UHGV virus genome: UHGV-1352853 | DNA from: a virus | DNA length: 64,000 bases | Reading direction: 5' to 3' (one strand) | Shown: piece after piece, positions 1 to 64,000 of the stretch | Position numbering within the stretch: position 1 is the stretch's first letter | Layout of the letters: each line of letters starts with the position of its first letter | Notes under the pieces: generated by a model | Database searches by the model: none | What the model was told of the DNA's origin: nothing | What the model saw: only the letters and a program-made list of their open reading frames with translations | Program-made: the position numbers and the translations under genes

Positions 1-267
1 AGCTTTAGCTACCTTGAAGAAACGGACGAATCCATTAGTGTTCTTCTCTGCTTCCAGATACTCAGTACGTAGTGATACTTCTGGTGCAATGTTTACTTCT
101 ATCAGGTCTTTGGTAATTCCCAGACCTTTGGCTTGTGCTTCAGATACGATACGAGCAACCCGTGGGTCGCTCTGAGGATACACAATTGTGGAGCCATCAG
201 GCTTCCACAACGTTAGGTTTCGACTGTCAACTGCCAGTGCGATGATAGAAATCAGTTCGATTTTCAT
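1..267 (-). CDS. Partial CDS (N-terminal 89 codons, runs off window), possibly rIIB-like given position immediately downstream of rIIA-like gene
   Basis: ATG at 267 with AAGGT SD upstream on minus strand, 4 nt after stop of upstream gene; open to window edge; product assignment is synteny inference only. Confidence 0.35.
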   Translation of the reverse strand, partial: MKIELISIIALAVDSRNLTLWKPDGSTIVYPQSDPRVARIVSEAQAKGLGITKDLIEVNIAPEVSLRTEYLEAEKNTNGFVRFFKVAKA

Positions 268-271
268 CAGA

Positions 272-2839
272 TTAGTTACCTTTCAGTTTATTTAGACGAT
301 TACGGTAGAGGGACTTAAACCCAGGAATATCCTCTGGATTCTTCTTGAGATGTTTAACTAAACTACCTAAGTCTAGGGTCTGTAGGATGTCGTCATGGTT
401 CCAGCCATAATTGAACAATTCTTTGTATTCATTAAGTACTCCGAAATACTTATGATTACGCGGATTAACCATCATTGTATACGGCTCTAAGTCATCAACT
501 GATTTAATGCAACCCATTTCAACAAGTTTTTCTTTGTTGTTATGCGGTCGATTTCTTAAGAAATCATACGCCCATTCATACTCTGGTTTAAAAATCAGAT
601 TCTGTAATGGTTTGAATGTTAGACCGAGAATATCAAGGATTTCCCAATACTCTCTGTCATCCAGTCCTACGTACTCAAGAATGCCAATACGGTATTCAGT
701 AACATACTTCTTGAATCCCTTACTGGTAATGACAGGCATCAATTCATTAAAGCGAACATCGTCAATGTGGATAGCACCACGTCGTTTGGCTTTGTTAGCT
801 TCGATTTGATTACGACATACAACAGTCTCTGCTTTCATCTCATCGGATAGCTCATACCATTTCCACATGGTGCCAATACTGGCAGTTACTGGACTACCAG
901 AACCAACTTGATTGGCTAACACGTAGTACTTAGGTTGTTCCACTTCAACGAAACCGTACTTCTCATGACGACTTGGGTCAGCAAATTCCTTCTGAATATA
1001 TGGTTTAGATAGCCAATCTCCACTTTTATCTCGTACAGGAGTAGTACCAAGAACTGCATTCAATGAAATTAGAGCATTAGTTTTACCTACTGCTTTGGTT
1101 TTATTGGCAGCTATTGTCTTAGCACGTCTCTCGGCAGCTATCTTAGCTTGCTCTCTGCGGAAGTTAGTTGGTTTGTCCCACTCATTATATTGAGTAAGGT
1201 CAATTACCCGATAACCCATAGCAGTGAACTTAGCTACAGCTTCTTCTGCTGCACCCTTCTTAGGTCCAACAACGTGAACAAAAGCTGTACGCTCCAGGTC
1301 ACCTCGGTTGTACTCAGGGAAATATGAGAAGGAATCTGCACAGTCAGATAAACGTCGTGTAACTACAACGTTCTTGGTGGTGAATATGCCAATACTCTGG
1401 TGGGAGTTATGGTAAATTCTAAAGTAGTCAGTAAGTTTACCTTTTACCAGGTCTACAGAGTTACCTTGGTTCATTATGTAACCAGACCACTTAATACCAG
1501 TAGCTTTTAAAGTAGCAAGCTGAGGTAAGTGCAGATGGCGATATACTAATTCCTGGAATGGGGAATATGTATTTTCCTCCCGGGTATCCTTAAGAGCACG
1601 CATAGCCTTACCATAGAGTTTCTTAAGACCTGCATATTCAGGACGAGCTAATAATGCTTTATTGGATAAGTTCCGCCAGTGCTTGATGTAATGCTTACGT
1701 TGTTTGGCCCACAAACTAGAAGACATATAGCGTTGAACAATAGGGTCTGTAACAGCAAGCAAGAAAGATGGATAGGTCCAGAAGCGAACAGATGCTTGAG
1801 AGGCGTATTCCTCAACCTGTTTAATAGCTTCAGGAATCTTAGCCTTAATCTCTTTCTCCATACGGTCTACTAAATCTACACATAGAGTAGTAATACCATC
1901 GTCAGTTAACTTCTGGTTAGACAGCGTTTCTCGACTAGGAGCAATAGCTAGAGTATCTGGTGCAGCTTGAACTACTAGATTGTCAGCACCAATAATGTTC
2001 ATAAAGTTGAGGATAAGACCTACAGCCTCTTCACTAGCTGGACTGGATACTATTGGGTATATTACGTTACCGTAACGAACAAAGATGTTACTGTTACCCA
2101 TGTAGCCCTGATACCAGCTATCAGACATATCATAAGAACCAGGCTCAAATGACATACCTAGTGTATCCAGCAGAATATAATCACCTTGTTTAATACTATT
2201 ACCATCGTCTGTTCTAACGAGTTTAGGAATGCTAAGTTCAGCTTTAATCTCACCATTAAACACAATAGACTTGATGTAATGTACAAAGGTATTCACATCA
2301 TGTTTGCCTAACTGGAATTTAACTTCCAAACCAGATTCCTCAGTAGGAATATTAGTAACAATAGGAACAATTCCGGGCTTACCATCATTCTCAATCGCAG
2401 CCTTAGCTACGTTATATACAGACATCTTTCCTTGGTTCCATGAAGTAACCTGGAAGCTATCTGTATAAGCGAATGGGGATTTACATCCCAGACCAAAACC
2501 ACCAGTAACACTACTGTTGGACTTCTTAGTAGATGCACCATAGACACCATAGATGGAACCAATGAGTTCATCGGGGATGCCGTTGCCGAAGTCACGGAAG
2601 GTAATAAAGTTGTCTGTATCAATAGTGATACGAATAGGAGTATCAGTCTTACCTGCTTCAATATGAGCATCCCAACTATTACAGATAGTCTCACGGACTA
2701 CTGCTAGAGTGGGATTGTTATATAAAGATGTACTTAATACATGGAAGAATGCCGGGTCATCAGAGATGCCAAAGGCAATTGTTTCTTTGCCACCCAGTGT
2801 CGCTGAGGTAGCTACTTCATTAGTATCTGCAACTAACAT
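272..2839 (-). CDS. rIIA: rIIA-like protein with N-terminal GHKL (HATPase_c) ATPase domain
   Basis: N-box E..NSWDA, G1 box DFGNGI, G2 box GGFGLGCKS near N-terminus; 855 aa; phage rIIA proteins carry this GHKL fold; position in early/middle block of an N4-like genome. Confidence 0.6.
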   Translation of the reverse strand: MLVADTNEVATSATLGGKETIAFGISDDPAFFHVLSTSLYNNPTLAVVRETICNSWDAHIEAGKTDTPIRITIDTDNFITFRDFGNGIPDELIGSIYGVYGASTKKSNSSVTGGFGLGCKSPFAYTDSFQVTSWNQGKMSVYNVAKAAIENDGKPGIVPIVTNIPTEESGLEVKFQLGKHDVNTFVHYIKSIVFNGEIKAELSIPKLVRTDDGNSIKQGDYILLDTLGMSFEPGSYDMSDSWYQGYMGNSNIFVRYGNVIYPIVSSPASEEAVGLILNFMNIIGADNLVVQAAPDTLAIAPSRETLSNQKLTDDGITTLCVDLVDRMEKEIKAKIPEAIKQVEEYASQASVRFWTYPSFLLAVTDPIVQRYMSSSLWAKQRKHYIKHWRNLSNKALLARPEYAGLKKLYGKAMRALKDTREENTYSPFQELVYRHLHLPQLATLKATGIKWSGYIMNQGNSVDLVKGKLTDYFRIYHNSHQSIGIFTTKNVVVTRRLSDCADSFSYFPEYNRGDLERTAFVHVVGPKKGAAEEAVAKFTAMGYRVIDLTQYNEWDKPTNFRREQAKIAAERRAKTIAANKTKAVGKTNALISLNAVLGTTPVRDKSGDWLSKPYIQKEFADPSRHEKYGFVEVEQPKYYVLANQVGSGSPVTASIGTMWKWYELSDEMKAETVVCRNQIEANKAKRRGAIHIDDVRFNELMPVITSKGFKKYVTEYRIGILEYVGLDDREYWEILDILGLTFKPLQNLIFKPEYEWAYDFLRNRPHNNKEKLVEMGCIKSVDDLEPYTMMVNPRNHKYFGVLNEYKELFNYGWNHDDILQTLDLGSLVKHLKKNPEDIPGFKSLYRNRLNKLKGN

Positions 2840-2882
2840 TTATTTACTCTCCAGATTAAATGTTGCTTCTTGGTTATGACTA

Positions 2883-3107
2883 TTAAGAATTTAATGCTGA
2901 TTTACATGCTTCAAATATTACTTTACGCAATTCACGTTCTTTTTCTGGTTCCTCATGAGGACTGTAACCAAAAGGACTGTTTTGCATAAAACTAGCCAGA
3001 ATTAGTAAATCTTCTTCAGATAGACCATCAATAGTGATGGAGTATTGGTTTTTGCTTTTTACTGTAGCGTTAGCCATTTCGTTTCTCCGCCATTGCTTGT
3101 AGTACAA
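2883..3107 (-). CDS. hypothetical protein (74 aa)
   Basis: ORF in minus-strand operon, tight spacing. Confidence 0.35.
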   Translation of the reverse strand: MYYKQWRRNEMANATVKSKNQYSITIDGLSEEDLLILASFMQNSPFGYSPHEEPEKERELRKVIFEACKSALNS

Positions 3108-3432
3108 ATACTACAGCGTTTGAAATTTGGTCATCAGTTGGTTCAACTAATTGACCATTCTCATCATACATTTCTTTCAGAAGTGCATTCAGTTCAGACA
3201 TGCCAGCAAGTACCATTTCCTTGCTTGGTTCCAGCCATAACTTACGTTCTTCTGCTAGTGCAGCAATGCACATACATAAAGAAGCGATGTTAGCTGGACA
3301 AGCAAGAATATCACCTGTAACTGCAATCTCGCTAAGTGGAATAGCCTTGCCGGTTTTACTATGAATAACTTCAGGATTGATCATGGATTTGCTCCAGGTT
3401 ATGGGCAGGAATAGGGAAGCATGGATAGTCAC
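3070..3432 (-). CDS. hypothetical protein (120 aa)
   Basis: ORF co-oriented and abutting neighbours. Confidence 0.4.
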   Translation of the reverse strand: MTIHASLFLPITWSKSMINPEVIHSKTGKAIPLSEIAVTGDILACPANIASLCMCIAALAEERKLWLEPSKEMVLAGMSELNALLKEMYDENGQLVEPTDDQISNAVVFVLQAMAEKRNG

Positions 3433-3589
3433 CAGTAGGGTCTAGTGTTACTGATACATGCAGTGTATTGGTCATTTGGGTTAACATAAGAGCAGCATTG
3501 AAATCATCCTGAATACAGGCATATACAATGTCACCCTTCTCACCCTCGCACATTACGGGTGTGTCTTTGATGCGGTATTTAGCAGGCAT
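3371..3589 (-). CDS. hypothetical protein (72 aa)
   Basis: ORF co-oriented; overlaps upstream ORF end. Confidence 0.3.
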   Translation of the reverse strand: MPAKYRIKDTPVMCEGEKGDIVYACIQDDFNAALMLTQMTNTLHVSVTLDPTGDYPCFPIPAHNLEQIHDQS

Positions 3590-3616
3590 ATGCCCTCCTG
3601 AAAGAGTTAATTAAAA

Positions 3617-3644
3617 CCAAAAAAAGACCTCCCGGAGGAGGTCT
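3617..3644 (-). terminator. intrinsic terminator (AGACCTCC-CGGA-GGAGGTCT then U-run on minus strand)
   Basis: 8-bp GC-rich stem 3625-3644, A-run 3619-3625 on plus = T-run on minus, directly downstream of gene 3650..3889. Confidence 0.7.
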
Positions 3645-3649
3645 TATGT

Positions 3650-3889
3650 TTACTTACTATTTTCTTCAATGAAGCGTCTCATACGTTCCTTTGCTTCATC
3701 ATGTTCACGAATTGCTTCGTAGTCGCGAGCAATATAATAAAGACACCACAAACCAATCTCACTTACGAAGAACAGAATACTGGCTCGAATGAACTGCATA
3801 TCTGTTTCTAATACAAAGGCGACTTTGTATGCGAAGATTAATGTGAGTAAGCCACTAGTTAGCATTGCATATAGAGCTAGTTTTTTCAT
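3650..3889 (-). CDS. small membrane protein (79 aa, 2 TM segments)
   Basis: hydrophobic stretches LLTLIFAYKVAFVL and ILFFVSEIGLWCLYYIA; followed by terminator. Confidence 0.5.
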   Translation of the reverse strand: MKKLALYAMLTSGLLTLIFAYKVAFVLETDMQFIRASILFFVSEIGLWCLYYIARDYEAIREHDEAKERMRRFIEENSK

Positions 3890-4830
3890 TCAGTAATAGT
3901 CTCACCAGGAATTAACTTACGGAATTGGATAAAGTGAAGCAGGTTACCTGAGTACAGATTCCCTTCTTTATCCATGAATGTAACACCTTGCTCCCATGTA
4001 GCTGGGTTCATGTTATTCACACACTTCTCTCCAAGATTCATAGGTGTAGCCTGATGTTCCGTTGGAGAAGCATGAATAGGTTGATTCTCAACTAACTTAG
4101 CAAACAATCCTAAGTCTTCTTCAATAGTAGATGGTCGTCCTTCAAAATTGTTATAGGAAGCACGAGCACAGCGTGCAGCACTTACCTTGAGAAGTAGTCC
4201 AAACATTTCTGCAATACTTGGTTCATCGCGTGTAACTCGATTACGTTTGCAGAAATTATAAGCCCCAACACGGTCACTATGAGTAATATATGGCAGATGC
4301 CAATGTCCATGCGATAGTGTTTTTGGTGAACTCTCTTCTTGTGCCTTACGCATTGCTTGAGCCAGTTCACGAATCTCTGGTTGAGCATCTTTGTGGTCGC
4401 GCAGTCCATAGAAATTAGCCCAGCTTGTTGAAGTTACCACTACACGAATATGTGTGAATGGTTCCAGAATACGGTTAACAATCTGCTTATGTACTTGCCC
4501 ACGTCGCAGCATTTCTGCATATGTAGCAGCACTTGACGCAGCCTGTTCCCAGATAAAGATTGCATCGCTTCGTTGGTCTTCAGACAATTCCTCAAATGCC
4601 TGCATCCCTTTCTGGTTCTTGCCCCAGTGACTTGGCATAACTGGTTCATTACGAACCTGTTCAATAAAACGGTCGGTAGGGATTGCACGACTACTTGAAG
4701 CATTACGGTTGAAGATACGGTGAGTCATAAACTCGCTGTGAATGAATCGGGGATAGACCAATTCAAAGGTTGTGATACGAGTTCCTGTTTCTGGGTGAAC
4801 GGAATCTGCAATAACAGTTGCCTTAATCAT
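3886..4830 (-). CDS. thyX: flavin-dependent thymidylate synthase ThyX-like
   Basis: ThyX-type motif HR-x7-S (THRIFNRNASSS) after EFM; 314 aa typical for ThyX; nucleotide metabolism cluster. Confidence 0.5.
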   Translation of the reverse strand: MIKATVIADSVHPETGTRITTFELVYPRFIHSEFMTHRIFNRNASSSRAIPTDRFIEQVRNEPVMPSHWGKNQKGMQAFEELSEDQRSDAIFIWEQAASSAATYAEMLRRGQVHKQIVNRILEPFTHIRVVVTSTSWANFYGLRDHKDAQPEIRELAQAMRKAQEESSPKTLSHGHWHLPYITHSDRVGAYNFCKRNRVTRDEPSIAEMFGLLLKVSAARCARASYNNFEGRPSTIEEDLGLFAKLVENQPIHASPTEHQATPMNLGEKCVNNMNPATWEQGVTFMDKEGNLYSGNLLHFIQFRKLIPGETITE

Positions 4831-5273
4831 TAGAATGACCTTAGATAGTTGGTAATACCACTGCGGTTTTCTGTAATCTTCTTAACCTGAACGTATACCA
4901 GCTTAAACTCACTACGTGGTAGTTCTTGCAATACTGCTATACCTTCAGTAAGGGCCACAGAACACGCTACAGCGGTTTCTTTTTTAAAGGAGTACAAGTC
5001 TTCATACATGAGGGCTTCATACTCTTTACGGAGCATACAGAGAGCATCTCTTGCCTTATTACTTACTTCTTGCGAACCAGCAGACATAGCTAAGCTGTAT
5101 ATGATAAAGACTTGTTCAAAAACAAAGTCCAGTAATCTATCAGGATTGTTAGTCCCCATGAATAATTTTGTTGTGTAGGAACGAGCTTTACGGTTGAGTT
5201 CGTATTCATCCTCTATACCTTTATTATAAAGAACAGGATTTCGTTCCCTTTTCCGTAGGAATGGGATACGCAT
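4830..5273 (-). CDS. hypothetical protein (147 aa)
   Basis: ORF with start overlapping upstream stop (ATGA-type coupling). Confidence 0.45.
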   Translation of the reverse strand: MRIPFLRKRERNPVLYNKGIEDEYELNRKARSYTTKLFMGTNNPDRLLDFVFEQVFIIYSLAMSAGSQEVSNKARDALCMLRKEYEALMYEDLYSFKKETAVACSVALTEGIAVLQELPRSEFKLVYVQVKKITENRSGITNYLRSF

Positions 5274-5659
5274 TAGTATTTACTACCTCTTCTATACCAG
5301 GGGTAATGATGAGTAGTGCTCTTACCTTTAAACACATCCTTGGTATAAGGATTTTTTTGAATTTGAGCCAAGTAAAGATGTATTTCGTCATAACACGGAC
5401 TAAGCCAGAATTTATCTATAATTCTGTCTACCTTAGATTTCAGATGAGGTTCTGGTGGAGTGTATGAAGTAGCATAAAAAGGTCTGCTAGTAACCCATCC
5501 TTTCTGAACAAGAGCCTGCATTGTTGTGTAAAGATCTAATTCAATTTCATTCTCTACTTGATCATGGATAGTTTTACCTAAAGTAAGCATTGCAGTTTGT
5601 TCCAGCTTACTTAAGTCCAATCCTTGCAGGATAGACTTACCATTTCGTCTGCTTGACAT
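5273..5659 (-). CDS. hypothetical protein (trimmed to ATG at 5659, about 128 aa)
   Basis: ORF-track start 5761 would translate through a terminator hairpin; internal ATG 5659 follows the terminator. Confidence 0.4.
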   Translation of the reverse strand: MSSRRNGKSILQGLDLSKLEQTAMLTLGKTIHDQVENEIELDLYTTMQALVQKGWVTSRPFYATSYTPPEPHLKSKVDRIIDKFWLSPCYDEIHLYLAQIQKNPYTKDVFKGKSTTHHYPWYRRGSKY

Positions 5660-5675
5660 AAGAGTACCTGTAATT

Positions 5676-5703
5676 AAAAAAGCCCACTGGTTAGGTGGGC
5701 TTT
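5676..5703 (-). terminator. intrinsic terminator (AGCCCAC-TGGTTAG-GTGGGCT + U-run on minus)
   Basis: 7-bp stem 5681-5701 flanked by A5 on plus (T-run on minus), downstream of gene 5777..6055. Confidence 0.65.
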
Positions 5704-5776
5704 GGTTAGGAGATGGATAAGCAATGAGCTGGAAGTAACTTCCACAAGCACCACTATGCAATGATGCTTAGGTTAG

Positions 5777-6055
5777 TTACTCTGCTTTACTGCCACCATT
5801 GGTTTGAACAACAGTTACGTTTGTAACCTGGTTCTGCCCTTTATTAGACAGTGACCAAATCAGTGCTACTACCCAGAAGACTAAAGACCAGCCTAATACG
5901 ATATTGAGCACACCAATGCCCCACTTAGAGGCATGGCCTCGTGCAAAAGCAATGATAGTAGGGATAAGGTATACAGCTAATATAAACAACATAACAAGGA
6001 TTGCTGCTAAAGATTCCATGAAGGTTCCTATGTGGGGTTGAGTTAGTTTCTTCAC
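5777..6055 (-). CDS. superinfection immunity protein (Imm_superinfect family) membrane protein
   Basis: two TM helices and motif IPTIIAFARGH..W.I.VLNIVLGWSLVFWVVALIWS matching the Imm_superinfect signature (IPsIIAf.RgH...LN..LGWt..GWvvALiWa). Confidence 0.6.
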   Translation of the reverse strand: MKKLTQPHIGTFMESLAAILVMLFILAVYLIPTIIAFARGHASKWGIGVLNIVLGWSLVFWVVALIWSLSNKGQNQVTNVTVVQTNGGSKAE

Positions 6056-6092
6056 AAATAGCCCAACAATGCTGGGCTATTTAGGCAGCTAC

Positions 6093-6302
6093 TTACTCAG
6101 CATCTTTGCTTGCAGGAGCAAGAGCTTTCTTCAAGTAATTACGTACTGAACGATAGGTTTCTTTGGTTTCCATAGCACCATCATTTACGAATGTGATACG
6201 TGCACAATCAGATAGTGGAACAGATTCCACTGCAACTACGTTTGCAGCATTAATGGTTACACGTACATTTGAGGTTGCATTAGTTACTTGAAATACTGAC
6301 AT
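6093..6302 (-). CDS. hypothetical protein (69 aa)
   Basis: ORF co-oriented. Confidence 0.35.
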   Translation of the reverse strand: MSVFQVTNATSNVRVTINAANVVAVESVPLSDCARITFVNDGAMETKETYRSVRNYLKKALAPASKDAE

Positions 6303-6311
6303 GTTGTTTCC

Positions 6312-6818
6312 TTATTTACTGCTTCTTGCAGCTACGGGTTTGTTTTCCTGGTTCATATACTTGCCATTGTAATTAGCAGGTTCTTGAACCAGATGAAATA
6401 ATACTTGAGCTATCCCAGCACCAGCCGGGATATGCAGTTTCTTACGACCATGATAGACCAGTTCAAGGGTAAGATACCCTTTCCATCCTGGTTCTATTAC
6501 GGTATTGAACACTGATAATGCACGCCTTGCCCAGGTAGACTTATCGTGAACGATAGCTACACAAGATGGGGACATGTTGAACTTCTCAATTGCTGAGGCC
6601 AATGTGAACTTACCAAAATGTCGTGATACTTGCTTTCCATCAACGACCTTCACCATTGGAATCAACCCAAATAAGCGATAGAAGGTAATATCCTGTTTGA
6701 TGCGAATATCATAACCAGCTTCACCTAATCCATAGCTTACACCATGCTCGGATACCTTACGGTCAGGAACATCCAGCAACTGAGATGAGCGATATAGAGA
6801 ATTACCATTAACAACCAT
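6312..6818 (-). CDS. dCTP deaminase/dUTPase-fold protein
   Basis: GYDIR, SVFNTVIEPGWKGYLTLEL and IPAGAGIAQVLF motifs typical of the trimeric dUTPase/dCTP deaminase fold. Confidence 0.5.
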   Translation of the reverse strand: MVVNGNSLYRSSQLLDVPDRKVSEHGVSYGLGEAGYDIRIKQDITFYRLFGLIPMVKVVDGKQVSRHFGKFTLASAIEKFNMSPSCVAIVHDKSTWARRALSVFNTVIEPGWKGYLTLELVYHGRKKLHIPAGAGIAQVLFHLVQEPANYNGKYMNQENKPVAARSSK

Positions 6819-8074
6819 TATTTCATTCCTTTAGGGATATGAACTACCTCCCCAAAAGGTACGGTAGCATTGGGATTATTCAGAACACACCAGATGATAG
6901 GAATATCAAATGGCAATTCCTCCATTGGACGAACATACATATCGGAGAATATGATTGCAGCGGTTGGCTTATTCTTAATAATCCATTCGCGTACTGGTTC
7001 CAGATTTGTACCACCACGACCAGTAATCTTAATCTCTTCAAAAGTATCTTCTTCAGTGATGTCTATTTCTTCTTGGATAATATCGTCGAAGGTAATTAGG
7101 GACATCTTCTTAGGATTGAATTGGCTCTTGACGTAGGCAACCTCTGAGTTAAAACGCAGAGAGTCTGCACTACTAATAGAACCAGATACATCCTCAAAGT
7201 AGGCCAAGTGACGTAAACGTCCTTCATCATCTTCTAGAGAAGGTAGATAGATGTCAGTGTAACGACGGTTAGGTCTGGCCCACGTATAATGAGTATCATC
7301 AATGTCGGTAAAGAAGTTCATAAGGACTTCTTGCCATGGAACTACTGGTTTAAGGAATTGGGTAATAACCTCTTCTATACGACCAGCACCTTTACCTGGC
7401 ATTGTTCCACCAGCCATCTTCTGGCTTTGCATTGCACGTACTACGTTGTTGACGACAGCACCCTGGGACTGCCCCGGAGTGGGGGATTTCATGTCGCCAG
7501 CAAGACCTGCTCCAGCACCCCCTGACGGCTTCTGCCTTTTCTGAGGATTCTTCATCAGGTCATCGTAGATGTCTTCTTCGACCCATCCTTTATATTGTGG
7601 GTCTTTGCAAATACCTTTGTCGATACCAGTGAACTTGTAACCATCTTCTTCTAACTGAAGGTTAATGAAATGGTCACATGCCTGGTTCCAGACTTCCAGG
7701 TCACGGCTTCCACGACGGATGTCATGCAAATATGCTACATGCCAGAGTTCGTGCATTAACACTGTTTCTCTTGCATCTGGACACATCCATATAAAGAAAT
7801 CTGGATTGAAATGAAGTTCTATCCCATCAGTACATGCAGTGGGACAATCCTCACGTTTCCATGAGAATTTAAGACTACACAGTAATGAACCAAAGAACGC
7901 TGCACTGCGTCCTAGGAAAGCCTTAGCTTGAATACGATCATATTCGCGCATTAGTTGTTCATCACTAAGGGAGTGCTGAGGAAATTGGTTCATTGTTTTA
8001 TCCGTGAATGTAACGAGAGATGTTAGCAGCAGCCTTACGCCATTCAGGGGTAGCCTGAAGATCTGGTAATGCAT
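6818..8074 (-). CDS. VWA-like domain protein with N-terminal HExxH metallopeptidase-like motif (DUF2201-type MoxR partner)
   Basis: HELWHVAYLHD zinc-binding motif; glycine-rich linker; C-terminal half consistent with VWA-like domain; immediately downstream of MoxR-type AAA+ gene as in MoxR-VWA pairs. Confidence 0.5.
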   Translation of the reverse strand: MHYQIFRLPLNGVRLLLTSLVTFTDKTMNQFPQHSLSDEQLMREYDRIQAKAFLGRSAAFFGSLLCSLKFSWKREDCPTACTDGIELHFNPDFFIWMCPDARETVLMHELWHVAYLHDIRRGSRDLEVWNQACDHFINLQLEEDGYKFTGIDKGICKDPQYKGWVEEDIYDDLMKNPQKRQKPSGGAGAGLAGDMKSPTPGQSQGAVVNNVVRAMQSQKMAGGTMPGKGAGRIEEVITQFLKPVVPWQEVLMNFFTDIDDTHYTWARPNRRYTDIYLPSLEDDEGRLRHLAYFEDVSGSISSADSLRFNSEVAYVKSQFNPKKMSLITFDDIIQEEIDITEEDTFEEIKITGRGGTNLEPVREWIIKNKPTAAIIFSDMYVRPMEELPFDIPIIWCVLNNPNATVPFGEVVHIPKGMK

Positions 8075-8736
8075 TGCCTACTGTACGGAAGTACAGAATC
8101 TTATGGGTGAACGTTTTAAATCGTTCAATGTACTGAAGAACATCAGTGAAGTTTTCTTCAGTAGTTTTGTTAGCCAGATGGTTAACGGTAGCCCAACACA
8201 GGTTGTTATCTTCAGGTAGTGCACAGCCCAAAGGGTCTTTTACTACCTTCTCAATCGTAATCATACGATTGTATACCTGAGTAAACTGAACAAATTCTGT
8301 AGCCTTACCAGCAGTAACGTGGCCTGCATAGTAGATAGAATCTTCATCAGGCAGAGCACCTTCAGGACGGTTCTTGAGGTCTTTGTTAACAAAGTCCCAA
8401 GTACGAGGGCAGCAGAACGTTTTGTTCTTATGGGCTGGGTCAAAGTCATGCAGATAACCAGGGTTAGCATGTAGGAATGCAACCAGACGTTCATCCCATT
8501 CTTGCGGAATCATTACATCTTCAACAAAGATGTCGAAGTTAAGTTCCATTTCGAAGTGGACAACACGAGACTGCATTGCAGTACCCAGTGGGTTAACAAT
8601 TGCACGGTCAGTAGCTTTGTTACCTGCACAGATAATCATCACATTAGGATGAAGTTTTTTCTGACCAGTCATACGGTCTAGAATCAGTTTGTATGCAGCA
8701 GCTACTACTTCTTTTCTGGCTGAGTTGAACTCATCG
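7998..8736 (-). CDS. MoxR-like AAA+ ATPase, exon 2 (C-terminal part; frame open upstream of annotated Met to 8736)
   Basis: upstream in-frame extension encodes DEFNSARKEVVAAAYKLILDR (Walker B DE + sensor region) then VMIICAGN (sensor 1) and LGTAMQSRVVH; stop TAA at 8739-8741 lies in proposed intron. Confidence 0.6.
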
Positions 8737-9618
8737 CATTATCTTCACATTAGTTCGCAACTACTAATGCCGTCAGTACACTCAGTGAATACTGACTGCT
8801 GCATGTCACCATGCAGAGGAGACTATATCAAAGCCCTATTACTAGGGCTGTTACCGTTTCGAGTGCCATTAGCTTGCACCCTACTCTACTCACTTCCACA
8901 TTTCTGTGTGTTTTCGATAGTCGTTTGGCATTTAAATGAAATTGGTACTGTACCCAATCTGTGTAAGATTGTTGTTAGTTACGTAGGAGTCATAGGCTTT
9001 GGCAGCCTCTTCCTCTGTTTTGTAACGTCCCAAACCAATAGATTTCTTGTTAACCCTTATATGGGCACACCATCTTTGTCTTTGCTCACTCCAGGATACA
9101 CCTACGTATTTGGAGGAGCCTCCACGATTTTTGTTACTAGCGTTGGCATGTCTGTTCGACAACAATCCAGTATCCCAAGCATGTTTAATATTTTGGGACT
9201 GGGTACACCATTCCAGGTTACTCTCGTGATTATTAAGAGGGTTTCCATCTATATGATTAATAACAGGATAGTTATTAGGGTTTGGTACAAAGGCTATCCC
9301 TACTAAACGGTGAACTTGGTATTTGTACACTTTACTATTCATGTACAGGTTCACGCAGTAGTACCCTTTGTTATTAAGATACGGTTTTATATGTGTCCTA
9401 TTTTTGTATTTATACTTTCCTTCTTTTCGGCGTACTACACCAAAGTTGGAAACTTCATACGGTAAGTCAGGCACATCTTTCCAAACTTCATTATTTAGCA
9501 CAGGATTGTCTCCAATTGATTAAAACTCAAGTATACACCTGAGCCAACCATATTAGAAGAGGTTCCCTGTTTAGGTAACTTTCGACATGAGATTGCTCTC
9601 ATGAAGCCCCGTTAGTTA
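8737..9618 (-). mobile_element. putative group I intron (882 nt) carrying an HNH homing endonuclease ORF, inserted in the Walker B codons of the MoxR-like ATPase gene
   Basis: 5' exon ends in U (9619), intron ends in G (8737); R-like AAACGACUAUCG (8926..8915) pairs GACUA with S-like UUGAUAUAGUC (8831..8821) to form P7; P8 hairpin AGCCCUAGUAAUAGGGCU (8849..8832); P9 hairpin CUGCAUGGUGACAUGCAG (8815..8798); further 3' hairpins; splicing yields LLFL|DEFNSA in frame. Confidence 0.6.
8932..9501 (-). CDS. HNH homing endonuclease (NUMOD4-HNH_3-AP2 architecture), intron-encoded
   Basis: EVWKDVP...YEVSNFGVVRR (NUMOD4), HRLVGIAFVPNP..INHIDGNPLNNHESNLEWCTQSQN (HNH), KYVGVSWSEQRQRWCAHIRVNKKSIGLGRYKTEEEAAKAYD (AP2); GTG start. 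Confidence 0.8.
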   Translation of the reverse strand: MLNNEVWKDVPDLPYEVSNFGVVRRKEGKYKYKNRTHIKPYLNNKGYYCVNLYMNSKVYKYQVHRLVGIAFVPNPNNYPVINHIDGNPLNNHESNLEWCTQSQNIKHAWDTGLLSNRHANASNKNRGGSSKYVGVSWSEQRQRWCAHIRVNKKSIGLGRYKTEEEAAKAYDSYVTNNNLTQIGYSTNFI

Positions 9619-9932
9619 AGGAATAGGAGCCATCCATTATATCCTTCCGGTATTTCATCCCCCTCAATAGGGAATAAGTCAGCGAATGGGATAAACTCTG
9701 CACGGTCACCATTACGGAATGGTAAACCAGATAAGTCTTCCGGGGCAGAAGTAGACAGACGATGGTCTATCAGCTTCATACCAAATTCTTTTGCAACAGA
9801 ACGAATAATTGCAGATTTACCCATCCCCGGTGATGAAGTCAGGAACGGTACGTTACCTGCTTGCAAGGCACGGATAATAAAGTTACGGGCCTGACGTGTA
9901 TTACATACGGTCAGTGAGTCAATGCTCGCCAT
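9619..9932 (-). CDS. MoxR-like AAA+ ATPase, exon 1 (N-terminal part with Walker A)
   Basis: Walker A SSPGMGKSAI; ends ...GWLLFL immediately before where Walker B DE is expected; ORF track stop (LLFLN*) lies in proposed intron. Confidence 0.6.
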
Positions 9933-9966
9933 TTACTTACTCTCCTAAAGTTAATGTAATTATTAA

Positions 9967-10293
9967 TTAAGATTTAATACATGGGTATGCTGTATCAATT
10001 GCCAACAGAACCATGTCTGATGGTACTTTTACTGCATTAACCTTTCGGTCGTACAGAATAATAGAGGCTACTTTGTCAAAGACATTTCCTAACTTTAAAC
10101 TATCTGGTACGCAGTTTTTACCTGCTTCTACACCCATAGTAACCATGCCCATGAAGTAACCCTGGTTCACAAAGTTTCCATTATTGGCTTTGTAATCAGC
10201 AGCAGCTTCCAACAAAGTTGCACGACTGGATGCTTGAGCACCGAATGACAAAACTGATAAAGCTACTAGAACAACAGCAATTAAAGTTTTCAT
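9967..10293 (-). CDS. secreted/periplasmic protein (108 aa) with cleavable signal peptide
   Basis: N-terminal MKTLIAVVLVALSVLSFGAQA signal peptide. Confidence 0.5.
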   Translation of the reverse strand: MKTLIAVVLVALSVLSFGAQASSRATLLEAAADYKANNGNFVNQGYFMGMVTMGVEAGKNCVPDSLKLGNVFDKVASIILYDRKVNAVKVPSDMVLLAIDTAYPCIKS

Positions 10294-10479
10294 TTAGTTA
10301 CCTTTCATTTCATTGAGTTGAAGTACTCCGGTAGGGGTTAATGACCACCCAAGACCAGTATTGAATTGCACTAAGCCCATTTTCTTAAGAGACTGTGCGG
10401 TTTTGTTATTACGGTTGCTGGTGGCAGAACCACCTTGAACCATGCGAAGGAATATTGCTTGGGACTGGGTAAGTTTCAT
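10294..10479 (-). CDS. hypothetical protein (61 aa)
   Basis: ORF abutting neighbours. Confidence 0.35.
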   Translation of the reverse strand: MKLTQSQAIFLRMVQGGSATSNRNNKTAQSLKKMGLVQFNTGLGWSLTPTGVLQLNEMKGN

Positions 10480-10685
10480 AGGTAATATGCTTCTAGGTTT
10501 ATTGGTTTTACAAATGTACTTGCTGATAGACAGAATGCTTTTCCTGTCTCTACAGCAACAGCAGCAGGTTTACCATCTGGTAAGTAAATCTTTAAACACA
10601 CAGACTGGTTATAAATAAAACCGTTAGCAGGTAGCACATCACCAAATGTTACTTCAGTGTTTTCAGAACGATTTGTTACTCTCAT
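10476..10685 (-). CDS. hypothetical protein (69 aa)
   Basis: ORF with 4-nt start/stop overlap. Confidence 0.35.
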   Translation of the reverse strand: MRVTNRSENTEVTFGDVLPANGFIYNQSVCLKIYLPDGKPAAVAVETGKAFCLSASTFVKPINLEAYYL

Positions 10686-10870
10686 TTCTTCTCCGGTACG
10701 AACTGCATTACGCAGCTTTGGTTACGAGGGATATTCAATTCACATTCATGCTTAAGGGTTTGCGTTACAGAGTTTGGAGTAGAACCAAAGTAACTATTAG
10801 AAATAGCTACAATTCCTGCACCAATTAACCCACCTAACAAGAACGAGAATAATGCAATCTCTTTATACAT
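10682..10870 (-). CDS. small membrane protein (62 aa)
   Basis: TM segment IALFSFLLGGLIGAGIVAI. Confidence 0.4.
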   Translation of the reverse strand: MYKEIALFSFLLGGLIGAGIVAISNSYFGSTPNSVTQTLKHECELNIPRNQSCVMQFVPEKK

Positions 10871-10894
10871 TTCCTGGCTCCAGAATGTTTAAGT

Positions 10895-10925
10895 CAAAAA
10901 AAGACCTCCCTTCAATAGGGAGGCC
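10895..10925 (-). terminator. intrinsic terminator
   Basis: stem GACCTCCC/GGGAGGCC (one G-U) with A7 on plus = U-run on minus, downstream of gene 10976..11809. Confidence 0.65.
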
Positions 10926-10975
10926 AAATAACGGAGTTTTACTTCAGGGTTTATAACCCCAAATAAAGGATGCCC

Positions 10976-11809
10976 TTATTCTGTAACAGTAACAGCAATA
11001 GTTACATCAACAGTACCATCAGTAACTACTACAGAAGTATCTTCCCCAGCAGCCACAGGTTTAACTGTCAGAACGTTACCTTCAATGGAAGCTGTAGCTT
11101 GCGCAGAGTTTGGAGCGGTTTTGATAGTCAACGTACCAACAGACGAACCAACTGGCATAGGAGTAATGGTTACTGATTTACCTTCAGCAGTATCAGTGGC
11201 AACAGACAGAGTTAGTGAAGCAGGGTTAGCTACCAGTGAGCTTGCTTTGTAATAACCAACAGCCAGCAAAGAGGTATCTTCTGCCGTGGTTCCATTAGCG
11301 TCAGTAACAATCACTTTATAAGTACCAGCAGAAGCGGCCTTTACATTCTTAAGGGTTAATGTCGCAGTTGTAGCAGATTCGTTACTATCAGAGCTAATAT
11401 CAGCAAATGCTGCACCGGCAGTGTTAGCCTTGTATTGCCATTTGTAAGTAAACGGTGCTTTACCACCTGCTACATCAACATGCCAGCTAACATCTTTTCC
11501 TTCAATGGAAGAAACTACACGAGGCAGTTTAGTAGCAATAGTCAGTCGTGGAGTAGCTTTCATATCAATAGAGATAGACTGCATATCTACGATGTTATTA
11601 GGCCAGAAGCCTGCTTTAGAAGGGTCTTTAGCAGAGCGTTTGTACAACAGATCACGAACACCATGAAAGATAACTAAACTATCTGGGTAAGTGGCATCTG
11701 GGTGTACAAAAGTTCCTACTTCTACTGAACCACCTGGAATAGAACCACCTGCATCCAGTACAGTTGCAACATTGGTGGTTTTGTTAAAACCTACTTTTAA
11801 AGTTGGCAT
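10976..11809 (-). CDS. Ig-like domain protein, candidate capsid decoration protein (N4 gp17-like)
   Basis: 277 aa; central Ig-like repeat (TYKWQYKANTAGAAFADISSDS...TLTLKNVKAASAGTYKVIVTDANGTTAEDTS); located in early/middle block just before RNAP II genes as N4 gp17; isolated by terminators. Confidence 0.45.
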   Translation of the reverse strand: MPTLKVGFNKTTNVATVLDAGGSIPGGSVEVGTFVHPDATYPDSLVIFHGVRDLLYKRSAKDPSKAGFWPNNIVDMQSISIDMKATPRLTIATKLPRVVSSIEGKDVSWHVDVAGGKAPFTYKWQYKANTAGAAFADISSDSNESATTATLTLKNVKAASAGTYKVIVTDANGTTAEDTSLLAVGYYKASSLVANPASLTLSVATDTAEGKSVTITPMPVGSSVGTLTIKTAPNSAQATASIEGNVLTVKPVAAGEDTSVVVTDGTVDVTIAVTVTE

Positions 11810-11856
11810 ATGAATTTCCTCTTAAGTAAATAGCAGGGTTAGTATACACGATGGGT

Positions 11857-11885
11857 AAAAATAAAAACCCTCCATTAGGAGGGTT
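11857..11885 (-). terminator. intrinsic terminator overlapping upstream stop codon
   Basis: AACCCTCC-ATTA-GGAGGGTT stem 11866-11885 followed on minus by UUUAUUUUU. Confidence 0.65.
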
Positions 11886-12066
11886 AGATAATTACATAGT
11901 AGATAGCAAAAGCTATCCATCCTGCCATTACAAAGCAGCCAAGTGAGTATGCTCCATAGTAACAGTAAGCAAACTTAGACTTGTGGGCACGAACTATCGT
12001 AGCCAGAACCAGTACAGATAAAACTATCAGTATTATCTGAGAGATTACTTCAAAAGGGATTAGCAT
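11884..12066 (-). CDS. small membrane protein (60 aa, trimmed start)
   Basis: GGAGGT SD 7 nt upstream of ATG 12066; two TM helices; longer ORF-track start would run through terminator. Confidence 0.45.
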   Translation of the reverse strand: MLIPFEVISQIILIVLSVLVLATIVRAHKSKFAYCYYGAYSLGCFVMAGWIAFAIYYVII

Positions 12067-12083
12067 AGTTATTACCTCCAAGC

Positions 12084-12118
12084 AAAAAATAAAGCCCCAC
12101 TCCCGAAGGAATGAGGCT
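12084..12118 (-). terminator. intrinsic terminator (11-bp stem with G-U pairs)
   Basis: AGCCCCACTCC-CGAA-GGAATGAGGCT, A-rich run 12085-12093 on plus = U-run on minus. Confidence 0.55.
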
Positions 12119-12124
12119 AGTTTA

Positions 12125-12265
12125 TTAATACACTTGCACAGTCCAGCCATTGTAAGAATCTACAAAGACAATCCAGTCATCTTCTGCCCATAGTCTAGAA
12201 CAAACTCCTGGGGCTTTGAATCTGTATAAACCTTGTCTATAAGCTTCTTTTTTAGCTAAGGGCAT
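12125..12265 (-). CDS. hypothetical small protein (46 aa, trimmed)
   Basis: ORF-track version overlaps RNAP II gene; Met at 12265 follows RNAP2 stop. Confidence 0.3.
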   Translation of the reverse strand: MPLAKKEAYRQGLYRFKAPGVCSRLWAEDDWIVFVDSYNGWTVQVY

Positions 12266-13469
12266 AATCGGCCTCCAGAATGTCTTGCCAGAGGCTGTCA
12301 TCCAGCTTACCAGCAGAAAACTCTTGCCCCAGTACCTGAGACAGAATGAAGCCCAGTAGATCACTCTTAGCAATGTCAGACAGAATCTGATTGTACTGAC
12401 GACGCAGGTCATTACCGTAGTTAGGATGGCAACGGAAGCAGTCATGCACAGTCATTACAGGGAATGGTTTCTTAGGCAGAGTGTCAATCATATCTGCTAC
12501 TACCTGACGGTCTACATAAGCAATAGTACATGGGTCAAGATAATCAATGATTGATAATGATAAGAAGCCAGATTTCTCATAGTGGCTCCATAGCTCTTGT
12601 ACCTTCTCTAGGTTACCTGCAATTTCCCCATATTCTGAAGGACCTTCATCACAGAGTTCTCTCACAGCTTCCACTAAGTCACGGTCGAAGTTACAACGAC
12701 GTAGCATCTCACGTACTACCATCCCATCAATAGAGTGAGTGATGTTAGCAGAGAGCATACGAGTCTTCTCTTCAGTACCCTGAACCATACGAGTGATGTC
12801 AAATGGCTTACCTAAGAAGTTAACAGTCTGTACCTCTGGTACCATGACCTTAATGACAGCATGGAAGTTGTCAGGTAATACCCATACGTAACGATTAGCA
12901 TCCGGGTTACCACATTGCAATAAGAACTTGTTCAATGCCCAAGGACCACTTGCAACTGTTTCCATTACATTCTCAAAAGTCTTGAGACGAATACCTTCAC
13001 CGAATACTTCTTTAGGTTTGGCTTCTGAGCCGTAGAATGCAGTCATAACTGCCTGCTTAGTGTCACTACGTTTAATACGGGATGCTTCACCAAGAATGTC
13101 CAGCATCTTGTGGTAGATAACTGTATAAGCATCACGACGTAACGGCTTACCATTTTCTCCAATGTAGTTAACTACGTTACACAGTTCAGCAGCAGAACGG
13201 TCACCTGTCAGGCAAGCCAGTAACTGCAATCCTGACGATGTAGCATCCAGGGCTACGGCATACCCAATAGGCTTACCTGCTTTCATGTCTTTCCATGCGT
13301 TTATACCAGCATAGAACAGTGCAGATTCTTCAGCTTCATCTACCAGATTAAGTAGGTTAGCTTCGTTCTCATCGAACCAGGCAATACGTTCATCCCAGGT
13401 CTTTTTATCCAGACCATAGTTATTAGCAATATCTACTTTCAGGTATTCTTTAGCGGTTAACAGTTGCAT
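12252..13469 (-). CDS. N4-type RNA polymerase II large subunit (RNAP2, T7-like catalytic motifs A, B, C)
   Basis: motif A DATSSGLQLLACLTGD, motif B RSDTKQAVMTAFYGSEAK, motif C VHDCF; 405 aa as N4 gp16. Confidence 0.85.
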   Translation of the reverse strand: MQLLTAKEYLKVDIANNYGLDKKTWDERIAWFDENEANLLNLVDEAEESALFYAGINAWKDMKAGKPIGYAVALDATSSGLQLLACLTGDRSAAELCNVVNYIGENGKPLRRDAYTVIYHKMLDILGEASRIKRSDTKQAVMTAFYGSEAKPKEVFGEGIRLKTFENVMETVASGPWALNKFLLQCGNPDANRYVWVLPDNFHAVIKVMVPEVQTVNFLGKPFDITRMVQGTEEKTRMLSANITHSIDGMVVREMLRRCNFDRDLVEAVRELCDEGPSEYGEIAGNLEKVQELWSHYEKSGFLSLSIIDYLDPCTIAYVDRQVVADMIDTLPKKPFPVMTVHDCFRCHPNYGNDLRRQYNQILSDIAKSDLLGFILSQVLGQEFSAGKLDDSLWQDILEADYALS

Positions 13470-13526
13470 TTTATGTTCCTTTTGCTTCTTGGCTCCCCAC
13501 TATGGAGAGCCTGCTTATTAGATGGA

Positions 13527-13766
13527 TTAGCCAGCATTAAATGATGACAATACTATTCCTGGTTCCACACCTTCGGTGGCAATACCCAGGTACTCAACGT
13601 GCACTTTATCAGGAGAGGAGCACCAGGCGGAAGACAGATTCCATTCTCCGTCTGGATTAATAAGGCGAGCTTCTTCTTTAGTCTTAGCAGCTACTACTGC
13701 GGAATCGTATGTATCCCATCCTGTATTTTCTTCCTGGCTAATAAGCCATAGTTTTAATCTACTCAT
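13527..13766 (-). CDS. hypothetical protein (79 aa)
   Basis: ORF between the two RNAP II subunit genes. Confidence 0.4.
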   Translation of the reverse strand: MSRLKLWLISQEENTGWDTYDSAVVAAKTKEEARLINPDGEWNLSSAWCSSPDKVHVEYLGIATEGVEPGIVLSSFNAG

Positions 13767-14577
13767 CGTTTACTAACTCCTTATCAGCGAACTCCAGTAC
13801 AGCTTTGTTGTAACTGGTTCCCTGATAGTTGATGTGGTAGCCACAGGCATATGTACGCCCACGTTTGTCATATTTGTGAGCCAGGGAGAAGTTATTTCCT
13901 TCTTTGGTCACTAACTCCATTACTTCCTTAGCAGTACGGCTGTACTTCTCAAAGGCTTTAACACGTTTCTCATAGTCCTGACGAGTTTCACCCTCTTTGG
14001 GTTTATCCATGTTAGGGCGAGAGTCCTTTACATAGTTAGCAACGTCCCAGTTAATACAGAGACGTTGGTTATTCATACGGTTGATATGGTCAAGACAGAC
14101 ATCCATCTCATGATGGTTCTTCTTGAGGATGATGCTGCCTCTGCTTTCGTAGTAACCGGTGTCACGGTTACTCATAACAGGCTTAGGAGCACTTACGATA
14201 GGCAATGGGTACTGGAATGCTTCCAGTTCCATCTGTACATCTTCACTAATCTCATAAATAACACCGAACCTGTCGATGGTAGGGTCATAGTTGAAGCAGT
14301 CATTCTCTGCCATCTTATATAGACAGTCAGCGATGTACTGAGCATCATCTGAGTGACTCATGAGAGAGCCAATCATAGTTTGAATGTCAGCTCGTTTATG
14401 TAGGGCAATCTGCACCATTGCATCAATGAGCAGCTTATAATCAATTTCTAAATAGGCAGCAAAAGCCTTAAAGTCAATTTCTTCGGAGTCCTCGAATTCC
14501 TTCCTCATGCGAGGGAGTAATTGATTTTTGTTGAAAAGGATTTCAAGTTGCTTCTGATGTTCAATAGATGAGTACAT
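13759..14577 (-). CDS. N4-type RNA polymerase II small subunit (RNAP1, N-terminal half of T7-like RNAP)
   Basis: T/DxxGR motif YDKRGRTYACGYHINYQGTSYNKAVL matching T7 RNAP DFRGRVYAV...QG; 272 aa as N4 gp15. Confidence 0.8.
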   Translation of the reverse strand: MYSSIEHQKQLEILFNKNQLLPRMRKEFEDSEEIDFKAFAAYLEIDYKLLIDAMVQIALHKRADIQTMIGSLMSHSDDAQYIADCLYKMAENDCFNYDPTIDRFGVIYEISEDVQMELEAFQYPLPIVSAPKPVMSNRDTGYYESRGSIILKKNHHEMDVCLDHINRMNNQRLCINWDVANYVKDSRPNMDKPKEGETRQDYEKRVKAFEKYSRTAKEVMELVTKEGNNFSLAHKYDKRGRTYACGYHINYQGTSYNKAVLEFADKELVNDE

Positions 14578-14630
14578 CGCATATTCTCCTAAATGTGATT
14601 AATAACCAAAAGCTGCTGAGCAGCTATTAC

Positions 14631-14891
14631 CTAACGCTTAGTCCAAAAAGTAATACGAATACTATTTTCATTACCAATGTAGTCGATACGTACATGCAAG
14701 CCATTACCATTAAACTCATTACTTTTTTTCTGATAAGGCCAGACTAGGCTAGTCATAGGTATTTTAATGAAACCTGATATGTGTCCTAGTTTAGTACGGC
14801 TCTTTAATTCGTTCTGTAATGCACAATAGATATCGTGTCGTGTAAGTGCTCTGGCTCTGACTTGAGCAGACCATAATTCTTCATAAGTCAT
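14631..14891 (-). CDS. hypothetical early protein (86 aa)
   Basis: ORF in early block. Confidence 0.4.
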   Translation of the reverse strand: MTYEELWSAQVRARALTRHDIYCALQNELKSRTKLGHISGFIKIPMTSLVWPYQKKSNEFNGNGLHVRIDYIGNENSIRITFWTKR

Positions 14892-14893
14892 TA

Positions 14894-15244
14894 TTAACTC
14901 CAGTAGTTGTAAGCATCGCCTAAGTGTTTACGCCATGCTTCTGGTAACAGTACATTTCCAGTTACGTTAATGAATTGGTATGGGTCCAGATAGTCATTAC
15001 TCATAACTTTGAAATCCCATTGTGGATTAGAAGATGCATAGGCAATGAAACCTTCAATGAAGCCATAGATAGCACCCTCTTTAATCCGGTTACCATAACC
15101 ATCCTTTACTGGAATGGCAAAGCTATTACCATAATGACCATAGGCCATACCCCAGCGAGCACCATGCTTCTTATATGCTAATTTGGCAGCAGCATTATTA
15201 TGCTGCCCAAGTAAATTGGTAGTGAATACTAAGATTTCTTTCAT
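14894..15244 (-). CDS. hypothetical early protein (116 aa)
   Basis: ORF; GxHxxGxA-type Rossmann-like motif noted but unassigned. Confidence 0.4.
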   Translation of the reverse strand: MKEILVFTTNLLGQHNNAAAKLAYKKHGARWGMAYGHYGNSFAIPVKDGYGNRIKEGAIYGFIEGFIAYASSNPQWDFKVMSNDYLDPYQFINVTGNVLLPEAWRKHLGDAYNYWS

Positions 15245-15441
15245 TTACAAGCCTCTCTATTATAAATATAAGCATCGTGTGTGGTCATATTGTTGTATTG
15301 ACGGGTTACTTCTAAATAAGTAAGAGCATATTCATGGTCACGTTGTTCTTTCTTGGTTCGGCAATGACCACATTTACCATCCCATTGGGATACATAACCT
15401 TTGCCACATTTGCATTGCTTATCCATTAGGATTCTCCACAA
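15241..15441 (-). CDS. zinc-ribbon protein (66 aa)
   Basis: CKCGKG...CGHC pair of CxxC motifs. Confidence 0.4.
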   Translation of the reverse strand: MWRILMDKQCKCGKGYVSQWDGKCGHCRTKKEQRDHEYALTYLEVTRQYNNMTTHDAYIYNREACK

Positions 15442-15799
15442 AATATTTGTACATAGCTTTCACTAGCTTTTCTTTAATAACCTCACCATGACATGGCTTC
15501 GGATAACAGAAGCACTGTAAGGCTAATCCTTTCTCGTCAATGGCTTTATTACCCAGACGATTAAGTTCATCCAGTACAACTGGATTTCCTTTATCAATCT
15601 GCTCTTGCAGCCATACTTCATACTTAGCAATTACTTGCTCTCTGGTTCCATGTTTACCAATGACAAATGGATTGCCTAATGGTGATCCACGTCCAATATA
15701 CTCACCGGATTTACCGTGATGTTTATTAACAATAGTAATAGGACGTGCAGATACACCCAGCAAAGCATTAGTGTCATCACCTAATGTAATAGTCTTCAT
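15419..15799 (-). CDS. DUF4326-like protein (126 aa)
   Basis: IGRGSPLGNPF motif and C-terminal CYPKPCHG as in DUF4326 family. Confidence 0.45.
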   Translation of the reverse strand: MKTITLGDDTNALLGVSARPITIVNKHHGKSGEYIGRGSPLGNPFVIGKHGTREQVIAKYEVWLQEQIDKGNPVVLDELNRLGNKAIDEKGLALQCFCYPKPCHGEVIKEKLVKAMYKYFVENPNG

Positions 15800-16110
15800 G
15801 GTTTTAATACCTGAAATGCGAATACAGGACGTTTACTACGCCACTGGTTCATAGCTAATTCACTGGTTTCAGAACCATCATGTAAGTCATAGATAAATGA
15901 GATTACATAGTCTGGTTCTTCCGGGAAGTTCTCTGTAGAGAATGGTAGACCAGATTCCTTAAGGATAGGAACCAGTGGAGATTCAGCATTACAGTACAGA
16001 GTAAACTCTTCATTAAATGCCTGGCTTGTCTGAGATACATAATCAATATTACGCATCATTTTATCTACATCAGTAAATGTAGCGTCATGTACTACTAGAA
16101 TAGTTTTCAT
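15796..16110 (-). CDS. hypothetical early protein (104 aa)
   Basis: ORF with 4-nt overlap coupling. Confidence 0.4.
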   Translation of the reverse strand: MKTILVVHDATFTDVDKMMRNIDYVSQTSQAFNEEFTLYCNAESPLVPILKESGLPFSTENFPEEPDYVISFIYDLHDGSETSELAMNQWRSKRPVFAFQVLKP

Positions 16111-16361
16111 ACCTTTCTCAATGTCCCATAAATGTTATTATCGACAATACTCAAATCACAGAAACCAATCTCTTCTTGTCTCCCAGAGGATACCCAGATA
16201 TTGTTTTCTGTTAGCTTAGGTTTCTTAGAGAATCCTATTAATGAGGTATTAGCACTCTTATATTGTCGAGTATATAGAGCTATATACTTAACCCAGTGAG
16301 GCACTTGGATAGTATGCCTCATATATTCTACGTTCTTGCCTGTAGGATATGTAATAATCAT
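16107..16361 (-). CDS. hypothetical early protein (84 aa)
   Basis: ORF with overlap coupling. Confidence 0.35.
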   Translation of the reverse strand: MIITYPTGKNVEYMRHTIQVPHWVKYIALYTRQYKSANTSLIGFSKKPKLTENNIWVSSGRQEEIGFCDLSIVDNNIYGTLRKV

Positions 16362-16718
16362 TTAGTACCTCACAACATATACAGGTTTATTTAGTCTCTG
16401 CATGATATCAATCATGTGCTTGGTTCCTTTAGATTTACCATCCCAGAAACATACAGCAGCATCTGCAAATTCACCCATTTCCTGGTTACGTCTATAACCA
16501 GCAGATTTTCCATATTTATCCCAGTTTGCTGGAAAATTATGAATAGGCATTTTGTTATTAGCCCATAGACTATATGCAAGCATATCTGCTCCACGAGCCA
16601 TACCACATACCAATTCTGGGCATTCTGGTATATTCCCTGAATTTACTAACTTCTGTAGTTCAGCAATCATAAGATTAGCGTCAGTAAAATCACGTCCACC
16701 GGCTACAATTAGTTTCAT
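16362..16718 (-). CDS. DUF2493/SLOG-fold protein (118 aa)
   Basis: VAGGRDF, ARGADMLAYSLWA, GYRRNQEM, AVCFWDGKSKGTKHMI motifs matching the SLOG/DUF2493 signature. Confidence 0.5.
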   Translation of the reverse strand: MKLIVAGGRDFTDANLMIAELQKLVNSGNIPECPELVCGMARGADMLAYSLWANNKMPIHNFPANWDKYGKSAGYRRNQEMGEFADAAVCFWDGKSKGTKHMIDIMQRLNKPVYVVRY

Positions 16719-16936
16719 TTCTGATACCCCTGTATATAGTTAATACGACGAATACGTTGAGTAGATGCCTTAACAGCCATCTGTTGATTTTCTTCTTTAT
16801 ACTGATTAGTCAGTATCTTATCCCATTCTTTCTGGTTCCTTTGCTTCTGTAATATACGACTACAACGTTTATGATTGGCAACTCCACGTCCTTTTTTACA
16901 GACTGGGCAAATACCATAATCGTTTGAGTACATCAT
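16715..16936 (-). CDS. small zinc-ribbon protein (73 aa)
   Basis: CPVCKK...HKRC. Confidence 0.35.
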   Translation of the reverse strand: MMYSNDYGICPVCKKGRGVANHKRCSRILQKQRNQKEWDKILTNQYKEENQQMAVKASTQRIRRINYIQGYQK

Positions 16937-17241
16937 TGGCTTAATGCCTCCATTAATATTTTACGAATAACGTTAACATCAGATTCAGTACCAATTAAAC
17001 CAACAGGCTTACCTGTACTATCTGTTATAAAGCCAGCAATCCTTTCCATCTCTGCTGTAATTAACTTGTCACCATTAATAAGACGGTTACGAAGGTAAGC
17101 TTCATAGGCTACCTCTATATCTTCTACTGTGGTTCTTTCATTACGAGAAAATGGATTACTTAATGGGAAGGGTAAATGTACCCGTATATTCCTGTCAGCT
17201 ACTTTAGCTTGGTGAGGAAGTATACATACTATTTCATTCAA
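16933..17241 (-). CDS. hypothetical early protein (102 aa)
   Basis: ORF. Confidence 0.4.
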   Translation of the reverse strand: MNEIVCILPHQAKVADRNIRVHLPFPLSNPFSRNERTTVEDIEVAYEAYLRNRLINGDKLITAEMERIAGFITDSTGKPVGLIGTESDVNVIRKILMEALSQ

Positions 17242-17277
17242 GATTATTTCTCCTATTTAAATACATATCTAACTACT

Positions 17278-17316
17278 CAAAAATAAAAAAATAGGAGCCT
17301 CCTAATGGAGGACTCC
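17278..17316 (-). terminator. intrinsic terminator
   Basis: GGAGCCTCC-TAAT-GGAGGACTCC stem, A-run 17278-17291 on plus = U-run on minus, directly after HNH gene. Confidence 0.6.
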
Positions 17317-17319
17317 CTA

Positions 17320-17775
17320 CTATTTTCCGTGGTTTGGATGAAATCCATATAAATTCTCTGCGTCTAGACGAGCAGCCACAGCATCAGTTAACTCCTTAAA
17401 GTAACCTAGATGCTTTCTCTTACCCTTTACGGAAATGAACACTTGCCATTTATTGGAAGTTTTATTCCAACGTACACCAGTATGCCCTGACTTATTGTTA
17501 GCATACTTAGTAGAGTTCATTAGATTGGTTTGTCTGTCTACTAATCTAAGATTCTCAATTCTGTTATCAAGGCGGTTATGCCATATGTGGTCTATTTGCA
17601 TATCTTTGGGGATTGTTCCATAGTGCATTTCCCAAATTACCCTATGCTCACAATATTTAACCCCTTTAACATGAACAAAACGATAACCACTTGGGTGTAC
17701 AGTTCCAGCTCTCTTACCATTTTTAATATGGTATAGTTTTCCGGATTCATATCTGAATATACTATTCCAATCCAT
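17320..17775 (-). CDS. HNH homing endonuclease (HNH_3 + AP2), free-standing
   Basis: HRVIWEMHYGTIP...IDHIWHNRLDNRIENLRLVDRQTN (HNH) and SGHTGVRWNKTSNKWQVFISVKGKRKHLGYF (AP2). Confidence 0.8.
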   Translation of the reverse strand: MDWNSIFRYESGKLYHIKNGKRAGTVHPSGYRFVHVKGVKYCEHRVIWEMHYGTIPKDMQIDHIWHNRLDNRIENLRLVDRQTNLMNSTKYANNKSGHTGVRWNKTSNKWQVFISVKGKRKHLGYFKELTDAVAARLDAENLYGFHPNHGK

Positions 17776-17947
17776 CTAACACCCACCTATGATTGAAGGT
17801 AACAATTTTACGTACTGGTTCAGATGTTTGTTGCTTAGCAGCCATACGTTTCTTCATCTTCTGTACGTCAGCTTTAGTTCCCATGATTAATGACTTACGC
17901 ATGTTTAGTACTCCACATAAAGTTAAAAGGTTTATTGTTACGTACAA
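17762..17947 (-). CDS. hypothetical protein (61 aa)
   Basis: ORF. Confidence 0.3.
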   Translation of the reverse strand: MYVTINLLTLCGVLNMRKSLIMGTKADVQKMKKRMAAKQQTSEPVRKIVTFNHRWVLDGLE

Positions 17948-18269
17948 TTCTTACAACCATTTGATAGCCATTGAGCTGTACAACACCATAGTGTCGTTTC
18001 TGTACACCAGTGTGATATCTACGAAAGATACATTCTTCAATGGCATCCTCAATGTTAGTGAATATCACTGGTTCCTCCGTAATATTGGCAGTTAAGCACA
18101 GGTGAATAACATTTACACATCCCCACCTGGTTCATCTCTACCACGAGCATCACTCGCTACGGACGTGAACATACCAATAATTATGCCTACGGCTAATAAC
18201 CACGGGAATGCAGCTACCAGCAGTATCATTAATAAAGTACACAGAATCTCTACCAGTAGCTTCATAGCA

Positions 18270-18674
18270 TTATCCCTCCAGTTGTTTAGGCAACATTGCC
18301 ATTAGTTGTTTAGCCATAGATTCACATTCATCGGTGCAATATTGCTCATCTCGCCATACACCCTCTGAGTACATGTGCAATCCTTCCAGCGGAGTACCTT
18401 TGTACTTCTCTGGGCATTTCATCAAGTCACCATAGTGAGCACAATCAAAGCCAATAGCGATTTTATCCTCTAATTGAGGAAGTGCATCCTGATAGGTAAC
18501 ACCTCCATGAACAGAAATACATTTTTCTGGGTCATAATTAGTAAAGTCATTGTCTACTAAGTCAGCAGGCAATGCTACGTAACCACAATGATGAGAACCA
18601 TCATTTACTAACAGGATTACAGCAGGTAAACCAGCTTCAGTAGTCCAGCTTTTTACAATTTTATGGGTAGTCAT
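18270..18674 (-). CDS. hypothetical early protein (134 aa)
   Basis: ORF. Confidence 0.4.
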   Translation of the reverse strand: MTTHKIVKSWTTEAGLPAVILLVNDGSHHCGYVALPADLVDNDFTNYDPEKCISVHGGVTYQDALPQLEDKIAIGFDCAHYGDLMKCPEKYKGTPLEGLHMYSEGVWRDEQYCTDECESMAKQLMAMLPKQLEG

Positions 18675-18675
18675 C

Positions 18676-18867
18676 TTATTTGTTTCCTTTATGAAGTTTA
18701 CGGATTTGTTTACGAGTAGGTTTAGCTACAAAGAAGTGGTCATAATGCTGACCATTCTTATCTTCTACAGATACCTGCCAACGGGCATTCAGTGACATCT
18801 TACTGCCCCAAGGTTGCAACGTAACAATCAACTTCTGTGAGTTATAACGGTTACATACTGTACGCAT
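18676..18867 (-). CDS. hypothetical early protein (63 aa)
   Basis: ORF. Confidence 0.35.
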   Translation of the reverse strand: MRTVCNRYNSQKLIVTLQPWGSKMSLNARWQVSVEDKNGQHYDHFFVAKPTRKQIRKLHKGNK

Positions 18868-18971
18868 AATGGTTACTCCTTCATCTAATATAAATCTATA
18901 TCTACCTGGTTACTGTTTCAGTACCCTTCGTCTAAAGATACTCAAAAAGTAGAAATAGCTTATCGTCTAGT

Positions 18972-19001
18972 TAAAAATAAAAGACTCCCCGAAGGGAGTC
19001 T
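18972..19001 (-). terminator. intrinsic terminator (AGACTCCC-CGAA-GGGAGTCT)
   Basis: 8-bp stem 18982-19001 with A-run on plus = U-run on minus, after gene ending 19011. Confidence 0.7.
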
Positions 19002-19010
19002 TATGGTTGA

Positions 19011-19397
19011 TTAGAAAGTCAGTTTACGAGCATATTTATTCTCGTCTGCTGGGATGTCAGCAGCCTCTGCTTTCACACGACGAAGCTGAACTTGCAGGTT
19101 AATGATACCTTCTTCACCTGGTTCCAGGTTCTGAGCATATTCGATTAACTGTTCCAGCAAGTCATTCTGTGCACAACGCATAGCACGGAAGTCAGCATTG
19201 CTGCTATTAGTAGGCAGCGGTTCCTGAGTATCCAGTGGAATACCAGTAGGCAATGAGATGAATTTCTCATCATCAGAGCCTTCATTAGCTACATAACCAA
19301 TGTTCAGCCAGAACTGAGCTTTAGGCTTATCAGTTTTAGCAGTAGAAGTAGCAGCAGCGTTAGATTGACCGAAAGTGAATTTTTGAATAGACATTTT
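19011..19397 (-). CDS. early protein (trimmed to MSIQKF start, about 128 aa)
   Basis: GGAGAG SD before ATG 19397; first ORF downstream of hairpin promoter P3. Confidence 0.45.
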
Positions 19398-19507
19398 GTA
19401 CTCTCCAGATAAATGATTGTTTGATTTATGGGTTTGTCCGTCGGTGACTAAACCCAAGAAAAGACTTAAGATTTCAATGATTAGTGGATGCATTTACATC
19501 ATCCATA

Positions 19508-19522
19508 AGACGCGGAGCGTCT
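19508..19522 (-). promoter_or_regulatory. putative N4 vRNAP-type hairpin early promoter (P3): AGACGC-GGA-GCGTCT
   Basis: 6-bp stem, 3-nt GGA loop, conserved 5' CCATAAG and 3' TTTTTAAGACAAACG(T/C)TTAAG flanks shared with copy at 19846; just upstream of early ORF. Confidence 0.5.
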
Positions 19523-19527
19523 GATTT

Positions 19528-19812
19528 TTAAGACAAACGTTTAAGTTGTAATTCATTTGCTTCATACATACAAAATGGGTCAATAACCCATTCACTCTCG
19601 GTCCACATCTTGGCTTCCTTACGGAACTGGCGACGTAGCTTACGGATTTGTTTCTTTGTAGGTTTAGCAGGGAATAAGTGGCAAGCAACATAGTGCTGTC
19701 TCTCTGTTACGTTAGTAATCTCTGAGAACCAAAGATTCCACTGAGAATCCATCTTACCTAACAATCCACCATTGTTACTCTTATTTGCAAACAGGGAAGT
19801 TTGAATACGCAT
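19528..19812 (-). CDS. early protein (94 aa)
   Basis: ORF downstream of hairpin promoter P2. Confidence 0.45.
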   Translation of the reverse strand: MRIQTSLFANKSNNGGLLGKMDSQWNLWFSEITNVTERQHYVACHLFPAKPTKKQIRKLRRQFRKEAKMWTESEWVIDPFCMYEANELQLKRLS

Positions 19813-19845
19813 GGTTTTATCTCCAATAGTTAAATGATATCCAAT

Positions 19846-19860
19846 AGAAGCGGAGCTTCT
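19846..19860 (-). promoter_or_regulatory. putative N4 vRNAP-type hairpin early promoter (P2): AGAAGC-GGA-GCTTCT
   Basis: 6-bp stem, GGA loop, same flanking consensus as 19508 element. Confidence 0.5.
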
Positions 19861-19866
19861 TGGTTT

Positions 19867-20208
19867 TTAAGACAAACGCTTAAGCAATTCTGCCTTAGCA
19901 GCTTTATACTCTTCCTCAATTCCAGGCCAATCTTCCCGGTCTTGAGAACCAAGCATTTCATGGGCACGGACAGCTTTCTCATACCGTTCCAGTAGTTTTT
20001 CCTTATCTGGCTCTCCTTCACAGGATTCCCATTGCCATACATGACCAGTTAGTGGAACCAGTTCTCCTTTCGTAAAGTAAGGATTATTGTCCATATTCTT
20101 GACAGTAGAATCTTCGGTAAGACAGATACGTTCTCCTTCCAATTCTCCTTCAATAATTGTTCCAACAGGAACAGCAGCAGAACCTTTGATACAACGGAAT
20201 TTAGTCAT
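19867..20208 (-). CDS. early protein (113 aa)
   Basis: ORF. Confidence 0.45.
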   Translation of the reverse strand: MTKFRCIKGSAAVPVGTIIEGELEGERICLTEDSTVKNMDNNPYFTKGELVPLTGHVWQWESCEGEPDKEKLLERYEKAVRAHEMLGSQDREDWPGIEEEYKAAKAELLKRLS

Positions 20209-20261
20209 GATTTTCTATCCTTAAAGTAGAATAACTATCTATTTAGTTGAACTATCTAATG

Positions 20262-20290
20262 TTCAAAACAGGAGACTCCGAAGAGCCTCC
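20262..20290 (-). terminator. intrinsic terminator (GGAGACTC-CGAA-GAGCCTCC)
   Basis: stem with one G-U, followed on minus by UGUUUUG. Confidence 0.5.
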
Positions 20291-20298
20291 TAGATGAC

Positions 20299-20622
20299 TT
20301 AGTCTTTAGTCAGGATGTCAATTACTTTTGAATATTCTGCGTTATAGATACGAGCGTTCTCAGAATCCTTACAGAAATCTTCAATACTTTTCTTACGCAG
20401 AGTCTCAGTCATAGCTGTTTCTTCAGCTAATTTATTAACGAATGTATGCATTTCTAATTTAGTACGAATGGCTTGTTTCTCTGCCATAGTACTTACATAT
20501 GAATTAAGCATACCTACTGCTTTAGTTGCTGTACCAAATGTATCTGCAACAGTAGTAGCAGCAGAGTTAACAGTACCCAGTAAAGTTCCTGCGGTCATAC
20601 GTACAGTAGCGGTAGTAGTCAT
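20299..20622 (-). CDS. first early protein (107 aa, coiled-coil)
   Basis: ORF 44 nt downstream of hairpin promoter P1. Confidence 0.45.
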   Translation of the reverse strand: MTTTATVRMTAGTLLGTVNSAATTVADTFGTATKAVGMLNSYVSTMAEKQAIRTKLEMHTFVNKLAEETAMTETLRKKSIEDFCKDSENARIYNAEYSKVIDILTKD

Positions 20623-20665
20623 GATGATAGCTCCAATAGTTGATGATAGGACGACATGTCCATAA

Positions 20666-20678
20666 GTTGCGGAGCAAC
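20666..20678 (-). promoter_or_regulatory. putative N4 vRNAP-type hairpin early promoter (P1): GTTGC-GGA-GCAAC
   Basis: 5-bp stem, GGA loop, preceded by conserved TCCATAAG as at 19501. Confidence 0.45.
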
Positions 20679-21037
20679 GTGTAACGTGTAAGGTGGGGTA
20701 GGGTAGTGGCTACACCGTCAACATACCGGGGGGGCTAGTTGAGTGTAAGGGTGTAGCCCCAGCCACAACACTGCTACTGTACATAGCTATCACAATTTTG
20801 ACATGCAAAAATATTATAGGCACTATCTCTATAAGCAGATAACTTTGAGGTATTAACATGAAAGATGGATGGGGTAACTATCTCCTATTCATCATAGCGT
20901 TTAATACTTAAAACCTCATATAGCTTACTATTTACAAGCAATGGTCCACCTACTCCTACAAAAACTAGGCTGTGTACTATCACTGGTTCAGGTAAGCCCT
21001 TTACTGTTACATACCACATATTAATCCTTATAAGCAG

Positions 21038-21376
21038 TTAAATAGGAAGGAGCTTTCTGGTGATGATGCGTGCTATACCAGAGTAATAGTCTGGATGGTT
21101 TGGATTACCACTACTATTTCTTACGGTAGCTTCTTTAATAAACACATGAGCATAATCACCTAATGGTATGAAGACTGACCCACCTTTTTGCAGGATAACT
21201 ATCTCTGCATTGCTGTTGGTAAGTAGCTTATGTCCTTGGGCAAAGTCTGCTAACTCTCCTGGTTCCATTATTAGTGTGGAGGTTCCATAGGTCATAATGT
21301 GGATGATTGCTTTTTCTGGTTCAGAGGAATAATGCAGTAAGTCCGTACCTTTCATCCCTAGGAGTTTAACGTTCAT
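21038..21376 (-). CDS. small-protein paralog family member F (112 aa)
   Basis: shares G..LL.N..AE.hhL..G core with neighbours. Confidence 0.4.
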   Translation of the reverse strand: MNVKLLGMKGTDLLHYSSEPEKAIIHIMTYGTSTLIMEPGELADFAQGHKLLTNSNAEIVILQKGGSVFIPLGDYAHVFIKEATVRNSSGNPNHPDYYSGIARIITRKLLPI

Positions 21377-21379
21377 ACT

Positions 21380-21664
21380 TCAGTACCTTTCCTTATAGAT
21401 GGGGGTGTTATCCTCGAATGATAGGATGTACTTGTCTGTATTAAGATGCCAAGGACTAAAGCTACCCTGCCAGGACATAGGTGTTCCTGGCTCAAGTAGA
21501 TATACTTCTGCCTTCTTATTGTATAGGAAGAGTAATCCTTGTAGCTCATGCAAGGACTGTTCATCTGGAACCAGGATAAGTACATCAGCACCTAGGTTAG
21601 CTACTTCTATATGGTGGGTGTATTCATCCCCTGGTAGCTCTGAATAAATTTTACTGATAACCAT
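21380..21664 (-). CDS. small-protein paralog family member E (94 aa)
   Basis: VLILVPDEQSLHELQGLLFLYNKKAEVYLLEPGTPMSW core. Confidence 0.5.
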   Translation of the reverse strand: MVISKIYSELPGDEYTHHIEVANLGADVLILVPDEQSLHELQGLLFLYNKKAEVYLLEPGTPMSWQGSFSPWHLNTDKYILSFEDNTPIYKERY

Positions 21665-21978
21665 TAATAGCTCTCGTCGCTAGATAAATATGAGGAAGGA
21701 TAGAGGGTAATGAGTCTACCTGTAAGAGTAGTAGCTACCATAGGTTCACAGGAGGAGAAGATGTATACAGCGACACCCTCCGGAACTTCAATGGAAGTAT
21801 CTATCCTAATAAAGGTAATAGGTGCACCTAACATTAAACAGGTTCCGATGAACTCATCTGCTTTTTCACATTGTTCATAGTACATGGTCATGGGTTTACT
21901 TATTCCCAACCATGGAGATTTACCTACCCCCAGATTAAGGGGACAGGTACTACGACTACTTAAACCGTAGAAGTGCAT
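21664..21978 (-). CDS. small-protein paralog family member D (104 aa, divergent)
   Basis: tandem position; weak core similarity. Confidence 0.35.
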   Translation of the reverse strand: MHFYGLSSRSTCPLNLGVGKSPWLGISKPMTMYYEQCEKADEFIGTCLMLGAPITFIRIDTSIEVPEGVAVYIFSSCEPMVATTLTGRLITLYPSSYLSSDESY

Positions 21979-21981
21979 GGC

Positions 21982-22299
21982 TTACTTCCTTACGTAATAG
22001 TAACGGTATTCGTCATTCTCATGGCGACTATCCCATTGGTATTCATCGGATACCATCATGAAAGGTAGAGCGTCATATGCATCGCTAAAGGAGTAGACGG
22101 AAGGTGGGACAATACATACAACCTTACGGTCATTACCCGCTAAGAATAATTGGCCCCTTACTTCATGGTAGTCCTCTAAGGTAGGAACTAGGATTACTTG
22201 CTGGGGGTTGCTGTTCATGACTTCTTCTAGAGTGAAGTCAGTTGTATATATAGACCCCTCTTCTTCAGCAAAACTGGGGATGGTCATTATAAATTTCAT
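21982..22299 (-). CDS. small-protein paralog family member C (start trimmed)
   Basis: VILVPTLEDYHEVRGQLFLAGNDRKVVCIVPPSVYSF core; ORF-track start overlaps member B. Confidence 0.45.
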   Translation of the reverse strand: MKFIMTIPSFAEEEGSIYTTDFTLEEVMNSNPQQVILVPTLEDYHEVRGQLFLAGNDRKVVCIVPPSVYSFSDAYDALPFMMVSDEYQWDSRHENDEYRYYYVRK

Positions 22300-22663
22300 G
22301 ATTGATTTTCCTTCCTTTAGGGGTAGGTCTGAAGTAAATGGAAAGGGTTTTATTAAAGACATTATGGGCAGCTATCAATTCCCAACCGGGTACTTTATAG
22401 AAACGTATACCAGGGAAGAACTCATTGAATCCGTCATAACGAGTGAGATCATACACCTTTGGTTCGGTAAGTATCTCGGTATTGAGTTGTAGGTTTGATA
22501 AGAACAAAGAGCCAACAATCTCATGGGACTCTTCGCAGTTAGGTAAGAACACAGATTGCCATGGAGCAATGAACTTACTTACTGCTTCTGGTTCCCCTAG
22601 TAGATAGGGTTCCTGCTTACGAAGTACTCCAGTAATATCAATATCAAAAGCGTAGATGCTCAT
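22265..22663 (-). CDS. small-protein paralog family member B (132 aa)
   Basis: FLPNCEESHEIVGSLFLSNLQLNTEILTEPKVYDL core. Confidence 0.5.
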   Translation of the reverse strand: MSIYAFDIDITGVLRKQEPYLLGEPEAVSKFIAPWQSVFLPNCEESHEIVGSLFLSNLQLNTEILTEPKVYDLTRYDGFNEFFPGIRFYKVPGWELIAAHNVFNKTLSIYFRPTPKGRKINHEIYNDHPQFC

Positions 22664-22689
22664 AATTGTATACCTCCAGAAAAAGAAAT

Positions 22690-22724
22690 GGGGTAGAGCC
22701 TCTCGACCCTACCCCTTACCGTTT
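22690..22724 (-). terminator. intrinsic terminator between paralogs A and B
   Basis: GGGGTAG-11nt-CTACCCC stem followed on minus by UUUCUUUUUCU. Confidence 0.5.
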
Positions 22725-22863
22725 TCTATCACGGGTCAGTTCATCACCCTAGATACATATGTATCGTTAGCCTACTAGGTAGGAAAGGAGCCGGGTAACC
22801 CTGACTGTAGAAGTTATTAACTCTTTACGAGTACCGCCACTGTCTACTAGGCGGCATGACTAA

Positions 22864-23154
22864 TCACATCGTCACCATCATCCGAACGCTGTCTTTGTCT
22901 CGTCTGACAGAAACACTATGAGGTAATTTTGTGAATAACACAAGAGCAGATGCCTTCTTTTCTAAAGAGTAAGTTTCTCTTGGTTCTAAGATCTTAATGC
23001 CTGGACGATTCTCTAACAACATCATCCCAGCTAATTCATGGTAGGTATCTTCATTGTGTGTAATGATAATATCATCAGGGAGAATACCAGCTTTGGTATG
23101 GTCTACCTCTGCGTATTCATCCTTAGAGTCGTGGACTCTCATATAGATTCTCAA
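22864..23154 (-). CDS. small-protein paralog family member A (96 aa)
   Basis: IIITHNEDTYHELAGMMLLENRPGIKILEPRETYSL core. Confidence 0.5.
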   Translation of the reverse strand: MRIYMRVHDSKDEYAEVDHTKAGILPDDIIITHNEDTYHELAGMMLLENRPGIKILEPRETYSLEKKASALVLFTKLPHSVSVRRDKDSVRMMVTM

Positions 23155-23325
23155 AGGTTACTCCTTTTGGGAATAGGGTCATCGGAACATTACATACTAT
23201 TTAGTATCATGAACTTTTTCTATATCATGACTAAAGTGTAACTGTATGGTATCGTTTCTTCAAGGGGTATCTCACCCCAAGAAAAGAATCTTCTTTAATA
23301 GACATAACTTTGTAGCGAGATAAGT

Positions 23326-24015
23326 ATGAGTGAACTAACTAAGCAGCAGATTGTTAATGCCCTACCTGCTAATTTCAAGAACAGTGTAACCCAGGAGTTG
23401 GTAGACACGATTAACAACATTACCCAAGACCAATTGGTTGCTGAAGCATTCCGTGAAAACTTTATCTCTTACTCCGGTGTTATGAAGGAAGGTAAGTTTA
23501 AAACACAGGACTATATGAATGCAGTTCAGTATGTGACTTACAAACACATGGGCTACTCAAATAAAGAAGCCTACTTCAAAACATTCCCTAACCGACAAGC
23601 AGAACTTGTAGCACGAGGAACAAGTGAGAAAGATATTAGTGCTTATGTATCTGCTTACCACAGAGGTAAGTTAGTTAACCTCATCATGGAACAAAGTTTG
23701 GTTCCAGTGTGGATTGTGAACCAGGATAACTATCAGAAGGCAATCAACGTTCAGGTTGAACTAATGACCACAGCAGCAAGTGAAAAGGTAAGATGTGATG
23801 CAGCTAACTCTATCCTTACTCACTTGGCTAAACCAAAAGACCAGGTAACGAATATCAATCTGGACTTGAGAGAGAACTCTGGGTTGACCGACCTCAAGGC
23901 AACACTTGCTGCATTGGCTGAACAGCAAATCAATGCAATCAATAGTGGAGTACCTACCAAAGAGATTGCTGGTTCTAAACTAGTACGTGCAGATGAGGAC
24001 ATTACAGATGTCTGA
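23326..24015 (+). CDS. N4 gp69-like protein (possible small terminase)
   Basis: 229 aa, first gene of plus-strand late module immediately upstream of and overlapping TerL. Confidence 0.45.
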   Translation: MSELTKQQIVNALPANFKNSVTQELVDTINNITQDQLVAEAFRENFISYSGVMKEGKFKTQDYMNAVQYVTYKHMGYSNKEAYFKTFPNRQAELVARGTSEKDISAYVSAYHRGKLVNLIMEQSLVPVWIVNQDNYQKAINVQVELMTTAASEKVRCDAANSILTHLAKPKDQVTNINLDLRENSGLTDLKATLAALAEQQINAINSGVPTKEIAGSKLVRADEDITDV

Positions 24016-25597
24016 GTTAATTAAGCAGGAACTTGATGAATGGCTGGACCAGGTAGACTATTCCTACCTTAATTCATCTAACTATGTTCCTAGTCAGTTT
24101 GCTCTTACCTTTGCCAACTTTATTAAGTTGGTTAATGGCAAGGAAGGTGAGTCTAACAAAACACCTCCAGTTCACTTGAAGATGCTGGATAAGATGATTA
24201 GTCCGAACCAGTATGTAGTTAATCTGTGTTTCCGTGGTGCAGGTAAGACTGCTGTGTTCATGGAATACTTTACTTTATTCCTGGCAGTGTTTGGTCACTT
24301 GCCTAGTCTGGGTAAAGTAGAAGGAATGATTTACGTATCCGACTCAATGGATAACGGTGCTAAGTCTGCACGTAAGAATATTGAGTTCCGTTACAAGAAT
24401 AGTGAGTTCCTTCAACAGTGGATACCCGAAGCTACCTTTACGGATAACCTATTAGAGTTCCGTAATGCAGAAGGTCATCGACTGGGTGTTAAGTTGTTTG
24501 GTGCTAAGACTGGTCTTCGTGGTACGAAGATATATGGTAAACGTCCAACACTCTGTGTACTGGATGACCTGATTAGTGACGGTGATGCTAACTCCAAGAC
24601 AAGCATGGAAGCTATTAAGGATACTGTTTATAAAGGAGTGAACCATGCTCTTGACCCAACCCGTCGGAAAGTAATTTTTAATGGTACTCCTTTTAATAAG
24701 GAAGATATTATTATTGAAGCAGTTGAGTCTGGTGCATGGGATGTCAACGTATGGCCTGTATGTGAGAAGTTCCCTTGCAGTAGAGAAGAATTTCAGGGTG
24801 CATGGGATGACCGTTTCTCTTACGACTACATCAAAGCCCAATACGACATGGCAGTTAAGACTGGTAAGCTGGCTGGCTTCTACCAGGAACTTATGCTTCG
24901 TATTAGTTCTGAAGATGAACGTCTTGTTCAGGACAGTGAGATTAAATGGTATAGCAGGCAGCAATTGTTAAGGATGAAGTCCTGCTACAACTATTACATT
25001 ACAACTGACTTTGCTACTTCGGAGAAACAGACCAGTGACTACAGTGTCATATCAGTTTGGGCTTATAGTTCTAATGGAGATTGGTTCTGGGTTGATGGTG
25101 TGGCTAATCGTCAGCTTATGGATAAAAACTTTGATGACTTGTTCCGTCTGGTTCAGGAATACCAACCACAAAACGTTGGTGTCGAAATCACAGGGCAGCA
25201 GAATGGATTCATATCTCTTCTTCAGAAAGAAATGATTAATCGTAATGTCTTCTTTAACTTTGCAACCTCTGAGGGTGGTAAGCCGGGCATCCGTCCTGTA
25301 ACCTCTAAGCTGTCACGCTTTAACCTGGTAGTTCCTTGGTTCAAGGCTGGTAAGATGTACTTCCCGGAAGAGTTGAGAGATACAACTATTATGGGTCTGT
25401 TCATGGGCCAGATTAAACTAGCTACCATTAATGGAATCAAAGGTAAAGATGACTGTATTGATACCATCTCTATGCTGGGTTATCTCAATCCTTGGAAACC
25501 ACAAGCAGGTATGACCCTGGTGGATAACAAGGGTGACCCAATGTGGGATGATGAGGAAGAAGATAGTGTTAATCCACTACGTTCATACATCGTGTGA
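23987..25597 (+). CDS. terminase large subunit
   Basis: Walker A CFRGAGKTAV, 536 aa, acidic nuclease-type residues in C-terminal half, synteny with N4 gp68. Confidence 0.8.
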   Translation: MQMRTLQMSELIKQELDEWLDQVDYSYLNSSNYVPSQFALTFANFIKLVNGKEGESNKTPPVHLKMLDKMISPNQYVVNLCFRGAGKTAVFMEYFTLFLAVFGHLPSLGKVEGMIYVSDSMDNGAKSARKNIEFRYKNSEFLQQWIPEATFTDNLLEFRNAEGHRLGVKLFGAKTGLRGTKIYGKRPTLCVLDDLISDGDANSKTSMEAIKDTVYKGVNHALDPTRRKVIFNGTPFNKEDIIIEAVESGAWDVNVWPVCEKFPCSREEFQGAWDDRFSYDYIKAQYDMAVKTGKLAGFYQELMLRISSEDERLVQDSEIKWYSRQQLLRMKSCYNYYITTDFATSEKQTSDYSVISVWAYSSNGDWFWVDGVANRQLMDKNFDDLFRLVQEYQPQNVGVEITGQQNGFISLLQKEMINRNVFFNFATSEGGKPGIRPVTSKLSRFNLVVPWFKAGKMYFPEELRDTTIMGLFMGQIKLATINGIKGKDDCIDTISMLGYLNPWKPQAGMTLVDNKGDPMWDDEEEDSVNPLRSYIV

Positions 25598-25603
25598 GGA
25601 AAC

Positions 25604-26311
25604 ATGATTAAGTTAACAGAGTTATATAAGAGTCTGGCTCTGACTGTCTTGAATAACACCAGTGTGATAACTGATGACAAGAAAGACATTGAACCAGATA
25701 AAAAGGAATACATCCTTGAATTTATTAATGAGGGATTAACTCGTTTACATGGACGGTTCCCATTAAAGACACGCAATGTATTTGTTGAAATGCGTGAGGG
25801 CAGAACTGAATACCCTTTACTGGCTCGATATTCCTTTACAGGGTTTGACCCTACACTAGCACAGTACCCATACATTATGGATTCTGTTAGTAACCCTTTT
25901 AAGGAAGACGTTATTAAAATCCTGGTAGTGTATGATTCAAAAGGACACAGACGTGGGTTGAATGATAATCACAATCCGCATGGATTGTTTACTCCACGTC
26001 CTGATACATTACAGTGTATTCGTCCTCGTCATTGCGAAGTACTTACGGTAACCTATCAAGCGAAACACCCAACTATTACTGTAGATGGTGAGAATCAGGA
26101 GATTGATTTACCTGATACCTTACTGCCTGCTTTAAAGTACTGGGTAGCATATAGTTACTACACTGGACTCAATACTGCCGAGAGTACTAGTAAAGCAGCA
26201 GAGTATCTACAAATGTACGAATCAATTTGTGGGGAAGTTAAAGACTACGATCTCGGTAGTAGCAGCGAGTCAAGTACCAATACACTATTTGAAATAAGAG
26301 GATGGATATGA
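25604..26311 (+). CDS. virion protein (N4 gp67-like)
   Basis: synteny; 235 aa. Confidence 0.45.
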   Translation: MIKLTELYKSLALTVLNNTSVITDDKKDIEPDKKEYILEFINEGLTRLHGRFPLKTRNVFVEMREGRTEYPLLARYSFTGFDPTLAQYPYIMDSVSNPFKEDVIKILVVYDSKGHRRGLNDNHNPHGLFTPRPDTLQCIRPRHCEVLTVTYQAKHPTITVDGENQEIDLPDTLLPALKYWVAYSYYTGLNTAESTSKAAEYLQMYESICGEVKDYDLGSSSESSTNTLFEIRGWI

Positions 26312-28584
26312 ACTCTCATAACCCATTTAACACGGGCAGTAACGGTTGCTCCAATGACTTTTGCTCTGCTGACCCATTGGTAGATCGAATCATTGGGGAT
26401 GCCTACCACGTAGTTAAGGAAGTTTATCTAGCACTGGATAACCTTACTTACATCTATAACTACCTACAGAAATATGGATTGATTATTACTGTAGATAGTG
26501 AAGAAGCAATCAAGGATATTCCCTTATCCATTGGGAAGTTTGCCCGTGTCTACAATAAGTCTGAGTCAGTTGGTTACTACTTTACTGACTATCTTTATGT
26601 AGATGATGATACCAGTGGCATTAGACCAAATGAACCAGGTGCTACTGGTTCTTGGGTTAGTACCAAAGCTACTGGTTCCAATGCCTCGTTTGTTCGCATT
26701 TGGAAATATCGGGCCGAGACTGATGGTGTTACGTCTATAAAGCTACCCACGGATGTTCCAATTGTTGGGGTGCAGACTATTTACGTGGAGGGGGTAAGAC
26801 AGGATATCAATGAAGGTTTTTCCTACAATGAGGGTACTGCTACAATCACACTGGCTGACTCCTTAGAAGTTGGTAATCTGGTTACAGTTATTATAGGTGT
26901 AAATGACCCAGATATGGATGTGGATGTTTTCGCTATACTTAAGAATAGTGATGGTGCATCTAATATCGGTACTCAGTCTGGGGAAACTGTACAACAAGTT
27001 ATCGACAGAAATTATGCGAATTTACGTGAGCATTGGCGTCGTCAACTTGCAGAAGCTGGCCTTAACCTTGTCGATGGTAGTTTTGAATATGGGGCTGAAG
27101 TGAGTACCCCCACGGATGCTGTTTGGCATATTGCTGAGGGTCAGTGCTATACGTGGGGGGGTTCACTGCCTAAATCTGTACCTGTAAATTCTAATCCAGA
27201 GAACTCTGGTGGAATTTCAGAAGACGGATGGAATAGTGTGACCTCTCAGTCAACACTGACGGTACTGGCTAAGTCTACTGGTGCACAGAAATCTGGGTAT
27301 CGTTATAGTGATGTTTACTCCGTACTCTCCCGGTTTATGGCATACCAGGATCATAATATAGCTCAACCGGCACTAGGCCGTGATGAATCAACAAACCAAA
27401 CCATTTGGGATGCACAATCACAACTTGACTTAAAGCATCGTGGGGGTATTTTCGCAGGCAAGGAAACATATGGTATCCGTGAAAATTCTACCGTAGCATC
27501 ATTCAGGGCTAACACAGGTACTGGTAGTGCATTTGTCCCTCAAGTAGCTGGAAGCGACGACCTTGCTGTGCTTGCACAAGCAGGTGCTCTTGATAGCGTA
27601 GCTGTTTTCGCTGACACATGGTTAGGCGAATATAACTCATGGGAAGATATTGCTACAGCAAACTATACCGCAACTAGTTTTACCGTTAGCGATGCTTCAT
27701 TGCTTGAAAAGGTGAAAGTTGGTCAGTTTCTGATGACCAAACATTCGCCAAAATATGTTGGTCTGGTGACTGGTATTTCAGGTGCTACTGTAACTGTCCA
27801 GAAATGGGTTATTTATGGAACTTCAACAGTAGGAACGCCAGCTGATGGGGTCGGGTTGTATGTAAACCCTGTTACAAAAGGCTGGGCATTTAATGGAAAT
27901 GTTCTGATTGGTCCAAATTCACGTGCAGAAAAATGTGCACTTATGGAACTGGGATTACAGAATAATGGACGAGCTGACTTGGCATTACTTACAGGTGCTG
28001 ATGTTGTCCTGCTTGACGGCACTTACGGTGGTGGCGATGCTTACCGAGGACGTGGTACTAGTGAGATAGCAAGATGGGATAATAACTTCCATGCCTATGC
28101 TGGTACTAAAACCAACTTTCGATCTTCTAATGGATCTGCTTCTTCAGTTTGTTCTATTGCTGCCTTTTATGAGGAAAGTGCATCAGCAATAGGTTTCCTT
28201 TTTGCTGGTAAGAACACCAATCGTTCCATGTCATTTAATAATGCCAATGGTGTAGAACAGACGGCATTAGCTCCTCATGGATTTGAGGTTAAAGGTGGGA
28301 AGGGACTGAGTACCGCAGTATCTGGAAGTGTAGTTACTGCTGGTGGTAAAGTTGTAATACAAAACTCATCAGCATTCGCTCTAGTGCTGCCGGACGCCAG
28401 TAATTTTACAGCTGGCCGAGAAATCCACTTTATCGTTACTGGTGTTAGCCCTATCACTATTACAAGTGCACAGTCTGGTGGCACTGTTAATGGTAATACC
28501 AGCATAATTATCACACCTACTTATGGCTACTCAGAGATGACTGCCACGTATGCAGGTGGTGGATTATGGTATGTGACAAGGTGA
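26302..28584 (+). CDS. tail appendage/fiber-like protein (N4 gp66 position)
   Basis: 760 aa, Gly/Thr/Ser-rich beta-type composition, synteny. Confidence 0.5.
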   Translation: MDMNSHNPFNTGSNGCSNDFCSADPLVDRIIGDAYHVVKEVYLALDNLTYIYNYLQKYGLIITVDSEEAIKDIPLSIGKFARVYNKSESVGYYFTDYLYVDDDTSGIRPNEPGATGSWVSTKATGSNASFVRIWKYRAETDGVTSIKLPTDVPIVGVQTIYVEGVRQDINEGFSYNEGTATITLADSLEVGNLVTVIIGVNDPDMDVDVFAILKNSDGASNIGTQSGETVQQVIDRNYANLREHWRRQLAEAGLNLVDGSFEYGAEVSTPTDAVWHIAEGQCYTWGGSLPKSVPVNSNPENSGGISEDGWNSVTSQSTLTVLAKSTGAQKSGYRYSDVYSVLSRFMAYQDHNIAQPALGRDESTNQTIWDAQSQLDLKHRGGIFAGKETYGIRENSTVASFRANTGTGSAFVPQVAGSDDLAVLAQAGALDSVAVFADTWLGEYNSWEDIATANYTATSFTVSDASLLEKVKVGQFLMTKHSPKYVGLVTGISGATVTVQKWVIYGTSTVGTPADGVGLYVNPVTKGWAFNGNVLIGPNSRAEKCALMELGLQNNGRADLALLTGADVVLLDGTYGGGDAYRGRGTSEIARWDNNFHAYAGTKTNFRSSNGSASSVCSIAAFYEESASAIGFLFAGKNTNRSMSFNNANGVEQTALAPHGFEVKGGKGLSTAVSGSVVTAGGKVVIQNSSAFALVLPDASNFTAGREIHFIVTGVSPITITSAQSGGTVNGNTSIIITPTYGYSEMTATYAGGGLWYVTR

Positions 28585-28617
28585 TACAAGCCCATAACTA
28601 ATTGAATAGTTATGAGC

Positions 28618-28645
28618 AAAACCCCGCTTCGGCGGGGTATTTTAA
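28618..28645 (+). terminator. intrinsic terminator (ACCCCGC-TTCG-GCGGGGT + ATTTT)
   Basis: GC stem with TTCG tetraloop and T-run after tail gene. Confidence 0.6.
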
Positions 28646-28668
28646 AACTACAACATGAGGATTATCCC

Positions 28669-30174
28669 ATGAATAAGATGTTTACCCAGCCTACTGGCCC
28701 AGTGACTAAACAGACCAACAAGCAAGCCATAGCTCGGTACTGTGGCATTAAGCAGTCAGAGGTGGGTTACCTTGGTAAAACAACCCCAGTTGGCTTATAT
28801 AAAGTATTGTATGATGCAGATACCCAAACTATATGGTTTAAGGGGGAAGCTTCTGGTACCCCTATTAGTTGGGTTGTATCAAATAACTCACTGGCTTTAG
28901 TTACTTCAGATGGGGAATTTAATCTAAAGTCAGCAGATCTTCGCCAAAACCTTGGCTCGGATAAAGGAACCTCTTTGGTAGCAAAACTAGGCGATAAACC
29001 TCTTGTCGCTGTTAGTTACTACAAAAATCAAGGGCTGTCTGACCAGGATGCTGTACAGACTGCATTTAATGAATCAAGTAATGTCCTTATAGATATTGAT
29101 GTTACTTTAACTGATTACATAACATTAGACCGTTCTCAGGAATGTTATGTAACTCGCTCCCCTGGCGTTGTTATTACAGGGCATGGTTACTTACCAAAGT
29201 TAAGAACCAACCCTGCTCATGTAGTAGAAACAGCAATACGTCATAATAAAACATCAGACCCAAATGCAACATCATATGACCGCGTTTACTCGCATCAAGC
29301 GTTTGCTGCGGAAATGGCTGTTACTGATGTTTTGTCTACCGCGTCATCTTCTGAAAACTTTGTCGCATTGTACTCAGGCATTGAGACATTTAATTGTGGT
29401 AAGCAGAGAATATGGGCTTTTAACTCTGTAACTAATGCGCATAACCTTTTAACTGGTGATGAAGTTTACGGTTATGAGTTGGATATGAATGTTGATGGAA
29501 CCCTTGATGGGGGTGGTCAATATGTAGGTTTGTACATCGCTGGTATTGGTGACCTCAGAACCTGTGCTAACGCTGATGGTATCCGTGTTCAGAGACTGCG
29601 AAATGGTGTTGATAAATGGCAATATGGGTTAAGAATTTTTGACTCTATGACTGGCATCAGCATCACGGACGCCTCAACATATTCTATTTTTGCAGGTGGT
29701 TCTGCTCCCATTGTCAGACGTAAGACAACTCAAGATGGTGGTTGGTCTTATATTCATTCCTTATCAACATCGTCGATAAAATGGGGTGTTGATGATTATG
29801 GTGACACATATTCCAGACGGCTGTACTTAGGTACTGGAGACGGTAAGTCTAAAAACAGGGTAAACCTGGATGGCGGGGTTAAGTATTATACAACTAACGC
29901 CGCAGTTGCATGGGGTGCTATTGCTGCAAATGCTTATGTAGATAAAGACATCACATCTCTCGTTGGCGTTTCCATCGCGGATTGGACAAACTACACAATA
30001 GATGTCTCCCCTATTGGGTATGGTGGTGCTATGCCGATTGTAGCGGTTCAGGCTTATATCAACAGCACTAAAACCCAGGCATATGTGAGGGTTATTAACA
30101 TCAGTGGAGCCGGGTTATCTTCATGCAACATTGGTTTAAACATTAAAGTTAGTGGACATTCGGCCACAAATTAA
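28669..30174 (+). CDS. tail sheath/receptor-binding-like protein (N4 gp65 position; start trimmed to MNKMF)
   Basis: GAGGA SD before ATG 28669; ORF-track start lies inside terminator hairpin; about 501 aa. Confidence 0.5.
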   Translation: MNKMFTQPTGPVTKQTNKQAIARYCGIKQSEVGYLGKTTPVGLYKVLYDADTQTIWFKGEASGTPISWVVSNNSLALVTSDGEFNLKSADLRQNLGSDKGTSLVAKLGDKPLVAVSYYKNQGLSDQDAVQTAFNESSNVLIDIDVTLTDYITLDRSQECYVTRSPGVVITGHGYLPKLRTNPAHVVETAIRHNKTSDPNATSYDRVYSHQAFAAEMAVTDVLSTASSSENFVALYSGIETFNCGKQRIWAFNSVTNAHNLLTGDEVYGYELDMNVDGTLDGGGQYVGLYIAGIGDLRTCANADGIRVQRLRNGVDKWQYGLRIFDSMTGISITDASTYSIFAGGSAPIVRRKTTQDGGWSYIHSLSTSSIKWGVDDYGDTYSRRLYLGTGDGKSKNRVNLDGGVKYYTTNAAVAWGAIAANAYVDKDITSLVGVSIADWTNYTIDVSPIGYGGAMPIVAVQAYINSTKTQAYVRVINISGAGLSSCNIGLNIKVSGHSATN

Positions 30175-30264
30175 GTGAGGAGTATATGTCAGGTGAATGA
30201 CGTAACTAACGTAGACAATTGGTAAAGCCACTGCTGTAAAAGTGCTACGTTAGTCTTTAAGCTA

Positions 30265-30289
30265 AAGCCCTCTAGGGGGCTTTTCTTCC
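30265..30289 (+). terminator. intrinsic terminator
   Basis: AAGCCCT-CTAG-GGGGCTT stem + TTTTCTTCC. Confidence 0.55.
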
Positions 30290-30349
30290 TTCCTAATCCA
30301 AACTTAAATAAGTATTATCTGTTGGTCAGACTCTTCTGATACGTCCCGT

Positions 30350-30715
30350 ATGGGTGTCACTACAAACAATAAGGACTTTCTCATGAGCGATGAATCGACT
30401 TCGGTTCTTCTTGCCCGATTGGAGGAAAGACTGGAAACATTATTTAAGAACCAAGAAAAGGAGGAGCGTTCCAAAGATAAACTGGAACAAACTCTATCTG
30501 GTTTAAGGGAGTCTGTTCAGCAAATGGAAGGTAGACTTAAAAACGTAGAGGATAGCCTTGCTAAGTCTGAACCCACTATCGAAGAGTTTATTACCATAAA
30601 GCATAAAGTTGCTGGTGCTGGAATTTTTGGTAAGTGGGTATGGGCTATAGCAGGTGCAATCATTGGTGTATTGGCTGCTGCAAGACGGGAGATATTCGCA
30701 TGGTTCGCAGGTTAA
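30350..30715 (+). CDS. coiled-coil protein with C-terminal TM anchor (lysis-associated, antiholin/holin-like?)
   Basis: heptad-rich N-terminus, C-terminal AGAGIFGKWVWAIAGAIIGVLAAA TM; overlaps start of holin ORF. Confidence 0.4.
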   Translation: MGVTTNNKDFLMSDESTSVLLARLEERLETLFKNQEKEERSKDKLEQTLSGLRESVQQMEGRLKNVEDSLAKSEPTIEEFITIKHKVAGAGIFGKWVWAIAGAIIGVLAAARREIFAWFAG

Positions 30716-30960
30716 AAAGAAAGATAGAGCTAGTACCTAATTGGAAGAAGTCCTGGAAATGGGCATCTGTTCAGATTAGTACGTTTGGTTTAATTCTGTT
30801 TTCTGCTGTAGATATCATCCAACCAATGGTGACGGGACTACCTCGTCACATCCTAGAAGACATTCCTCATGGTTCAAGTATTACAATCGCACTGTTTGCC
30901 TTAAACATCATAGGCAGACTAATACGATTTAAACCAAAGGTAGATTCTCATGAAAGCTAA
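30700..30960 (+). CDS. putative holin (2 TM, about 86 aa; start trimmed to MVRR)
   Basis: two hydrophobic helices (VQISTFGLILFSAV, ITIALFALNIIGRLI), charged C-terminus, immediately upstream of endolysin. Confidence 0.5.
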   Translation: MVRRLKRKIELVPNWKKSWKWASVQISTFGLILFSAVDIIQPMVTGLPRHILEDIPHGSSITIALFALNIIGRLIRFKPKVDSHES

Positions 30961-31585
30961 ACAGAAACTTGCTGCAAAAGGTGGTGCTGTGGGAGGAGTT
31001 GTCGCTGCTATCCTGGGGGCAGTGTTTTATATGGAGGGGGGATATGTAGATAATCCCCGTGACCCAGGTGGAGAAACTAATCATGGTATTACTCATGCAG
31101 TGGCTAAGACTCACAAAGAAGTTTTGGCTACTGAGTATGGTTGGGATGGTTCCATGAAAGGTTTATCTAAAGAGATGGCTGCTGAGATATACATTGATGA
31201 CTACGTACTTAAGCCTAACTTCGTAGCCTTCGCTGATATATCTCCTGCTGTAACACACAAACTGGTTGATGCTGGTGTTAACACAGGTGTAACCAGACCA
31301 GCTAAGTGGTTGCAGCAATCCCTCAATGAAATGTCCCGTAATGGCAAAGACTACCCTAAAATACAGGTTGATGGTAAAGTCGGTGCAAGTACTGTTAATG
31401 CATATAAAGCATTACAGAAAAAGCGAGGCAAAGTTGCAGCATGTCAGGTAATGATTAAGTTACTTGATGCTAAACAACTGAACCATTACACCTCATTAAA
31501 CATGCCGGATTTTACGTATGGTTGGGTAGCTAACCGAATTGGTAATGTACCGCTGGAGGCATGTAATGAAGATGCTAATCTCTAA
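30950..31585 (+). CDS. endolysin, N-acetylmuramidase (GH108-like, N4 gp61-like)
   Basis: EGGYVDNPRDPGGETNHGITH catalytic motif; 211 aa vs N4 gp61 208 aa. Confidence 0.8.
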   Translation: MKAKQKLAAKGGAVGGVVAAILGAVFYMEGGYVDNPRDPGGETNHGITHAVAKTHKEVLATEYGWDGSMKGLSKEMAAEIYIDDYVLKPNFVAFADISPAVTHKLVDAGVNTGVTRPAKWLQQSLNEMSRNGKDYPKIQVDGKVGASTVNAYKALQKKRGKVAACQVMIKLLDAKQLNHYTSLNMPDFTYGWVANRIGNVPLEACNEDANL

Positions 31586-32072
31586 AGGTTGGCCTTATCT
31601 TCTGGTGGTGGTCCTTGGGGCCACCATGTACTTTTGGGGCAATTCCAACGGACAGTCTACTGTTCAAAAGAGGTGGGATGACCAAAAGGCTGAAGACCTA
31701 AAGACAACGCAAAAATTGCAGGATAAATACAATGCTCTCCAAAGAAACCATAGTTATGAAGTCGGGATACTCACTTCCCGGTTGCAGACGGCTGAGAGTA
31801 ATTACGCAAGCGAGCTTGCTCGCGTTAGCAGTGATTATGACAGCCGGATGCAACAGTCTGAAAGACGAGCATCGGTATATAAACGTCAAGCCGAAGCCGG
31901 AACCCTTGAGTGCAGAAGTCTTGCAAGCCATGCAGCCAGACTCGACAACAGTCTTGAAGAAGGCAGACGTTTGGTTGAAGAACTCCGGGCAACTGTTAGA
32001 CTCCGTGACAACCAACTAATTGAGTTGGGTAAACAAATTCAGGCTGACCGTAAACTTTTTGAACAGGAATAA
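31539..32072 (+). CDS. i-spanin (Rz-like)
   Basis: N-terminal [18 protein letters not shown] then long coiled-coil periplasmic domain; contains embedded o-spanin ORF. Confidence 0.65.
31756..32019 (+). CDS. o-spanin (Rz1-like lipoprotein) embedded in +1 frame of i-spanin gene
   Basis: signal [21 protein letters not shown]|C lipobox, proline-rich mature region [11 protein letters not shown]; entirely inside Rz ORF. Confidence 0.6.
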   Translation: MKSGYSLPGCRRLRVITQASLLALAVIMTAGCNSLKDEHRYINVKPKPEPLSAEVLQAMQPDSTTVLKKADVWLKNSGQLLDSVTTN

Positions 32073-32074
32073 CT

Positions 32075-34345
32075 ATGGAACACCAAGACACTTTTAAGCC
32101 TTTACCAGACCCGGCTCAATCAGAGAAGTTAACGGACTGGAAGAAGGAACCAAGTATCCAATTACTGAAAGGTGATCTGGAATCTGCTAAACCTGCTCAC
32201 GATGCAATCATGGCACAGATTCGTGAGTGGAATGATCTTATGGAAGTTAAAGGTAAAGCTAAACCTCCAAAGGTTAAAGGACGTTCACAAGTCCAACCTA
32301 GACTGGTTCGCCGTCAGGCAGAATGGCGATATGCTCCATTGTCCGAACCATTCCTCTCTTCTAATAAACTCTTTAAGGTAACTCCGGTTACTTTTGAAGA
32401 TGAATTAGCTGCACGTCAAAATGAACTGGTTCTTAACTACCAATTCCGTACCCAGCTTAATAGAGTAAAGCTGGTAGATGATTACGTGCACAGTGTTGTG
32501 GATGATGGTACTGGTATTGCTCGTATTGGCTGGGAACGTAAGACTGTTAAGATTAAAACAGAAACTCCAGTATTCCAGTTGTATCCAATTGAGAACCAGG
32601 AACAAGCAGATGTTCTTCAACAGGCTCTACAGCTTCAGGCAGAAAATCCCCGTGAGTATGACGAGACAATGCCAGAGGATATTAAGGAAGCTGTTAACTA
32701 CTTTAATGAAACTGGTGAAGCTACTTATGCAATCCAGACTGGGGTTACTGAAGTAGAAGTAGAGAAAGCACTGGTTAACAGACCTACCGTTGAAATGCTT
32801 AATCCTAATAACGTAGTTATTGACCCAAGCTGTAATGGTGATTTGGATAAGGCTCTGTATGCAGTTATCTCCTTTGAGACATGCAAAGCAGACCTTATGA
32901 AAAACAAAGACCGTTATCACAACCTAGATAAAATTGACTGGGAAAGTTCTAGTCCTATTACTGACCCAGACCATGAAAGTAAAACCCCTAGCGACTTCCA
33001 GTTTAAGGATGCACTACGTAAGAAAGTAGTTGCTTATGAGTACTGGGGATTCTATGACATTAATGATGACGGTTCACTGGAACCAATTGTTGCTACCTGG
33101 ATTAGTTCTACTCTTATTCGTATGGAGAAAAACCCATTCCCTGATGGTAAGTTACCTTTGGTAGTTGTTCCCTACATGCCCCGTAAACGTGAACTCTTCG
33201 GTGAAGCTGATGCTGAATTGTTAGGAGATAACCAAGCAATTCTCGGTGCAACTATTCGTGGAATGATTGACCTGCTGGGTCGTAGTGCAAATGGTCAACG
33301 TGGTTATCCCAAGGGAATGTTGGATACCTTGAACCGTCGTCGATATGACGATGGACAAGACTATGAATATAACCCAATGCAGGGTAATCCTAGTCAGGCC
33401 ATTATGGAACATAAGTTCCCTGAGTTACCCCAGTCGGCAATAGTAATGACTCAGATGCAGAACCAGGAAGCTGAATCACTAACTGGTGTTAAAGCATTCT
33501 CTGGCGGTGTAACTGGTTCAGCTTACGGTGATGTGGCTGCTGGTATTCGAGGTGCACTTGATGCAGCATCCAAACGGGAAATGGCAATCCTACGTCGATT
33601 AGCTAAGGGTATGGCAGACATTGGTACTAAGATTTGTGCAATGAATGCTGTGTTCTTATCTGAGAAAGAAGTAGTACGTATTACTAATGAGCAGTATGTA
33701 GAAATTAACCGGGAAGACCTTAAAGGTAATTTCGATATTGAGGTTGATATTAATACTGCTGAAATTGATAACCAGAAATCCCAGGATTTGAGCTTCATGG
33801 TTCAAACATTAGGTAATACGGTGGACCAAACCATTACATTATCTCTTGTAGCAAAGATTGCAGAGCTTAAACGTATGCCAGACCTTGCTCATGAGTTACG
33901 TAATTGGAAACCACAACCAGATCCTATGGAAGAACAGCTTAAGCAGTTAGCAATTCAGAAAGCACAACTAGAGAATGAAGAGTTGAAAAGTAAGATTGCA
34001 CTTAATAATGCTAAGGCTAAAGAAGCTGCTTCCAGTGGTGACCTTAAAGATTTGGATTATCTGGAACAGGAATCTGGTACTAAACATGCCCGAGATATGG
34101 AAAAACAAAAAGCACAATCTCAAGGAAACCAAAACCTTCAGATAACTAAGGCATTGACAACACCCGTTAAAGAAGGGGAAACTACCCCCAACATATCTGC
34201 TGCTGTTGGATATAATACTTTGACTAACGGGAACTCTATACCAGAACGTGATTTAGCTGCTCAACAAGACCCGGCTTACTCACTTAGTTCCCAATACTAT
34301 GACCCTAGCCAAGACCCAGCATCGGCTCTTGGTATGAACCTATAA
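32075..34345 (+). CDS. portal protein (N4 gp59-like)
   Basis: 756 aa, position between lysis cassette and capsid genes, starts 3 nt after Rz stop. Confidence 0.75.
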
Positions 34346-34358
34346 GGCAGACCTTCAC

Positions 34359-34703
34359 ATGAGTAAAGAATCAACAATCGCTGGACTGGAACATCGACTA
34401 GAAGCTGCTAAAGGTGCAGTTGCACATGCAGAAGATGTACGTAAACTTCTGGAGAATCCACTGTTCCGTAAAGTAATTCTTCGCCAGTTCTGCGTGGAAG
34501 ATTGTGCACGTTACGTGCAAGAGTCTGGTGACCCACTGCTTGAACCTAATAACCGTGCAGATGCATTGAACATGGCTCAAGCTGCTGGTCACTTACGTCG
34601 TTGGCTCGACCTCGCCATTCGTATGGGCGAAAACGAAGCTGACGTTATTCTACAGGTAGAAGAAGAACTCGATGCAGTTCGTGCTGAACCTGAAGACGAA
34701 TAA
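34359..34703 (+). CDS. hypothetical head-morphogenesis protein (114 aa)
   Basis: synteny. Confidence 0.4.
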   Translation: MSKESTIAGLEHRLEAAKGAVAHAEDVRKLLENPLFRKVILRQFCVEDCARYVQESGDPLLEPNNRADALNMAQAAGHLRRWLDLAIRMGENEADVILQVEEELDAVRAEPEDE

Positions 34704-34722
34704 TTAACCGGAGATATTTCCT

Positions 34723-35943
34723 ATGACTACGGAAGCTGCAACCACAGCTTCCGACATTCTCGCAATGTCGGATGATGAGATTCTGAATATGGAAGCCCCA
34801 GCAGTTATCGCTGAGGAAGACACTTCCACTCAGAACAACCCTGAAACCAACGGCGTACAGACTCCTGATGAAGAAGTTGACCCACCTGCTGTTGAAGACC
34901 AACCAACCGAAGAAACCTCCCCAGAAGCCGAACCAGGCGAAGAAGATTCAGCAAATACTTTAACTTCTGATAAAGTTGATGATAAAGTTATTGACACAGA
35001 AGTTGATAGTAACGGCGAGCCGATTACTAAAGCTGAACCTTCTACTACTGAACCAGGCCAGGAACAGAAAGAAGAAGGCAAACAGTCTGAAGGTCTGCCT
35101 GCTGACTTCAACTATAAGGAAGGTTATGAGAAGTTGATGGCTCCTTTTAAAGCTAACGGCAAAATGATTACTCCCCGTTCACCGGAGGAGGCCATTAGCC
35201 TGATGCAGATGGGTGCTAACTATACTCGTAAGATGCAAGAACTTCAGCCATACCGTAAGGTAATGCTGATGTTACAGAACAACGGCTTAATGGATGAGGA
35301 CAAACTTTCTTTCCTGATTGATCTGGATAAAAAGAATCCGGAAGCCATTAAGAAGTTGCTCAAAGACTCTGGTACAGACCCTCTGGACTTTAACCCAGAT
35401 GAGGAAATTAACTACCAGGGTGGCAATCACCGTGTTACCGACACCGAAGCAGATTTTGCAACCGAAATTGACGACTTAAAGTCTACTCAAGAAGGACAAG
35501 CTACATTAGGTGTTATTAGCTCAACATGGGATGCTGTCAGTAAAGATGCTCTTTACCAGAACCGTGGCCTACTTCAGACTATTCACGAACAGCGTGAGAA
35601 TGGTATTTATGACACCATTGCAAACGAAGTGAATCGTCTCCAGATGTTAGGTCAGATTCCGGTTGGTACTCCGTTTATTCAGGCTTACAACCACGTCGGT
35701 AACCTTCTTGCACAGCAAGGAGCATTTAACCGAGTGGCTAAGCCTGAACCGGTACAAACAGTTAAACCAGTGGTTCAGCCGGTAGTGCGTGTAGCACAGC
35801 CTAAGCAGACTCTGGCTAACAGTGAGCAAGCTAAGGCAGCTTCCCTTAATCGAGCTGCTACACGTAAAGCAACACCTATTGTAAACCCACTCGCTATGAG
35901 TGATGAAGATTTCGCTAAACTCCCAGTACCGGGTAGTCTTTAA
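34723..35943 (+). CDS. scaffolding-like protein (acidic, low-complexity N-terminus; N4 gp57 position)
   Basis: strongly acidic Pro/Glu-rich N-terminal 130 aa, helical remainder, directly upstream of MCP. Confidence 0.45.
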   Translation: MTTEAATTASDILAMSDDEILNMEAPAVIAEEDTSTQNNPETNGVQTPDEEVDPPAVEDQPTEETSPEAEPGEEDSANTLTSDKVDDKVIDTEVDSNGEPITKAEPSTTEPGQEQKEEGKQSEGLPADFNYKEGYEKLMAPFKANGKMITPRSPEEAISLMQMGANYTRKMQELQPYRKVMLMLQNNGLMDEDKLSFLIDLDKKNPEAIKKLLKDSGTDPLDFNPDEEINYQGGNHRVTDTEADFATEIDDLKSTQEGQATLGVISSTWDAVSKDALYQNRGLLQTIHEQRENGIYDTIANEVNRLQMLGQIPVGTPFIQAYNHVGNLLAQQGAFNRVAKPEPVQTVKPVVQPVVRVAQPKQTLANSEQAKAASLNRAATRKATPIVNPLAMSDEDFAKLPVPGSL

Positions 35944-35959
35944 ACAGGAATAAGATGAT

Positions 35960-37162
35960 ATGTTAAACTATAACGCTCCAGTTGACGGTCAGAAATCTAG
36001 CATTGATGGTGCTGGTTCCGACCAGATGAATACCTTTTATTGGCTGAAGAAAGCTATTATTCAGTCCCGTAAAGACCAGTACTTCATGCCACTGGCTAAC
36101 ACTATTAACATGCCTAAGAACTACGGTAAGACTGTTAAGGTGTATGAGTACGTTCCACTGCTTGATGATAAGAACATTAACGACCAGGGTATCGATGCTA
36201 ATGGTGCTACCATCGTTAATGGTAACCTGTATGGTTCTTCTAAAGACGTCGGTAACATCACTTCTAAACTGCCTCTGCTGACAGAGAATGGTGGTCGTGT
36301 TAACCGTGTAGGTTTTACTCGTCTGTCTCGTGAAGGTTCCATCCATAAGTTCGGTTTCTTCTACGAATTTACACAAGAGTCTCTGGACTTTGATTCTGAT
36401 GACCAACTGAAAGAACATCTGTCACGCGAACTGATGAATGGTGCTGTGCAGTTGACTGAAGCCGTTCTCCAGAAAGACCTGCTGGCTGCTGCTGGTACTG
36501 TACTGTATGCAGGTGCTGCTACCTCCGATGCCACCATCACTGGTGAAACTTCTACCCCGTCTGTAGTTTCTTATAAGAACCTGATGCGTCTTGACCAGAT
36601 TCTCACTGAGAACCGTACCCCGACTCAGACTACTATCATCACTGGTTCTAAACTGACTGATACTAAAGTACTTGGTGGTACTCGTGTAATGTATGTTGGT
36701 TCTGAATTGGTTCCAGAATTGAAAGCGATGAAAGACCTGTTCGGTAACAAAGCATTCATTGAAATTCAGCACTATGCTGATGCTGGTACTCTGATGAATG
36801 GTGAAGTTGGTTGTATCGATAAGTTCCGTATTATCCAGGTTCCAGAGATGCTGCATTGGGCAGGTGCAGGTGCTCAAGCTACTTCTAACCCGGGCTACCG
36901 TTCCTCTATGGTTAATGGTCAGGAACACTACGACGTATTCCCGATGCTGGTAGTTGGTGATGATTCCTTCTCTACCATTGGCTTCCAGACTGACGGTAAG
37001 TCCGTTAAGTTCTCTATTATGACTAAGATGCCTGGTCGAGAAACTGCTGACCGTAATGACCCGTATGGTGAAACTGGCTTCAGTTCTATCAAGTGGTACT
37101 ACGGTATCCTGGTTAAACGCCCAGAACGTCTGGCTATGATTAAGACTGTTGCTCCTCTGTAA
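35960..37162 (+). CDS. major capsid protein (N4 gp56-like)
   Basis: 400 aa vs 401 aa in N4, followed by strong stem-loop, highest codon-bias-like composition, synteny. Confidence 0.75.
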
Positions 37163-37180
37163 TAGTCCGAAATAAAACAA

Positions 37181-37198
37181 GGGGGACATTAGTCCCCC
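37181..37198 (+). terminator. stem-loop after MCP gene (GGGGGAC-ATTA-GTCCCCC), weak/attenuating terminator
   Basis: 7-bp G/C stem; no strong T-run. Confidence 0.35.
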
Positions 37199-37235
37199 TC
37201 TTAACAAAATTAGTTGAACCACAGGAAATATTAAC

Positions 37236-37871
37236 ATGAGCATTAACGATAAACCGACCGCTGGCGTAGATGTAAACGTGCAGGGCAACGAAGATACCGT
37301 TAACGATATTGCAATGCCTAGTGAACTTGAAGTTCTTAAGCAACGTGCAACATTGATGAATATTAAGTTCTCTAACAACATCTCCGTTGAGAAACTCCGT
37401 GAGAAGATTGAAGCTGCACAAGTAAAAGATGAACCAGTAGTAGAAGAAGCTGCTGTTAACCCATTGGGTGAAAAACAAGAAGCAGGTGTTAAGAAGATGA
37501 CTCTGGGTCAGAAGATTCGTGCAGAACAGACTCGACTGATTCGTGTACGCATCCAGAACCTTGACCCTAAGAAGAAAGACCTGCCGGGTGAGATTATCAC
37601 CGTAGCTAACGAATATATGGGTACTGTACGTAAGTTTGTACCGTTCGGTGAAGTCACTGACAACGGTTATCATATTCCGTACTGTATCTATGAGTTCCTT
37701 AAAGAGCGTAAGTTCATCAACATTACGACTCGCAAAGGTAAGAATGGCTTACCGGATATCCGTGCAACAGAAGCACGAGAGTTCTCCATTGAAGTACTGC
37801 CACCGCTGACTGAAGCAGAACTGGCTCAACTGGCTCAAGCACAGATTGCTGCTGGTAGCCTGAACGATTAA
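37236..37871 (+). CDS. virion protein (N4 gp55-like)
   Basis: synteny; 211 aa. Confidence 0.45.
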   Translation: MSINDKPTAGVDVNVQGNEDTVNDIAMPSELEVLKQRATLMNIKFSNNISVEKLREKIEAAQVKDEPVVEEAAVNPLGEKQEAGVKKMTLGQKIRAEQTRLIRVRIQNLDPKKKDLPGEIITVANEYMGTVRKFVPFGEVTDNGYHIPYCIYEFLKERKFINITTRKGKNGLPDIRATEAREFSIEVLPPLTEAELAQLAQAQIAAGSLND

Positions 37872-37892
37872 CGTATAAGCTACAGTTCAACA

Positions 37893-37929
37893 CGGCTCAC
37901 TGGGGTAACTCCGTGGGCCGTTTCTTTTT
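37893..37929 (+). terminator. intrinsic terminator
   Basis: CGGCTCAC...GTGGGCCG stem followed by TTTCTTTTTG. Confidence 0.55.
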
Positions 37930-37941
37930 GAACCAAGAGGA

Positions 37942-38784
37942 ATGATTATGTCTTGTTCTGCTGAGGTAGAAGCTAACCGACTCCTAGTAGAGTTAACTAA
38001 GGGTGATGACTTTACTCTGCCCAATGTTGATATGTCCGGTCCTGCATGGGATATCCCAGGTGGAGATACTTCCCCAATCTTTGGTGCTATTGATAAAGTA
38101 ACCAATGAGTCACTCACTACTCGTGAAGTAGGTGGTAGTGGTACGTTTGATGCATTAATGGAATCTGCACACAATCATCTCAAAGCCGAGTTTAAAGCTA
38201 ACCGTATTACTGGTGGTGAATATACCAAAGCGTACATTGCTATGATGGAAGCCTGTATGAGTAATGCTGTTCAGTTCTTACTTGGGCGTGACCAAGCATA
38301 CTGGGCTGCTGCTATGGCACAGATTCAGGCAGTTACTGCACGTGTTGGTTTAGCAACTGCTAAGGCTCAGTTTGTACTTGCTAAGGTACAGGCACTGTCT
38401 ACTAAGTCTGAGTATGCCTTAACTAAGCTGAAGCTCTCTAATGAGGGTCAAAATTACTGTGCTGCAAAATTCAATGTGGATGAGATTCTTCCAGCTCAGG
38501 AACGTTTACTTAAAGAACAGTATGAAGTACAGCGTGCACAGACCATGGAAACACGTTCAGACTCATTGCCTATTGCTGGTTCTATTGGTAAACAGAAAGA
38601 ATTGTACTCTCAACAGATTACTTCTTATCAACGGGATGCAGAAGTGAAGGCATCCAAGCTGTTTACTGATGCATGGATTACTCAGAAGACTATTGATGAA
38701 GGTTTGAATCCACCTAATGGTTTTACTAACGCAAGTATTGATACCATCTTGGACAAGCTGAAATCTAACAACGGGCTGAACTAA
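37942..38784 (+). CDS. virion protein (N4 gp54-like)
   Basis: synteny; 280 aa. Confidence 0.45.
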
Positions 38785-38785
38785 T

Positions 38786-41440
38786 ATGGGCTTATTCAGT
38801 GGGAAGACTAAAGTATACGTAGCATCCTCTGTCTACAATATGGCAGGGGATATACATAAGCGTCCAAACTATATGAAGACTGTAGTTATCGGTAAGATTG
38901 TTGCTGATACTGGATTTACTATGGCAGATACTATCTCTGATAGTTACCTGAACGGACCGGGTACTCGTATGCGATTGTTCTCTAGCTGGAGTAAGAATCA
39001 CTATGACTCTATCGTTGGTATGGCTGGTTCCTCATTGGGTGTATTAGCCAAGATTGACCCTGCTGTTATAGAGGGTCAAATTACCCCTCCTGCCGGGGAA
39101 TCTGTCTATGTTCAGGCAGCAAATATTGGCTTTGCTGATTTTGAGCAGTGGTGTGACCAGTATCTTTATGAGAATGCCCCAAGTCGAATCATGGAACGAT
39201 TCGACATAGACATTAACGAGGACACTAATGAAATTACTATGACCTCCTTAGATGGAGGCTCTACTATTACATTTACACCTACCAACTTTGAACCAGGTGC
39301 TCTGTATCTCTATGCTGATTACACATTCTATAAGTCACCTACTACCTACCCACCCGTAGAAGGTCCGACTACTGTCTATGATAATGAAGATGATTTACCG
39401 TCTACCTTGTTGTGGACTACTGTCACCAGTGATACGACAGCTAATACAACTAACCTTACTAAGACTATACAGACTCATTCGGTTTATTCTGACGGTAGAC
39501 CGGATGAGGACAGTACTGTTACTGAACCAAGTGTGGATAACTGGAACTCTTACGTTAAGGTTTATCGTAGGGGATTCACTGAGAAACCAGATGATGTAAC
39601 TGTAGTTGTATCTGACAGGGTAATGACTCATAAAAAGTTTGGTGAGATTCAATCCAGTACTTCTGTAACTACTAATGTAGTTGATATAGGTAATGGTGTT
39701 ACTCGTACAGATACGATCACCACTACTACTGAGACACTGGTTCGTAAGTATTCCTCCCAGACTACTCATACTGACACTGAAATGACTGCTGTTAGTACTC
39801 CCAAGATGCTCATCTATAAGCATAACTCTGGCAATACTGTACTAGACTCATTATTTGAGACTGAAGCTACTGATAACCGATTCTATCCATTTATTCCAAT
39901 CAGGAATGATAAACAATGGGTAGAGAATGACCCAATTTACCCACACTGTAAAAAGGCTCTTTATAAAGCCACTGGGGGTAAACTTAATAAAGTAACAGCA
40001 GAGCTTAAGAAAAATAATGATATAGGGGATATACAGTACATCTACGGTACATTTGGTGTATCTCTTAATACTCCAGAGGATACTGCTAAGGAATACATCT
40101 ATCGTTTTTTTCAGATGGCTACCGAAGCGTTTCCACCTGACCCAACATACCCAACTCTGGAATCAGTAATTGCAGGATACCAGGCAGCCAATGATGCAGT
40201 TGATGCATATGTAGAATGGTGGAACAGGCAGGAAGGTCATATTGTTGGAACACCTCCCCCCTTGCCAGAATACCCTGTCATACCTAAGCGAGAGTTTAGG
40301 GTACATAGTAATAAGCAGTACAAATACGACATGACTATTAGCTGGAATTATGTATTTGAAACTACTCACTCAGGTAAAGCATGGTCTGGTGCTAAACAAG
40401 GGCAACTTCGAGCCAGGTATGCAGGGGATATAACTCTTACACGCAAGAACATACGTACAGCTAGTAACTCTGGTTCAGCTAAAAGATTAGAAGTTACTCC
40501 TACGTTTTACTCTATGCAGGAATATGAGTTGCTTTGGCAAGATGGTAATAACACCTATCGTAAACTTAGGGTGCTGGGCTTACACCATAGCAACAGGGTT
40601 TATAAAAACAAGTCAGTGAATATTGATGTTGCTGAAGCTATGGGTGATGCAGAGGAGAGTGGATTCATAATCCCCCTACATACTAATATCTATCGTTCTA
40701 TGTCACTGGTTCGTGGTACTCAGTTATCTACTGCTTGCTCCTACTTAGTGATGAACTCATACAAAAAGGTTAAGAAGAAGTGGTATCAAACTTCTGCCTT
40801 TAAGATTGTGGTGGTTGTGGTTGCTGTAGTTGCATCCGTATTTACTATGGGTGCAGGTGGTGCTGGTATTCTTGGAGCTTACGGTGCAGTCGGTGCATCA
40901 CTCGGTTTTGTTGGATTGGCTGCCGTAATAGTAGGTGCTGTAGCAAACACCATTGCTGCAATGATTCTGATATCCATCACTACTAAAGTAGCTACTTCAC
41001 TGTTTGGCGATAAGCTAGGTTTTATCATTGCTGCTATTGCCTCGATGGTAGCCATGAATGTTGGTACTGCTTTATCTACTGGTACGTCCTTATCTTCTCT
41101 AGCCGGTGAAATGATGAATGCCCAAAACATCATGCAGCTTACTAGTTCGGTTGGTAATGGTATTAGTCAGTATATTAATGCATCCACGGCTGCTACTATT
41201 CAGAAAGCAGAGAAAGTAATGCAGCAGTACAATACTGATATGATGGCAATCAATAAGCAGTATGAAGAGATGTTTGGTACTGCTGGGCAGGGTGTAATTG
41301 ACCCTATGCAATTCGTGTCAATGGAGTCGTTGGATTCATTCCTTTCACGTACTCTTATGACTGGTTCGGATATAGCTGACATGTCCTTAAGCATGATAGG
41401 TAACTACTCCGATATGACTCTCAATACTGACCTTGTTTAA
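38786..41440 (+). CDS. large virion/ejection-type protein (N4 gp53 position) with Thr-rich central region and C-terminal glycine-zipper membrane segments
   Basis: 884 aa; TTTTETLVRKYSSQTTHTDTEMT; C-terminal FKIVVVVVAVVASVFTMGAGGAGILGAYGAVGASLGFVGLAAVIVGAV. Confidence 0.45.
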   Translation: MGLFSGKTKVYVASSVYNMAGDIHKRPNYMKTVVIGKIVADTGFTMADTISDSYLNGPGTRMRLFSSWSKNHYDSIVGMAGSSLGVLAKIDPAVIEGQITPPAGESVYVQAANIGFADFEQWCDQYLYENAPSRIMERFDIDINEDTNEITMTSLDGGSTITFTPTNFEPGALYLYADYTFYKSPTTYPPVEGPTTVYDNEDDLPSTLLWTTVTSDTTANTTNLTKTIQTHSVYSDGRPDEDSTVTEPSVDNWNSYVKVYRRGFTEKPDDVTVVVSDRVMTHKKFGEIQSSTSVTTNVVDIGNGVTRTDTITTTTETLVRKYSSQTTHTDTEMTAVSTPKMLIYKHNSGNTVLDSLFETEATDNRFYPFIPIRNDKQWVENDPIYPHCKKALYKATGGKLNKVTAELKKNNDIGDIQYIYGTFGVSLNTPEDTAKEYIYRFFQMATEAFPPDPTYPTLESVIAGYQAANDAVDAYVEWWNRQEGHIVGTPPPLPEYPVIPKREFRVHSNKQYKYDMTISWNYVFETTHSGKAWSGAKQGQLRARYAGDITLTRKNIRTASNSGSAKRLEVTPTFYSMQEYELLWQDGNNTYRKLRVLGLHHSNRVYKNKSVNIDVAEAMGDAEESGFIIPLHTNIYRSMSLVRGTQLSTACSYLVMNSYKKVKKKWYQTSAFKIVVVVVAVVASVFTMGAGGAGILGAYGAVGASLGFVGLAAVIVGAVANTIAAMILISITTKVATSLFGDKLGFIIAAIASMVAMNVGTALSTGTSLSSLAGEMMNAQNIMQLTSSVGNGISQYINASTAATIQKAEKVMQQYNTDMMAINKQYEEMFGTAGQGVIDPMQFVSMESLDSFLSRTLMTGSDIADMSLSMIGNYSDMTLNTDLV

Positions 41441-41897
41441 CAGGAGAATCCTCATGGATTTGTCATTCTTTACGGGCAACCCAACTCCACAGCCAGCGGC
41501 TATGTCTTGGATGCCCAATAATAATCAGAACTTTAATACCCCTGCTATGAATTACATCCCAGGTGCATCCATTGGTATGGGTACAAATGCAGGAGTATCT
41601 TCTCCTACTTCTTTCTTGTCTGGTTCAGCTAATCAGTTGGGAATGAACGTACCTACCTTCCAGTTAGGGCTTGGTGCACTTGGTTCATTAGCTAATATCT
41701 ACAGTGGTTTTCAGGCTAATAAGTTAGCCAAAGACCAGTTGAACTTTACCAAGAGTGTTACTAACACTAACCTGAATAGCCAGATTAAGTCTTATAACAC
41801 TGCACTGGAAGACCGTGCTCGTAGCCGTGCTACAGCAGAGAATCGTGACCAGTCTACTGCTGATGCTTATATTGCAGCTAATAAATTAACCCGTTAA
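41433..41897 (+). CDS. virion protein (N4 gp52-like)
   Basis: synteny; 154 aa; Gly/Ser/Asn-rich. Confidence 0.4.
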   Translation: MFNRRILMDLSFFTGNPTPQPAAMSWMPNNNQNFNTPAMNYIPGASIGMGTNAGVSSPTSFLSGSANQLGMNVPTFQLGLGALGSLANIYSGFQANKLAKDQLNFTKSVTNTNLNSQIKSYNTALEDRARSRATAENRDQSTADAYIAANKLTR

Positions 41898-41970
41898 TAG
41901 GAAACCATCATGGCTCATTGAGTTTTGGGTATTGTTTAGTTAGTATGTGCCATAAAAAAGGGGAACAGCT

Positions 41971-42507
41971 ATGAAACAATACCCAAACTCAAATATTAAT
42001 GTTCAGTGGAAACCTGCTCATATGGTTAACTCTGGTTGTAAGTTTTCTACTAAAACAGAAGATGGCAGTAAAACATGCTCTGCATACGTAAGATGGTGGG
42101 GGATGTTTATGCGGTGCTACAATCCGACTAATCCTGGGTATCCTCAATACGGTGCGAGGGGGGTTGTTGTTAGTAAAGAGTGGGGTAATTACCAAGACTT
42201 TGCTCAGTGGTACTATGATACCTGTTTCCTTTTAGGTATTGACCCAGAAAACAATAACTTTCAACTGGATAAAGATAATGGGCCAGTCCCTGAGTATAGT
42301 CCAAAAGTTTGTAAACTAATCCCAGTGTCAGACAACGTAGCTAAGGCTAATAGTAAGTCCCACTGGTACATAGACCCCAATGGTGATGTTGTGGAAATTA
42401 TTAATTTAAACAAATTCTGCCGAGAGCATGGGTTAAGTCGTAAGCAAATGTATCGTTTGCGGGATGGTACTTGTGAATCTCATCGTGGATGGAGGTTTTA
42501 CGTATGA
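41971..42507 (+). CDS. homing-endonuclease-like protein with AP2-type DNA-binding motif (free-standing insertion in virion-gene module)
   Basis: Y..W..M..RC.NP....Y..YGARGV.V..EW..F..F..W motif (YVRWWGMFMRCYNPTNPGYPQYGARGVVVSKEWGNYQDFAQWYYD); own strong SD AAAGGGGAACAGCT-ATG; degenerate HNH-like LDKDNGP...N; interrupts otherwise N4-syntenic gp52-gp51 junction. Confidence 0.5.
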   Translation: MKQYPNSNINVQWKPAHMVNSGCKFSTKTEDGSKTCSAYVRWWGMFMRCYNPTNPGYPQYGARGVVVSKEWGNYQDFAQWYYDTCFLLGIDPENNNFQLDKDNGPVPEYSPKVCKLIPVSDNVAKANSKSHWYIDPNGDVVEIINLNKFCREHGLSRKQMYRLRDGTCESHRGWRFYV

Positions 42508-44468
42508 GTCAGATAACCTGGCGTAATGTTGACGCACCTAACTTCTCCGGAGTAGGTGACAGCATTCGCACATTTGGCAGCATGATTGGTAACGCCACCT
42601 CCGGCTTAAGTGATGCACTGGGTAACTTCCAGAACGCTGCCAAGCAGGAGGCAGGCAATGCCGTCATGATGAATGCTATGCAGTACCAAGATCCTACTGA
42701 GTACCGTAATGCTTTGGCATCAGGTGCACTGTTTCAGGGGGTTGACCCTTCTCTGGTAAGCCAACGTACTCTCCAGAATCTGGATGAGCGAGCAGGTACA
42801 TTGTTGAATCAACAAGGGCAGCAAGGAACCAACGACTATAATGCTTATAATTTTGGTCGCTTAAAGGACATTAACTCTGCATTGGATAATGCTTCCCCAG
42901 CTATTCGTTTACTGTCCGAGGCTTACCAGTCTGGTGACCAGAATCGTATTAATACTGCATTAGGTCAGACCCGTGAGGCATTATCTACACTTCCTGCTGA
43001 CAAGCAGTTAGAAATGTTAGATCGTTTACAAGGACAGGGTGGTGCTGCTATTAATCAGGCGAGCAATCGTTTTGATTTGGGTGTTGCTCAACGTAATGAT
43101 GCCGATAGTCAGGCAGCTATGGGTGTAATGGCACAGATTACCCGTGGTGCTGAGAACCCTAATGATGCCCGTCTGTTGGCAGAAGCATACAGTAAGAACC
43201 TGTCTCCAGTTGCACAGGCACGCTTGCAGGGATTACTGGCTAATGCTTACCCGGGTGTTTACGGTAATGGTGTAGGTGCTACGTCTGCTCCTGGTACTGC
43301 TGGTACTCGTCAGGGTTCACCTTACGATGTTACTTATCAGTTTGCTGGTACATCTACTCCTATTACTCAAATGAGTATTGGTGATGTAATTAAACACCAG
43401 GATGGTATGAAATCGAACCAGGGTGCTTCACCTGTTGGTGCATTCCAGATTAACCAAGCTACTCTGAAAGACTTCGCTCCCAAAGTTCTTGGTTCAGATT
43501 GGCAAAGTCAGCCTCTTTCTGCTGAGAACCAGGATAAGATTGGTAAGGCTATCTTCGAGTCTCGTAAGAATGGCAACCTTAAAGATACCTGGGCTGCTCT
43601 TCCTAACTCTACCCCGGGTGCTTATAAGGACATGACTTGGGAAGAGATTAAACCTGTTATTGCCCAAGCTGAAGTAGGGGCTGACCCACTCGCTATGGTT
43701 CAGAATAATCAAGGCAATCAGGCAGTATCTACCTTGGCTCAGGGTATGATTGGTACACGTTCTATGCAGGATAATACCGGTAGTCTTAATACTGACTTCC
43801 TTGGTACTGTCACTGATAATACCCCAGTAGGTGAGATTGCTAACCGTCTGTTGGAAGGTGATTTTAAAGGTGCTGACCGTAACTGGGTACTGAACCGACT
43901 GAACGATATTTCTCAACGTGGAAATATGTCACCAGCTATGGCTGCTGCTGTTATGCAACGTGCACAGACTGGTGTACCAGAAGGTTATATTAGTCGTGCT
44001 ATTGATGCAGTTAACCCATTCATTACCAACGAAGCCGGTAATGGTATGCGTCTTAATGACCGTCAGGTAGAACAGTTAATTGAGGGTGTGAAACGGGGAG
44101 AACCACTGGAAGGTAGTGTTCGTAACCTTGGTCGTGCTCAGGCTATGCAGAATATTCAGGCAGCACAGACTGCATATGATGCTGCTGTAGCTGCACTGAC
44201 AAATACCCAGAACAAGATTAACACCGGACAAACAGGACTTACTGCATTGTTACCTGCACGTCAGGAAGCTGTTACTAAAGCTGCTGCAATGCTACAAGCT
44301 GCACAAGCCCAAGTACAAGCAGACCCAGCTAACCTGGCTCCAAGGGGTTTTCAGTCACAGGCTAGTGTAGACAGGGCACGAGCCAAGGAAGATGAAGAAC
44401 GTGCTGCACGTTACCTACGTCAGGCACAAGGTTTGCCTGAGTATATGCAACCAAGACAAAATCGGTAA
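42489..44468 (+). CDS. virion protein (N4 gp51 position), possible lysozyme-like segment
   Basis: 659 aa; segment SPVGAFQINQATLKDF resembles transglycosylase GAxGLMQ...T motif (weak). Confidence 0.4.
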   Translation: MEVLRMSQITWRNVDAPNFSGVGDSIRTFGSMIGNATSGLSDALGNFQNAAKQEAGNAVMMNAMQYQDPTEYRNALASGALFQGVDPSLVSQRTLQNLDERAGTLLNQQGQQGTNDYNAYNFGRLKDINSALDNASPAIRLLSEAYQSGDQNRINTALGQTREALSTLPADKQLEMLDRLQGQGGAAINQASNRFDLGVAQRNDADSQAAMGVMAQITRGAENPNDARLLAEAYSKNLSPVAQARLQGLLANAYPGVYGNGVGATSAPGTAGTRQGSPYDVTYQFAGTSTPITQMSIGDVIKHQDGMKSNQGASPVGAFQINQATLKDFAPKVLGSDWQSQPLSAENQDKIGKAIFESRKNGNLKDTWAALPNSTPGAYKDMTWEEIKPVIAQAEVGADPLAMVQNNQGNQAVSTLAQGMIGTRSMQDNTGSLNTDFLGTVTDNTPVGEIANRLLEGDFKGADRNWVLNRLNDISQRGNMSPAMAAAVMQRAQTGVPEGYISRAIDAVNPFITNEAGNGMRLNDRQVEQLIEGVKRGEPLEGSVRNLGRAQAMQNIQAAQTAYDAAVAALTNTQNKINTGQTGLTALLPARQEAVTKAAAMLQAAQAQVQADPANLAPRGFQSQASVDRARAKEDEERAARYLRQAQGLPEYMQPRQNR

Positions 44469-44476
44469 TACTAATA

Positions 44477-44500
44477 AAAGCCCTTCGGGGCTTTTTTCTT
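44477..44500 (+). terminator. intrinsic terminator (AAAGCCC-TTCG-GGGCTTT + T-run)
   Basis: textbook hairpin with TTCG loop and T7. Confidence 0.7.
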
Positions 44501-44562
44501 ACACAGGCTTACTGTAGAGTAAGCTTCCTATATACGATATAAGTTTGAACAGGAAACATGCT

Positions 44563-47500
44563 ATGTCAACATTTGACCGTCTGGCAGGTTTCGCAGACAG
44601 CATCACTAATGCTAAGCAAGTCGATGTCTCTACTGCAACCTCTCAGAAGCAAGCTGCACAAGGGCAAAGCCCTTTCCAATTAACCCCGGAGAATGCTTAC
44701 AATCTCCAAACCGGACGAGTAGGTAATTTAGGAATCGGTGCGTTCGAACCAGGTTCTCTTCAGGCAGATTTCACTCAAGCCTCCCCATTAGAAATTCTTA
44801 ATAAATACGGTAATGAGCAAGGTCTACAGATTATTAATAGCCGAGCTAATGCTGCTGATGCTGTACGTCAAGACTTATCTAAACAACGTACTAACGCAGA
44901 AGCATTTGGCGATACTCTTTCTGGTGTTGGTCTTGGTGTTGCTAATACCCTTGGGGGCATTGCTGCTCTTGGCACAGGTCTGGTCAATGATAATGCCGGG
45001 GCATCCATTGCTTCTGGGATGGATTGGCTGAATGAAGGTGTACATAATCTACAGTCTGATGCATTGAATGCTACCCGTAAGGTTGTTCAGAATCAGAACC
45101 AGATTTCTGCACAAAAGAACCAGAAACTATACGAACAAGACATCAAAAATGGGGAGAGCAGTTTGGTTGCCTCCTTGTCTCGCATTGGTCGTGATGCTTT
45201 TGATTCTGTTGCTAATACACTTGATAACGGTATGGCTGCTACTGATGGGCTAAGTGAAGGTGTTGGTTCCCTCTTTACTGGTGGTCCACTTATCCGTGGT
45301 GTATCTGCACTCGGCAAAGTAATGGTAGGTGGTGATAAAGCCGTTAAGGGTATTACCTTAGCTGCTGAGTTAGGTTCTCGTCCTGCACAGGTTGCATTGT
45401 CTGCTGGTCGTGTTGCTGCACCTGCTATTGCAATTGGTGGTATGGAAGCTGGTGGTGCATACCAACAGACTGCTTCTGAAATCATGAAGATGTCACATCA
45501 AGAATTAGCAAGTAAGTCTCCTGTTTATCAACAACATATTGCTGATGGTTTATCTCCTGATGAAGCTCGTCGTCAGACTGCATCTGAAACAGGTATCATT
45601 GCTGCTGGCTTAACTGCTCCGGTTGCTGCTGCTACTGGTCCACTGGTATCTAAATTCGAACTTAATCCACTTAAGGTAGGCTCACTGGCTGGTGCAGGTT
45701 CTAACATGCTACGTGAGACTGTAGAAGAAGGTATCCAGTCTGGTACTAGTCAGTTTGCACAGAACAAGGCAATTCAGGGTAATGTAGATACTAAGCGTGA
45801 TTTGCTTAAAGGTGTTGGTGAACAAGCAGGTCTTGGTGCACTCTATGGCTTCGGTAGTGCTGGTGTTGCTCAGGCTCCAGGTGCAACTGTTAAAGCTGTT
45901 GATGCTGCTGCTGGGCCTGCTTTACGTACTACTCTGGCTGGTGCTTCCCTGGTTGGTAGTGCATTAGCAAAAGCTGCTTCCCCTATTACTAACATCCTGG
46001 TTCAACGTGGTGAAGAAGTAGCTAAGCGTAATGAACAAGCATCCCCTGTATCAGATGCTACGGTTAATGCTGCTGCGCAAGAAGCTACTGCTCAAGCAGA
46101 ACAAGCACAAGCAACCGTACAGGAAGCAGTAGATGCAATGGACATTTCCCCTGAAGAGAAAGCTGCTGCTACTCAGTATGCTGCTGATTTAACTCAAGCA
46201 ATGAAGTTTGACCCAGTAGAGCTAGAACAAGCTAATCCTGCAATCCGTGAAGCTGTTTCTGGTTCCACTAACCGTGTTGAAGCTATTCAGAAGATGGCTG
46301 ACCTGGTTAATACTGCTGAAGACCCTAACGTTCAAATGGAAGCTGCAATTCAGATGTATGACAACATCATGTCTATGGATAGCTTCATTAACCGTGACCC
46401 GGGTGCTCTGGCTAATCTGGAACAAGGTTCCCCTGCTGCTAATATTGTTGACCAGTTCTCTGGTCTAATGGCTAACGTACAGAATACTCCAAAGGTACTT
46501 CGTGCATTCCGTGCCATTCATTCCATGATTCAGGAACAGGCTGAAGCAGGTAAACTGAAAGCTACTGAAGAAGCCAACCAAGCCCAAGCAAACAATATTG
46601 CTATGGCTGCTGATATGTCTCCAGAAGTACTGGATGCAGACTCAGTGAACATGGTTCTGAAGCACGCAAGTGAAGGTAAGATTACGTTAGGGAATCGTCA
46701 GCGTGCTGCCCTGCAATCTGCTGCTGCTCTATTGCAAGGAGCACGAGAATTTGACGCTAAAGCAGAAGAACTGGGCTTACGTCCTCAGGACATTGTTAGT
46801 AAACAGATTAAAACCGACGAGTCTCGTTCTAATGAAGGTCAGTACTCTGCGTTGCAACATGCTAAACGCATTCGTTCTGCGTACAACTCTGGTAACTTCG
46901 ATTTGGCTTCCGCTTATCTCGACGACTTTATGAAGTTCGCCCAGCACATGCAGAATAAGGTCGGAGCGTTGAATGAGCATCTGATTTCGGGGAATGCGGA
47001 TAAGAATAAGTCTGTTCATTATCAGGCTCTTACTCCCTCCCGTGAATGGGTACGTAGTCGTACTGGCCTCGGTGTCAATCCGTATGATACCAAGTCGGTT
47101 AAGTTTGCCCAGCAAGTAGGACTGGAGGCCAAAACCGTAGCTGATATTGCTAACGCACTTGCTACGGCTTACCCGGAGCTTAATGTTTCTCATGTGAAAG
47201 TTACCCCATTGGATTCACGTCTGGACAAACCTGCTGCCCAGGTAGTTAAAGAGTTCCGTCAAGGTGGTCTTGATGCCACTCAATCTCAACAGACTAATGA
47301 ACCAGTGAATCAGGTTGATGAAACTCCTGTTACAAAACAGGAACCAGTTACCCCTACTGTACAGACTAAACCCTCTGTTAGTGAAGCTGTTAAAACAGAA
47401 CCTGCTATTAAAGAGTCTAAACCACAGGTTGTAAAAGAACCTGAGAATCAGTCTGAAAAACAGGATGCTACCCTCACTAATGAGGATACCACTCAGGGAG

Positions 47501-50500
47501 TAGCTGAAACTAAAACGGAAATGGAAACAGTGTTCCCTGTCTATAACAACGACAAGACACCGAACCAGTTCCTGAAATCTTTTACTCTACCGGAAGAACC
47601 TAAGTCTCGTACCATTGGTTCAGAGTCCCCTTTGACTGATGTTAAGAAAGCACTGTCTTCTGTTGCTCGCTTTGAAGCATTTACTCAAAAAGAAAATAAC
47701 GCTCTCACAAGTGATGTGATTAAGCGTTATCAGGACTTATTCGATTTTGGTGAAACTCTGAAGACTACCCTGTCTGACCGTCTAGCTAAGTTCCTTGCTA
47801 ACAAGAATGTTGGTAAACGCTTTGCAGAAGGTACTGAGGCTAACCGTTGGGTAGGTGGTAAGTTACTTAATATTGTAGAGAAAGATGGTGACACCTTTAA
47901 GTTCAATGACCAGTTATTAGAGACTGCTGTACTTGCTGGTCTGCAATGGCGACTGACTGCTACACAGAATGCTGCCATTAAAGACATGAAAGACGTAGCT
48001 GCTATTACTGGTGTAGAAGCATCCTTGTTACCTGATGGTATTCTGGCTGACTTTGAGAATGCTCAGACCCTGGTTGAAGCTACTAACTCACTGGCCCAAA
48101 AGATTGAATCTTACTGGGGTTTGAATCGTAATCCAAATGCACCACTGGGTTATACCAAAGGTATCCCAATGGCAATGGCTACAGAGATTCTGTCTTCTCT
48201 TATTGAGATGGGTGAAGTTAAAGAGTCTATGCTTGATGTGTCTGAGATTGACCCAGCCTCCAACAAGACTATTGGTCTATATACCATTGAGAAGCTGGAT
48301 GATAACGACGCCATTAATAATTTCCCTACTGCTATTGAGGAAGCTGTCCTCGTAGAACCAGAAGAGAAAATGTACTTTGGTGATGACATTCCTTCCGTGG
48401 CTCAAACTCAGTTACGTAACCCTGCTGTTAAGAATACCCCAGAGCAGAGGGCTGCATTGAAAGCTGAACAAGCTACCGAGTTCCGTGTACATATGCCGAT
48501 GGTTAACTTCTATGAAGCATTGGGTCGTGACAACATTCTGGAACTGATGGGTGCTGGTACTCTTAATCCTGAACTACTGAACGTGAATACCGCTAAATCA
48601 CTGGAAGGTAAGAACCTGTCCGTATCTATGGCATATGATTCCCTGTTTGGTGTAATCAATCAAATTAAGGAACAAGAGAACGGTCTGGATACCCCTATTC
48701 ATTACGGTTACAACATGACCCGTGTAGGTCGTATGCAGATGCTTGGTAAGAACAACCCACAATCCAGCAAGCTGGTTCGTGAGGCTATTCTGCCAACCTT
48801 CTCTACTATCGACTTGAGTAATGAAAACAGCCAAACGTTCTCTGACTTCCAGTTAGGTCTGGCTCAGGCATTAGGTATCAAGGTACATAACATGTCCCGT
48901 GAAGCTATGTCTGAAAAGTTGACCAAAGCTCTGGAAGGTAATCTGAAACCTGCTGTTGATATGATGGTTGAGTTTGATAAGTCTGGGCACTTACCTGCTG
49001 ATGCAGTAGATATTCTGAAGACGTCTCTTGGTGGCGATAAATCCTTCGTAGCTCTTATGGCTCTTATGGAATATGCCCGTTACCTGAACAGTGATGACCG
49101 TGCCAACTTTAATACCCCACTGTACGTTGAAGCCGATGGTGTAACTAACGGACCAATCAACGCAATGGTATTAATGACGGGTGGTAAGTTCACTTCAGAC
49201 TGGATTAAGAATACTGCTAAAGGTGGTCTATTCTTTGGTAAAGCTGGTAAGACTATGAACGAACATCGTTCACAGGATGACAGCGTGGATTTGTATGAAG
49301 CATCTACCAACGGTCTGCAACAAGCTCTGAATGAGTTACGTACTACTTACCGTAACAACGTTCCGGTTATGAACCAGATGAATCATCTCCAAAAGTTAAT
49401 GGACCTGTTCATTAAAGACTTTAACCTGAACGAAGACGGTACTCTGGACCTGAAACGTGGTATTGCTAAAAATCCTCTGACCATTACCATCTATGGTTCC
49501 GGTGCTCGCGGTATTGCTGGCAAGATGGTTAGTGCAATTACTGATACCATCTATGAACGCTTCAGTGACGTTCTGAAAGCACGAGCTGCTGACCCTAGCA
49601 TTTCCCCAGCTATGGCAATGTTTGGTAAGGAGGCTGCGTCTGAGGCTGATGCTCAGGCCATGCTGGATACTTTCCTTACATCTATGGAAGCACTGACTGG
49701 TAATGTTCCAGTTATGCGTAAAGGTGAGTTGTCTATTCAACAGGTAGAAGGTGCTCTGACTGGTAAGTTAGACCCTCAGAAGTTTACTGTATCTGGTAAT
49801 GCTTTGAAGAACTTACAAGAGAACATGCTTCACTTGTTCGTTGAACCAATGCGTACCGGTATCCGCAATACTGTTGGAGAAGGTCTGATGCATTCTACTG
49901 AGAACTTGCAGAAGGCTACCCAGATTCAGTCTCTGGTATTGCAGGATATGTTCCAACAAGCAGTACAGACTAAGCTGGCAGAAAAAGAAAAAGACCCAAC
50001 ATGGAAGAAGGGGGATTTCTTAACACAGAAAGAACTGAATGAAATCCAGGAATCATTATCTCCACTGGCTCCAATGATTGAGACTGGTTCACAGACTTTC
50101 TACATTGCCGGTAGTGAAAACACTGATGTTGCTAACCAAGTACTGGCTACCAACTTGGATGACCGTATGCGTGTGCCAATGAGCATCTATGCTCCTTCAC
50201 AGGCAGGTGTTGCAGGTATTCCATTTATGACCATTGGTACTGGCGATGGCATGATGATGCAGACCCTTTCTACTATGAAAGGTGCTCCGAAGAATACCCT
50301 GAAAATCTTTGATGGTATGAACATTGGTATCAATGACATCACTGATGCAAGTCGTAAAGCTAACGAGGCTGTATATACTTCCTGGCAGGGGAATCCTATC
50401 AAGAATGTTTATGACTCCTTCTCTAAGTTCATGAAGAATGTAGACTTCAGCAAACTGTCTGATGAAACTAAACAGGCTATCGCTAAGTCTGCTCTGGAAT

Positions 50501-53500
50501 ATGACCAGCGTGAAGGTGCTACTGATGCCTTATTACGTGCAGGTGCTGAACAGATTGAGCGTAACTTGCGTAACATTGCTCTTGGTGTAGATATTCGCCA
50601 TAAAGTAATGAACCAGGTACAGACCACTGTTGACCAGATGGCTGCTGTGGGTGCTCCTTACATTAATAACGGTAAGATTTCTTTGGAAGGTCTGACTGTA
50701 GACCAGCAAGTAGCTAAGCTGAACGAATTGTTTGATGCTGAATTAAACAAACGTCGTGATGCAGTACGTGCTGCTAAAGCAGAACCAGTGAAAGAAGTAC
50801 CAGCAATGGAGCAGGTTGGTCGTGTACTGAAGTCTGGTGTACGTCTGCTGTCTAATACTGCTATCTCTAAGCTGGCTAAAGAGATGTCTCAGGAACAACA
50901 AGCAGTACTGAAAGAAGTACAGAAATCCCTTGCTGCTAAAGACTACAAGGTTGTTTACGGTACACCTTCTCAGTTGGATGCTTATGCTATTGAGAAGAAT
51001 ATTACTCGCCCAGCACCTGAAGATATTGAAGCTGCTGAAGCAGGTAATGCATATGGCTGGACTAACTTTGAAGATAAGACTATCTACTTAGTTACTCCTT
51101 CCTTAGAGACTCTGGTTCATGAATTGGTACATGCTTCTACTTTTGAATCTGTACTGGCTCACTATGAGGGTACTCCTAATGAAGCAGTCCAGAATATTGA
51201 AGACCTGATGAACCAATTCCGTACTCTTGATGTTAAGGATGAAACTTCGGCAGTACGTGAAGCATACGCTGATGCTCTTAATACTATTAATGGTCACTTG
51301 TCTAATGGCTTCATTGAACCAGCAATGGCTAAAGCTGCTGCACTTAACGAGTACATGGCTTGGGGCTTAACCAACCGTGAACTGATTAGTAAGCAGAAGA
51401 AAACCACTGCACTTAAGACTATGGTTCAGGCTGTGTATGAAGCAATCAAGCGTCTGATATTTGGGCGTAAGAAAGCACCAGCTAATGCAGATGATATGTT
51501 CTCCGGCTTACTGTTTAACTCATCCGTAGTTATGCGTGGTCAGGCTCCTACTGCTGCTGTAGCTAAAGATACTACCCTGTTCCATAACAAAGCATACGGT
51601 GACAATACTCGTCTGGAAGAATTAGGAAAAACCTTCGATAAGTTAATTACTGACTACATTGGTTCAGAACCAGTACAACAAGTAATTCGTAAAGGTAAGT
51701 TCTCTGATGCAGTAGTGAATGCAACTAAAGTAACTCGTGATGTTCAGGCTCATGGCTTCACTATGAATATGCAGGAACAACGTCTCTTTACTAACATCGC
51801 TGCTGCTCTGGCTACTGAAGCTGCTATTAATCCTGCTGCTTTGGCTCGTGCACAGGAATACTATACGCATGTTACCAAGAACCTGACCGTTGAAGCATTC
51901 ATGACTGACCCAGATAGTACTAACCCTGCTGACCGTTATTACGCTCAACAGAAGTTCGATACCATCATGGGTGCTAACAATATTGAGTTTGATGCACAAG
52001 GCCGTTCTTCCTTACTACCTACCTTTGTCGGTCTGGCAATGGTAAGCGAAGAAGTACGTAAAGTACTGGCAGACATTCCTGTTATGAAAGCAGATAAGCA
52101 ATCTGGTAATACTGTTGATGCAATGCTTACTAACATCGGTACTGCTGCAATGGCTAGTCTGAATGCTCGTGTAGCTGGTGATACCAAGGCTACCAATGTG
52201 CAAGAAGGTATGGATGCACTGGCTCAGACAATCATGCAGACTAGTTTAAATGCACAGTCCTTCTATGATTCCGTTGCTACTCCTAGTGGTAATGCTATTG
52301 ACCGTGCTAACCAGTATCTGGTGGACTCTATTGATGTATTGTCTACCCGTGCTTTAGAAGGTGCTCGTGAAGTTGCAGCTAATACCAAGAACCCGTTGGT
52401 TAAAGGTGCTGCTCATGCTGCACAACTGATTGCTGCCATTGCTACGGAGAAGAATGGAGCAATCGTAGCTGAAGGTGTTATGGCTGCAATGAACCAGGGT
52501 AAAGTATGGCAACCTTTCCATGACCTGGTTAATGACTTAACTGGTCGTACTAAGAGCAATGCTTCTGTATACGATTTGATTAAGGCAGTACGTGCACAGG
52601 TACAGGCTGACCGTCAACAATTCCGTGAACATTTGCCTACCACTATCGCCTCTAAGTTCAGCCGTAAACTGACTAATGAAGAGTGGAAAGCAATGCATAC
52701 CGGTATGGGTAAAACTGACTTAGCTGCCCTGCGTGACACTATGTCTTTGGCTGAAATACGTGACCTGCTGACCGACCAGAAGATTGTTGACCGTGAGGTG
52801 AATAAGCTGGAAGCAGATTTGCAGAAACAAGCTGGACGTAACTGGCCTCTAATTAGTCGTAAATCTAAGCAACTGGCTCAGTACATGATTAATGGCACAG
52901 TTGGTAATAACCTGCTGCGTAATGCTACTGCAATTTCTCGTTTGCTGGGAGAACGTCAGGCTGCACGTTCTACTGTAGATGTAGCTCAACTGGACAAATT
53001 GATTACCCTGTATGCACTGGAAGCAATGAGTAAGTCTGACCGCGAAACATTATCTTCACTGGCTCAGACAGAAGTTGATGGAATGGACTTTGCTACATCT
53101 TATCTGGTTGGGCAGCGTAAAGATGAAATGGCTAAAGCCAAATCCGATACTCGTGCAATCCTGAACCAGTACAAAGGTTACATTCCTGATGAGACTAAAC
53201 AAGGTGTTAACCTGATTGTTGCTGAAGATAGTCAATTTGCTGATTTAATTGAGAAGTCTTATGTGCGACTGGGTACTTATCAGGGTAGCTCTGCTAATCG
53301 TGGTCCAGCACGCAGCTACTACTTTGCACCAGTACAGGCACAGGCTCCTTTCTCACAGGGTATTCTACAGAACGTTCGTAATACTGCTGGTGGTGTAGAC
53401 CTTGGTACAGGCTTTACGATGGGTACAATGGTAGCTGGTCGTATCACTGACAAGCCTTCCGTAGACCGTATCACTAAAGCACTGGCTCGTGGTGAACGTG

Positions 53501-54921
53501 GTAATGAACCACTGCTGCCTGTGTATGATGACAAAGGTAATGTAGTTGCCTATGAGCAATCTATTGACCCTAACATGCTGAAGCACATTGAGGGTGAGAA
53601 CCATCTTGCTCGTGCAATTGGTGTATGGCGTGGTCGTCAGGTAGAGGAAGCTAAGGCCCAGCGTTTCAACGATATGCTGATTGAAAATCTGCATAGCATG
53701 TACGAGAACGACATTAAAATGTCTGCCTCTAATAAGTCCCAGTACGTTAACCTTCTTGGTTCTAAACTGGACCCTGTAACTGCTGATGCCCTTAAACTGA
53801 TGAACACCGAAACACGTCAGAAAGCAGAAAGTCTGTTTGGCGAAGGTGAATTGTGGGTTCGTCGTGACATGCTTAATGATGCGCTGGGTTATCGTGCAGC
53901 TTCTGTAGGTGATGCCTGGTCTGGTAATTCTCGTTGGTCACCGGAAACATTGGATACCTTCAAGAAAGCTATGTTGGGTGTCTTTGGTAACCGTGCTTAT
54001 AAGTACGTAATGGGTGGTGAGAACCTGGTTCAGAACTTAGTTAAAGAAGCCAAGACACTGATTGTAGTTAAGTCAGTAGTTGTACCTGCTGTTAACTTCT
54101 TGGCTAACCTTTACCAGATGGTTGGTCGTGGTGTACCTGTTAAGAACATTGCTAAGAGCATTCCACAGAAGACTGCTGAGATTAACCAGTACCTGAAATC
54201 TCGTCTGCGTCAGGTAGATGCAGAAGCAGAATTACGTGCAGCTACTAACCCGAACCAGATTCGTAAGCTTAAGGCTGAGATTCAGTCCATAACTGATAGC
54301 CATAAGCGTATGAGTATCTGGCCTTTGTTAGAAGCTGGTGAGTTCTCTTCAATTGCAGACGCAGGTATTGGACGTGATGACATCCTTATTACTGAAGGTA
54401 AACTTCACGAATACATGGATAAGCTGGCTGATAAGTTACCTAAGTCTGTTCGTAATGCAGGTCGTTATGCACTTATCACCAAGGATACTGCTCTATTCCA
54501 GGGTATCCAGAAGACGGTTGAGTACTCTGACTTTATTGCTAAAGCAATCATTTATGATGACTTAACTCAGCGTAAAGGTAAGACTCGTGAAGAAGCACTT
54601 GGACGTGTAACAGAAGAGTTCATTAACTATGACCGTTTGCCTGGTCGTTTCCGTGGATATATGGAAAGTGTCGGTTTAATGTGGTTCTATAACTTTAAGA
54701 TACGTTCTGCAAAAATCGCAGTGTCCATGATTCGCAACAACCCTGTACATGCAGCTATGGCTATGTTGGCTCCAACTCCTACCATGTTTGGTAATGTTGG
54801 TTTACCTATTCAGGACAACATCTTCAGTATTGCTGCACAAGGCAATCTCGGTTACTCCTGGGGCTTTGGTCAGGGGCTTCGTGCTCACAACCTAAACCCT
54901 TGGATAAATCTGGTAAACTAA
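44563..54921 (+). CDS. virion-encapsidated RNA polymerase (N4 gp50-like vRNAP), about 3,452 aa from ATG 44563
   Basis: single 10.4-kb ORF unique to N4-like phages; central region has T7-like motif A EADGVTNGPINAMVLMTGG; AGGAAA SD before ATG 44563 (ORF-track start 44545 is TTG). Confidence 0.9.
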   Translation: MSTFDRLAGFADSITNAKQVDVSTATSQKQAAQGQSPFQLTPENAYNLQTGRVGNLGIGAFEPGSLQADFTQASPLEILNKYGNEQGLQIINSRANAADAVRQDLSKQRTNAEAFGDTLSGVGLGVANTLGGIAALGTGLVNDNAGASIASGMDWLNEGVHNLQSDALNATRKVVQNQNQISAQKNQKLYEQDIKNGESSLVASLSRIGRDAFDSVANTLDNGMAATDGLSEGVGSLFTGGPLIRGVSALGKVMVGGDKAVKGITLAAELGSRPAQVALSAGRVAAPAIAIGGMEAGGAYQQTASEIMKMSHQELASKSPVYQQHIADGLSPDEARRQTASETGIIAAGLTAPVAAATGPLVSKFELNPLKVGSLAGAGSNMLRETVEEGIQSGTSQFAQNKAIQGNVDTKRDLLKGVGEQAGLGALYGFGSAGVAQAPGATVKAVDAAAGPALRTTLAGASLVGSALAKAASPITNILVQRGEEVAKRNEQASPVSDATVNAAAQEATAQAEQAQATVQEAVDAMDISPEEKAAATQYAADLTQAMKFDPVELEQANPAIREAVSGSTNRVEAIQKMADLVNTAEDPNVQMEAAIQMYDNIMSMDSFINRDPGALANLEQGSPAANIVDQFSGLMANVQNTPKVLRAFRAIHSMIQEQAEAGKLKATEEANQAQANNIAMAADMSPEVLDADSVNMVLKHASEGKITLGNRQRAALQSAAALLQGAREFDAKAEELGLRPQDIVSKQIKTDESRSNEGQYSALQHAKRIRSAYNSGNFDLASAYLDDFMKFAQHMQNKVGALNEHLISGNADKNKSVHYQALTPSREWVRSRTGLGVNPYDTKSVKFAQQVGLEAKTVADIANALATAYPELNVSHVKVTPLDSRLDKPAAQVVKEFRQGGLDATQSQQTNEPVNQVDETPVTKQEPVTPTVQTKPSVSEAVKTEPAIKESKPQVVKEPENQSEKQDATLTNEDTTQGVAETKTEMETVFPVYNNDKTPNQFLKSFTLPEEPKSRTIGSESPLTDVKKALSSVARFEAFTQKENNALTSDVIKRYQDLFDFGETLKTTLSDRLAKFLANKNVGKRFAEGTEANRWVGGKLLNIVEKDGDTFKFNDQLLETAVLAGLQWRLTATQNAAIKDMKDVAAITGVEASLLPDGILADFENAQTLVEATNSLAQKIESYWGLNRNPNAPLGYTKGIPMAMATEILSSLIEMGEVKESMLDVSEIDPASNKTIGLYTIEKLDDNDAINNFPTAIEEAVLVEPEEKMYFGDDIPSVAQTQLRNPAVKNTPEQRAALKAEQATEFRVHMPMVNFYEALGRDNILELMGAGTLNPELLNVNTAKSLEGKNLSVSMAYDSLFGVINQIKEQENGLDTPIHYGYNMTRVGRMQMLGKNNPQSSKLVREAILPTFSTIDLSNENSQTFSDFQLGLAQALGIKVHNMSREAMSEKLTKALEGNLKPAVDMMVEFDKSGHLPADAVDILKTSLGGDKSFVALMALMEYARYLNSDDRANFNTPLYVEADGVTNGPINAMVLMTGGKFTSDWIKNTAKGGLFFGKAGKTMNEHRSQDDSVDLYEASTNGLQQALNELRTTYRNNVPVMNQMNHLQKLMDLFIKDFNLNEDGTLDLKRGIAKNPLTITIYGSGARGIAGKMVSAITDTIYERFSDVLKARAADPSISPAMAMFGKEAASEADAQAMLDTFLTSMEALTGNVPVMRKGELSIQQVEGALTGKLDPQKFTVSGNALKNLQENMLHLFVEPMRTGIRNTVGEGLMHSTENLQKATQIQSLVLQDMFQQAVQTKLAEKEKDPTWKKGDFLTQKELNEIQESLSPLAPMIETGSQTFYIAGSENTDVANQVLATNLDDRMRVPMSIYAPSQAGVAGIPFMTIGTGDGMMMQTLSTMKGAPKNTLKIFDGMNIGINDITDASRKANEAVYTSWQGNPIKNVYDSFSKFMKNVDFSKLSDETKQAIAKSALEYDQREGATDALLRAGAEQIERNLRNIALGVDIRHKVMNQVQTTVDQMAAVGAPYINNGKISLEGLTVDQQVAKLNELFDAELNKRRDAVRAAKAEPVKEVPAMEQVGRVLKSGVRLLSNTAISKLAKEMSQEQQAVLKEVQKSLAAKDYKVVYGTPSQLDAYAIEKNITRPAPEDIEAAEAGNAYGWTNFEDKTIYLVTPSLETLVHELVHASTFESVLAHYEGTPNEAVQNIEDLMNQFRTLDVKDETSAVREAYADALNTINGHLSNGFIEPAMAKAAALNEYMAWGLTNRELISKQKKTTALKTMVQAVYEAIKRLIFGRKKAPANADDMFSGLLFNSSVVMRGQAPTAAVAKDTTLFHNKAYGDNTRLEELGKTFDKLITDYIGSEPVQQVIRKGKFSDAVVNATKVTRDVQAHGFTMNMQEQRLFTNIAAALATEAAINPAALARAQEYYTHVTKNLTVEAFMTDPDSTNPADRYYAQQKFDTIMGANNIEFDAQGRSSLLPTFVGLAMVSEEVRKVLADIPVMKADKQSGNTVDAMLTNIGTAAMASLNARVAGDTKATNVQEGMDALAQTIMQTSLNAQSFYDSVATPSGNAIDRANQYLVDSIDVLSTRALEGAREVAANTKNPLVKGAAHAAQLIAAIATEKNGAIVAEGVMAAMNQGKVWQPFHDLVNDLTGRTKSNASVYDLIKAVRAQVQADRQQFREHLPTTIASKFSRKLTNEEWKAMHTGMGKTDLAALRDTMSLAEIRDLLTDQKIVDREVNKLEADLQKQAGRNWPLISRKSKQLAQYMINGTVGNNLLRNATAISRLLGERQAARSTVDVAQLDKLITLYALEAMSKSDRETLSSLAQTEVDGMDFATSYLVGQRKDEMAKAKSDTRAILNQYKGYIPDETKQGVNLIVAEDSQFADLIEKSYVRLGTYQGSSANRGPARSYYFAPVQAQAPFSQGILQNVRNTAGGVDLGTGFTMGTMVAGRITDKPSVDRITKALARGERGNEPLLPVYDDKGNVVAYEQSIDPNMLKHIEGENHLARAIGVWRGRQVEEAKAQRFNDMLIENLHSMYENDIKMSASNKSQYVNLLGSKLDPVTADALKLMNTETRQKAESLFGEGELWVRRDMLNDALGYRAASVGDAWSGNSRWSPETLDTFKKAMLGVFGNRAYKYVMGGENLVQNLVKEAKTLIVVKSVVVPAVNFLANLYQMVGRGVPVKNIAKSIPQKTAEINQYLKSRLRQVDAEAELRAATNPNQIRKLKAEIQSITDSHKRMSIWPLLEAGEFSSIADAGIGRDDILITEGKLHEYMDKLADKLPKSVRNAGRYALITKDTALFQGIQKTVEYSDFIAKAIIYDDLTQRKGKTREEALGRVTEEFINYDRLPGRFRGYMESVGLMWFYNFKIRSAKIAVSMIRNNPVHAAMAMLAPTPTMFGNVGLPIQDNIFSIAAQGNLGYSWGFGQGLRAHNLNPWINLVN

Positions 54922-54958
54922 AATAAAAAAGCCCCTCATTAGAGGGGCTTTACTTTTA
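54921..54958. terminator. bidirectional intrinsic terminator between convergent vRNAP and minus-strand operon
   Basis: AAGCCCCTC-ATTA-GAGGGGCTT 9-bp stem with A-run upstream and T-run downstream. Confidence 0.7.
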
Positions 54959-55384
54959 GAATCTTTCAATCCGTTTATTGAGTACATATAGATATGAACC
55001 CATGGCTTGATGCTGTAACCCAAGCAGATACTTATCCTCTGGTTCAATTTCACGAGATTTGGGGCTTAGTAAGAAATTACCTAAAGCTTCATACTTCTCT
55101 TTTAGATTATCTCTTTCTGTTAATACTTGTACTTGCTCTGCTGTAAAAGATTTAGTCATGTTTACCCACATTTTAGGTTTACGCCCTTCACTTGGAAATT
55201 TACCAGTCTCTTTGATCTTCCTTAGTGTTTCTTCAGAAGGGAACCACAGGAAGGAGAAGTAAAGTTTCTTAGCTACGTAACGAGTTACACCCAGTTTCTC
55301 TGCAATTTCATCGAATGAATATGTACGAACGGTATTGTTGAGAATGGCTTCACGAACAACAGAGGTAATAGATACTTGTGTCAT
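54956..55384 (-). CDS. HTH DNA-binding protein (142 aa)
   Basis: helix-turn-helix FDEIAEKLGVTRYVAKK. Confidence 0.45.
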   Translation of the reverse strand: MTQVSITSVVREAILNNTVRTYSFDEIAEKLGVTRYVAKKLYFSFLWFPSEETLRKIKETGKFPSEGRKPKMWVNMTKSFTAEQVQVLTERDNLKEKYEALGNFLLSPKSREIEPEDKYLLGLQHQAMGSYLYVLNKRIERF

Positions 55385-55394
55385 GCTATTTTCC

Positions 55395-55895
55395 TTACAG
55401 AATTACCCAGTCTTCTGCTAATACATCTGATTGGGATGGAACCCAAGGCATAAACTGGTCATCAACAGTTTTGATTCCCAACCATGGACAAGGTTTCAAT
55501 TCATCAGCAAATCCTGGACGCTCTAAGCTACTGCTATTCCATTCCTGAGCAGCAACGTACTCAATGTACATTCCTTTACCATTCCATCCTTTACGGACTA
55601 GTTTGAAGCCTGATTTAAGAAGCTCTACTGCATGACCAAAGGTACAACCTTTTTTCGTGTCACGATATGCCCCTTCAAATGCAGATTTTGGTGACCAGCT
55701 AATATAGCCACGGAACTGAGGATGGTTGGACTTAGAGTCTGGGTACTCAACTAAGTAACCTTCTTCTAGATGGTCTTCATCTGCTGGTACATCCCAGCCA
55801 CGAAGTTTGCAGTATGTTCCTTTACTCATCGGAAAACCATATACACACTTGGTTCCGATGTAATTGGTAAAATGGACTTTAATTTCTTCTGACAT
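55395..55895 (-). CDS. DUF2829 (Tad2-like) domain protein (start trimmed to ATG 55895)
   Basis: C-terminal LKSGFKLVRKGWNGKGMYIEYV...FMPWVPSQSDVLAEDWVIL matches DUF2829/Tad2 signature (KxxRxxWNGKxMYxx...PWxxSQxDxLAEDWxI); GAGGT SD before ATG 55895. Confidence 0.6.
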   Translation of the reverse strand: MSEEIKVHFTNYIGTKCVYGFPMSKGTYCKLRGWDVPADEDHLEEGYLVEYPDSKSNHPQFRGYISWSPKSAFEGAYRDTKKGCTFGHAVELLKSGFKLVRKGWNGKGMYIEYVAAQEWNSSSLERPGFADELKPCPWLGIKTVDDQFMPWVPSQSDVLAEDWVIL

Positions 55896-56039
55896 AACTA
55901 CCTCAAATGATAAAGCCCTCACTAGGAGGGCTTGTTTTGCTTTGGCTTCTAGAGCCTTACCACATGTCGGGTAGTTCTGTACCTTTCGGTGAAAACTACC
56001 ATATACCTGTTTGCTAAATGGTGCAACCACCACTAACTT

Positions 56040-56288
56040 TTATTTAGAATATTGCCCTTTCGTATACTCAATGAAGTATCCGAACTTAGCTTCATACTCT
56101 GTAGGGGAATGTTTGCTTACATGGTGTTTAGCCATACTAAGTAATTCCTTTTCCAACTTATTTACATTGATTGTATCTGCTGTTTCCCCAATAGGGAACT
56201 TATGATGGTAAGCTGGTTCAGAAGTAATTTTTCCGCTTTTAGCTAAAACTTTAACGGAAGCAAACCCAACTTTAGGGTCTATATCCAT
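56040..56288 (-). CDS. hypothetical protein (82 aa)
   Basis: ORF. Confidence 0.4.
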   Translation of the reverse strand: MDIDPKVGFASVKVLAKSGKITSEPAYHHKFPIGETADTINVNKLEKELLSMAKHHVSKHSPTEYEAKFGYFIEYTKGQYSK

Positions 56289-56710
56289 TAGATTTTACAG
56301 CCCCCACCCCCGCACTCATTGTTTTCCAGGAAGCCCTTCAGCATTTCTTGGCTCTGAGCTTGCTCATGCAGATTCTGCTTAAGCAGGTAACCTTCCAGTA
56401 ACCAGACCTTATCGATTGCATTTTCATAGGCAATCTTACGCCCAATTTCTTCGTTGAAGTTTTCCGGGGATGCACAGGCAGACTCACCAGTAACAGTGAA
56501 ACCATTCTCCAGAACCAGTACACAGAAAGTCAGCAGAGATAGTGACTGTACTTCCTGGTTCTTAATGGTTGCTAAGTCTGGTAGTACAGATGCTGCACCA
56601 TCCAGGCCAGTAAAGAAGTAAGTACCAAGTACTTTACTCTTGATGTGGTCAGGGGTAATGCGTGGAGCTTTATCAGCACCAGCTTCTTTAATCTGTTGTT
56701 CGAGTTCCAT
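56288..56710 (-). CDS. conserved phage protein (start trimmed to ATG 56710; ORF-track TTG at 56737)
   Basis: motif LTFCVLVLENGFTVTGESACASPENFNEEIGRKIAYENA typical of a widespread phage family (Gp49-like, tentative); GAGGAA SD. Confidence 0.45.
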   Translation of the reverse strand: MELEQQIKEAGADKAPRITPDHIKSKVLGTYFFTGLDGAASVLPDLATIKNQEVQSLSLLTFCVLVLENGFTVTGESACASPENFNEEIGRKIAYENAIDKVWLLEGYLLKQNLHEQAQSQEMLKGFLENNECGGGGCKI

Positions 56711-56734
56711 AGATTCCTCAGTGTTTATGTTGTT

Positions 56735-56774
56735 CAAATAAAAAAGTCCCCCAGAGGGGCGGCTCTAGGGGACT
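56735..56774 (-). terminator. intrinsic terminator downstream of tRNA cluster
   Basis: AGTCCCC...GGGGACT stem followed on minus by UUUUUUAUUUG. Confidence 0.55.
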
Positions 56775-57016
56775 TAGTACTATTTACCCATAGCTGGGAG
56801 GCTTTTGGTTCTTACCACGAAGACAGTCCACGCTGACTAGGCTTGGGATTGATAGTCCCGTTCCTGTGGTAATTACTCAGGCTAGGATTTAAGGAGTTCC
56901 TATTCTCCAGCGAAATTCCCGTCGAGGGGAATAACAATACAATAGCAGTCACTGGACTGTCTTACCAGTGTTGTCTTTAGAGTGCAATGCAATCAGGACT
57001 ATGTTACTGCTGAATG

Positions 57017-57092
57017 GGTGTCCACTACTGGATTTGAACCAGTGACTTTCCGATTATTAGTCAGTTGCTTTCCCCGTCTAAGCTAAGTGGAC
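57017..57092 (-). tRNA. tRNA (canonical cloverleaf; anticodon loop CUAAUAA, anticodon AAU read as Ile, uncertain)
   Basis: acceptor GTCCACT/AGTGGAC, D-stem GCTT/AAGC, T-arm ACTGG-TTCAAAT-CCAGT, U33 and A37 in place; anticodon stem has one mismatch. Confidence 0.6.
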
Positions 57093-57098
57093 TTATTA

Positions 57099-57174
57099 TG
57101 GTTACCCAGGCAGGATTCGAACCTGCGTCCTAGTTGGTTTACTAGTGGGGCTTTTCCACTAAGCCTACTGGGTA
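57099..57174 (-). tRNA. tRNA (76 nt, encoded CCA; anticodon arm non-canonical, 6- or 8-nt loop)
   Basis: acceptor TACCCAG/CTGGGTA, D-stem GGCT/AGCC, T-arm GCAGG-TTCGAAT-CCTGC, CCA; anticodon region CTAGT-AAACCA-ACTAG does not give 7-nt loop. Confidence 0.55.
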
Positions 57175-57459
57175 TTAATAGGGGAGTCATGCCAGGCTTT
57201 AACTGGCTCCTTCTTCGCAATCCTTACATACCCCTACATAATTATTGCGTTAAGCTTTTTTGTTTAAGTTTAAGTGAAGGCGTTCTTGCTGACTCATAAT
57301 AGAGTGGGCGTTTGACGAATGACTAGTTCGTTACTACCCGTTTGCCATAAGTACCTGGCGACTTTGGTTTGAGGTGGGAGTCCGAGTCCTGTACAGCCTT
57401 ACCGTTCACACATTGGCAGCGTATCTAGAATTGCACTTCCGGCAACTGGATTTAACTGT

Positions 57460-57750
57460 TACACCTCAAATAGGCAGTGGGGGATGGAATCGAACCATCA
57501 GTATTAAGTCTTATTCGTGCACCAAGCACGCTAGTAGATTACTCTACCGGAGGGAATCGAACCCTATCTACTTCACCAGACCCACCATAATTCTTCCAAT
57601 TTAGAGTAGCACTGTCACGGTGGGTGCTTTAAATGCCGGGAAACATTTAAATATACAATGCTACTTTGAATTGGTTATCAGTGAAGGATTCGAACCTCCG
57701 GTTGGAGTCTATAGCTTACCGCAGCAGCCCTCCAATCTAGCGGTGTCACA
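57460..57750 (-). ncRNA. three further tRNA-like elements (conserved GGTTCGAATCC-type T-arms) whose acceptor/anticodon arms I could not fold canonically
   Basis: T-arm motifs at about 57474-57490, 57544-57560, 57676-57692 on minus strand; CCA-like ends; likely tRNAs or tRNA pseudogenes. Confidence 0.35.
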
Positions 57751-57787
57751 CTTAGTCCAAACTTGAACATGTCAAGCCATCTCGTGC

Positions 57788-57854
57788 AACTGATAATTGG
57801 TTCCGGCGTCTGGACTCGAACCAGAACACTCACGTTTGTGCACAACGCTAGTAC
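57788..57854 (-). tRNA. short (67 nt) tRNA-like gene with truncated D-arm, anticodon loop GUGCACA (GCA, Cys?) and encoded CCA
   Basis: acceptor TCCGGTG/CGCCGGA (one G-U), T-arm TCTGG-TTCGAGT-CCAGA, anticodon stem GCGTT/AACGT; D-arm reduced to about 9 nt. Confidence 0.4.
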
Positions 57855-58054
57855 CTACACCGGAATTAATTGCCAGGGATTCCACCTGGCTCCATCTGTT
57901 TTTATAGTCACTCAGATATCGTCTGGACTTGTTGTGGTAGCCGGTACTGAACTCCGGCATAAGGCGCTTATTCGGCGGCGTCGAGCTTGCTTATTCGCTT
58001 GAGCCATCCTCGTGAGTCAGCCACGTCCCACTGCGCATCAGCCTGCACATTCAC

Positions 58055-58453
58055 CACAACGGAAAGAGCACTGATGCGCTCACTTGGGACTCCTTAGCCA
58101 TAACCCACGGGCTTCTGGTACACCAATGTTCTTACCTGTTGTGTGTTGTGGAGTGACGCACCATCTCACTCTTGAATGTTAACCCATCCCCAGCCCCACA
58201 ACATATGCTACGGTTAAGATTATTGCGTATGCTGTATGGTCTTGCTGATCACAACGGTAAGAGCACTGCTGCAACAATGTTGGATTTGGTATGCTAAGCC
58301 AGTCAACATTCAGTACTCTTGCCTGTTGTCTTCCCCGTTTCTAATACACGGACGGGGACACTCCATAAAACTATCAAAGAGTGCACTATTGCTCTCACTT
58401 GGGACTACTTAGCCCTAATCCGCAGACTTTGGGTACAGTAATGCACTCATTGT
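58055..58453. repeat. three imperfect direct copies of a ~75-nt element (CACAACGG[A/T]AAGAGCACTG.TGC ... CTCACTTGGGACT.CTTAGCC) in ORF-free region
   Basis: copies at 58055-58130, 58250-58300 (partial), 58375-58453; seen directly in sequence. Confidence 0.6.
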
Positions 58454-59168
58454 TAGGATGTCATAATAGGGGAGGGAGGACAAGTCTCCCTTTACCCTAT
58501 GATTTAGTTTACATGTAAGACCTAACATCCCGGTGTTGGATGAATAGCGTAATGATCTATCCGACATTATTGGTTAATGTTGTGCTCAACACGAGCGTTA
58601 GTTGATAAGGGATCTGAAGCCTTATCCCAAAGATACTAACCTTTGGGATATAGCCTAAGATTCAGAAATGGCCCCTATAGGGAGAGGCCATTGATTAACC
58701 CGAATGTTGCTTTACATTTTCTGTGAAAACCCGTTCTTAAAATAGTCTGTCTGACGGATGGGGGGCCACCCCTAGCGTCAGTGCCATACGGCAAAGATTA
58801 AGTTAAGAAAGGTTATGATAGGAGTTCCTATCTCAAAGGATTCTAGCAGAACCATTTACGATATTAACTACTCACTAAGAAACAATTTATTTTCTAGAGC
58901 AGACTCTATACCCAAGAAAGGGCTAACTTTTCCGTTTAGTTTCGGTTGAACCAATGGACTGGGGAGAGTATTCCAATCCACTGGTTCGGTTGTTGTTGTT
59001 ACTCTGGCGGCTTGTCACCACCGTGTTTACCACTGCATTTCCACAGGATAATGACAGTGATGATAAAAGCTATGTATGGAGCCGACACGTCTATAATCCT
59101 GACTAGTAGTAGCATCAGGACTATAAACACTACCACACCTAGCAGCAGCTTCTGAGCCACCTACCAGA

Positions 59169-59612
59169 TTAACTACGTTTAAGGCCAGCGAACAGTGAAG
59201 GCTTAGTAGCAGGTTTCTCTGCTGGTTCGTCAGCCTTAACTTCTTCCTGCACAACTTCTTCTTGTGCTCCTGGTTCAGTCACTGCTTCTTCTTCAGGTTC
59301 CGGCGTAGAACTCTCGTTCTGACCACCAGTAGAGGTCTGGGTTTCTTCTTCCTTTGCCTCTTCAACCACTTCTTCCGGTTCCGGTTCTACCGGACGGTGT
59401 TTAGCTTCCTGTGGGTTCTTACGAGAACGACGTGTCTTCTTCTCTACCAAGGGTGGAGTATCATCGTTATGACTTACCTCTTCATTAATACCAACGGAGG
59501 CTGTGCCGTCTGCATTGATGACAATACTAACATCACCAGCAAGATTGATTTGATCATCGACATAAGCCTGTACAGCAGCTTCTACTTCGGACTGGTTCAA
59601 AATGATTTGCAT
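59169..59612 (-). CDS. acidic low-complexity protein (147 aa)
   Basis: Glu/Pro-rich C-terminal half; synteny with N4 middle genes. Confidence 0.45.
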   Translation of the reverse strand: MQIILNQSEVEAAVQAYVDDQINLAGDVSIVINADGTASVGINEEVSHNDDTPPLVEKKTRRSRKNPQEAKHRPVEPEPEEVVEEAKEEETQTSTGGQNESSTPEPEEEAVTEPGAQEEVVQEEVKADEPAEKPATKPSLFAGLKRS

Positions 59613-59613
59613 G

Positions 59614-60168
59614 TTAAGCCTTTATTAATTTAATCAGGTTCTGGAAAGCTGGGAGATTTACACCAGCATGGATTGCACCGATTGCATCAGCTAAGTGCTC
59701 ATTCTTATTTAGAAGTTTGCCTTTCTTATCAGTTAGCCAGTTGGCTTCTGGATAGATAGCATGAGCAGCACGAATCATCGTGTCTTTGGATGCAGTTTTA
59801 TCACCGACCAGTGCAAGTTTGTTTTCAATTGGGGATACTTCAAAGATTGGACAACCCAATGCACGAAATGCACCTATTAATCCTACACATACACCATAGG
59901 ATTTCATACTGTTAGCAGACTGAGAGCTTACTGGTACTTCTACGAATACTGCTTTAGCAGACCGTAACCATTCCTCACAACCAAGAAACAAATCGTGAGC
60001 GGCTTGTATATCTTTGGAGTTGGTTCGAACTTGTTTGTTGTGGTCAACTTCAGTTTGAACCAGTTTAAGTTCGACCTGCTCGAAGACGCCGGACTCAATG
60101 TCCAGCATCCCACGAGCTAAACCCCAATTGCGGAGACTAATGTCTGCACCAACAATTGGGATTTTCAT
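59614..60168 (-). CDS. RuvC-like Holliday-junction resolvase fold protein
   Basis: N-terminal IPIVGADIS and C-terminal EHLADAIGAIHAG resembling RuvC/YqgF catalytic Asp/His positions. Confidence 0.45.
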   Translation of the reverse strand: MKIPIVGADISLRNWGLARGMLDIESGVFEQVELKLVQTEVDHNKQVRTNSKDIQAAHDLFLGCEEWLRSAKAVFVEVPVSSQSANSMKSYGVCVGLIGAFRALGCPIFEVSPIENKLALVGDKTASKDTMIRAAHAIYPEANWLTDKKGKLLNKNEHLADAIGAIHAGVNLPAFQNLIKLIKA

Positions 60169-60965
60169 TAACGCTTACCGAACAGTGATTTACCACCAGC
60201 AGGAGCAGTACCCGTGCCAGCACCTGGTTTAGGAGGCAATCCACCTTTACCATTACCGCCAGCAGAACTCTTGGTCTTGTCGCGAGTTTTGCCTTTGTTC
60301 TTTTCTAACCATGCTGCATAGAATACTGCCAGTTCCGGGGTCAGTTCTTTCTCAGCCTTCTCTGCTTCCTGAGCCTCGACGACTGTGACCAGCAGTTCCG
60401 GGTGAAACACTTTCTGAATCTCGTTTACTTCACGAGTTTCTCCAGAGTCAACGTAACCGTTGTCACCTTTAACTTGCTTGGACTCCAGAACTTTTTCCAG
60501 AGCGAAGGTAACAGTTTGACCTACCAGGTCAACTGGAACCATGACAGATTTATTAACTTCTGCTTTAGCATCGAAGTCGTAGACTTTAACAATCTTCTCT
60601 TCGAAGTCAGCTTCAGGCAGTTCCGTACCGGTAGCCATCAGCATCATGTCGTTAATGACGGTATAGCCAGGCAAGAAGTACTCTTTACCATTCTTCTCAT
60701 AAGTCGGCTTGTTGCCTTTAGCATTACCAGAAGTGAAGTACACCTGAGCACGGAACTCACCAGCAGGTACACCATCTGAGTTTTTCAGGTCTTCAATAAT
60801 TAACTGCATCCAGTCTGCACCGGAGTCAGCTTTGCCTACATAAGCTACTTTTACAGTACCAGTATAGATATCTGACTCCTTTGCACCAAAGCCACCACCA
60901 CCAAGGGAGTCTTTTACAGCTTCAACGTTTTTGGTTTTTTCTTTCAAGTTACTGAACAGGGACAT
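60168..60965 (-). CDS. single-stranded DNA-binding protein (N4 gp45-like SSB)
   Basis: 265 aa identical in length to N4 SSB, Gly-rich C-terminal tail, position between resolvase-like and P-loop genes. Confidence 0.55.
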   Translation of the reverse strand: MSLFSNLKEKTKNVEAVKDSLGGGGFGAKESDIYTGTVKVAYVGKADSGADWMQLIIEDLKNSDGVPAGEFRAQVYFTSGNAKGNKPTYEKNGKEYFLPGYTVINDMMLMATGTELPEADFEEKIVKVYDFDAKAEVNKSVMVPVDLVGQTVTFALEKVLESKQVKGDNGYVDSGETREVNEIQKVFHPELLVTVVEAQEAEKAEKELTPELAVFYAAWLEKNKGKTRDKTKSSAGGNGKGGLPPKPGAGTGTAPAGGKSLFGKR

Positions 60966-61005
60966 AATATTTTTCCTAATAAGTGATTAACAACCAGGCA
61001 AACGC

Positions 61006-61758
61006 TTAAGCGTAGTATTCAGCCAGATGGTCTAAAAGTTTCTGGGCATCATTATCAATATAAGTCTCAGACTTATCGAACATACCCATTGGGGAACGCA
61101 GACGTTTACCAACAGACTTCTTGGTTGGGCGAGTCTGGAATACGTGCTTATAGCCTAAGTCACGCTCTTCTTCCGTAATTTCAAGCATCTTGTTGCCATA
61201 CTTCTCCAGTTCTTTAATGTCTACACGCTCTGCGTAAACCACCGTAGAGAAGTAAGCCTCAAGGCCATTGTTCTTCAGAGAGCCTTTTACTGGGATGAAT
61301 GTTTTAATCACACCAGCAGCTTCGTCGAGTTCATCTTTGGCATGGGCAGTAATGATTACTGGCTTACCAAACTTAACAACTTTCTGTTGCAGCAGTATTT
61401 TAAAGAACTGTGCAAAATCCCCCCATGCTTTCTGGGTATTAGCAGATGGCAGTACATACTGTGATTCCAGCATATCCATCATGAAGGTAGCAGAGTCGAT
61501 AATGATACCATCAACATCGTCTGCCATTTCTCCACCTGGAGATGCAACATCAAATGCTTCCCAAATCTGGTATGGGTCTTCAATGTTGTAAGTATTGAAC
61601 TTGTTACGGAAAGGTAGACGTTTACCTGCCTCGGTATTCAGATAGAGCCAGCGTTCCTGGTTCCTGATGTTACGTAATGATGCTGATTTACCACTCGCTG
61701 AGAATCCTGCAATCAGGATTAGCTGAGTGTTCATATCATTGGAGATTTCTTCGGACAT
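61006..61758 (-). CDS. P-loop NTPase (Sak4/RecA-like?, N4 gp44 position)
   Basis: Walker A AGFSASGKSASL, Walker B-like IIIDSATF. Confidence 0.45.
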   Translation of the reverse strand: MSEEISNDMNTQLILIAGFSASGKSASLRNIRNQERWLYLNTEAGKRLPFRNKFNTYNIEDPYQIWEAFDVASPGGEMADDVDGIIIDSATFMMDMLESQYVLPSANTQKAWGDFAQFFKILLQQKVVKFGKPVIITAHAKDELDEAAGVIKTFIPVKGSLKNNGLEAYFSTVVYAERVDIKELEKYGNKMLEITEEERDLGYKHVFQTRPTKKSVGKRLRSPMGMFDKSETYIDNDAQKLLDHLAEYYA

Positions 61759-61814
61759 TATTTTCCCTCGTTTAATTTAGGAGTCCTTCAAACCAAAGAA
61801 AGACTCCTGTTTAC

Positions 61815-63998
61815 TTATTTGCCAGCGTAGCGTTTAGCCACGGTGACCATTACGGTTGCATTCAATTCATCATCTGGTAATGGATTAGCCAGTTTCTTAT
61901 TGAATGTGTGGACGGCTTGTTGTACTTGAGCAAAGTCCCAACCACTGTCAACCAATGCCAGTGCGTACTTAATCATTTGATTATTACGATTACCGGAGGC
62001 AATACGACTAGCGAACCAACGCTCCAGATTATCCAGCGACTGTACTTCCTTCATCTGGTTCTGGAACTGCTCGTTCTTACTAGTACGAGGAATAAAGTCA
62101 CGCACATCTAACAGATTTGCATCAAGGTTATAATGATAAGAACCAGTCTCACAAGACATCCACTTCTTGGCTCGTTGGTTAGCTGACTCATCCGTTTCGA
62201 ATGGTAGCCAAGCCATAACGTTATTCATGAACTCTTTATATTCCTCAGAGTCGAGGTGTAACTCATAGTTCATTGGAATAATCAGACGAAAGCGGTTCTC
62301 TTCATCAGTATGACGCTTGGTGGTATAGGTCATGAACTTATATTCCTTCATCAGTTCATGGCACGTATGCAGAGGTACTCCACCATCACAGTCAATAACA
62401 ATCATGTTAAATCCTGGGATAACATTCTCTTCAGAACGATGCCCATTCTTCATGTGATGGTTTACCCAGTGCATACCGGGAGCTTGGGTTAATACATGCA
62501 ACTGATCGAACGGTACACGTTCACCAATGTAGTCATAAGCAAAGCTATCACTATACGCCACAATCATCTCATTGATGTCAGTCTCTTTAAGAGTTTCACC
62601 ACGGAAGAACTCAATACCCTCATTGAAGGTCTTCTTAATGATGATGTGCTGTTTGTAACCCCATGCTGTAGCAAGAGTCATCATCTCATTGCGAGCTGCA
62701 TTACCACTCTTATAGAAAGGCAACGACTCCAGTAAGTCAGCATGAGTTACTTCTTTCCCTACAGAAGCAATATACTTAGCCAGCTTCACATAAGCTTTCT
62801 CACGATTTAGGATTGTCTGGAATGCTGCCCCAGATTCCTCTACAAGCAGAATTGCTTGTTTAAGATGAGCCATCTCAATGAATGAACTCTGGTCAACAAA
62901 TGCCAGTGCACCTGCCAACTTAAGTGCTTTAAAATAACGGTGAGAAATTTCAGCTTTACGAATATCTTCATGGTCAGCCATAGCTTCTGCTTGTTTCTCA
63001 CAATCAATTTTGTAAGTAATCAGAGCAATACCCACTGCATCTTCCACAATCATCTTAAAGCCAAACAAGTTTGGATCAGCCAGACTATGGAAGTGGTTAG
63101 CCCACTTACCCAGAGACTGAACGTTATCCTGCTTAATCAGGTTACGGTAGATTTCTTCTGGAGTTAGCGTTGCATGCGCTCGCTTGTCTAAATGCCCAAT
63201 GGCAAACAGACAACGACGTGCATATCCTGTATCAAGGAAATCATAGAACTGGTCTTCAGTCTGACCACCATCCAGTAGCTTACTTGGTGTACCAAACAGC
63301 AGCAGGTTAGTTGGAGTTTTGCCATCTAATTCTTCGCCACGAACGCTTTCAGCAGTATTCTTGGTTAGCTTCTGTTTTACTTTTCCCTGGTCATATAACT
63401 CTAGGAACAAGGTTAGTACATCCATGTTAGCCAGCAGGTTCGAACCAATTTCATCAATCTGAAGATTGATTGAACCACACCCAGCCATTAATAATTTATG
63501 ACGTAGTTGTTTAACTGCTGGTGGAGTACCTGAGTCAAACGTAAACGGATACGCCCCGGCACGTTTATACTCTGCTTCAACTTTATCGAACTCATCATTC
63601 TGGTCCGTACCCTGACGAGCAGCACGTTCGTTAGCAATCTTCCACAAACGGTCATTTGCAATGACGGGCATGGTGTCTTCCATAAAACGCTTACGGAAGC
63701 CAGTCATAAACCCGTCTTCGATAATATTTACTGAGTGGCCCTTACCGAAACCAGATGTAGCCAACGCTATAGCGTAGATGTTTACCGGCAGGTCACCACG
63801 GTCTTTAGTTACAATGGTTGCACCCATGCAGGATGCCATTTTAGCCAAGAAGTAGGCTACTTCGACACGGAAGAATCCCCGATCGTTATTCTGAGTTTTG
63901 TTACACAGCACATCCACAATTTCTTCAATTGCTTGGTGGTGTGTGACTCCGGTAAGGTCAATACTCATGATGGAAAATATCTCTCTCTTTGTTTGCAA
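61815..63998 (-). CDS. DNA primase-like replication protein (N4 gp43 position)
   Basis: 727 aa vs about 728 aa in N4; synteny only, no motif confirmed. Confidence 0.4.
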   Translation of the reverse strand: MQTKREIFSIMSIDLTGVTHHQAIEEIVDVLCNKTQNNDRGFFRVEVAYFLAKMASCMGATIVTKDRGDLPVNIYAIALATSGFGKGHSVNIIEDGFMTGFRKRFMEDTMPVIANDRLWKIANERAARQGTDQNDEFDKVEAEYKRAGAYPFTFDSGTPPAVKQLRHKLLMAGCGSINLQIDEIGSNLLANMDVLTLFLELYDQGKVKQKLTKNTAESVRGEELDGKTPTNLLLFGTPSKLLDGGQTEDQFYDFLDTGYARRCLFAIGHLDKRAHATLTPEEIYRNLIKQDNVQSLGKWANHFHSLADPNLFGFKMIVEDAVGIALITYKIDCEKQAEAMADHEDIRKAEISHRYFKALKLAGALAFVDQSSFIEMAHLKQAILLVEESGAAFQTILNREKAYVKLAKYIASVGKEVTHADLLESLPFYKSGNAARNEMMTLATAWGYKQHIIIKKTFNEGIEFFRGETLKETDINEMIVAYSDSFAYDYIGERVPFDQLHVLTQAPGMHWVNHHMKNGHRSEENVIPGFNMIVIDCDGGVPLHTCHELMKEYKFMTYTTKRHTDEENRFRLIIPMNYELHLDSEEYKEFMNNVMAWLPFETDESANQRAKKWMSCETGSYHYNLDANLLDVRDFIPRTSKNEQFQNQMKEVQSLDNLERWFASRIASGNRNNQMIKYALALVDSGWDFAQVQQAVHTFNKKLANPLPDDELNATVMVTVAKRYAGK

Positions 63999-64000
63999 AT

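Follow-up and report, generated by a model that had tools for sequence, protein, structure and literature searches.

A 64,000-nt stretch (hereafter the window) of a Gamaleyavirus (N4-like coliphage) genome holds, on the minus strand (9932..7998), the gene of a 350-aa AAA+ ATPase that is interrupted, which raises the question of what interrupts it and whether a single ATPase may still be produced. The ORF list gives three minus-strand ORFs at this locus: one of 106 aa (9932..9612), which holds the P-loop (SSPGMGKS) and runs up to ...GWLLFLN before its stop codon, one of 224 aa (8672..7998), whose frame is open upstream to 8738 and reads CDEFNSARKEV there, and an endonuclease ORF between them. 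An earlier note on this DNA had placed the ORFs in the same positions, attributed them to an N4-like phage, and read the outer two as halves of one MoxR-type ATPase gene, cut at the Walker B motif by a group I intron of 882 nt.

Against its uninterrupted counterpart in phage CU10EC, the gene shows an insertion of exactly 882 nt (Table 1), in line with that reading. When the exons are joined at 9619|8736, a 1053-nt ORF of 350 aa results, equal in length to the CU10EC gene, and it reads ...LLFL-DEFN... over the Walker B motif; the final base of the first exon (9619) is U and the last base of the intron (8737) is G, all as previously proposed. The predicted ligated-exon junction is ...CUAUUCCU|CGAUGAGUUC..., and the intron-less CU10EC allele has ...CTGTTCCTTGACGAATTC... 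at the insertion site. The insertion point is thus inside codon Leu105, immediately ahead of the Walker B Asp-Glu, with the P-loop on the other side. As the 3′ exon begins with C in all three intron-bearing alleles and with T in close intron-less alleles, the DNA-level insertion could equally be placed one base rightward, and the splice sites were chosen because of the terminal-G rule and homology. Joining at 9618|8735 would restore the ORF too, with an exact match to the intron-less exons, but this junction was rejected, since it would give the intron a terminal C, which no homologue has.

Table 1. Features of the interrupted ATPase locus (positions in the window), with the evidence for each.
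Feature	Positions	Strand	Description and evidence
ATPase exon 1 (predicted)	9619..9932	-	codons 1-104 and first two bases of Leu105; Walker A (GMGKS); ORF list, CU10EC alignment
P1 internal guide sequence GGGG (P1 3′ strand)	9607..9610	-	pairs with exon end UCCU, U-G wobble at the splice site
P2 hairpin CAUGAGA-GCAA-UCUCAUG	9586..9603	-	RNAalifold; MFE fold; 6/6 tested pairs with compensatory changes
P3 5′ strand GUUACC	9574..9579	-	partner 8855..8850, ~720 nt downstream; in MFE fold
P4 (ACAGGG/UCCUGU) and P5 (UCUUC/GGAGA)	9500..9570	-	RNAalifold, pair counts, MFE fold
Homing endonuclease ORF (putative), 189 aa	8932..9501	-	NUMOD4, HNH_3 and AP2; in P6a loop; Pfam, PHROGs HNH families, PDB 1U3E
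P6a 5′ strand AAUGAAGUU	9484..9492	-	pairs with 8943..8935 (AAUUUCAUU); MFE fold
P7 5′ strand GACUAU, inside ACGACUAUC	8917..8922	-	pairs with 8826..8821 (AUAGUC); pseudoknot with P3
P7.1 (8910..8897) and P7.2 (8881..8861)	8861..8910	-	extra hairpins between P7 and P3 3′ strand; mark IA-type layout
P3 3′ strand GGUAAC	8850..8855	-	RNAalifold, named-structure pair counts, MFE fold
P8 hairpin AGCCCUA-GUAA-UAGGGCU	8832..8849	-	6/7 pairs compensatory
P9 (8816..8799), P9.1 (8796..8772) and P9.2 (8769..8748)	8748..8816	-	td alignment, RNAalifold, pair counts, MFE fold
Probable group I intron, T4 td type	8737..9618	-	882 nt; 5′ end UAACUAAC, 3′ end ...GAUAAUG; homology, structure, covariation, leave-out profile
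ATPase exon 2 (predicted)	7998..8736	-	Leu105 third base, Walker B Asp106-Glu107, on to stop; CU10EC alignment
Downstream partner gene	6818..7996	-	DUF2201_N metallopeptidase and DUF2201 VWA-like domain; Pfam 2.4e-55, 2.8e-34

The homology check suggested for the spliced product came out in its favour: the 350-aa protein shares 99% identity across its full length (100%) with an uninterrupted cluster that counts 685 member sequences and matches phrog_1297 of PHROGs end to end (7e-134), while the generic Pfam AAA domain rises above its cut-off only with the exons joined (29.4 bits vs 18.9). The assignment to the MoxR type stood in part. At the sequence level AAA_5 remains below its cut-off (17.4 bits vs 22), and searches of the PDB with the spliced ATPase, as a single sequence or as a six-sequence profile, found midasin AAA modules only and no MoxR protein; NorQ and CbbQ emerged only from structure prediction and a fold search. 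These two are the top Foldseek matches in the PDB (TM about 0.6 on target) of an AF2 model with a pLDDT of 84. The predicted fold and the gene context, i.e., the VWA-like partner, rather than a family-level sequence match, support a MoxR-like ATPase.

Most relatives lack the insertion, which is present in 3 of 60 matching phage records (two of the three being the two records of U1G), and its presence varies between phages with exon flanks >90% identical. An assembly artefact or chimera that placed unrelated DNA inside the gene is scarcely credible, given that independently sequenced U1G (95.6% identity) and NAN33P5 (98.2%) carry the same 882-nt insertion at the same base and that 27 public sequences form a cluster matching the exon-2 ORF. 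Two further readings were rejected: an intein, since the insert does not continue the host frame, which hits UAA two codons into it, and an IS or transposon, for which there is neither a target-site duplication nor a transposase. A scan for sigma-70 promoters and terminators found none on the minus strand within the intron.

Several independent comparisons bear on the group I identity. A leave-out profile made from introns outside this genus only, seven in number and all of other phage groups, matches the 64-kb window at the two ribozyme halves alone (E 2.5e-31 and 1.3e-7), much more strongly than chance would allow. In an alignment of 10 introns, T4 td included, 92.7% of the cells pair under a td-like structure with the P7 pseudoknot, against 33–44% in slid controls, and 46 of the 62 pairs show compensatory changes; none of 500 shuffles came as high. 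RNAalifold, given no structure, returns P2, P3, P4, P5, P7.1, P7.2, P8, P9 and P9.2 (41/54 pairs compensatory), and the single-sequence MFE fold yields the same helices (z = -5.06). The catalytic-core sequence (P7 guanosine site, J8/7, J3/4, J4/5, J6/7) is common to the window and to proven introns, and the 3′ core is 72–79% identical to introns in the td, terminase, portal and DNA polymerase genes of unrelated phages. The 9-mer GATATAGTC taken alone carries no significance: the window has 10 matches with at most one mismatch where 16 are expected.

The earlier note had offered an Rfam scan as a means of refutation. RF00028 (Intron_gpI) does match the region, at 21.7 bits, below the gathering threshold of 50, and at gathering scores the whole 64-kb window returns two tRNAs and nothing else; yet T4 td (40.3 bits) and nrdB (35.7 bits) fail as well, so this is a poor refutation test and the sub-threshold score of our candidate, in view of these two proven introns, is not counted against it. 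ORF-less relatives of the intron do pass (KIL1, 94.7 bits; SL2, 69.9 bits). Altogether, we consider it very likely that the insertion is a mobile group I intron of the T4 td type (IA layout with P7.1/P7.2), lodged in codon Leu105 of a MoxR-like ATPase gene.

The core elements that had been pointed out are indeed in place: ACGACUAUC and GAUAUAGUC, which pair in P7, a P8 hairpin just 5′ of GAUAUAGUC, and three 3′ hairpins, P9, P9.1 and P9.2. P7 is identical to that of T4 td, invariant and 100% paired in 10/10 introns, and by homology would be the guanosine-binding helix. All cells of P3 (100%) are paired, with compensatory changes at 5 of its 6 pairs, while P9 is the very hairpin of T4 td (CUGCAUGGUGACAUGCAG) and P5 carries a lineage-specific extended hairpin (9543..9526). 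Pairing of the two P6a strands closes the loop that holds the ORF, and the equivalent stems, read by eye, pair despite different sequences in td, PW8, NAN33P5-b, phiP4-3 and JA29. P1 is short, with 4 pairs, two of which are wobbles (7 pairs in T4 td), and its guide sequence varies along with the exon across seven introns at five different insertion sites. No P10 was found when the start of the 3′ exon, CGAUG, was examined by eye for complementarity to the P1 loop.

The short P1 and the lack of a visible P10, together with the fact that splicing is deduced from sequence, would speak for a splicing-dead relic or a split gene, the ATPase then being made as reassembling polypeptides of 106 and about 224 aa, or lost. 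That an AUG (Met127) starts the ORF 8672..7998 and that RefSeq annotates U1G with two ‘ATPase’ CDSs point the same way. We nevertheless regard this as improbable. The window retains all 62 columns that are invariant over the 10 introns, T4 td included, and substitutions among the three independent isolates (window, U1G and NAN33P5) spare or compensate the helices: all ribozyme changes fall in loops, unpaired stretches or mismatches, or are compensatory, as is an A-U to G-C change in P7.1, and three GNRA loops remain GNRA in spite of changes. On the protein side, the cut separates the P-loop from the Walker B Asp-Glu in a single AAA+ fold, no Shine-Dalgarno precedes Met127, a fragment starting there would be devoid of Walker B, and the homologues, in the best 120 of 1770 and bar a few truncated entries, are single polypeptides of 345–355 aa.

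The ORF within the probable intron encodes, as the earlier note had recognised, a NUMOD4-HNH-AP2 endonuclease, with Pfam E-values of 1.5e-9 for NUMOD4, 3.8e-8 for HNH_3 (both above their cut-offs) and 4.6e-10 for AP2. I-HmuI is encoded inside a group I intron of the DNA polymerase gene of Bacillus phage SPO1; the structure of that enzyme (PDB 1U3E, E 1.8e-12) aligns over residues 7–120, i.e., the NUMOD4-like N-terminal region and the HNH catalytic motif, whereas the C-terminal DNA-binding part of the window endonuclease is an AP2 domain, unlike I-HmuI. The ORF is intact, with no internal stop, in 3/3 intron-bearing genomes, and between the window and U1G 29 codons but only 8 residues differ; as judged from these substitutions, the endonuclease is evidently kept by purifying selection. 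Its activity, target and homing are predictions. The GUG start overlaps P4′/P6, at a position common to the PW8/pSb-1 intron, and the P5 3′ strand provides its likely Shine-Dalgarno, GGAG; with start and likely ribosome-binding site inside P4/P5/P6, translation could hinder folding and folding translation. This phage group commonly has free-standing HNH genes, among them one at 17775..17320 of the window. Their frequency is what would favour a free-standing HNH gene, or another mobile cassette, having entered the ATPase gene with no ribozyme at all, an explanation to which we attach almost no weight: the 312 non-coding nt around the ORF make up a complete td-like ribozyme with covariation support, and the ends, read by eye, show no target-site duplication or inverted repeats.

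The closest well-studied counterpart of the candidate intron is that of T4 td (thymidylate synthase), the splicing of which is experimentally proven, the window intron being known from sequence. In the T4 RefSeq record, td is labelled ‘group 1A intron’. The two introns align in the 5′ core (CUAAAC.GGGAACCUC...GACAAUCC.GUGCUAAAU) and in the 3′ core (AAAUGCC.AACGACUAUC, GAUAUAGUCU, the same P9 hairpin and the ...AUAAUG end), have the same helix order with P7.1/P7.2 and an ORF in the P6a loop, and both present an in-frame stop shortly inside the intron. They differ in the host gene (an AAA+ ATPase vs td), in the endonuclease (HNH, I-HmuI-like with AP2, vs the GIY-YIG I-TevI) and in several dimensions of the window intron, in which P5 is extended, P7.1 larger and P9.1 longer, and the ORF start overlaps the ribozyme core.

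Related introns occur elsewhere in the ATPase gene of Gamaleyavirus, in PW8 and pSb-1 (after ...PEDL) and as a second intron in NAN33P5 (FCCPR|TWDF). They belong to the same ribozyme family and likewise hold an ORF of the NUMOD4-HNH-AP2 type in P6a, but at other sites, with other guide sequences and with endonucleases 34–38% identical to that of the window. Outside the genus but in the same phage family, an HNH gene splits the gp24 homologue of the Vibrio N4-like phages JA1 and VchO139-I, for which an intron was suggested by the authors in 2013, in a paper that gives no ribozyme structure (PMC3670811); gene-order notes on JA1_0033/0035 suggest that N4 gp24 corresponds to this ATPase. The insertion in the split Vibrio ATPase lies near residue 67, whereas that of the window is at Walker B, and in the split ATPase of Vibrio phage phi 1 the 3′ intron core is related and the endonuclease shares 44% identity with that of the window. 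The host gene is hence less unusual than the earlier note had held, all the more so since one GenBank record of U1G holds a ‘Phage intron’ note on the same intron. A search of the literature on Gamaleyavirus, Schitoviridae or U1G in combination with introns found no description of this element.

By homology to td, splicing would proceed as follows. The whole gene would be transcribed as one pre-mRNA, in which the intron RNA would fold as P1–P9.2 with the P3/P7 pseudoknot. A free guanosine bound by P7 would attack after U9619, held by its U-G wobble on the guide GGGG; the terminal G8737 would next occupy the guanosine site, and the freed 5′ exon would attack after G8737. Ligation (...UUCCU + CGAUGAG...) would give back the 350-aa ORF, while on unspliced RNA ribosomes would halt at the early UAA. 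In a mixed infection, intron-less alleles would be cut or nicked by the endonuclease and would acquire the intron as a copy during repair; homing of this kind would explain the patchy distribution of the intron among near-identical phages.

Could the intron be more than a passenger? Because the start signals of the endonuclease are built from P4/P5/P6 strands, translation and ribozyme folding may be mutually exclusive, which, if true, would make the element a switch by which endonuclease expression and ATPase production are coupled. A second idea starts from the exon end CCU and the guide GGG, which are common to two of the three sites and would be compatible with reverse splicing rather than with endonuclease-driven homing; if so, this 1-kb gene would hold, in its three related introns, a record of movement within it. 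Taken jointly, we deem these two ideas unlikely, though with a small chance of being right.

As an element, the intron is a fresh instance of a well-known kind, not a new kind, and it leaves the general knowledge of group I introns unchanged. It does matter for annotation. Pipelines yield two ‘ATPase’ fragments and an HNH gene, e.g., in RefSeq U1G, and fragment-only protein families are present in PHROGs and in public protein clusters. Moreover, RF00028 misses ORF-bearing phage introns, textbook ones included, so that the lack of an Rfam hit is unfit for rejecting candidates. The Walker B site fits the habit of homing elements of settling in the most conserved codons. Once the probable intron is recognised, N4-like phages regain a conserved core gene of 350 aa. 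This accessory MoxR-like ATPase is, at three or more sites, a target of td-type introns with HNH-AP2 endonucleases.

The window belongs to a Gamaleyavirus, i.e., an N4-like coliphage of the Schitoviridae, in agreement with the earlier note, which had called it N4-like; its ATPase–intron region is 94–95% identical to phages NAN33P5 and U1G, and a separate 24-kb stretch finds its best database record at 97% identity over 76% of the length. Two neighbouring tRNA genes are the sole matches of the window at Rfam gathering score. The three minus-strand ORFs described in that note were all recovered in our ORF list, and the coordinates and motifs that it gives proved correct (see table). Compared to the uninterrupted 1053-nt CDS of phage CU10EC, the window has 882 nt extra, and joining 9619/8736 restores a 1053-nt ORF (350 aa, equal in length to CU10EC) in which LLFL-DEFN spans the Walker B motif. 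The spliced product aligns with 100% coverage and 99% identity to an uninterrupted protein cluster (685 member sequences), which bears out the proposal of a single ATPase gene split at Walker B. It aligns over the full length with phrog_1297 “ATPase” (7e-134) and has 1770 homologues, nearly all of the best 120 being one polypeptide of 345–355 aa, while Pfam AAA exceeds its cut-off for the joined protein only (29.4 bits, residues 31–146, vs. 18.9 bits for the lone exon 1). The whole region is present in three of 60 matching phage records (two of these being both U1G records), the remaining ones covering 56–58% of it as two pieces. Public clusters of ATPase exon fragments exist for this Walker B intron site (P0021, 27 members) and for a site between FCCPR and TWDF (P0024, 66 members). 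The PHROGs phrog_21479 (68 aa, matching residues 1–67 of the spliced ATPase) and phrog_16335 likewise resemble sets of ATPase exon fragments from intron-split genes.

Coordinates of the features in the window and in related phage loci
Feature	Genome	Coordinates	Strand	Details
ATPase exon 1	window	9932..9619	minus	
Intron	window	9618..8737	minus	882 nt
ATPase exon 2	window	8736..7998	minus	
ATPase 5' ORF	window	9932..9612	minus	106 aa; P-loop SSPGMGKS; ends in GWLLFLN and stop
Endonuclease ORF	window	9501..8932	minus	189 aa; Pfam NUMOD4, HNH_3, AP2, each above cut-off
ATPase 3' ORF	window	8672..7998	minus	224 aa; frame open upstream to 8738, reading CDEFNSARKEV there
Second HNH-motif ORF	window	17320..17775	minus	151 aa
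tRNA gene	window	57019..57092	minus	
tRNA gene	window	57102..57174	minus	
Gene 3' of ATPase	U1G (L002)	2311..2704		RefSeq “HNH endonuclease”
Related intron	NAN33P5 (L003)	1898..2763		
Related intron	PW8 (L004)	about 557..1429		
Second Rfam match	KIL1 (L012)	2562-2784		

The two non-coding parts of the insertion can both be aligned to the T4 td intron, a “group 1A intron” according to its RefSeq record. The 5' part common to both reads CUAAAC.GGGAACCUC...GACAAUCC.GUGCUAAAU, and the 3' part comprises AAAUGCC.AACGACUAUC, GAUAUAGUCU, the P9 hairpin CUGCAUGGUGACAUGCAG and the terminus ...AUAAUG. This 3' core is 72–79% identical to introns of unrelated phages, found in td (Proteus phiP4-3, Dickeya JA29, phiKZ-like SL2), portal (Vibrio F100), large terminase (KIL1, FKP3) and DNA polymerase (18-1-2) genes. 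A profile built from seven introns of unrelated phages, with every Gamaleyavirus sequence left out, has only two matches in the 64-kb window, at 8932..8796 (E 2.5e-31) and 9597..9493 (E 1.3e-7). Together with the covarying structure described below, these results uphold the claim of a group I intron: judged by its sequence, the 882-nt insertion is one of T4 td type.

Ten introns, stripped of their ORFs, were aligned with MAFFT. Without a supplied structure, RNAalifold recovered P2, the long-range P3, P4, P5, P7.1, P7.2, P8, P9 and P9.2, with compensatory changes in 41 of 54 pairs. A td-like structure, written out with P6 included and P7 as a pseudoknot, has standard pairs in 92.7% of cells, vs. 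33–44% in controls whose 3' partners were slid by 1–3 columns; 46 of its 62 pairs show compensatory changes, and the observed values were attained in none of 500 shuffles. P3 is paired in 100% of cases (5/6 compensatory pairs), while P7 is invariant across the ten introns, so that its covariation is uninformative, for or against. Single-sequence folding of the ORF-less window intron recovers the helices found in the alignment and, in addition, P6a, P9.1 and an extended P5 (z = -5.06), and the helix order P7, P7.1, P7.2, P3', P8, P7' is an IA-type layout. In the Rfam scan proposed in the earlier note, Intron_gpI scored 21.7 bits (E 0.015) against a threshold of 50, which T4 td (40.3) and T4 nrdB (35.7) also fail to reach, while the ORF-less KIL1 intron (94.7) and SL2 (69.9) exceed it. 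The 570-nt ORF and the extended P5 account for the low score; it is no sign that an intron is lacking.

The proposed splice sites (9619 and 8736) also stand, given the restored 350-aa ORF, the U-G wobble at the 5' site and the terminal G of the intron, a base shared by all homologues inspected. UCCU, the end of the 5' exon, base-pairs with GGGG (intron positions 9–12), and related introns at other sites carry, at the equivalent position, a guide matching their own exon each time (exon end/guide: UCGU/GCGA in the second NAN33P5 intron; CUUGGGU/GCCUGAG in T4 td; GCGU/GCGC in phiP4-3 and SL2 td; ACGU/GCGU in KIL1 terminase). A junction one base rightward (9618/8735) likewise restores the ORF, at the price of a C as the last intron base. 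No P10 pairing was found for the window intron. The first base of exon 2 is C (CUC, Leu) in all three intron-bearing alleles and U (CUU) in all close intron-less ones; this C may be a co-conversion mark or a guard against the endonuclease, and more distant intron-less homologues (L023-L025) already carry TTCCTCGATGAG there.

The endonuclease is encoded within the P6a loop, as is I-TevI in T4 td. Its assignment as an HNH endonuclease is confirmed by its Pfam domains, the C-terminal one being AP2, and by the alignment of residues 7–120 with I-HmuI (PDB 1U3E; E 1.8e-12). The GUG start shares bases with P6 and with the 3' strand of P4, the PW8/pSb-1 intron having an AUG at the equivalent position, and GGAG of the P5 3' strand is the likely Shine-Dalgarno sequence. 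Since scanning the minus strand inside the intron found no sigma-70-type promoter (nor any terminator), the ORF is probably read from the pre-mRNA. A second ORF of the window, which combines an HNH motif with an AP2-like C-terminal region (27% identity to the intron endonuclease), appears free-standing, intron-core profiles having no match nearby.

Ribozyme differences among the window, U1G and NAN33P5 are located in the loops of P1, P2, P7.1, P7.2 and P8 (the three GNRA loops remaining GNRA), in the unpaired P6–P6a stretch and at a mismatched position of the extended P5. The other two replace an A-U pair of P7.1 with G-C and are therefore mutually compensatory. The endonuclease differs from that of U1G in 29 codons but only eight residues, without internal stop. 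Such a pattern would be expected if both the ribozyme and the endonuclease are functional.

Regarding the host gene, an AlphaFold2 model from 30 homologues (pLDDT 84) has NorQ and CbbQ as top PDB fold matches, which are MoxR-class AAA+ proteins working with VWA partners, and the downstream neighbour encodes a DUF2201_N metallopeptidase and a DUF2201 VWA-like domain. Sequence comparison yields only generic AAA and midasin modules, so that the designation “MoxR-like” is backed by fold and context, not by a family-level sequence match. RefSeq labels the gene 3' of the ATPase “HNH endonuclease” in U1G and Vibrio phage phi 1 (L005 gp054); its window equivalent is the DUF2201 metallopeptidase/VWA protein, gp054 itself bears the note “similar to metallopeptidase domain protein”, and these labels are probably wrong.

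Introns interrupt this ATPase gene elsewhere too. In PW8 and pSb-1, a related intron follows ...PEDL, around residue 67, and that of phi 1 is inserted no more than a few codons away, while NAN33P5 combines the intron seen in the window with a second one between FCCPR and TWDF. Introns at the two other positions are of td type with NUMOD4-HNH-AP2 endonucleases, those from the three sites sharing only 34–38% identity. Two introns of the family, within a single gene or adjacent to it, also occur in KIL1, which has a second Rfam match, in 18-1-2 (DNA polymerase gene) and in FKP3 (terminase gene). In Vibrio N4-like phages, HNH genes splitting homologues of N4 gp24, DNA polymerase and gp43 were described in 2013, and introns suggested (PMC3670811); we infer from the JA1_0033/0035 notes that gp24 is this ATPase. 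For another N4-like phage, a group I intron has been reported in td (PMC5746245), and one U1G record labels the endonuclease “Phage intron”. Our literature search found no paper on the window intron or its structure. Altogether, the reading of the earlier note, a group I intron splitting an ATPase gene, is supported, and comparative sequence evidence makes it very probable that this intron is functional. It is a further example of a well-known kind of element, not a new kind.

Follow-up and report, generated by a model that had tools for sequence, protein, structure and literature searches.

Three hairpins on the plus strand of the window (the whole stretch of 64,000 nucleotides that was analysed, virus genome UHGV-1352853) are very probably promoters of the virion-encapsidated RNA polymerase (vRNAP) of this phage, working like P1-P3 of phage N4. 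The assignment draws on the hairpin signature, on homology to the mapped N4 promoters, on conservation and covariation among relatives and on the presence of a cognate polymerase. By its top matches, which are Gamaleyavirus genomes, the window is that of a G7C-like (Gamaleyavirus) N4-like coliphage; 77 Gamaleyavirus genomes gave matches to this region. Many of these records begin at a point equivalent to window position ~20765. This is the genome's left end, and the minus strand of the window is genome-forward. Measured from this first-injected end, the three loop centres are at 94, 913 and 1251 nt, and the hairpins are oriented toward the early genes. Together with a fourth element at 6148 nt they are all found inside the leftmost 10% of the ~72-kb genome, as in N4 (PMC4496689). 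The biology is that expected for the phage group, a four-promoter layout was already predicted for the relative KP8, and no new mechanism is implied.

The three elements, which had been reported with the correct sequences and strand in the sequence-only reading (hairpins at 19508-19522, 19846-19860 and 20666-20678), are as follows.

20660..20678, plus (template) strand: promoter A, N4 P1 homologue, with orthologues in 15 relatives and N4 flanks; CC (+2/+1) at 20660-20661, spacer ATAA, GTTGC at 20666-20670, GGA at 20671-20673 and GCAAC at 20674-20678.
19841..19860, plus strand: promoter B, internal and P2-like; CC at 19841-19842, spacer AATA, AGAAGC-GGA-GCTTCT at 19846-19860.
19503..19522, plus strand: promoter C, gp2-proximal; CC at 19503-19504, spacer ATAA, AGACGC-GGA-GCGTCT at 19508-19522.

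The heptamers said to precede them (CCATAAG at 19508, CCAATAG at 19846 and CCATAAG at 20666) were found; the stem already takes in the final base of the one at 20666 and the final two bases of each of the others. By analogy with N4, transcription is predicted to start at 20661 (A), 19842 (B) and 19504 (C), the RNA running leftward along the minus strand.

In N4 the vRNAP determinants comprise a 3-nt loop with A or G at -11, G at -10 and A at -12, a C:G closing pair, -8G, +1C, a purine at -1 and GTP at +1/+2 (PMC4496689). Every one of these was found in all three window hairpins. The stems are 6 (C), 6 (B) and 5 (A) bp long, within the 5-7 bp range, and each carries a 3-nt GGA loop closed by C(-9):G(-13). 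The template CC lies 11-12 nt from the loop centre in all three and is followed by A (the -1 purine). Folding of the single-stranded DNA returned precisely these hairpins, at -5.1 to -5.6 kcal/mol; N4 P1 and P2 gave -5.2. The 7-mer GCGGAGC, which occurs in the window at the three hairpins only, was dropped as a significance test by itself because 2.06 copies are expected. The full signature combines CC at +1/+2 and -8G with a G[G/A]A loop on a perfect stem no shorter than 5 bp. It was present in 3 copies, whereas 200 dinucleotide-preserving shuffles averaged 0.04 and not one of them reached 3. The three copies share one strand and lie within 1.2 kb. A relaxed scan of the window (4/5 stem pairs, C at +1) revealed no convincing hairpin promoter beyond these three sites, the region upstream of the 113-aa ORF included; the remaining matches were GAA or GGA loops in coding regions with imperfect stems.

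Homology to N4 was evident at the level of individual promoters. N4 P1 (nt 91-105) reads GTTGC-TTC-GCAAC-TTATGGAC, and its stem and flanks are common to window 20660-20678, the shared flanks of promoter A extending over N4 nt 77-116. The stem of N4 P2 (AGAAGC-TCC-GCTTCT-TTTGG, nt 558-572) is identical to that of promoter B at 19846-19860, and promoter C (loop centre 19515) occupies the N4 P2 position directly 5' of the gp2 homologue. The trio had been equated with N4 P1-P3. By both position and sequence, the element centred on 20672 is the P1 homologue; that centred on 19853 has the P2 stem, and the P3 counterpart is at 14618, outside the trio. The trio consists of a P1 homologue, an additional P2-like promoter of internal location and a gp2-proximal promoter in the position of N4 P2.

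Elements at corresponding places were present in 15 Gamaleyavirus relatives and N4, in a set from which two sites were missing (the SP5M locus ends before the gp15 site and P1 of PD205 is cut at an assembly junction); for the K57alpha1.2 locus, where the annotation seems offset from the sequence, the DNA alone was used. Orthologues of promoter A, found in the 15 relatives by their flanks alone, have either a GTTGC/GCAAC or a CATGC/GCATG stem between identical flanks. Promoter B has orthologues in SP5M, U1G, St11Ph5 and Moonfish, and the core of promoter C is identical in G7C, IME11, PhAPEC7, pSb-1, UE-M6, PGN829.1 and CU10EC. In an alignment of 34 distinct sequences 96% of the cells pair, a percentage that is partly circular since the set was picked by a perfect 5-bp stem; the flank-based P1 comparison alone is free of this circularity. 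Double changes were seen at 5 of the 6 pairs, and the covariation score was 0.509 versus 0.135, a value exceeded in none of 500 shuffles. The stem thus appears free to vary as long as pairing is kept. In the same 34 sequences, window trio included, the -8G of the 5' stem arm (alignment column 12) is unvarying, as are the CC columns.

Some natural variants break the N4 rules: G7C, pSb-1 and CU10EC have a T:A closing pair and K57alpha1.2 has an AGA loop (-10A). Such variants, together with the TGA loop of the fourth element described below, imply that the N4 rules may not transfer exactly. Points that weigh against the promoter assignment are these rule-breaking variants, a T-run on the plus strand after two of the hairpins and a substitution in the vRNAP (K267 to N). 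None of these promoters is annotated in the GenBank records of the relatives inspected; transcript-mapping data for this phage or any Gamaleyavirus were not found in the literature consulted, and promoters go unmentioned in the EC1-UPM paper and in that on N4-like diversity.

The polymerase itself is encoded in the window.

44545..54921, plus strand: vRNAP gene, 3458 aa, 67% identical to N4 gp50.

The identity to N4 rises to 71% in the mini-vRNAP region. All base-contacting residues of N4 gp50 are kept. The recognition residues K114, R119, W129, D901 and R904 are conserved, as are K849 and K850; K267, one of two intercalating-hairpin lysines, is N in the window protein. This vRNAP is the enzyme predicted to read the hairpin promoters.

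The hairpins are interspersed with the following early genes and terminators.

20299..20622, minus strand: gp1 homologue, 107 aa (phrog_5020), the first early gene, 3' of promoter A.
20265..20292, minus strand: intrinsic terminator after gp1 (-16.8 kcal/mol), its 10-bp stem capped by a UUCG loop and followed by a U-run.
19867..20208, minus strand: 113-aa ORF (phrog_24403), between the gp1 terminator and promoter B, with no hairpin promoter of its own.
19528..19812, minus strand: 94-aa ORF, downstream of promoter B.
19011..19493, minus strand: gp2 homologue (cofactor of N4 RNAPII), 160 aa as long ORF, 68% identical to N4 gp2.
18981..19002, minus strand: intrinsic terminator after gp2 (-15.0 kcal/mol, z = -4.5).

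The gp1 homologue is 67% identical to N4 gp1 and 97-99% to Gamaleyavirus gp1, and its terminator is homologous to N4 nt 493-520. For the gp2 homologue, the family profile begins at residue 34, which corresponds to a Shine-Dalgarno-preceded ATG at 19395. The hairpins had been placed 30-45 nt upstream of consecutive early ORFs. Measured from the 5' edge of the hairpin, this distance holds for the gp1 homologue (44 nt to its ATG) and for the 94-aa ORF (34 nt; the predicted start 19842 is 30 nt 5' of this ATG). For the gp2 homologue it does not, the interval being 15 nt to the ATG at 19493 or 113 nt to that at 19395. Nor are the ORFs consecutive, as the 113-aa ORF, without a hairpin, sits between gp1 and the second hairpin. 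The 94-aa ORF appears composite: its first part (residues 1-67) matches ORFs of 68 aa that belong to the gp1.2 family in IME11, SP5M and U1G, and residues 68-94 form an unrelated tail ending in LKRLS. No homologue of this tail (19546-19610) was present among the 16 fetched loci.

The LKRLS terminus is also where two of the three hairpins share a flanking repeat, described in the sequence-only reading as part of an extended promoter consensus.

19522..19545, plus strand: first copy of a 24-mer, TGATTTTTAAGACAAACGTTTAAG; on the minus strand CTTAAACGTTTGTCTTAA followed by AAATCA.
19861..19884, plus strand: second copy, TGGTTTTTAAGACAAACGCTTAAG; the final five codons (LKRLS) of the 113-aa ORF, its stop codon and an A-tract.

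The repeat is real, the copies being 92% identical (22 of 24 positions), and it was also seen beside a promoter in eight relatives, as might be expected of a functional upstream extension. That it serves as one is nevertheless very improbable. On the minus strand the first copy consists of the last five codons (LKRLS) of the 94-aa ORF, the stop codon and an A-tract, so that both copies encode the C-terminus of the upstream ORF. The second copy has its orthologues at the 3' terminus of the 113-aa ORF family in the eight relatives, where the 24-mer always accompanies this family regardless of the promoter that follows. It is missing from most orthologous promoters: those of promoter C in relatives such as SP5M, IME11, St11Ph5, pSb-1, UE-M6 and HK2 have unrelated sequence past the GGTTTT tract, promoter A and N4 P1-P3 do without it, and conservation of the N4 promoters stops at -17 (PMC4496689). 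The 94-aa and 113-aa ORFs were also considered as paralogues, which was ruled out by a BLASTP alignment limited to the terminal LKRLS. As read from sequence comparison, the 24-mer is a junction, the 3' termini of upstream ORFs moved by recombination, and not a recognition element.

The N4 P3 homologue, which had been sought within the trio, is a fourth hairpin overlooked in the earlier reading.

14606..14625, plus strand: fourth element, N4 P3 homologue, CC-AAAA-GCTGC-TGA-GCAGC, with the hairpin at 14611-14625.
13759..14577, minus strand: gp15 homologue (RNAP1, RNAPII subunit), 272 aa, with orthologues annotated RNAP1 in relatives.

N4 P3 itself lies at N4 nt 4547-4561, 5' of gp15. The window element (loop centre 14618) is situated 30 nt 5' of the RNAP1 homologue, and its start is predicted at 14607. 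Its loop is TGA instead of GGA, a G to T change at -10 that departs from the N4 loop rule. A TGA loop was not seen at this site in any relative examined; all have GGA, including two IMG/VR contigs (one scan) and the closest relative, CU10EC (98.8% identical). The change at -10 would be expected to give a weaker or inactive promoter.

The T-runs raise the question of a different role for promoters B and C. In a consensus scan the hairpins at 19508 and 19846 were called terminator-like on the plus strand, the stem being followed by GATTTTT or TGGTTTTT, and they could be intrinsic terminators of plus-strand (antisense, genome-leftward) transcription, instead of or besides being promoters. A T-tract (4 or more T in the 12 nt past the stem) accompanies 23 of 26 internal Gamaleyavirus promoters, 0 of 17 of the P1 type and 0 of 16 of the P3 type. 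Given this distribution, the tract is conserved and specific to one promoter class, and the N4 promoter model does not account for it. However, between the genome end and a point beyond 13 kb, every open reading frame homologous to an annotated gene of the relatives is on the minus strand, which leaves an antisense terminator no evident transcription unit to act on. Upstream of the hairpins the plus strand carries no homologue of a known gene. The terminator shape (GC-rich stem-loop plus T-run) is moreover absent at 20666, and this hairpin and the experimentally mapped N4 P1-P3 have the same core without a T-run. The stems are short (5-6 bp), the T-run starts 2-3 nt past the stem, and the tract overlaps the place where the upstream ORFs have their TAA stop codon and A-tract. 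A terminator role would also leave the invariant GGA loop, the -8G and the CC at a fixed 11-12 nt unexplained. We consider it highly unlikely.

It is less likely still, and hardly credible, that the hairpins act as RNA stem-loops in the early mRNAs (in processing, stability or translational control) and not as DNA promoters. The compensatory stem changes would be equally compatible with an RNA hairpin on the minus-strand transcript, and promoters B and C are inside the transcribed early region, 3' of promoter A. Hairpin A, on the other hand, is 94 nt from the genome end, 5' of every known start site. The conserved asymmetry is the one read on the template DNA (GGA and not UCC, -8G, and CC at +1/+2) and fits the residues contacted by the N4 vRNAP; in addition, the homologous elements in N4 are mapped initiation sites (PMC4496689). 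Rfam matched only two tRNAs in the window, at 57 kb, and no family in the hairpin region. The homology to N4 P1 and P2, the determinants, the compensatory changes and the cognate vRNAP together argue for template-strand early promoters of the N4 vRNAP type, as had been proposed.

If these promoters work as N4 biochemistry suggests, negative supercoiling by gyrase would extrude the short inverted repeats. The hairpin on the template (plus) strand would be stabilised by the GGA loop, through a sheared G:A pair, and by the C:G closing pair, and host SSB would melt the hairpin on the opposite strand. The vRNAP would then recognise two loop bases (-11G and -10G) and the stem base -8G, and would initiate, in a rifampicin-resistant manner, with GTP opposite the template C that lies 11 nt away from the centre of the loop. 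RNA from A would enter the gp1 homologue, that from B the 94-aa ORF and that from C the gp2 homologue. What is carried over here from N4 is the extrusion, the dependence on SSB and the precise start positions.

The arrangement yields an early transcription map that comprises three canonical promoters and a single variant, the predicted start site of each, and two terminators. Some 60 natural variants of the promoter, drawn from 16 genomes, furthermore constitute a natural mutagenesis series for the recognition rules of the N4 vRNAP, in which the stem varies freely and the fixed parts are -8G, the loop and +1/+2; the exceptions that stand out are -10T (window), -10A (K57alpha1.2) and the T:A closing pair (G7C, pSb-1 and CU10EC). 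A more speculative idea, which we regard as rather doubtful, is that the internal promoters of G7C-like phages belong to a conserved stop codon/A-tract/CCA/hairpin module that bounds exchangeable early-gene cassettes, with the hairpins doubling as recombination hot spots. It is based on unrelated ORFs that terminate at the same few nucleotides before a hairpin, on a gp1-gp2 interval that, depending on the relative, holds from 1 to 2 promoter-plus-ORF units, and on the chimeric 94-aa ORF with its final five codons from the 3' end of another gene. If true, hairpins that extrude as cruciforms on supercoiled DNA would shuffle early genes, and their template-strand T-tract might assist extrusion or stop antisense transcription.

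Compared with N4 P1-P3, which are read by gp50, the window elements have the same template-strand stem of 5-7 bp, 3-nt loop with a central purine and 4-nt A/T spacer, the same -10G/-12A, C:G closing pair, -8G and +1C/+2C, and the same downstream genes (gp1, gp2 and RNAP1). They differ in that the P1 loop is GAA in N4 and GGA in the window, that the gp1-gp2 interval holds one promoter in N4 and two in the window with extra ORFs between, that the internal promoters of the window have an upstream template-strand T-tract that N4 lacks, and that the P3 homologue has -10T. The window elements are predicted from sequence, whereas those of N4 were mapped experimentally. For the Klebsiella phage KP8, a Gamaleyavirus relative, putative promoters P1-P4 have been listed (PMC6950046, Table 1). 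Their layout is alike, with P1 at ~90-110 nt, a pair placed before or around the gp2 homologue and a further promoter that precedes RNAP1 subunit B, and the core of KP8 P2 (AAGACGCTCCGCGTCTTATGGA) is the same as window 19503-19522 (PMC6950046). The phage, its host and the intervening ORFs are different, and the KP8 promoters are likewise predicted only by similarity to N4. Early hairpin promoters of the Pseudomonas phage LUZ7 were mapped by ONT-cappable-seq (PMC9163698). LUZ7 belongs to a distant genus and differs in having stems down to 4 bp, nine early start sites and initiation 13-14 nt from the hairpin centre; it resembles the window in its 3-nt-loop hairpins, in G-preferring initiation and in several, some closely spaced, promoters before the gene for the middle-transcription cofactor (PMC9163698).

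Hairpin promoters of the type used by the virion RNA polymerase (vRNAP, gp50) of coliphage N4 had been proposed at three places from the sequence alone, and all three hairpins were found at exactly those coordinates (promoters A, B and C below). N4 promoters are conserved from -17 to +1, where inverted repeats enclose a GC-rich heptamer that has its centre at -11. Extrusion and stability need the loop-closing pair, the loop 5'G and the loop 3'A; the polymerase specifically recognises -11A/G, -10G, -8G and +1C; and at initiation +1 and +2 each pair with a GTP, with a purine at -1 (PMC4496689). On the template (plus) strand A, B and C all read C(+2) C(+1) A(-1), a 4-nt A/T spacer and then the stem from -5/-17, with the core G(-8) C(-9) G(-10) G(-11) A(-12) G(-13). 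RNA from the predicted starts would run leftward, on the minus strand. The GCGGAGC heptamer alone was not in significant excess (3 observed vs 2.06 expected). The full signature combines a perfectly paired stem of 5 bp or more with a G[G/A]A loop, -8G, and CC at +1/+2; it occurred 3 times in the window against a mean of 0.04 in 200 dinucleotide-preserving shuffles, none of which reached 3. In single-stranded DNA folding each hairpin formed as predicted at -5.1 to -5.6 kcal/mol; N4 P1 and P2 gave -5.2. The elements and their putative transcription units are as follows.

20666-20678, plus strand as template: promoter A, GTTGC-GGA-GCAAC, predicted start 20661; putative minus-strand unit gp1 (20622-20299) to a terminator (20292-20265).
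20208-19867, minus strand: 113-aa ORF without a promoter of its own.
19846-19860, plus strand as template: promoter B, AGAAGC-GGA-GCTTCT, predicted start 19842; putative minus-strand unit 94-aa ORF (19812-19528).
19508-19522, plus strand as template: promoter C, AGACGC-GGA-GCGTCT, predicted start 19504; putative minus-strand unit gp2 (19493 or 19395 to 19011) to a terminator (19002-18981).
After the gp2 terminator, minus strand: about 4.3 kb of small ORFs.
14611-14625, plus strand as template: fourth, variant element, predicted start 14607; putative minus-strand unit RNAP1 (14577-13759).

The 113-aa ORF is presumably reached by read-through. Translation of gp2 may begin at 19493 or at 19395: the 33-codon N-terminal extension (19395-19493, minus strand) starts only 11 nt downstream of the predicted transcription start and lacks a Shine-Dalgarno sequence, yet its protein sequence is conserved across all relatives and N4; the internal ATG at 19395 is favoured by the PHROG profile and by a strong Shine-Dalgarno site. 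Across window 13000-24000, sigma-70-like promoter matches were depleted (13 vs 32.2 +/- 6.3 in shuffles) and terminator-like sites enriched (20 vs 5.5 +/- 2.2).

The window encodes a vRNAP of 3458 aa (44545-54921) with 67% identity to N4 gp50. In a pairwise alignment with gp50, whose offset was checked by the agreement of the N4 residue letters with the published numbering, the promoter-contacting residues K114, R119, W129, D901, R904 and K849/K850 were kept, as were the catalytic D559 and D951; in the intercalating hairpin, N replaces K267. W129 is the residue that stacks on -11.

The 2-kb region around the hairpins matched 77 phage records (identity 85-96%, coverage patchy), nearly all of them Escherichia/Shigella Gamaleyaviruses, i.e. 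G7C-like N4-like phages of the Schitoviridae. The matches end at about 20765, the exact start of many linear relative records, and N4 nt 1-90 are homologous to the reverse complement of 20679-20765 (about 20679-20770 includes a G7 run). It follows that the genome reads forward along the minus strand of the window, with its physical left end at 20765. The window carries on past this point with right-end genes and is therefore a circularly permuted (or concatemer-type) assembly in which the terminal repeat has collapsed. Elsewhere, at 57017-57174 on the minus strand, two tRNA genes lie side by side: a tRNA-Ile (anticodon AAT) and one to which ARAGORN assigned an abnormal 2-nt anticodon (Rfam tRNA score 39.9 bits).

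Early regions from 15 Gamaleyavirus relatives, G7C among them, and from N4 were compared. In the relatives the same scan revealed an element roughly 95 nt in from the left end, either one or two in the gp1-gp2 interval, of which the last lay directly upstream of gp2 in all relatives scanned, and one upstream of RNAP1; the SP5M locus ends before the RNAP1 site and P1 of PD205 is cut by an assembly junction. Among 34 distinct aligned 27-mers CC, -8G, the loop A and C at -14 were invariant. The stems varied with pairing kept: 96% of cells pair, and both-sided changes occurred in 5 of 6 pairs. The covariation score was 0.509 vs 0.135 in shuffles (0/500 reached 0.509), and at most 0.115 with the partner slid. 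Because this set had been selected for perfect stems, P1 orthologues were also found by their flanks alone. These showed two stem types in an otherwise identical context, GTTGC/GCAAC in the window, G7C, CU10EC and N4, and CATGC/GCATG in the others. Several elements break the N4 rules: the loop is closed by a T:A pair (GCTGT-GGA-ACAGC) in G7C (L003, 802), pSb-1 (L012, 7272) and CU10EC (L016, 7279), it is AGA (-10A) in K57alpha1.2 (L005, 7010), and its closing pair is a T-G mismatch in IME11 (L008, 7265). The deposited annotation of L005 (OY979416.1, Klebsiella phage vB_Kpl_K57alpha1.2) appears shifted relative to its sequence, with the gp1/gp2 region labelled primase, Sak4 and SSB and every CDS flagged as a pseudogene.

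The loop centred at 14618 is TGA instead of GGA, so that -10 is T; in N4 the loop 5'G is required for extrusion and recognition alike (PMC4496689). Among all relatives examined TGA occurred only in the window. The equivalent site carried GGA in all of them, among them CU10EC (98.8% identity to the window over 600 bp here) and two contigs from IMG/VR. Either the TGA is a base-calling error, or it is a mutation private to this phage that would be expected to make the RNAPII operon promoter weaker.

A template-strand T-tract, at least 4 T within 12 nt after the hairpin, typically (T)GGTTTT(T)A, followed 23 of 26 Gamaleyavirus internal promoters (19523-19530 and 19861-19869 in the window). It was found at 0/17 P1-type and 0/16 P3-type elements and is absent at N4 P2. 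Unrelated upstream ORFs have their stop codons in or beside it. On account of this tract a consensus scan scores the 19508 and 19846 hairpins as plus-strand terminators. That this is their main role is unlikely, since no homologue of a known gene lies upstream on the plus strand, the P1 element lacks the tract, and termination leaves the conserved asymmetric core unaccounted for. As part of a promoter the T-tract is a feature unexplained by the N4 model; it could stem from shared ancestry of a duplicated promoter module, ease extrusion as an A/T-rich flank, or block antisense transcription.

The sequence-only reading had further included in an extended consensus a 22-mer shared by two of the sites; the shared sequence is a 24-mer, present at 19522-19545 and 19861-19884 (92% identical). 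In the coding (minus) orientation it is CTTAA(A/G)CGTTTGTCTTAA and then A's, and supplies the final five codons (LKRLS) and the stop of both the 94-aa and the 113-aa ORF, whose proteins share no similarity besides this ending. The 113-aa ORF family has the LKRLS-encoding ending in eight relatives. In the 94-aa ORF, similarity to 68-aa ORFs of IME11, SP5M and U1G is confined to residues 1-67; for residues 68-89 the compared loci contained no homologue, and the unmatched 27-residue tail ends in LKRLS. The 94-aa ORF thus looks chimeric, its last five codons and stop apparently being those of the neighbouring 113-aa family. Window 19496-19545 shares 94% identity with the promoter next to gp2 in PhAPEC7, in which the 24-mer closes a 113-aa-family gene; at orthologous promoters of other relatives the sequence past a short GGTTTT tract is unrelated. 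As it consists of ORF endings, follows the 113-aa family and is missing from most orthologous promoters, the 24-mer is best read, from these comparisons, as a recombination scar or carried-along ORF end, not a recognition element.

The trio had also been equated with N4 P1-P3. The stretch of N4 that contains P1 (nt 77-116; P1 is GTTGC-TTC-GCAAC-TTATGGAC, RNA-like strand) aligns with window 20653-20692, flanks included, and differs solely in the central loop base (template GAA in N4, GGA here). N4 P2 (AGAAGC-TCC-GCTTCT-TTTGG, nt 558-572) has the stem of 19846-19860; its place directly upstream of gp2 is occupied in the window by the 19508 hairpin, whose downstream ORF (160 aa) is 68% identical to N4 gp2. 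N4 P3 (AGCTGC-TCC-GCAGCT-TTTGG, nt 4547-4561) lies just upstream of gp15/RNAP1, and its homologue is the fourth hairpin, which the earlier list had left off, 30 nt upstream of a 272-aa RNAP1 homologue. The trio is therefore not P1-P3; it comprises a P1 homologue, an extra, internal P2-like promoter and a promoter in the P2 position. The core identification as N4 vRNAP-type hairpin promoters was almost certainly correct; the type of element is an established one, recognised here in a further genome. These promoters are not annotated in the GenBank records of the relatives inspected; such hairpins are routinely predicted by N4 similarity in N4-like genome papers (PMC3715699; PMC6027278) and were mapped experimentally in LUZ7 (PMC9163698). 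For the related Klebsiella phage KP8 a published table gives four putative promoters in the same layout as in the window, one with a core identical to 19503-19522 (PMC6950046).

Follow-up and report, generated by a model that had tools for sequence, protein, structure and literature searches.

Experiments on members of the Tad2 family have demonstrated sequestration of gcADPR, His-ADPR, N7-cADPR, cyclic dinucleotides, and cUMP/cCMP. The founding gcADPR sponge, SPO1 Tad2, inhibits type I Thoeris; its helix α1 mediates tetramerization, and its contacts to gcADPR are made by W25, N26, I63, T65, D67, H71, W73, S76, T78, and D79. A second characterized member, ModTad2, inhibits type II Thoeris as a sponge for His-ADPR, and it has cUMP/cCMP as further ligands. 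All 18 of the Tad2 homologs included in one screen were single-domain proteins, and at least three of those tested (Tad2_69, Tad2_73, and Tad2_78) inhibited none of seven systems (bioRxiv 10.1101/2025.08.24.671296). Because these three homologs were inactive, membership in the family is no guarantee of activity. The supplement of the 84-sponge screen contains no tested two-domain Tad2, and our reading of the literature found no functional study of the protein considered here, of gp49 of phage N4, or of any fusion of the N-terminal domain described below with Tad2.

In N4-related phages, an anti-signaling hotspot is located between the genes for the DNA primase-polymerase and the virion RNA polymerase (vRNAP), and its contents include Tad2 (bioRxiv 10.64898/2026.06.04.730250, Fedorova et al. 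2026). RyR Tad, which is gp68 of Pectobacterium phage vB_PatP_CB1, comes from this hotspot. The crystal structure of its N-terminal domain (gp68_N) revealed a five-stranded β-sheet in which β1 is domain-swapped from the partner protomer, and this domain alone was inactive against type I Thoeris (bioRxiv 10.64898/2026.06.04.730250). Two further families are relevant to the locus: PF13876, which is Acb4 (bioRxiv 10.1101/2024.12.30.630793), and PF21825, which is Sequestin (bioRxiv 10.1101/2025.07.12.664507).

The window, by which we mean the whole 64,000-nucleotide stretch of UHGV virus genome UHGV-1352853 that was analyzed, is a Gamaleyavirus-like E. coli phage related to N4. It contains a vRNAP gene at 44545..54921 (a 3458-aa ORF, annotated as vRNAP in IME11) and a primase gene at 61815..63998 (PriCT_1), and SSB and gp46/gp47 were identified in it through synteny. 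The Tad2-like gene sits in the primase-to-vRNAP anti-signaling hotspot of N4-like phages, where genes of the Acb4 (PF13876), Tad2 (PF11195), and Sequestin (PF21825) families fall within a 1.8-kb stretch. The features of this cluster are as follows.

54928..54951, minus strand: strong terminator-like hairpin with a 10-bp stem and a T-run, which closes the four-gene cluster (terminator-like scan)
54956..55384, minus strand: 142-aa protein, 3' neighbor of the Tad2-like gene, with a phrog_9565 half and a PF21825 half
55395..55895, minus strand: coding sequence of the two-domain Tad2-like protein, 166 aa plus stop (ORF list, sequence, PF11195, phrog_872)
55398..55646, minus strand: Tad2-like (DUF2829) domain, residues 84–166 (Pfam, PDB sequence matches, Foldseek)
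55656..55895, minus strand: N-terminal domain, residues 1–80 with a conserved core of ~10–78 (homology to the N-terminal domain of RyR Tad, CB1 gp68)
55900..55904, minus strand: Shine-Dalgarno-like GAGGT, 4 nt 5' of the ATG at 55895 (read from the sequence)
55913..55933, minus strand: hairpin with an 8-bp stem and a 5-nt loop (AAGCCCTC-CTAGT-GAGGGCTT; terminator-like scan)
56040..56288, minus strand: 82-aa protein, 5' neighbor of the Tad2-like gene (phrog_29724)
56288..56710, minus strand: Acb4-family (PF13876) sponge homolog, 140 aa, with its ATG at 56710 (Pfam, PDB, N4 gp48)
56744..56775, minus strand: strong terminator-like hairpin with a 13-bp stem and a T-run (terminator-like scan)

The cluster is bracketed by the two strong hairpins, with that at 54928..54951 separating its four genes from the convergent vRNAP gene and that at 56744..56775 lying directly 5' of the Acb4-like gene as the upstream bracket. 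The full length of the Tad2-like protein is matched by phrog_872 (E 3.9e-64, PHROGs). A preliminary description of this DNA had favored the ATG at 55895 over the start of the longer ORF, and this choice agrees with the GAGGT sequence, with the lengths of the orthologs in IME11, Moonfish, 24-32N, and N4 (annotated at 160–166 aa), and with the layout of N4. Because N4 gp49 (MEIKVHF) begins right at the gp48 stop, there is no space in N4 for a 46-codon GTG extension. The GTG start at 56033, which would yield a protein of 212 aa, was thus ruled out: orthologs use the ATG, N4 has no room, and the extension crosses a hairpin. That the longer N terminus would run through a hairpin had been pointed out before, and the 8-bp hairpin at 55913–55933 does lie inside the putative extension, within the 144-nt spacer 5' of the Tad2-like gene. 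With a z of −2.98 for the RNA fold of 55885–56045, this element resembles a weak terminator or a hairpin that stabilizes RNA.

The product of the gene belongs to the Tad2/DUF2829 family. The Tad2-like profile PF11195 matches residues 85–165 of the 166-aa form over profile positions 2–72/73 (E 8.8e-24, 84.3 bits versus a cut-off of 25; Pfam), a score well outside what chance could give. The DUF2829 motifs that the preliminary description had recognized are present in the C-terminal ~85 residues (KGWNGKGMY ... PWVPSQSDVLAEDWVIL), and the profile and structure comparison that it proposed has now returned PF11195 as well as Tad2 structures, the latter matched both by sequence and by predicted fold. 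In phmmer searches, the PDB matches were ModTad2 (9EIB/8V3E, 8e-20) and SPO1 Tad2 (8SME, 4e-14), followed by AcrIIA7/HgmTad2 and SptTad2. In the AF2 model (pLDDT 87.5), the C-terminal domain is predicted to have the Tad2 fold, in which an N-terminal helix precedes an antiparallel sheet and short loop helices. A Foldseek search with the full model matched this domain to 8SMF, 8SMG, 8WJE, 8V3E, and 9EIB (E 2e-7 to 2e-6), and target-normalized TM scores between the predicted model and Tad2 structures are 0.7–0.9, with a maximum of 0.90.

Transferring the SPO1 Tad2 contacts through the HMMER alignment places W104, N105, I141, T143, D145, M149, W151, S154, S156, and D157 at the equivalent positions in the window protein. 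Eight of the ten gcADPR-contact residues are identical and one is conservatively replaced (T78S), whereas H71M differs. The signal-binding pocket predicted from this alignment would comprise W104, N105, I141, T143, D145, W151, S154, S156, and D157, with the two positions that are unlike SPO1 Tad2 (H71 to M and T78 to S) standing as counter-evidence. Among 45 two-domain homologs, W104, N105, W151, Q155, and D157 are invariant down to 46% identity, and in the same alignment K142, T143, and S154 reach 90% conservation or more. The Tad2 insertion is hypervariable among the two-domain homologs, and it varies between the window protein and N4 gp49 as well.

The extra ~75 residues that had been noticed ahead of the Tad2-like motifs turn out to be a separate domain with a confidently predicted fold (pLDDT 93–97). 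This ~80-aa region is a strongly conserved domain without a Pfam family: no Pfam or NCBIfam family matched it, its sequence has no match in the PDB even at E 10, and a Foldseek search of the full model against the PDB returned Tad2 structures only, none of them matching the N-terminal domain. Homology to gp68_N (CB1 gp68 residues 1–86), located in its residues 1–65, was detected both by hhalign (probability 96.1%, E 3.3e-9 over 63 columns) and by hmmsearch (25.5 bits, E 5e-10 as a single comparison), and a Foldseek search of BFVD with the domain found a RyR-domain protein of Yersinia phage TG1 (E 6.4e-5). The AF2 monomer contains strands at residues 10–13, 17/18–24, 45–51, and 64–69, a short strand at 78–79, and two helices. 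This strand layout is compatible with the description of gp68_N, with the proviso that domain swapping is invisible in monomer models.

The consensus of the N-terminal domain is yiGtK...A.pM.R..YN..RGW..P.dEn..d.GYLVEY...N.....GYiSWSPk.vFe.aY. Across 150 cluster representatives, conservation reaches 90% or more at ~27 of ~72 positions, whatever the fusion partner. The conserved residues include K16, R32, W34, E40, E50, N57, W67, and Y77, some conserved residues fall in a long, confidently modeled loop (RGW..P.dE), and the domain is acidic on average, with a mean net charge of −3.3. A profile search retrieved ~2,600 clusters at 50% identity, and the domain is present in 124 phage records. It is found fused to Tad2, Sequestin, Acb4, Acb2/Tad1-hairpin, and RyR-type sponge domains, at the N terminus, at the C terminus, or internally, and also as stand-alone genes. 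Of the 150 clusters that scored best, about 43 have partner regions without an assigned family, and these regions could be further sponges of a new kind. Three other identities were considered for the domain. Judged by their descriptions, Lockin, which is reported to be absent from INPHARED isolate genomes, and Acb5, which occurs mostly in actinophages and has catalytic R10/W38/H61, are both unlikely, and the native N-terminal extension of HgmTad2/AcrIIA7 is unrelated in sequence.

Turning to the neighboring genes, the 142-aa protein had been called an HTH protein adjacent to the Tad2-like gene. The adjacency holds, but the HTH-like signals are weak (E 0.15–0.2), and the C-terminal half (residues 84–141, ~54962..55135) is a Sequestin domain (PF21825, E 2.3e-15; Pfam). 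The N-terminal half corresponds to phrog_9565. When the DNA is aligned with that of IME11, Moonfish, and 24-32N, the two halves are separate ORFs in these relatives, and a 1-nt deletion near 55161/55162 fuses them in the window. On the other side, the small conserved phage protein that had been reported to adjoin the Tad2-like gene is the 82-aa phrog_29724 protein, the gene for which is found in IME11 and 24-32N and is missing from the locus in Moonfish and N4. The next protein is Acb4-like by both Pfam (PF13876, E 2.4e-30) and PDB comparison (9E4W Acb4, E 7.7e-5) and is 58% identical to N4 gp48; its ORF extends mechanically to a TTG at 56737, and IME11_21 is annotated at 140 aa. PADLOC and NCBIfam searches with the four locus proteins gave nothing meaningful. 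The Acb4 and Sequestin neighbors, the orthology to N4 gp49, and the wide distribution of the N-terminal domain had all been overlooked in the earlier reading.

In N4, IME11, Moonfish, and 24-32N, the Tad2-like gene is found at a conserved position, and its product is encoded by many further E. coli N4-like phages. Coverage of the locus is patchy among 55 related phage genomes, at least 80% being covered in only 2 records. The gene content of the locus varies between related phages, and it includes known signaling inhibitors.

We propose that the window protein is probably a Tad2-type sponge for ADPR-derived Thoeris signals, with its N-terminal domain acting as a self-associating module. By analogy with SPO1 Tad2 and ModTad2, whose fold it is predicted to resemble, the C-terminal domain (residues ~84–166) would form a homotetramer, and the pockets between protomers would capture the alarm signals of TIR-domain (Thoeris) proteins such that, in an infected cell, the Thoeris effector would stay off. 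The likeliest ligand class would be ADPR-derived Thoeris signals, namely 3'cADPR/1''-3' gcADPR and/or His-ADPR, and a second nucleotide pocket may be formed by the insertion that separates the second strand from the third, as in HgmTad2 and ModTad2. For the N-terminal domain (residues ~1–80), the best-supported role would be that of a domain-swapped-dimer module joined to sponge domains. Because this domain is connected to helix α1 by a short linker, however, the oligomeric state could differ from that of SPO1 Tad2. The three adjacent genes of sponge families (Acb4-like, Tad2-like, and Sequestin-like) share one N4-like hotspot.

It is possible, if somewhat doubtful, that the protein binds a ligand other than 3'cADPR: His-ADPR from type II Thoeris and/or the Pycsar nucleotides cUMP/cCMP, or CBASS dinucleotides by way of the insertion pocket. 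ModTad2, which blocks Pycsar and type II Thoeris while leaving type I Thoeris uninhibited, is the best match to the window protein (79 bits and 46% identity, versus 64 bits and 41% for SPO1 Tad2). Ligand plasticity is wide across the Tad2 family, and the insertion that forms a second pocket in HgmTad2/ModTad2 is present and hypervariable in the window protein. Nearly all of the canonical SPO1 Tad2 gcADPR contacts are nevertheless kept, and the residues after the conserved Trp point in the same direction. An S-Q-x-D motif is found at this site in six type I inhibitors (SPO1 Tad2, HgmTad2, Tad2_70, Tad2_71, Tad2_82, and Tad2_83) and is missing from three type II-only inhibitors (ModTad2, SVSD; Tad2_68, SIGD; Tad2_76, SSSD), a small-sample correlation in the tested panel rather than a mechanism; the divergent type I/IV inhibitor Tad2_79 is without the motif. 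In the window protein this site reads SQSD, with Q155 invariant across the protein's subfamily. Because nearest-neighbor identity and the S-Q-x-D motif conflict, we assign no single ligand. That several tested Tad2 homologs inhibited none of seven systems raises the further prospect of a decayed or repurposed Tad2-fold protein, structural, regulatory, or inactive, with no anti-signaling activity. We consider this improbable, as the pocket residues are invariant to 46% identity, indicating purifying selection on the ligand site, the position is conserved in N4, IME11, Moonfish, and 24-32N with the protein carried by many E. coli N4-like phages, and the gene is surrounded by other sponge genes. 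Some automated annotations label proteins at this locus as anti-CRISPRs of the AcrIIA7 type, and "Anti-CRISPR protein" appears on homologs or neighbors in some GenBank records; AcrIIA7 and the window protein do have the DUF2829 domain in common. AcrIIA7 (HgmTad2) was later shown to be a sponge for gcADPR and cyclic dinucleotides, however, and its binding to Cas9 was never demonstrated. E. coli and Shigella hosts, moreover, have type I CRISPR-Cas and are not known to have type II, and we regard this function as very improbable.

The N-terminal domain could also have an activity of its own, serving as an independent anti-defense module that either sponges another signal or binds a component of host immunity. 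Its strong constraint irrespective of fusion partner fits such a role, as does its attachment to five sponge families, given that a "fused to sponges" signature previously led to Sequestin. The inactivity of gp68_N alone against type I Thoeris argues against it, although this result is reported for type I only and concerns a divergent member that is without the RGW, PADEN, and NH motifs. The acidic character of the domain also differs from the published sponge pockets, which are described as positively charged. On balance, an independent activity seems rather unlikely, and we favor the self-associating module within a Tad2-type sponge.

The Tad2 assignment in itself is largely expected. Public records (GenBank/RefSeq) already label the window protein DUF2829 or Tad2-like, the family has thousands of homologs, and the hotspot has been published. 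For N4 and its E. coli relatives, the comparison provides a candidate two-domain Tad2 adjoining Acb4, with Sequestin nearby too in the window phage, and the N4-like locus is a tractable system for sponge cooperation. Carrying several sponges may also expose a phage to sponge-sensing defenses such as Panoptes and PanDA. The N-terminal domain is a hub linking five sponge families, and because "fused to sponges" reasoning earlier uncovered Sequestin, the domain and its family-less partners are leads for counter-defense. N4-like phages are used in phage therapy, where knowing which signaling defenses are disarmed helps to predict host range.

N4 gp49 (YP_950527.1, RefSeq "DUF2829 domain-containing protein") is the ortholog of the window protein, with 73% full-length identity. 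It has the same two-domain layout and likewise lies before the convergent vRNAP gene and after an Acb4 homolog, but its Tad2 insertion is divergent in sequence and 4 residues shorter, and the N4 interval is without the 82-aa gene and the Sequestin-domain gene. SPO1 Tad2 (Gp34.65; 8SME/8SMF/8SMG/8WJE) resembles the C-terminal domain in predicted fold (TM up to 0.90), in sequence (41% domain identity), and in the length of the insertion. It is a single 89-aa domain, however, whereas the window protein adds the 80-aa N-terminal domain and has M and S in place of H71 and T78. ModTad2 (Myroides odoratus prophage; 8V3E/9EIB) is the closest characterized sequence (46%, 76–79 bits) and has an insertion of similar length, but it too is a single-domain protein, it reads WTPSVSD at the site of WVPSQSD in the window protein, and it does not inhibit type I Thoeris. 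HgmTad2/AcrIIA7 (8KBI–8KBM, 9KZR) is a DUF2829 protein with a native N-terminal extension and binds gcADPR, but its ~46-aa extension is unrelated to the domain described here, and its cGG/cGAMP pocket is formed by an insertion of roughly double the length.

With respect to domain organization, RyR Tad is also a fusion of this N-terminal domain family to a C-terminal sponge, and its gene, too, lies between primase and vRNAP in the hotspot of an N4-like phage. Its C-terminal sponge is all-helical and RyR Repeat12-like rather than Tad2, the protein is a dimer, and its N-terminal domain is without the RGW, PADEN, and NH motifs that the window subfamily keeps almost without exception. Fusions of a sponge with a second module are further represented by Acb4-Tad2 (Pasteurella phage Pm86), Tad2-Sequestin, and Acb4-Sequestin (Pseudomonas phages YH6 and Ab09 gp59), and these fused sponges share all three families of the window locus, Acb4, Tad2, and Sequestin. 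In these proteins both halves are known sponges, whereas the window phage carries the three families on separate, adjacent genes.

Profile, sequence, and structure comparisons of this minus-strand gene product (55395–55895, 166 residues) agree with the preliminary description, which had proposed a Tad2-like (DUF2829) domain and a candidate sponge, and the observation is confirmed as a whole. Residues 85–165 match Pfam PF11195 (Tad2-like, formerly DUF2829) with an E-value of 8.8e-24 and 84 bits (threshold 25), and phmmer against PDB sequences returned ModTad2 (9EIB/8V3E, 8e-20), SPO1 Tad2 (8SME/8WJE, about 3e-14), AcrIIA7/HgmTad2, and SptTad2. In an AlphaFold2 model of the protein (pLDDT 87.5), for which 45 homologs were used, the C-terminal half superposes on Tad2 crystal structures, with a Foldseek E-value of about 2e-7 and a target-normalized TM-score of up to 0.90. 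The protein is an ortholog of N4 gp49 (73% identity), and public records already label it DUF2829 or Thoeris anti-defense 2-like.

In the original Tad2 paper, 1''-3' gcADPR is contacted by W25, N26, I63, T65, D67, H71, W73, S76, T78, and D79 of SPO1 Tad2. A HMMER alignment places W104, N105, I141, T143, D145, M149, W151, S154, S156, and D157 at these positions in the same order (eight of ten identical, one conservative, one changed). Among two-domain homologs aligned down to 46% identity, W104, N105, G106, P150, W151, Q155, D157, D162, and W163 are invariant, and the predicted ligand pocket is therefore under purifying selection. In the same alignment the insertion between strands 2 and 3 is hypervariable, in length as well as in sequence; this region, the site of a second pocket in HgmTad2 and ModTad2, is diversifying. 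The reading as a sponge candidate is supported as far as sequence and structure prediction reach.

As to the ligand, the Tad2 family is functionally plastic: different members sequester Thoeris signals (3'cADPR of type I, His-ADPR of type II, N7-cADPR of type IV), dinucleotides of CBASS, or cUMP/cCMP of Pycsar. In a panel of experimentally tested homologs (Table S2 of bioRxiv 10.1101/2025.08.24.671296, for both sequence and phenotype), the nearest homolog of the domain is ModTad2 (46% identity), an inhibitor of type II and Pycsar, followed by SPO1 Tad2 (41%), a type I inhibitor. The domain carries an SQSD motif after the conserved tryptophan; S-Q-x-D is present in the six tested type I inhibitors with a canonical motif and in none of three type II-only inhibitors, a comparison that rests on a small sample. 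The nearest-homolog hint (type II) and the motif hint (type I) conflict, and given this conflict and the sample size, we favor a Thoeris-type ADPR-derived signal as the most likely ligand and single out no one molecule. The Tad2 domain would then most likely sequester such a signal, with the N-terminal domain, absent from every Tad2 homolog in the panel, most likely serving as a self-associating module.

The model is confident (pLDDT 93–97) for residues ~10–78 of the N-terminal domain, a small fold with two helices and five short strands. When 1.84 billion cluster representatives were searched with a profile of the domain, 2591 clusters were found at E ≤1e-3, 1300 of them at E ≤1e-10. Pfam partners in the best 150 of the 2591 were Tad2-like (45), crAss001_48 (PF21825; 45), Phage_gp49_66 (PF13876; 15), and Acb2_Tad1_hairpin (4). 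Two of these accessions stand for known sponge families: PF13876 for Acb4 (bioRxiv 10.1101/2024.12.30.630793), and PF21825 for Sequestin, whose discovery was owed to fusions with Tad2 and Acb4 (bioRxiv 10.1101/2025.07.12.664507). By our own domain parsing of these best 150, the domain lies at the N-terminus, at the C-terminus, or between two domains, and triple fusions such as Acb4–N-domain–Sequestin exist. Partners of more than 45 residues matching no Tad2, Sequestin, Acb4, or RyR-Tad C-terminal domain occur in 43 of the best 150 representatives and are candidate further sponge or anti-defense domains; eight of the 150 are stand-alone proteins, and one such gene was checked on its contig. Whatever the partner, conservation reaches 90% or more at about 27 of the ~72 positions across the best 150 clusters.

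A homologous N-terminal domain (hhalign 96.1%, E 3.3e-9; hmmsearch 25.5 bits) is found in gp68 of Pectobacterium phage CB1, the "RyR Tad" in which gcADPR is bound by the C-terminal RyR-like domain (10.64898/2026.06.04.730250). Independently, a BFVD Foldseek search matched our model of the domain to an RyR-domain protein of Yersinia phage TG1. On the basis of these two links, the domain is a known fold, still uncharacterized, and it is found with five sponge families. Its extreme conservation, free-standing copies, and association with sponge domains raise the possibility of an anti-defense activity of its own, an only mildly novel point.

The open reading frame, convergent with the virion RNA polymerase (vRNAP) gene, would encode 212 residues from its first possible start (GTG 56033) and 166 from ATG 55895. 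The latter, favored in the preliminary description, is preceded by GAGGT (55900–55904), and the 46-codon extension crosses a genuine 8-bp hairpin (55913–55933). Annotated orthologs in IME11, Moonfish, 24-32N, and N4 have 160–166 residues, and N4 gp49 opens with MEIKVHF right at the gp48 stop. By these observations ATG 55895 is the true start, and GTG 56033 is rejected. Folding of the 144-nt upstream spacer (55896–56039, minus strand) predicts several hairpins, with a stability above that of shuffled controls (z = -2.98; 1 of 200 shuffles equally stable). The spacer matches nothing in Rfam and may act in regulation or processing, or as a weak terminator.

Escherichia phage IME11 (Schitoviridae, Gamaleyavirus) shares 94% identity with the surrounding DNA. 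From the primase side toward vRNAP, the locus reads:

61815–63998, minus: primase (PriCT_1)
after primase, minus: AAA_24 protein, N4 gp44-type
after AAA_24 protein, minus: SSB, gp46 homolog, gp47 homolog (synteny)
56740–59170: ORF-poor stretch, ~2.4 kb, with two adjacent minus-strand tRNA genes inside the hotspot
57099–57174, minus: tRNA (Rfam tRNA, 39.9 bits; irregular anticodon loop by ARAGORN)
57017–57092, minus: tRNA-Ile, anticodon AAT
56744–56775, minus: strong terminator-like hairpin, 13-bp stem, then T-run
56288–56710, minus: Acb4 homolog (PF13876), 58% identity to N4 gp48
56040–56288, minus: conserved 82-residue protein (phrog_29724), between the Acb4-like and Tad2-like genes
after the 82-residue gene, minus: two-domain Tad2-like gene
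54956–55384, minus: 142-residue ORF, Sequestin domain (PF21825) in its C-terminal half
54928–54951, minus: strong terminator-like hairpin, 10-bp stem, then T-run
44545–54921, plus: vRNAP ORF of N4-like type, 3458 residues from mechanical start TTG (IME11 gene annotated at ~3450)

Translation of vRNAP probably begins at an ATG lying a few codons further in than this TTG (..MNRKHAMSTF..). A comparable unannotated gap lies at the place of the ORF-poor stretch in IME11 and N4. The two hairpins bracket the cluster of four genes from the Acb4 homolog to the Sequestin-domain ORF, which suggests a separate transcription unit; the one at 54928–54951 could double as a terminator for the convergent vRNAP gene.

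The Acb4-like protein has a conserved Cys/Gly-rich C-terminal tail (..CGGGGCKI); its mechanical start, TTG 56737, is probably wrong, ATG 56710 fitting the 140-residue IME11 annotation. According to a preprint, the Acb4 homolog of phage N4 (in our reading gp48) is a c-di-AMP binder and sets off the PanDA defense. An HTH protein and a small conserved protein had been described as neighbors of the Tad2-like gene; the second stands as the 82-residue protein, and the first is to be revised, the neighboring 142-residue ORF carrying the Sequestin domain. The 82-residue protein has no Pfam, NCBIfam, or PADLOC match, and by its position it is an anti-defense candidate; IME11 and 24-32N carry its gene, which Moonfish and N4 lack at this locus. 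Where the window has one 142-residue ORF, IME11, Moonfish, and 24-32N have two overlapping ones (phrog_9565 upstream, then Sequestin), joined here by a 1-nt deletion near 55161/55162 that leaves the Sequestin part its internal ATG. Either a natural fusion or a sequencing error could account for this joining.

In N4-like phages, the interval from primase-polymerase to vRNAP has been described as an anti-signaling hotspot containing Tad2, Tad3, Acb4, and Sequestin (June 2026 preprint, 10.64898/2026.06.04.730250). Its gene content differs among close relatives of this phage, as expected for a hotspot. Overall, the Tad2-like gene sits in a published hotspot and belongs to a known family.
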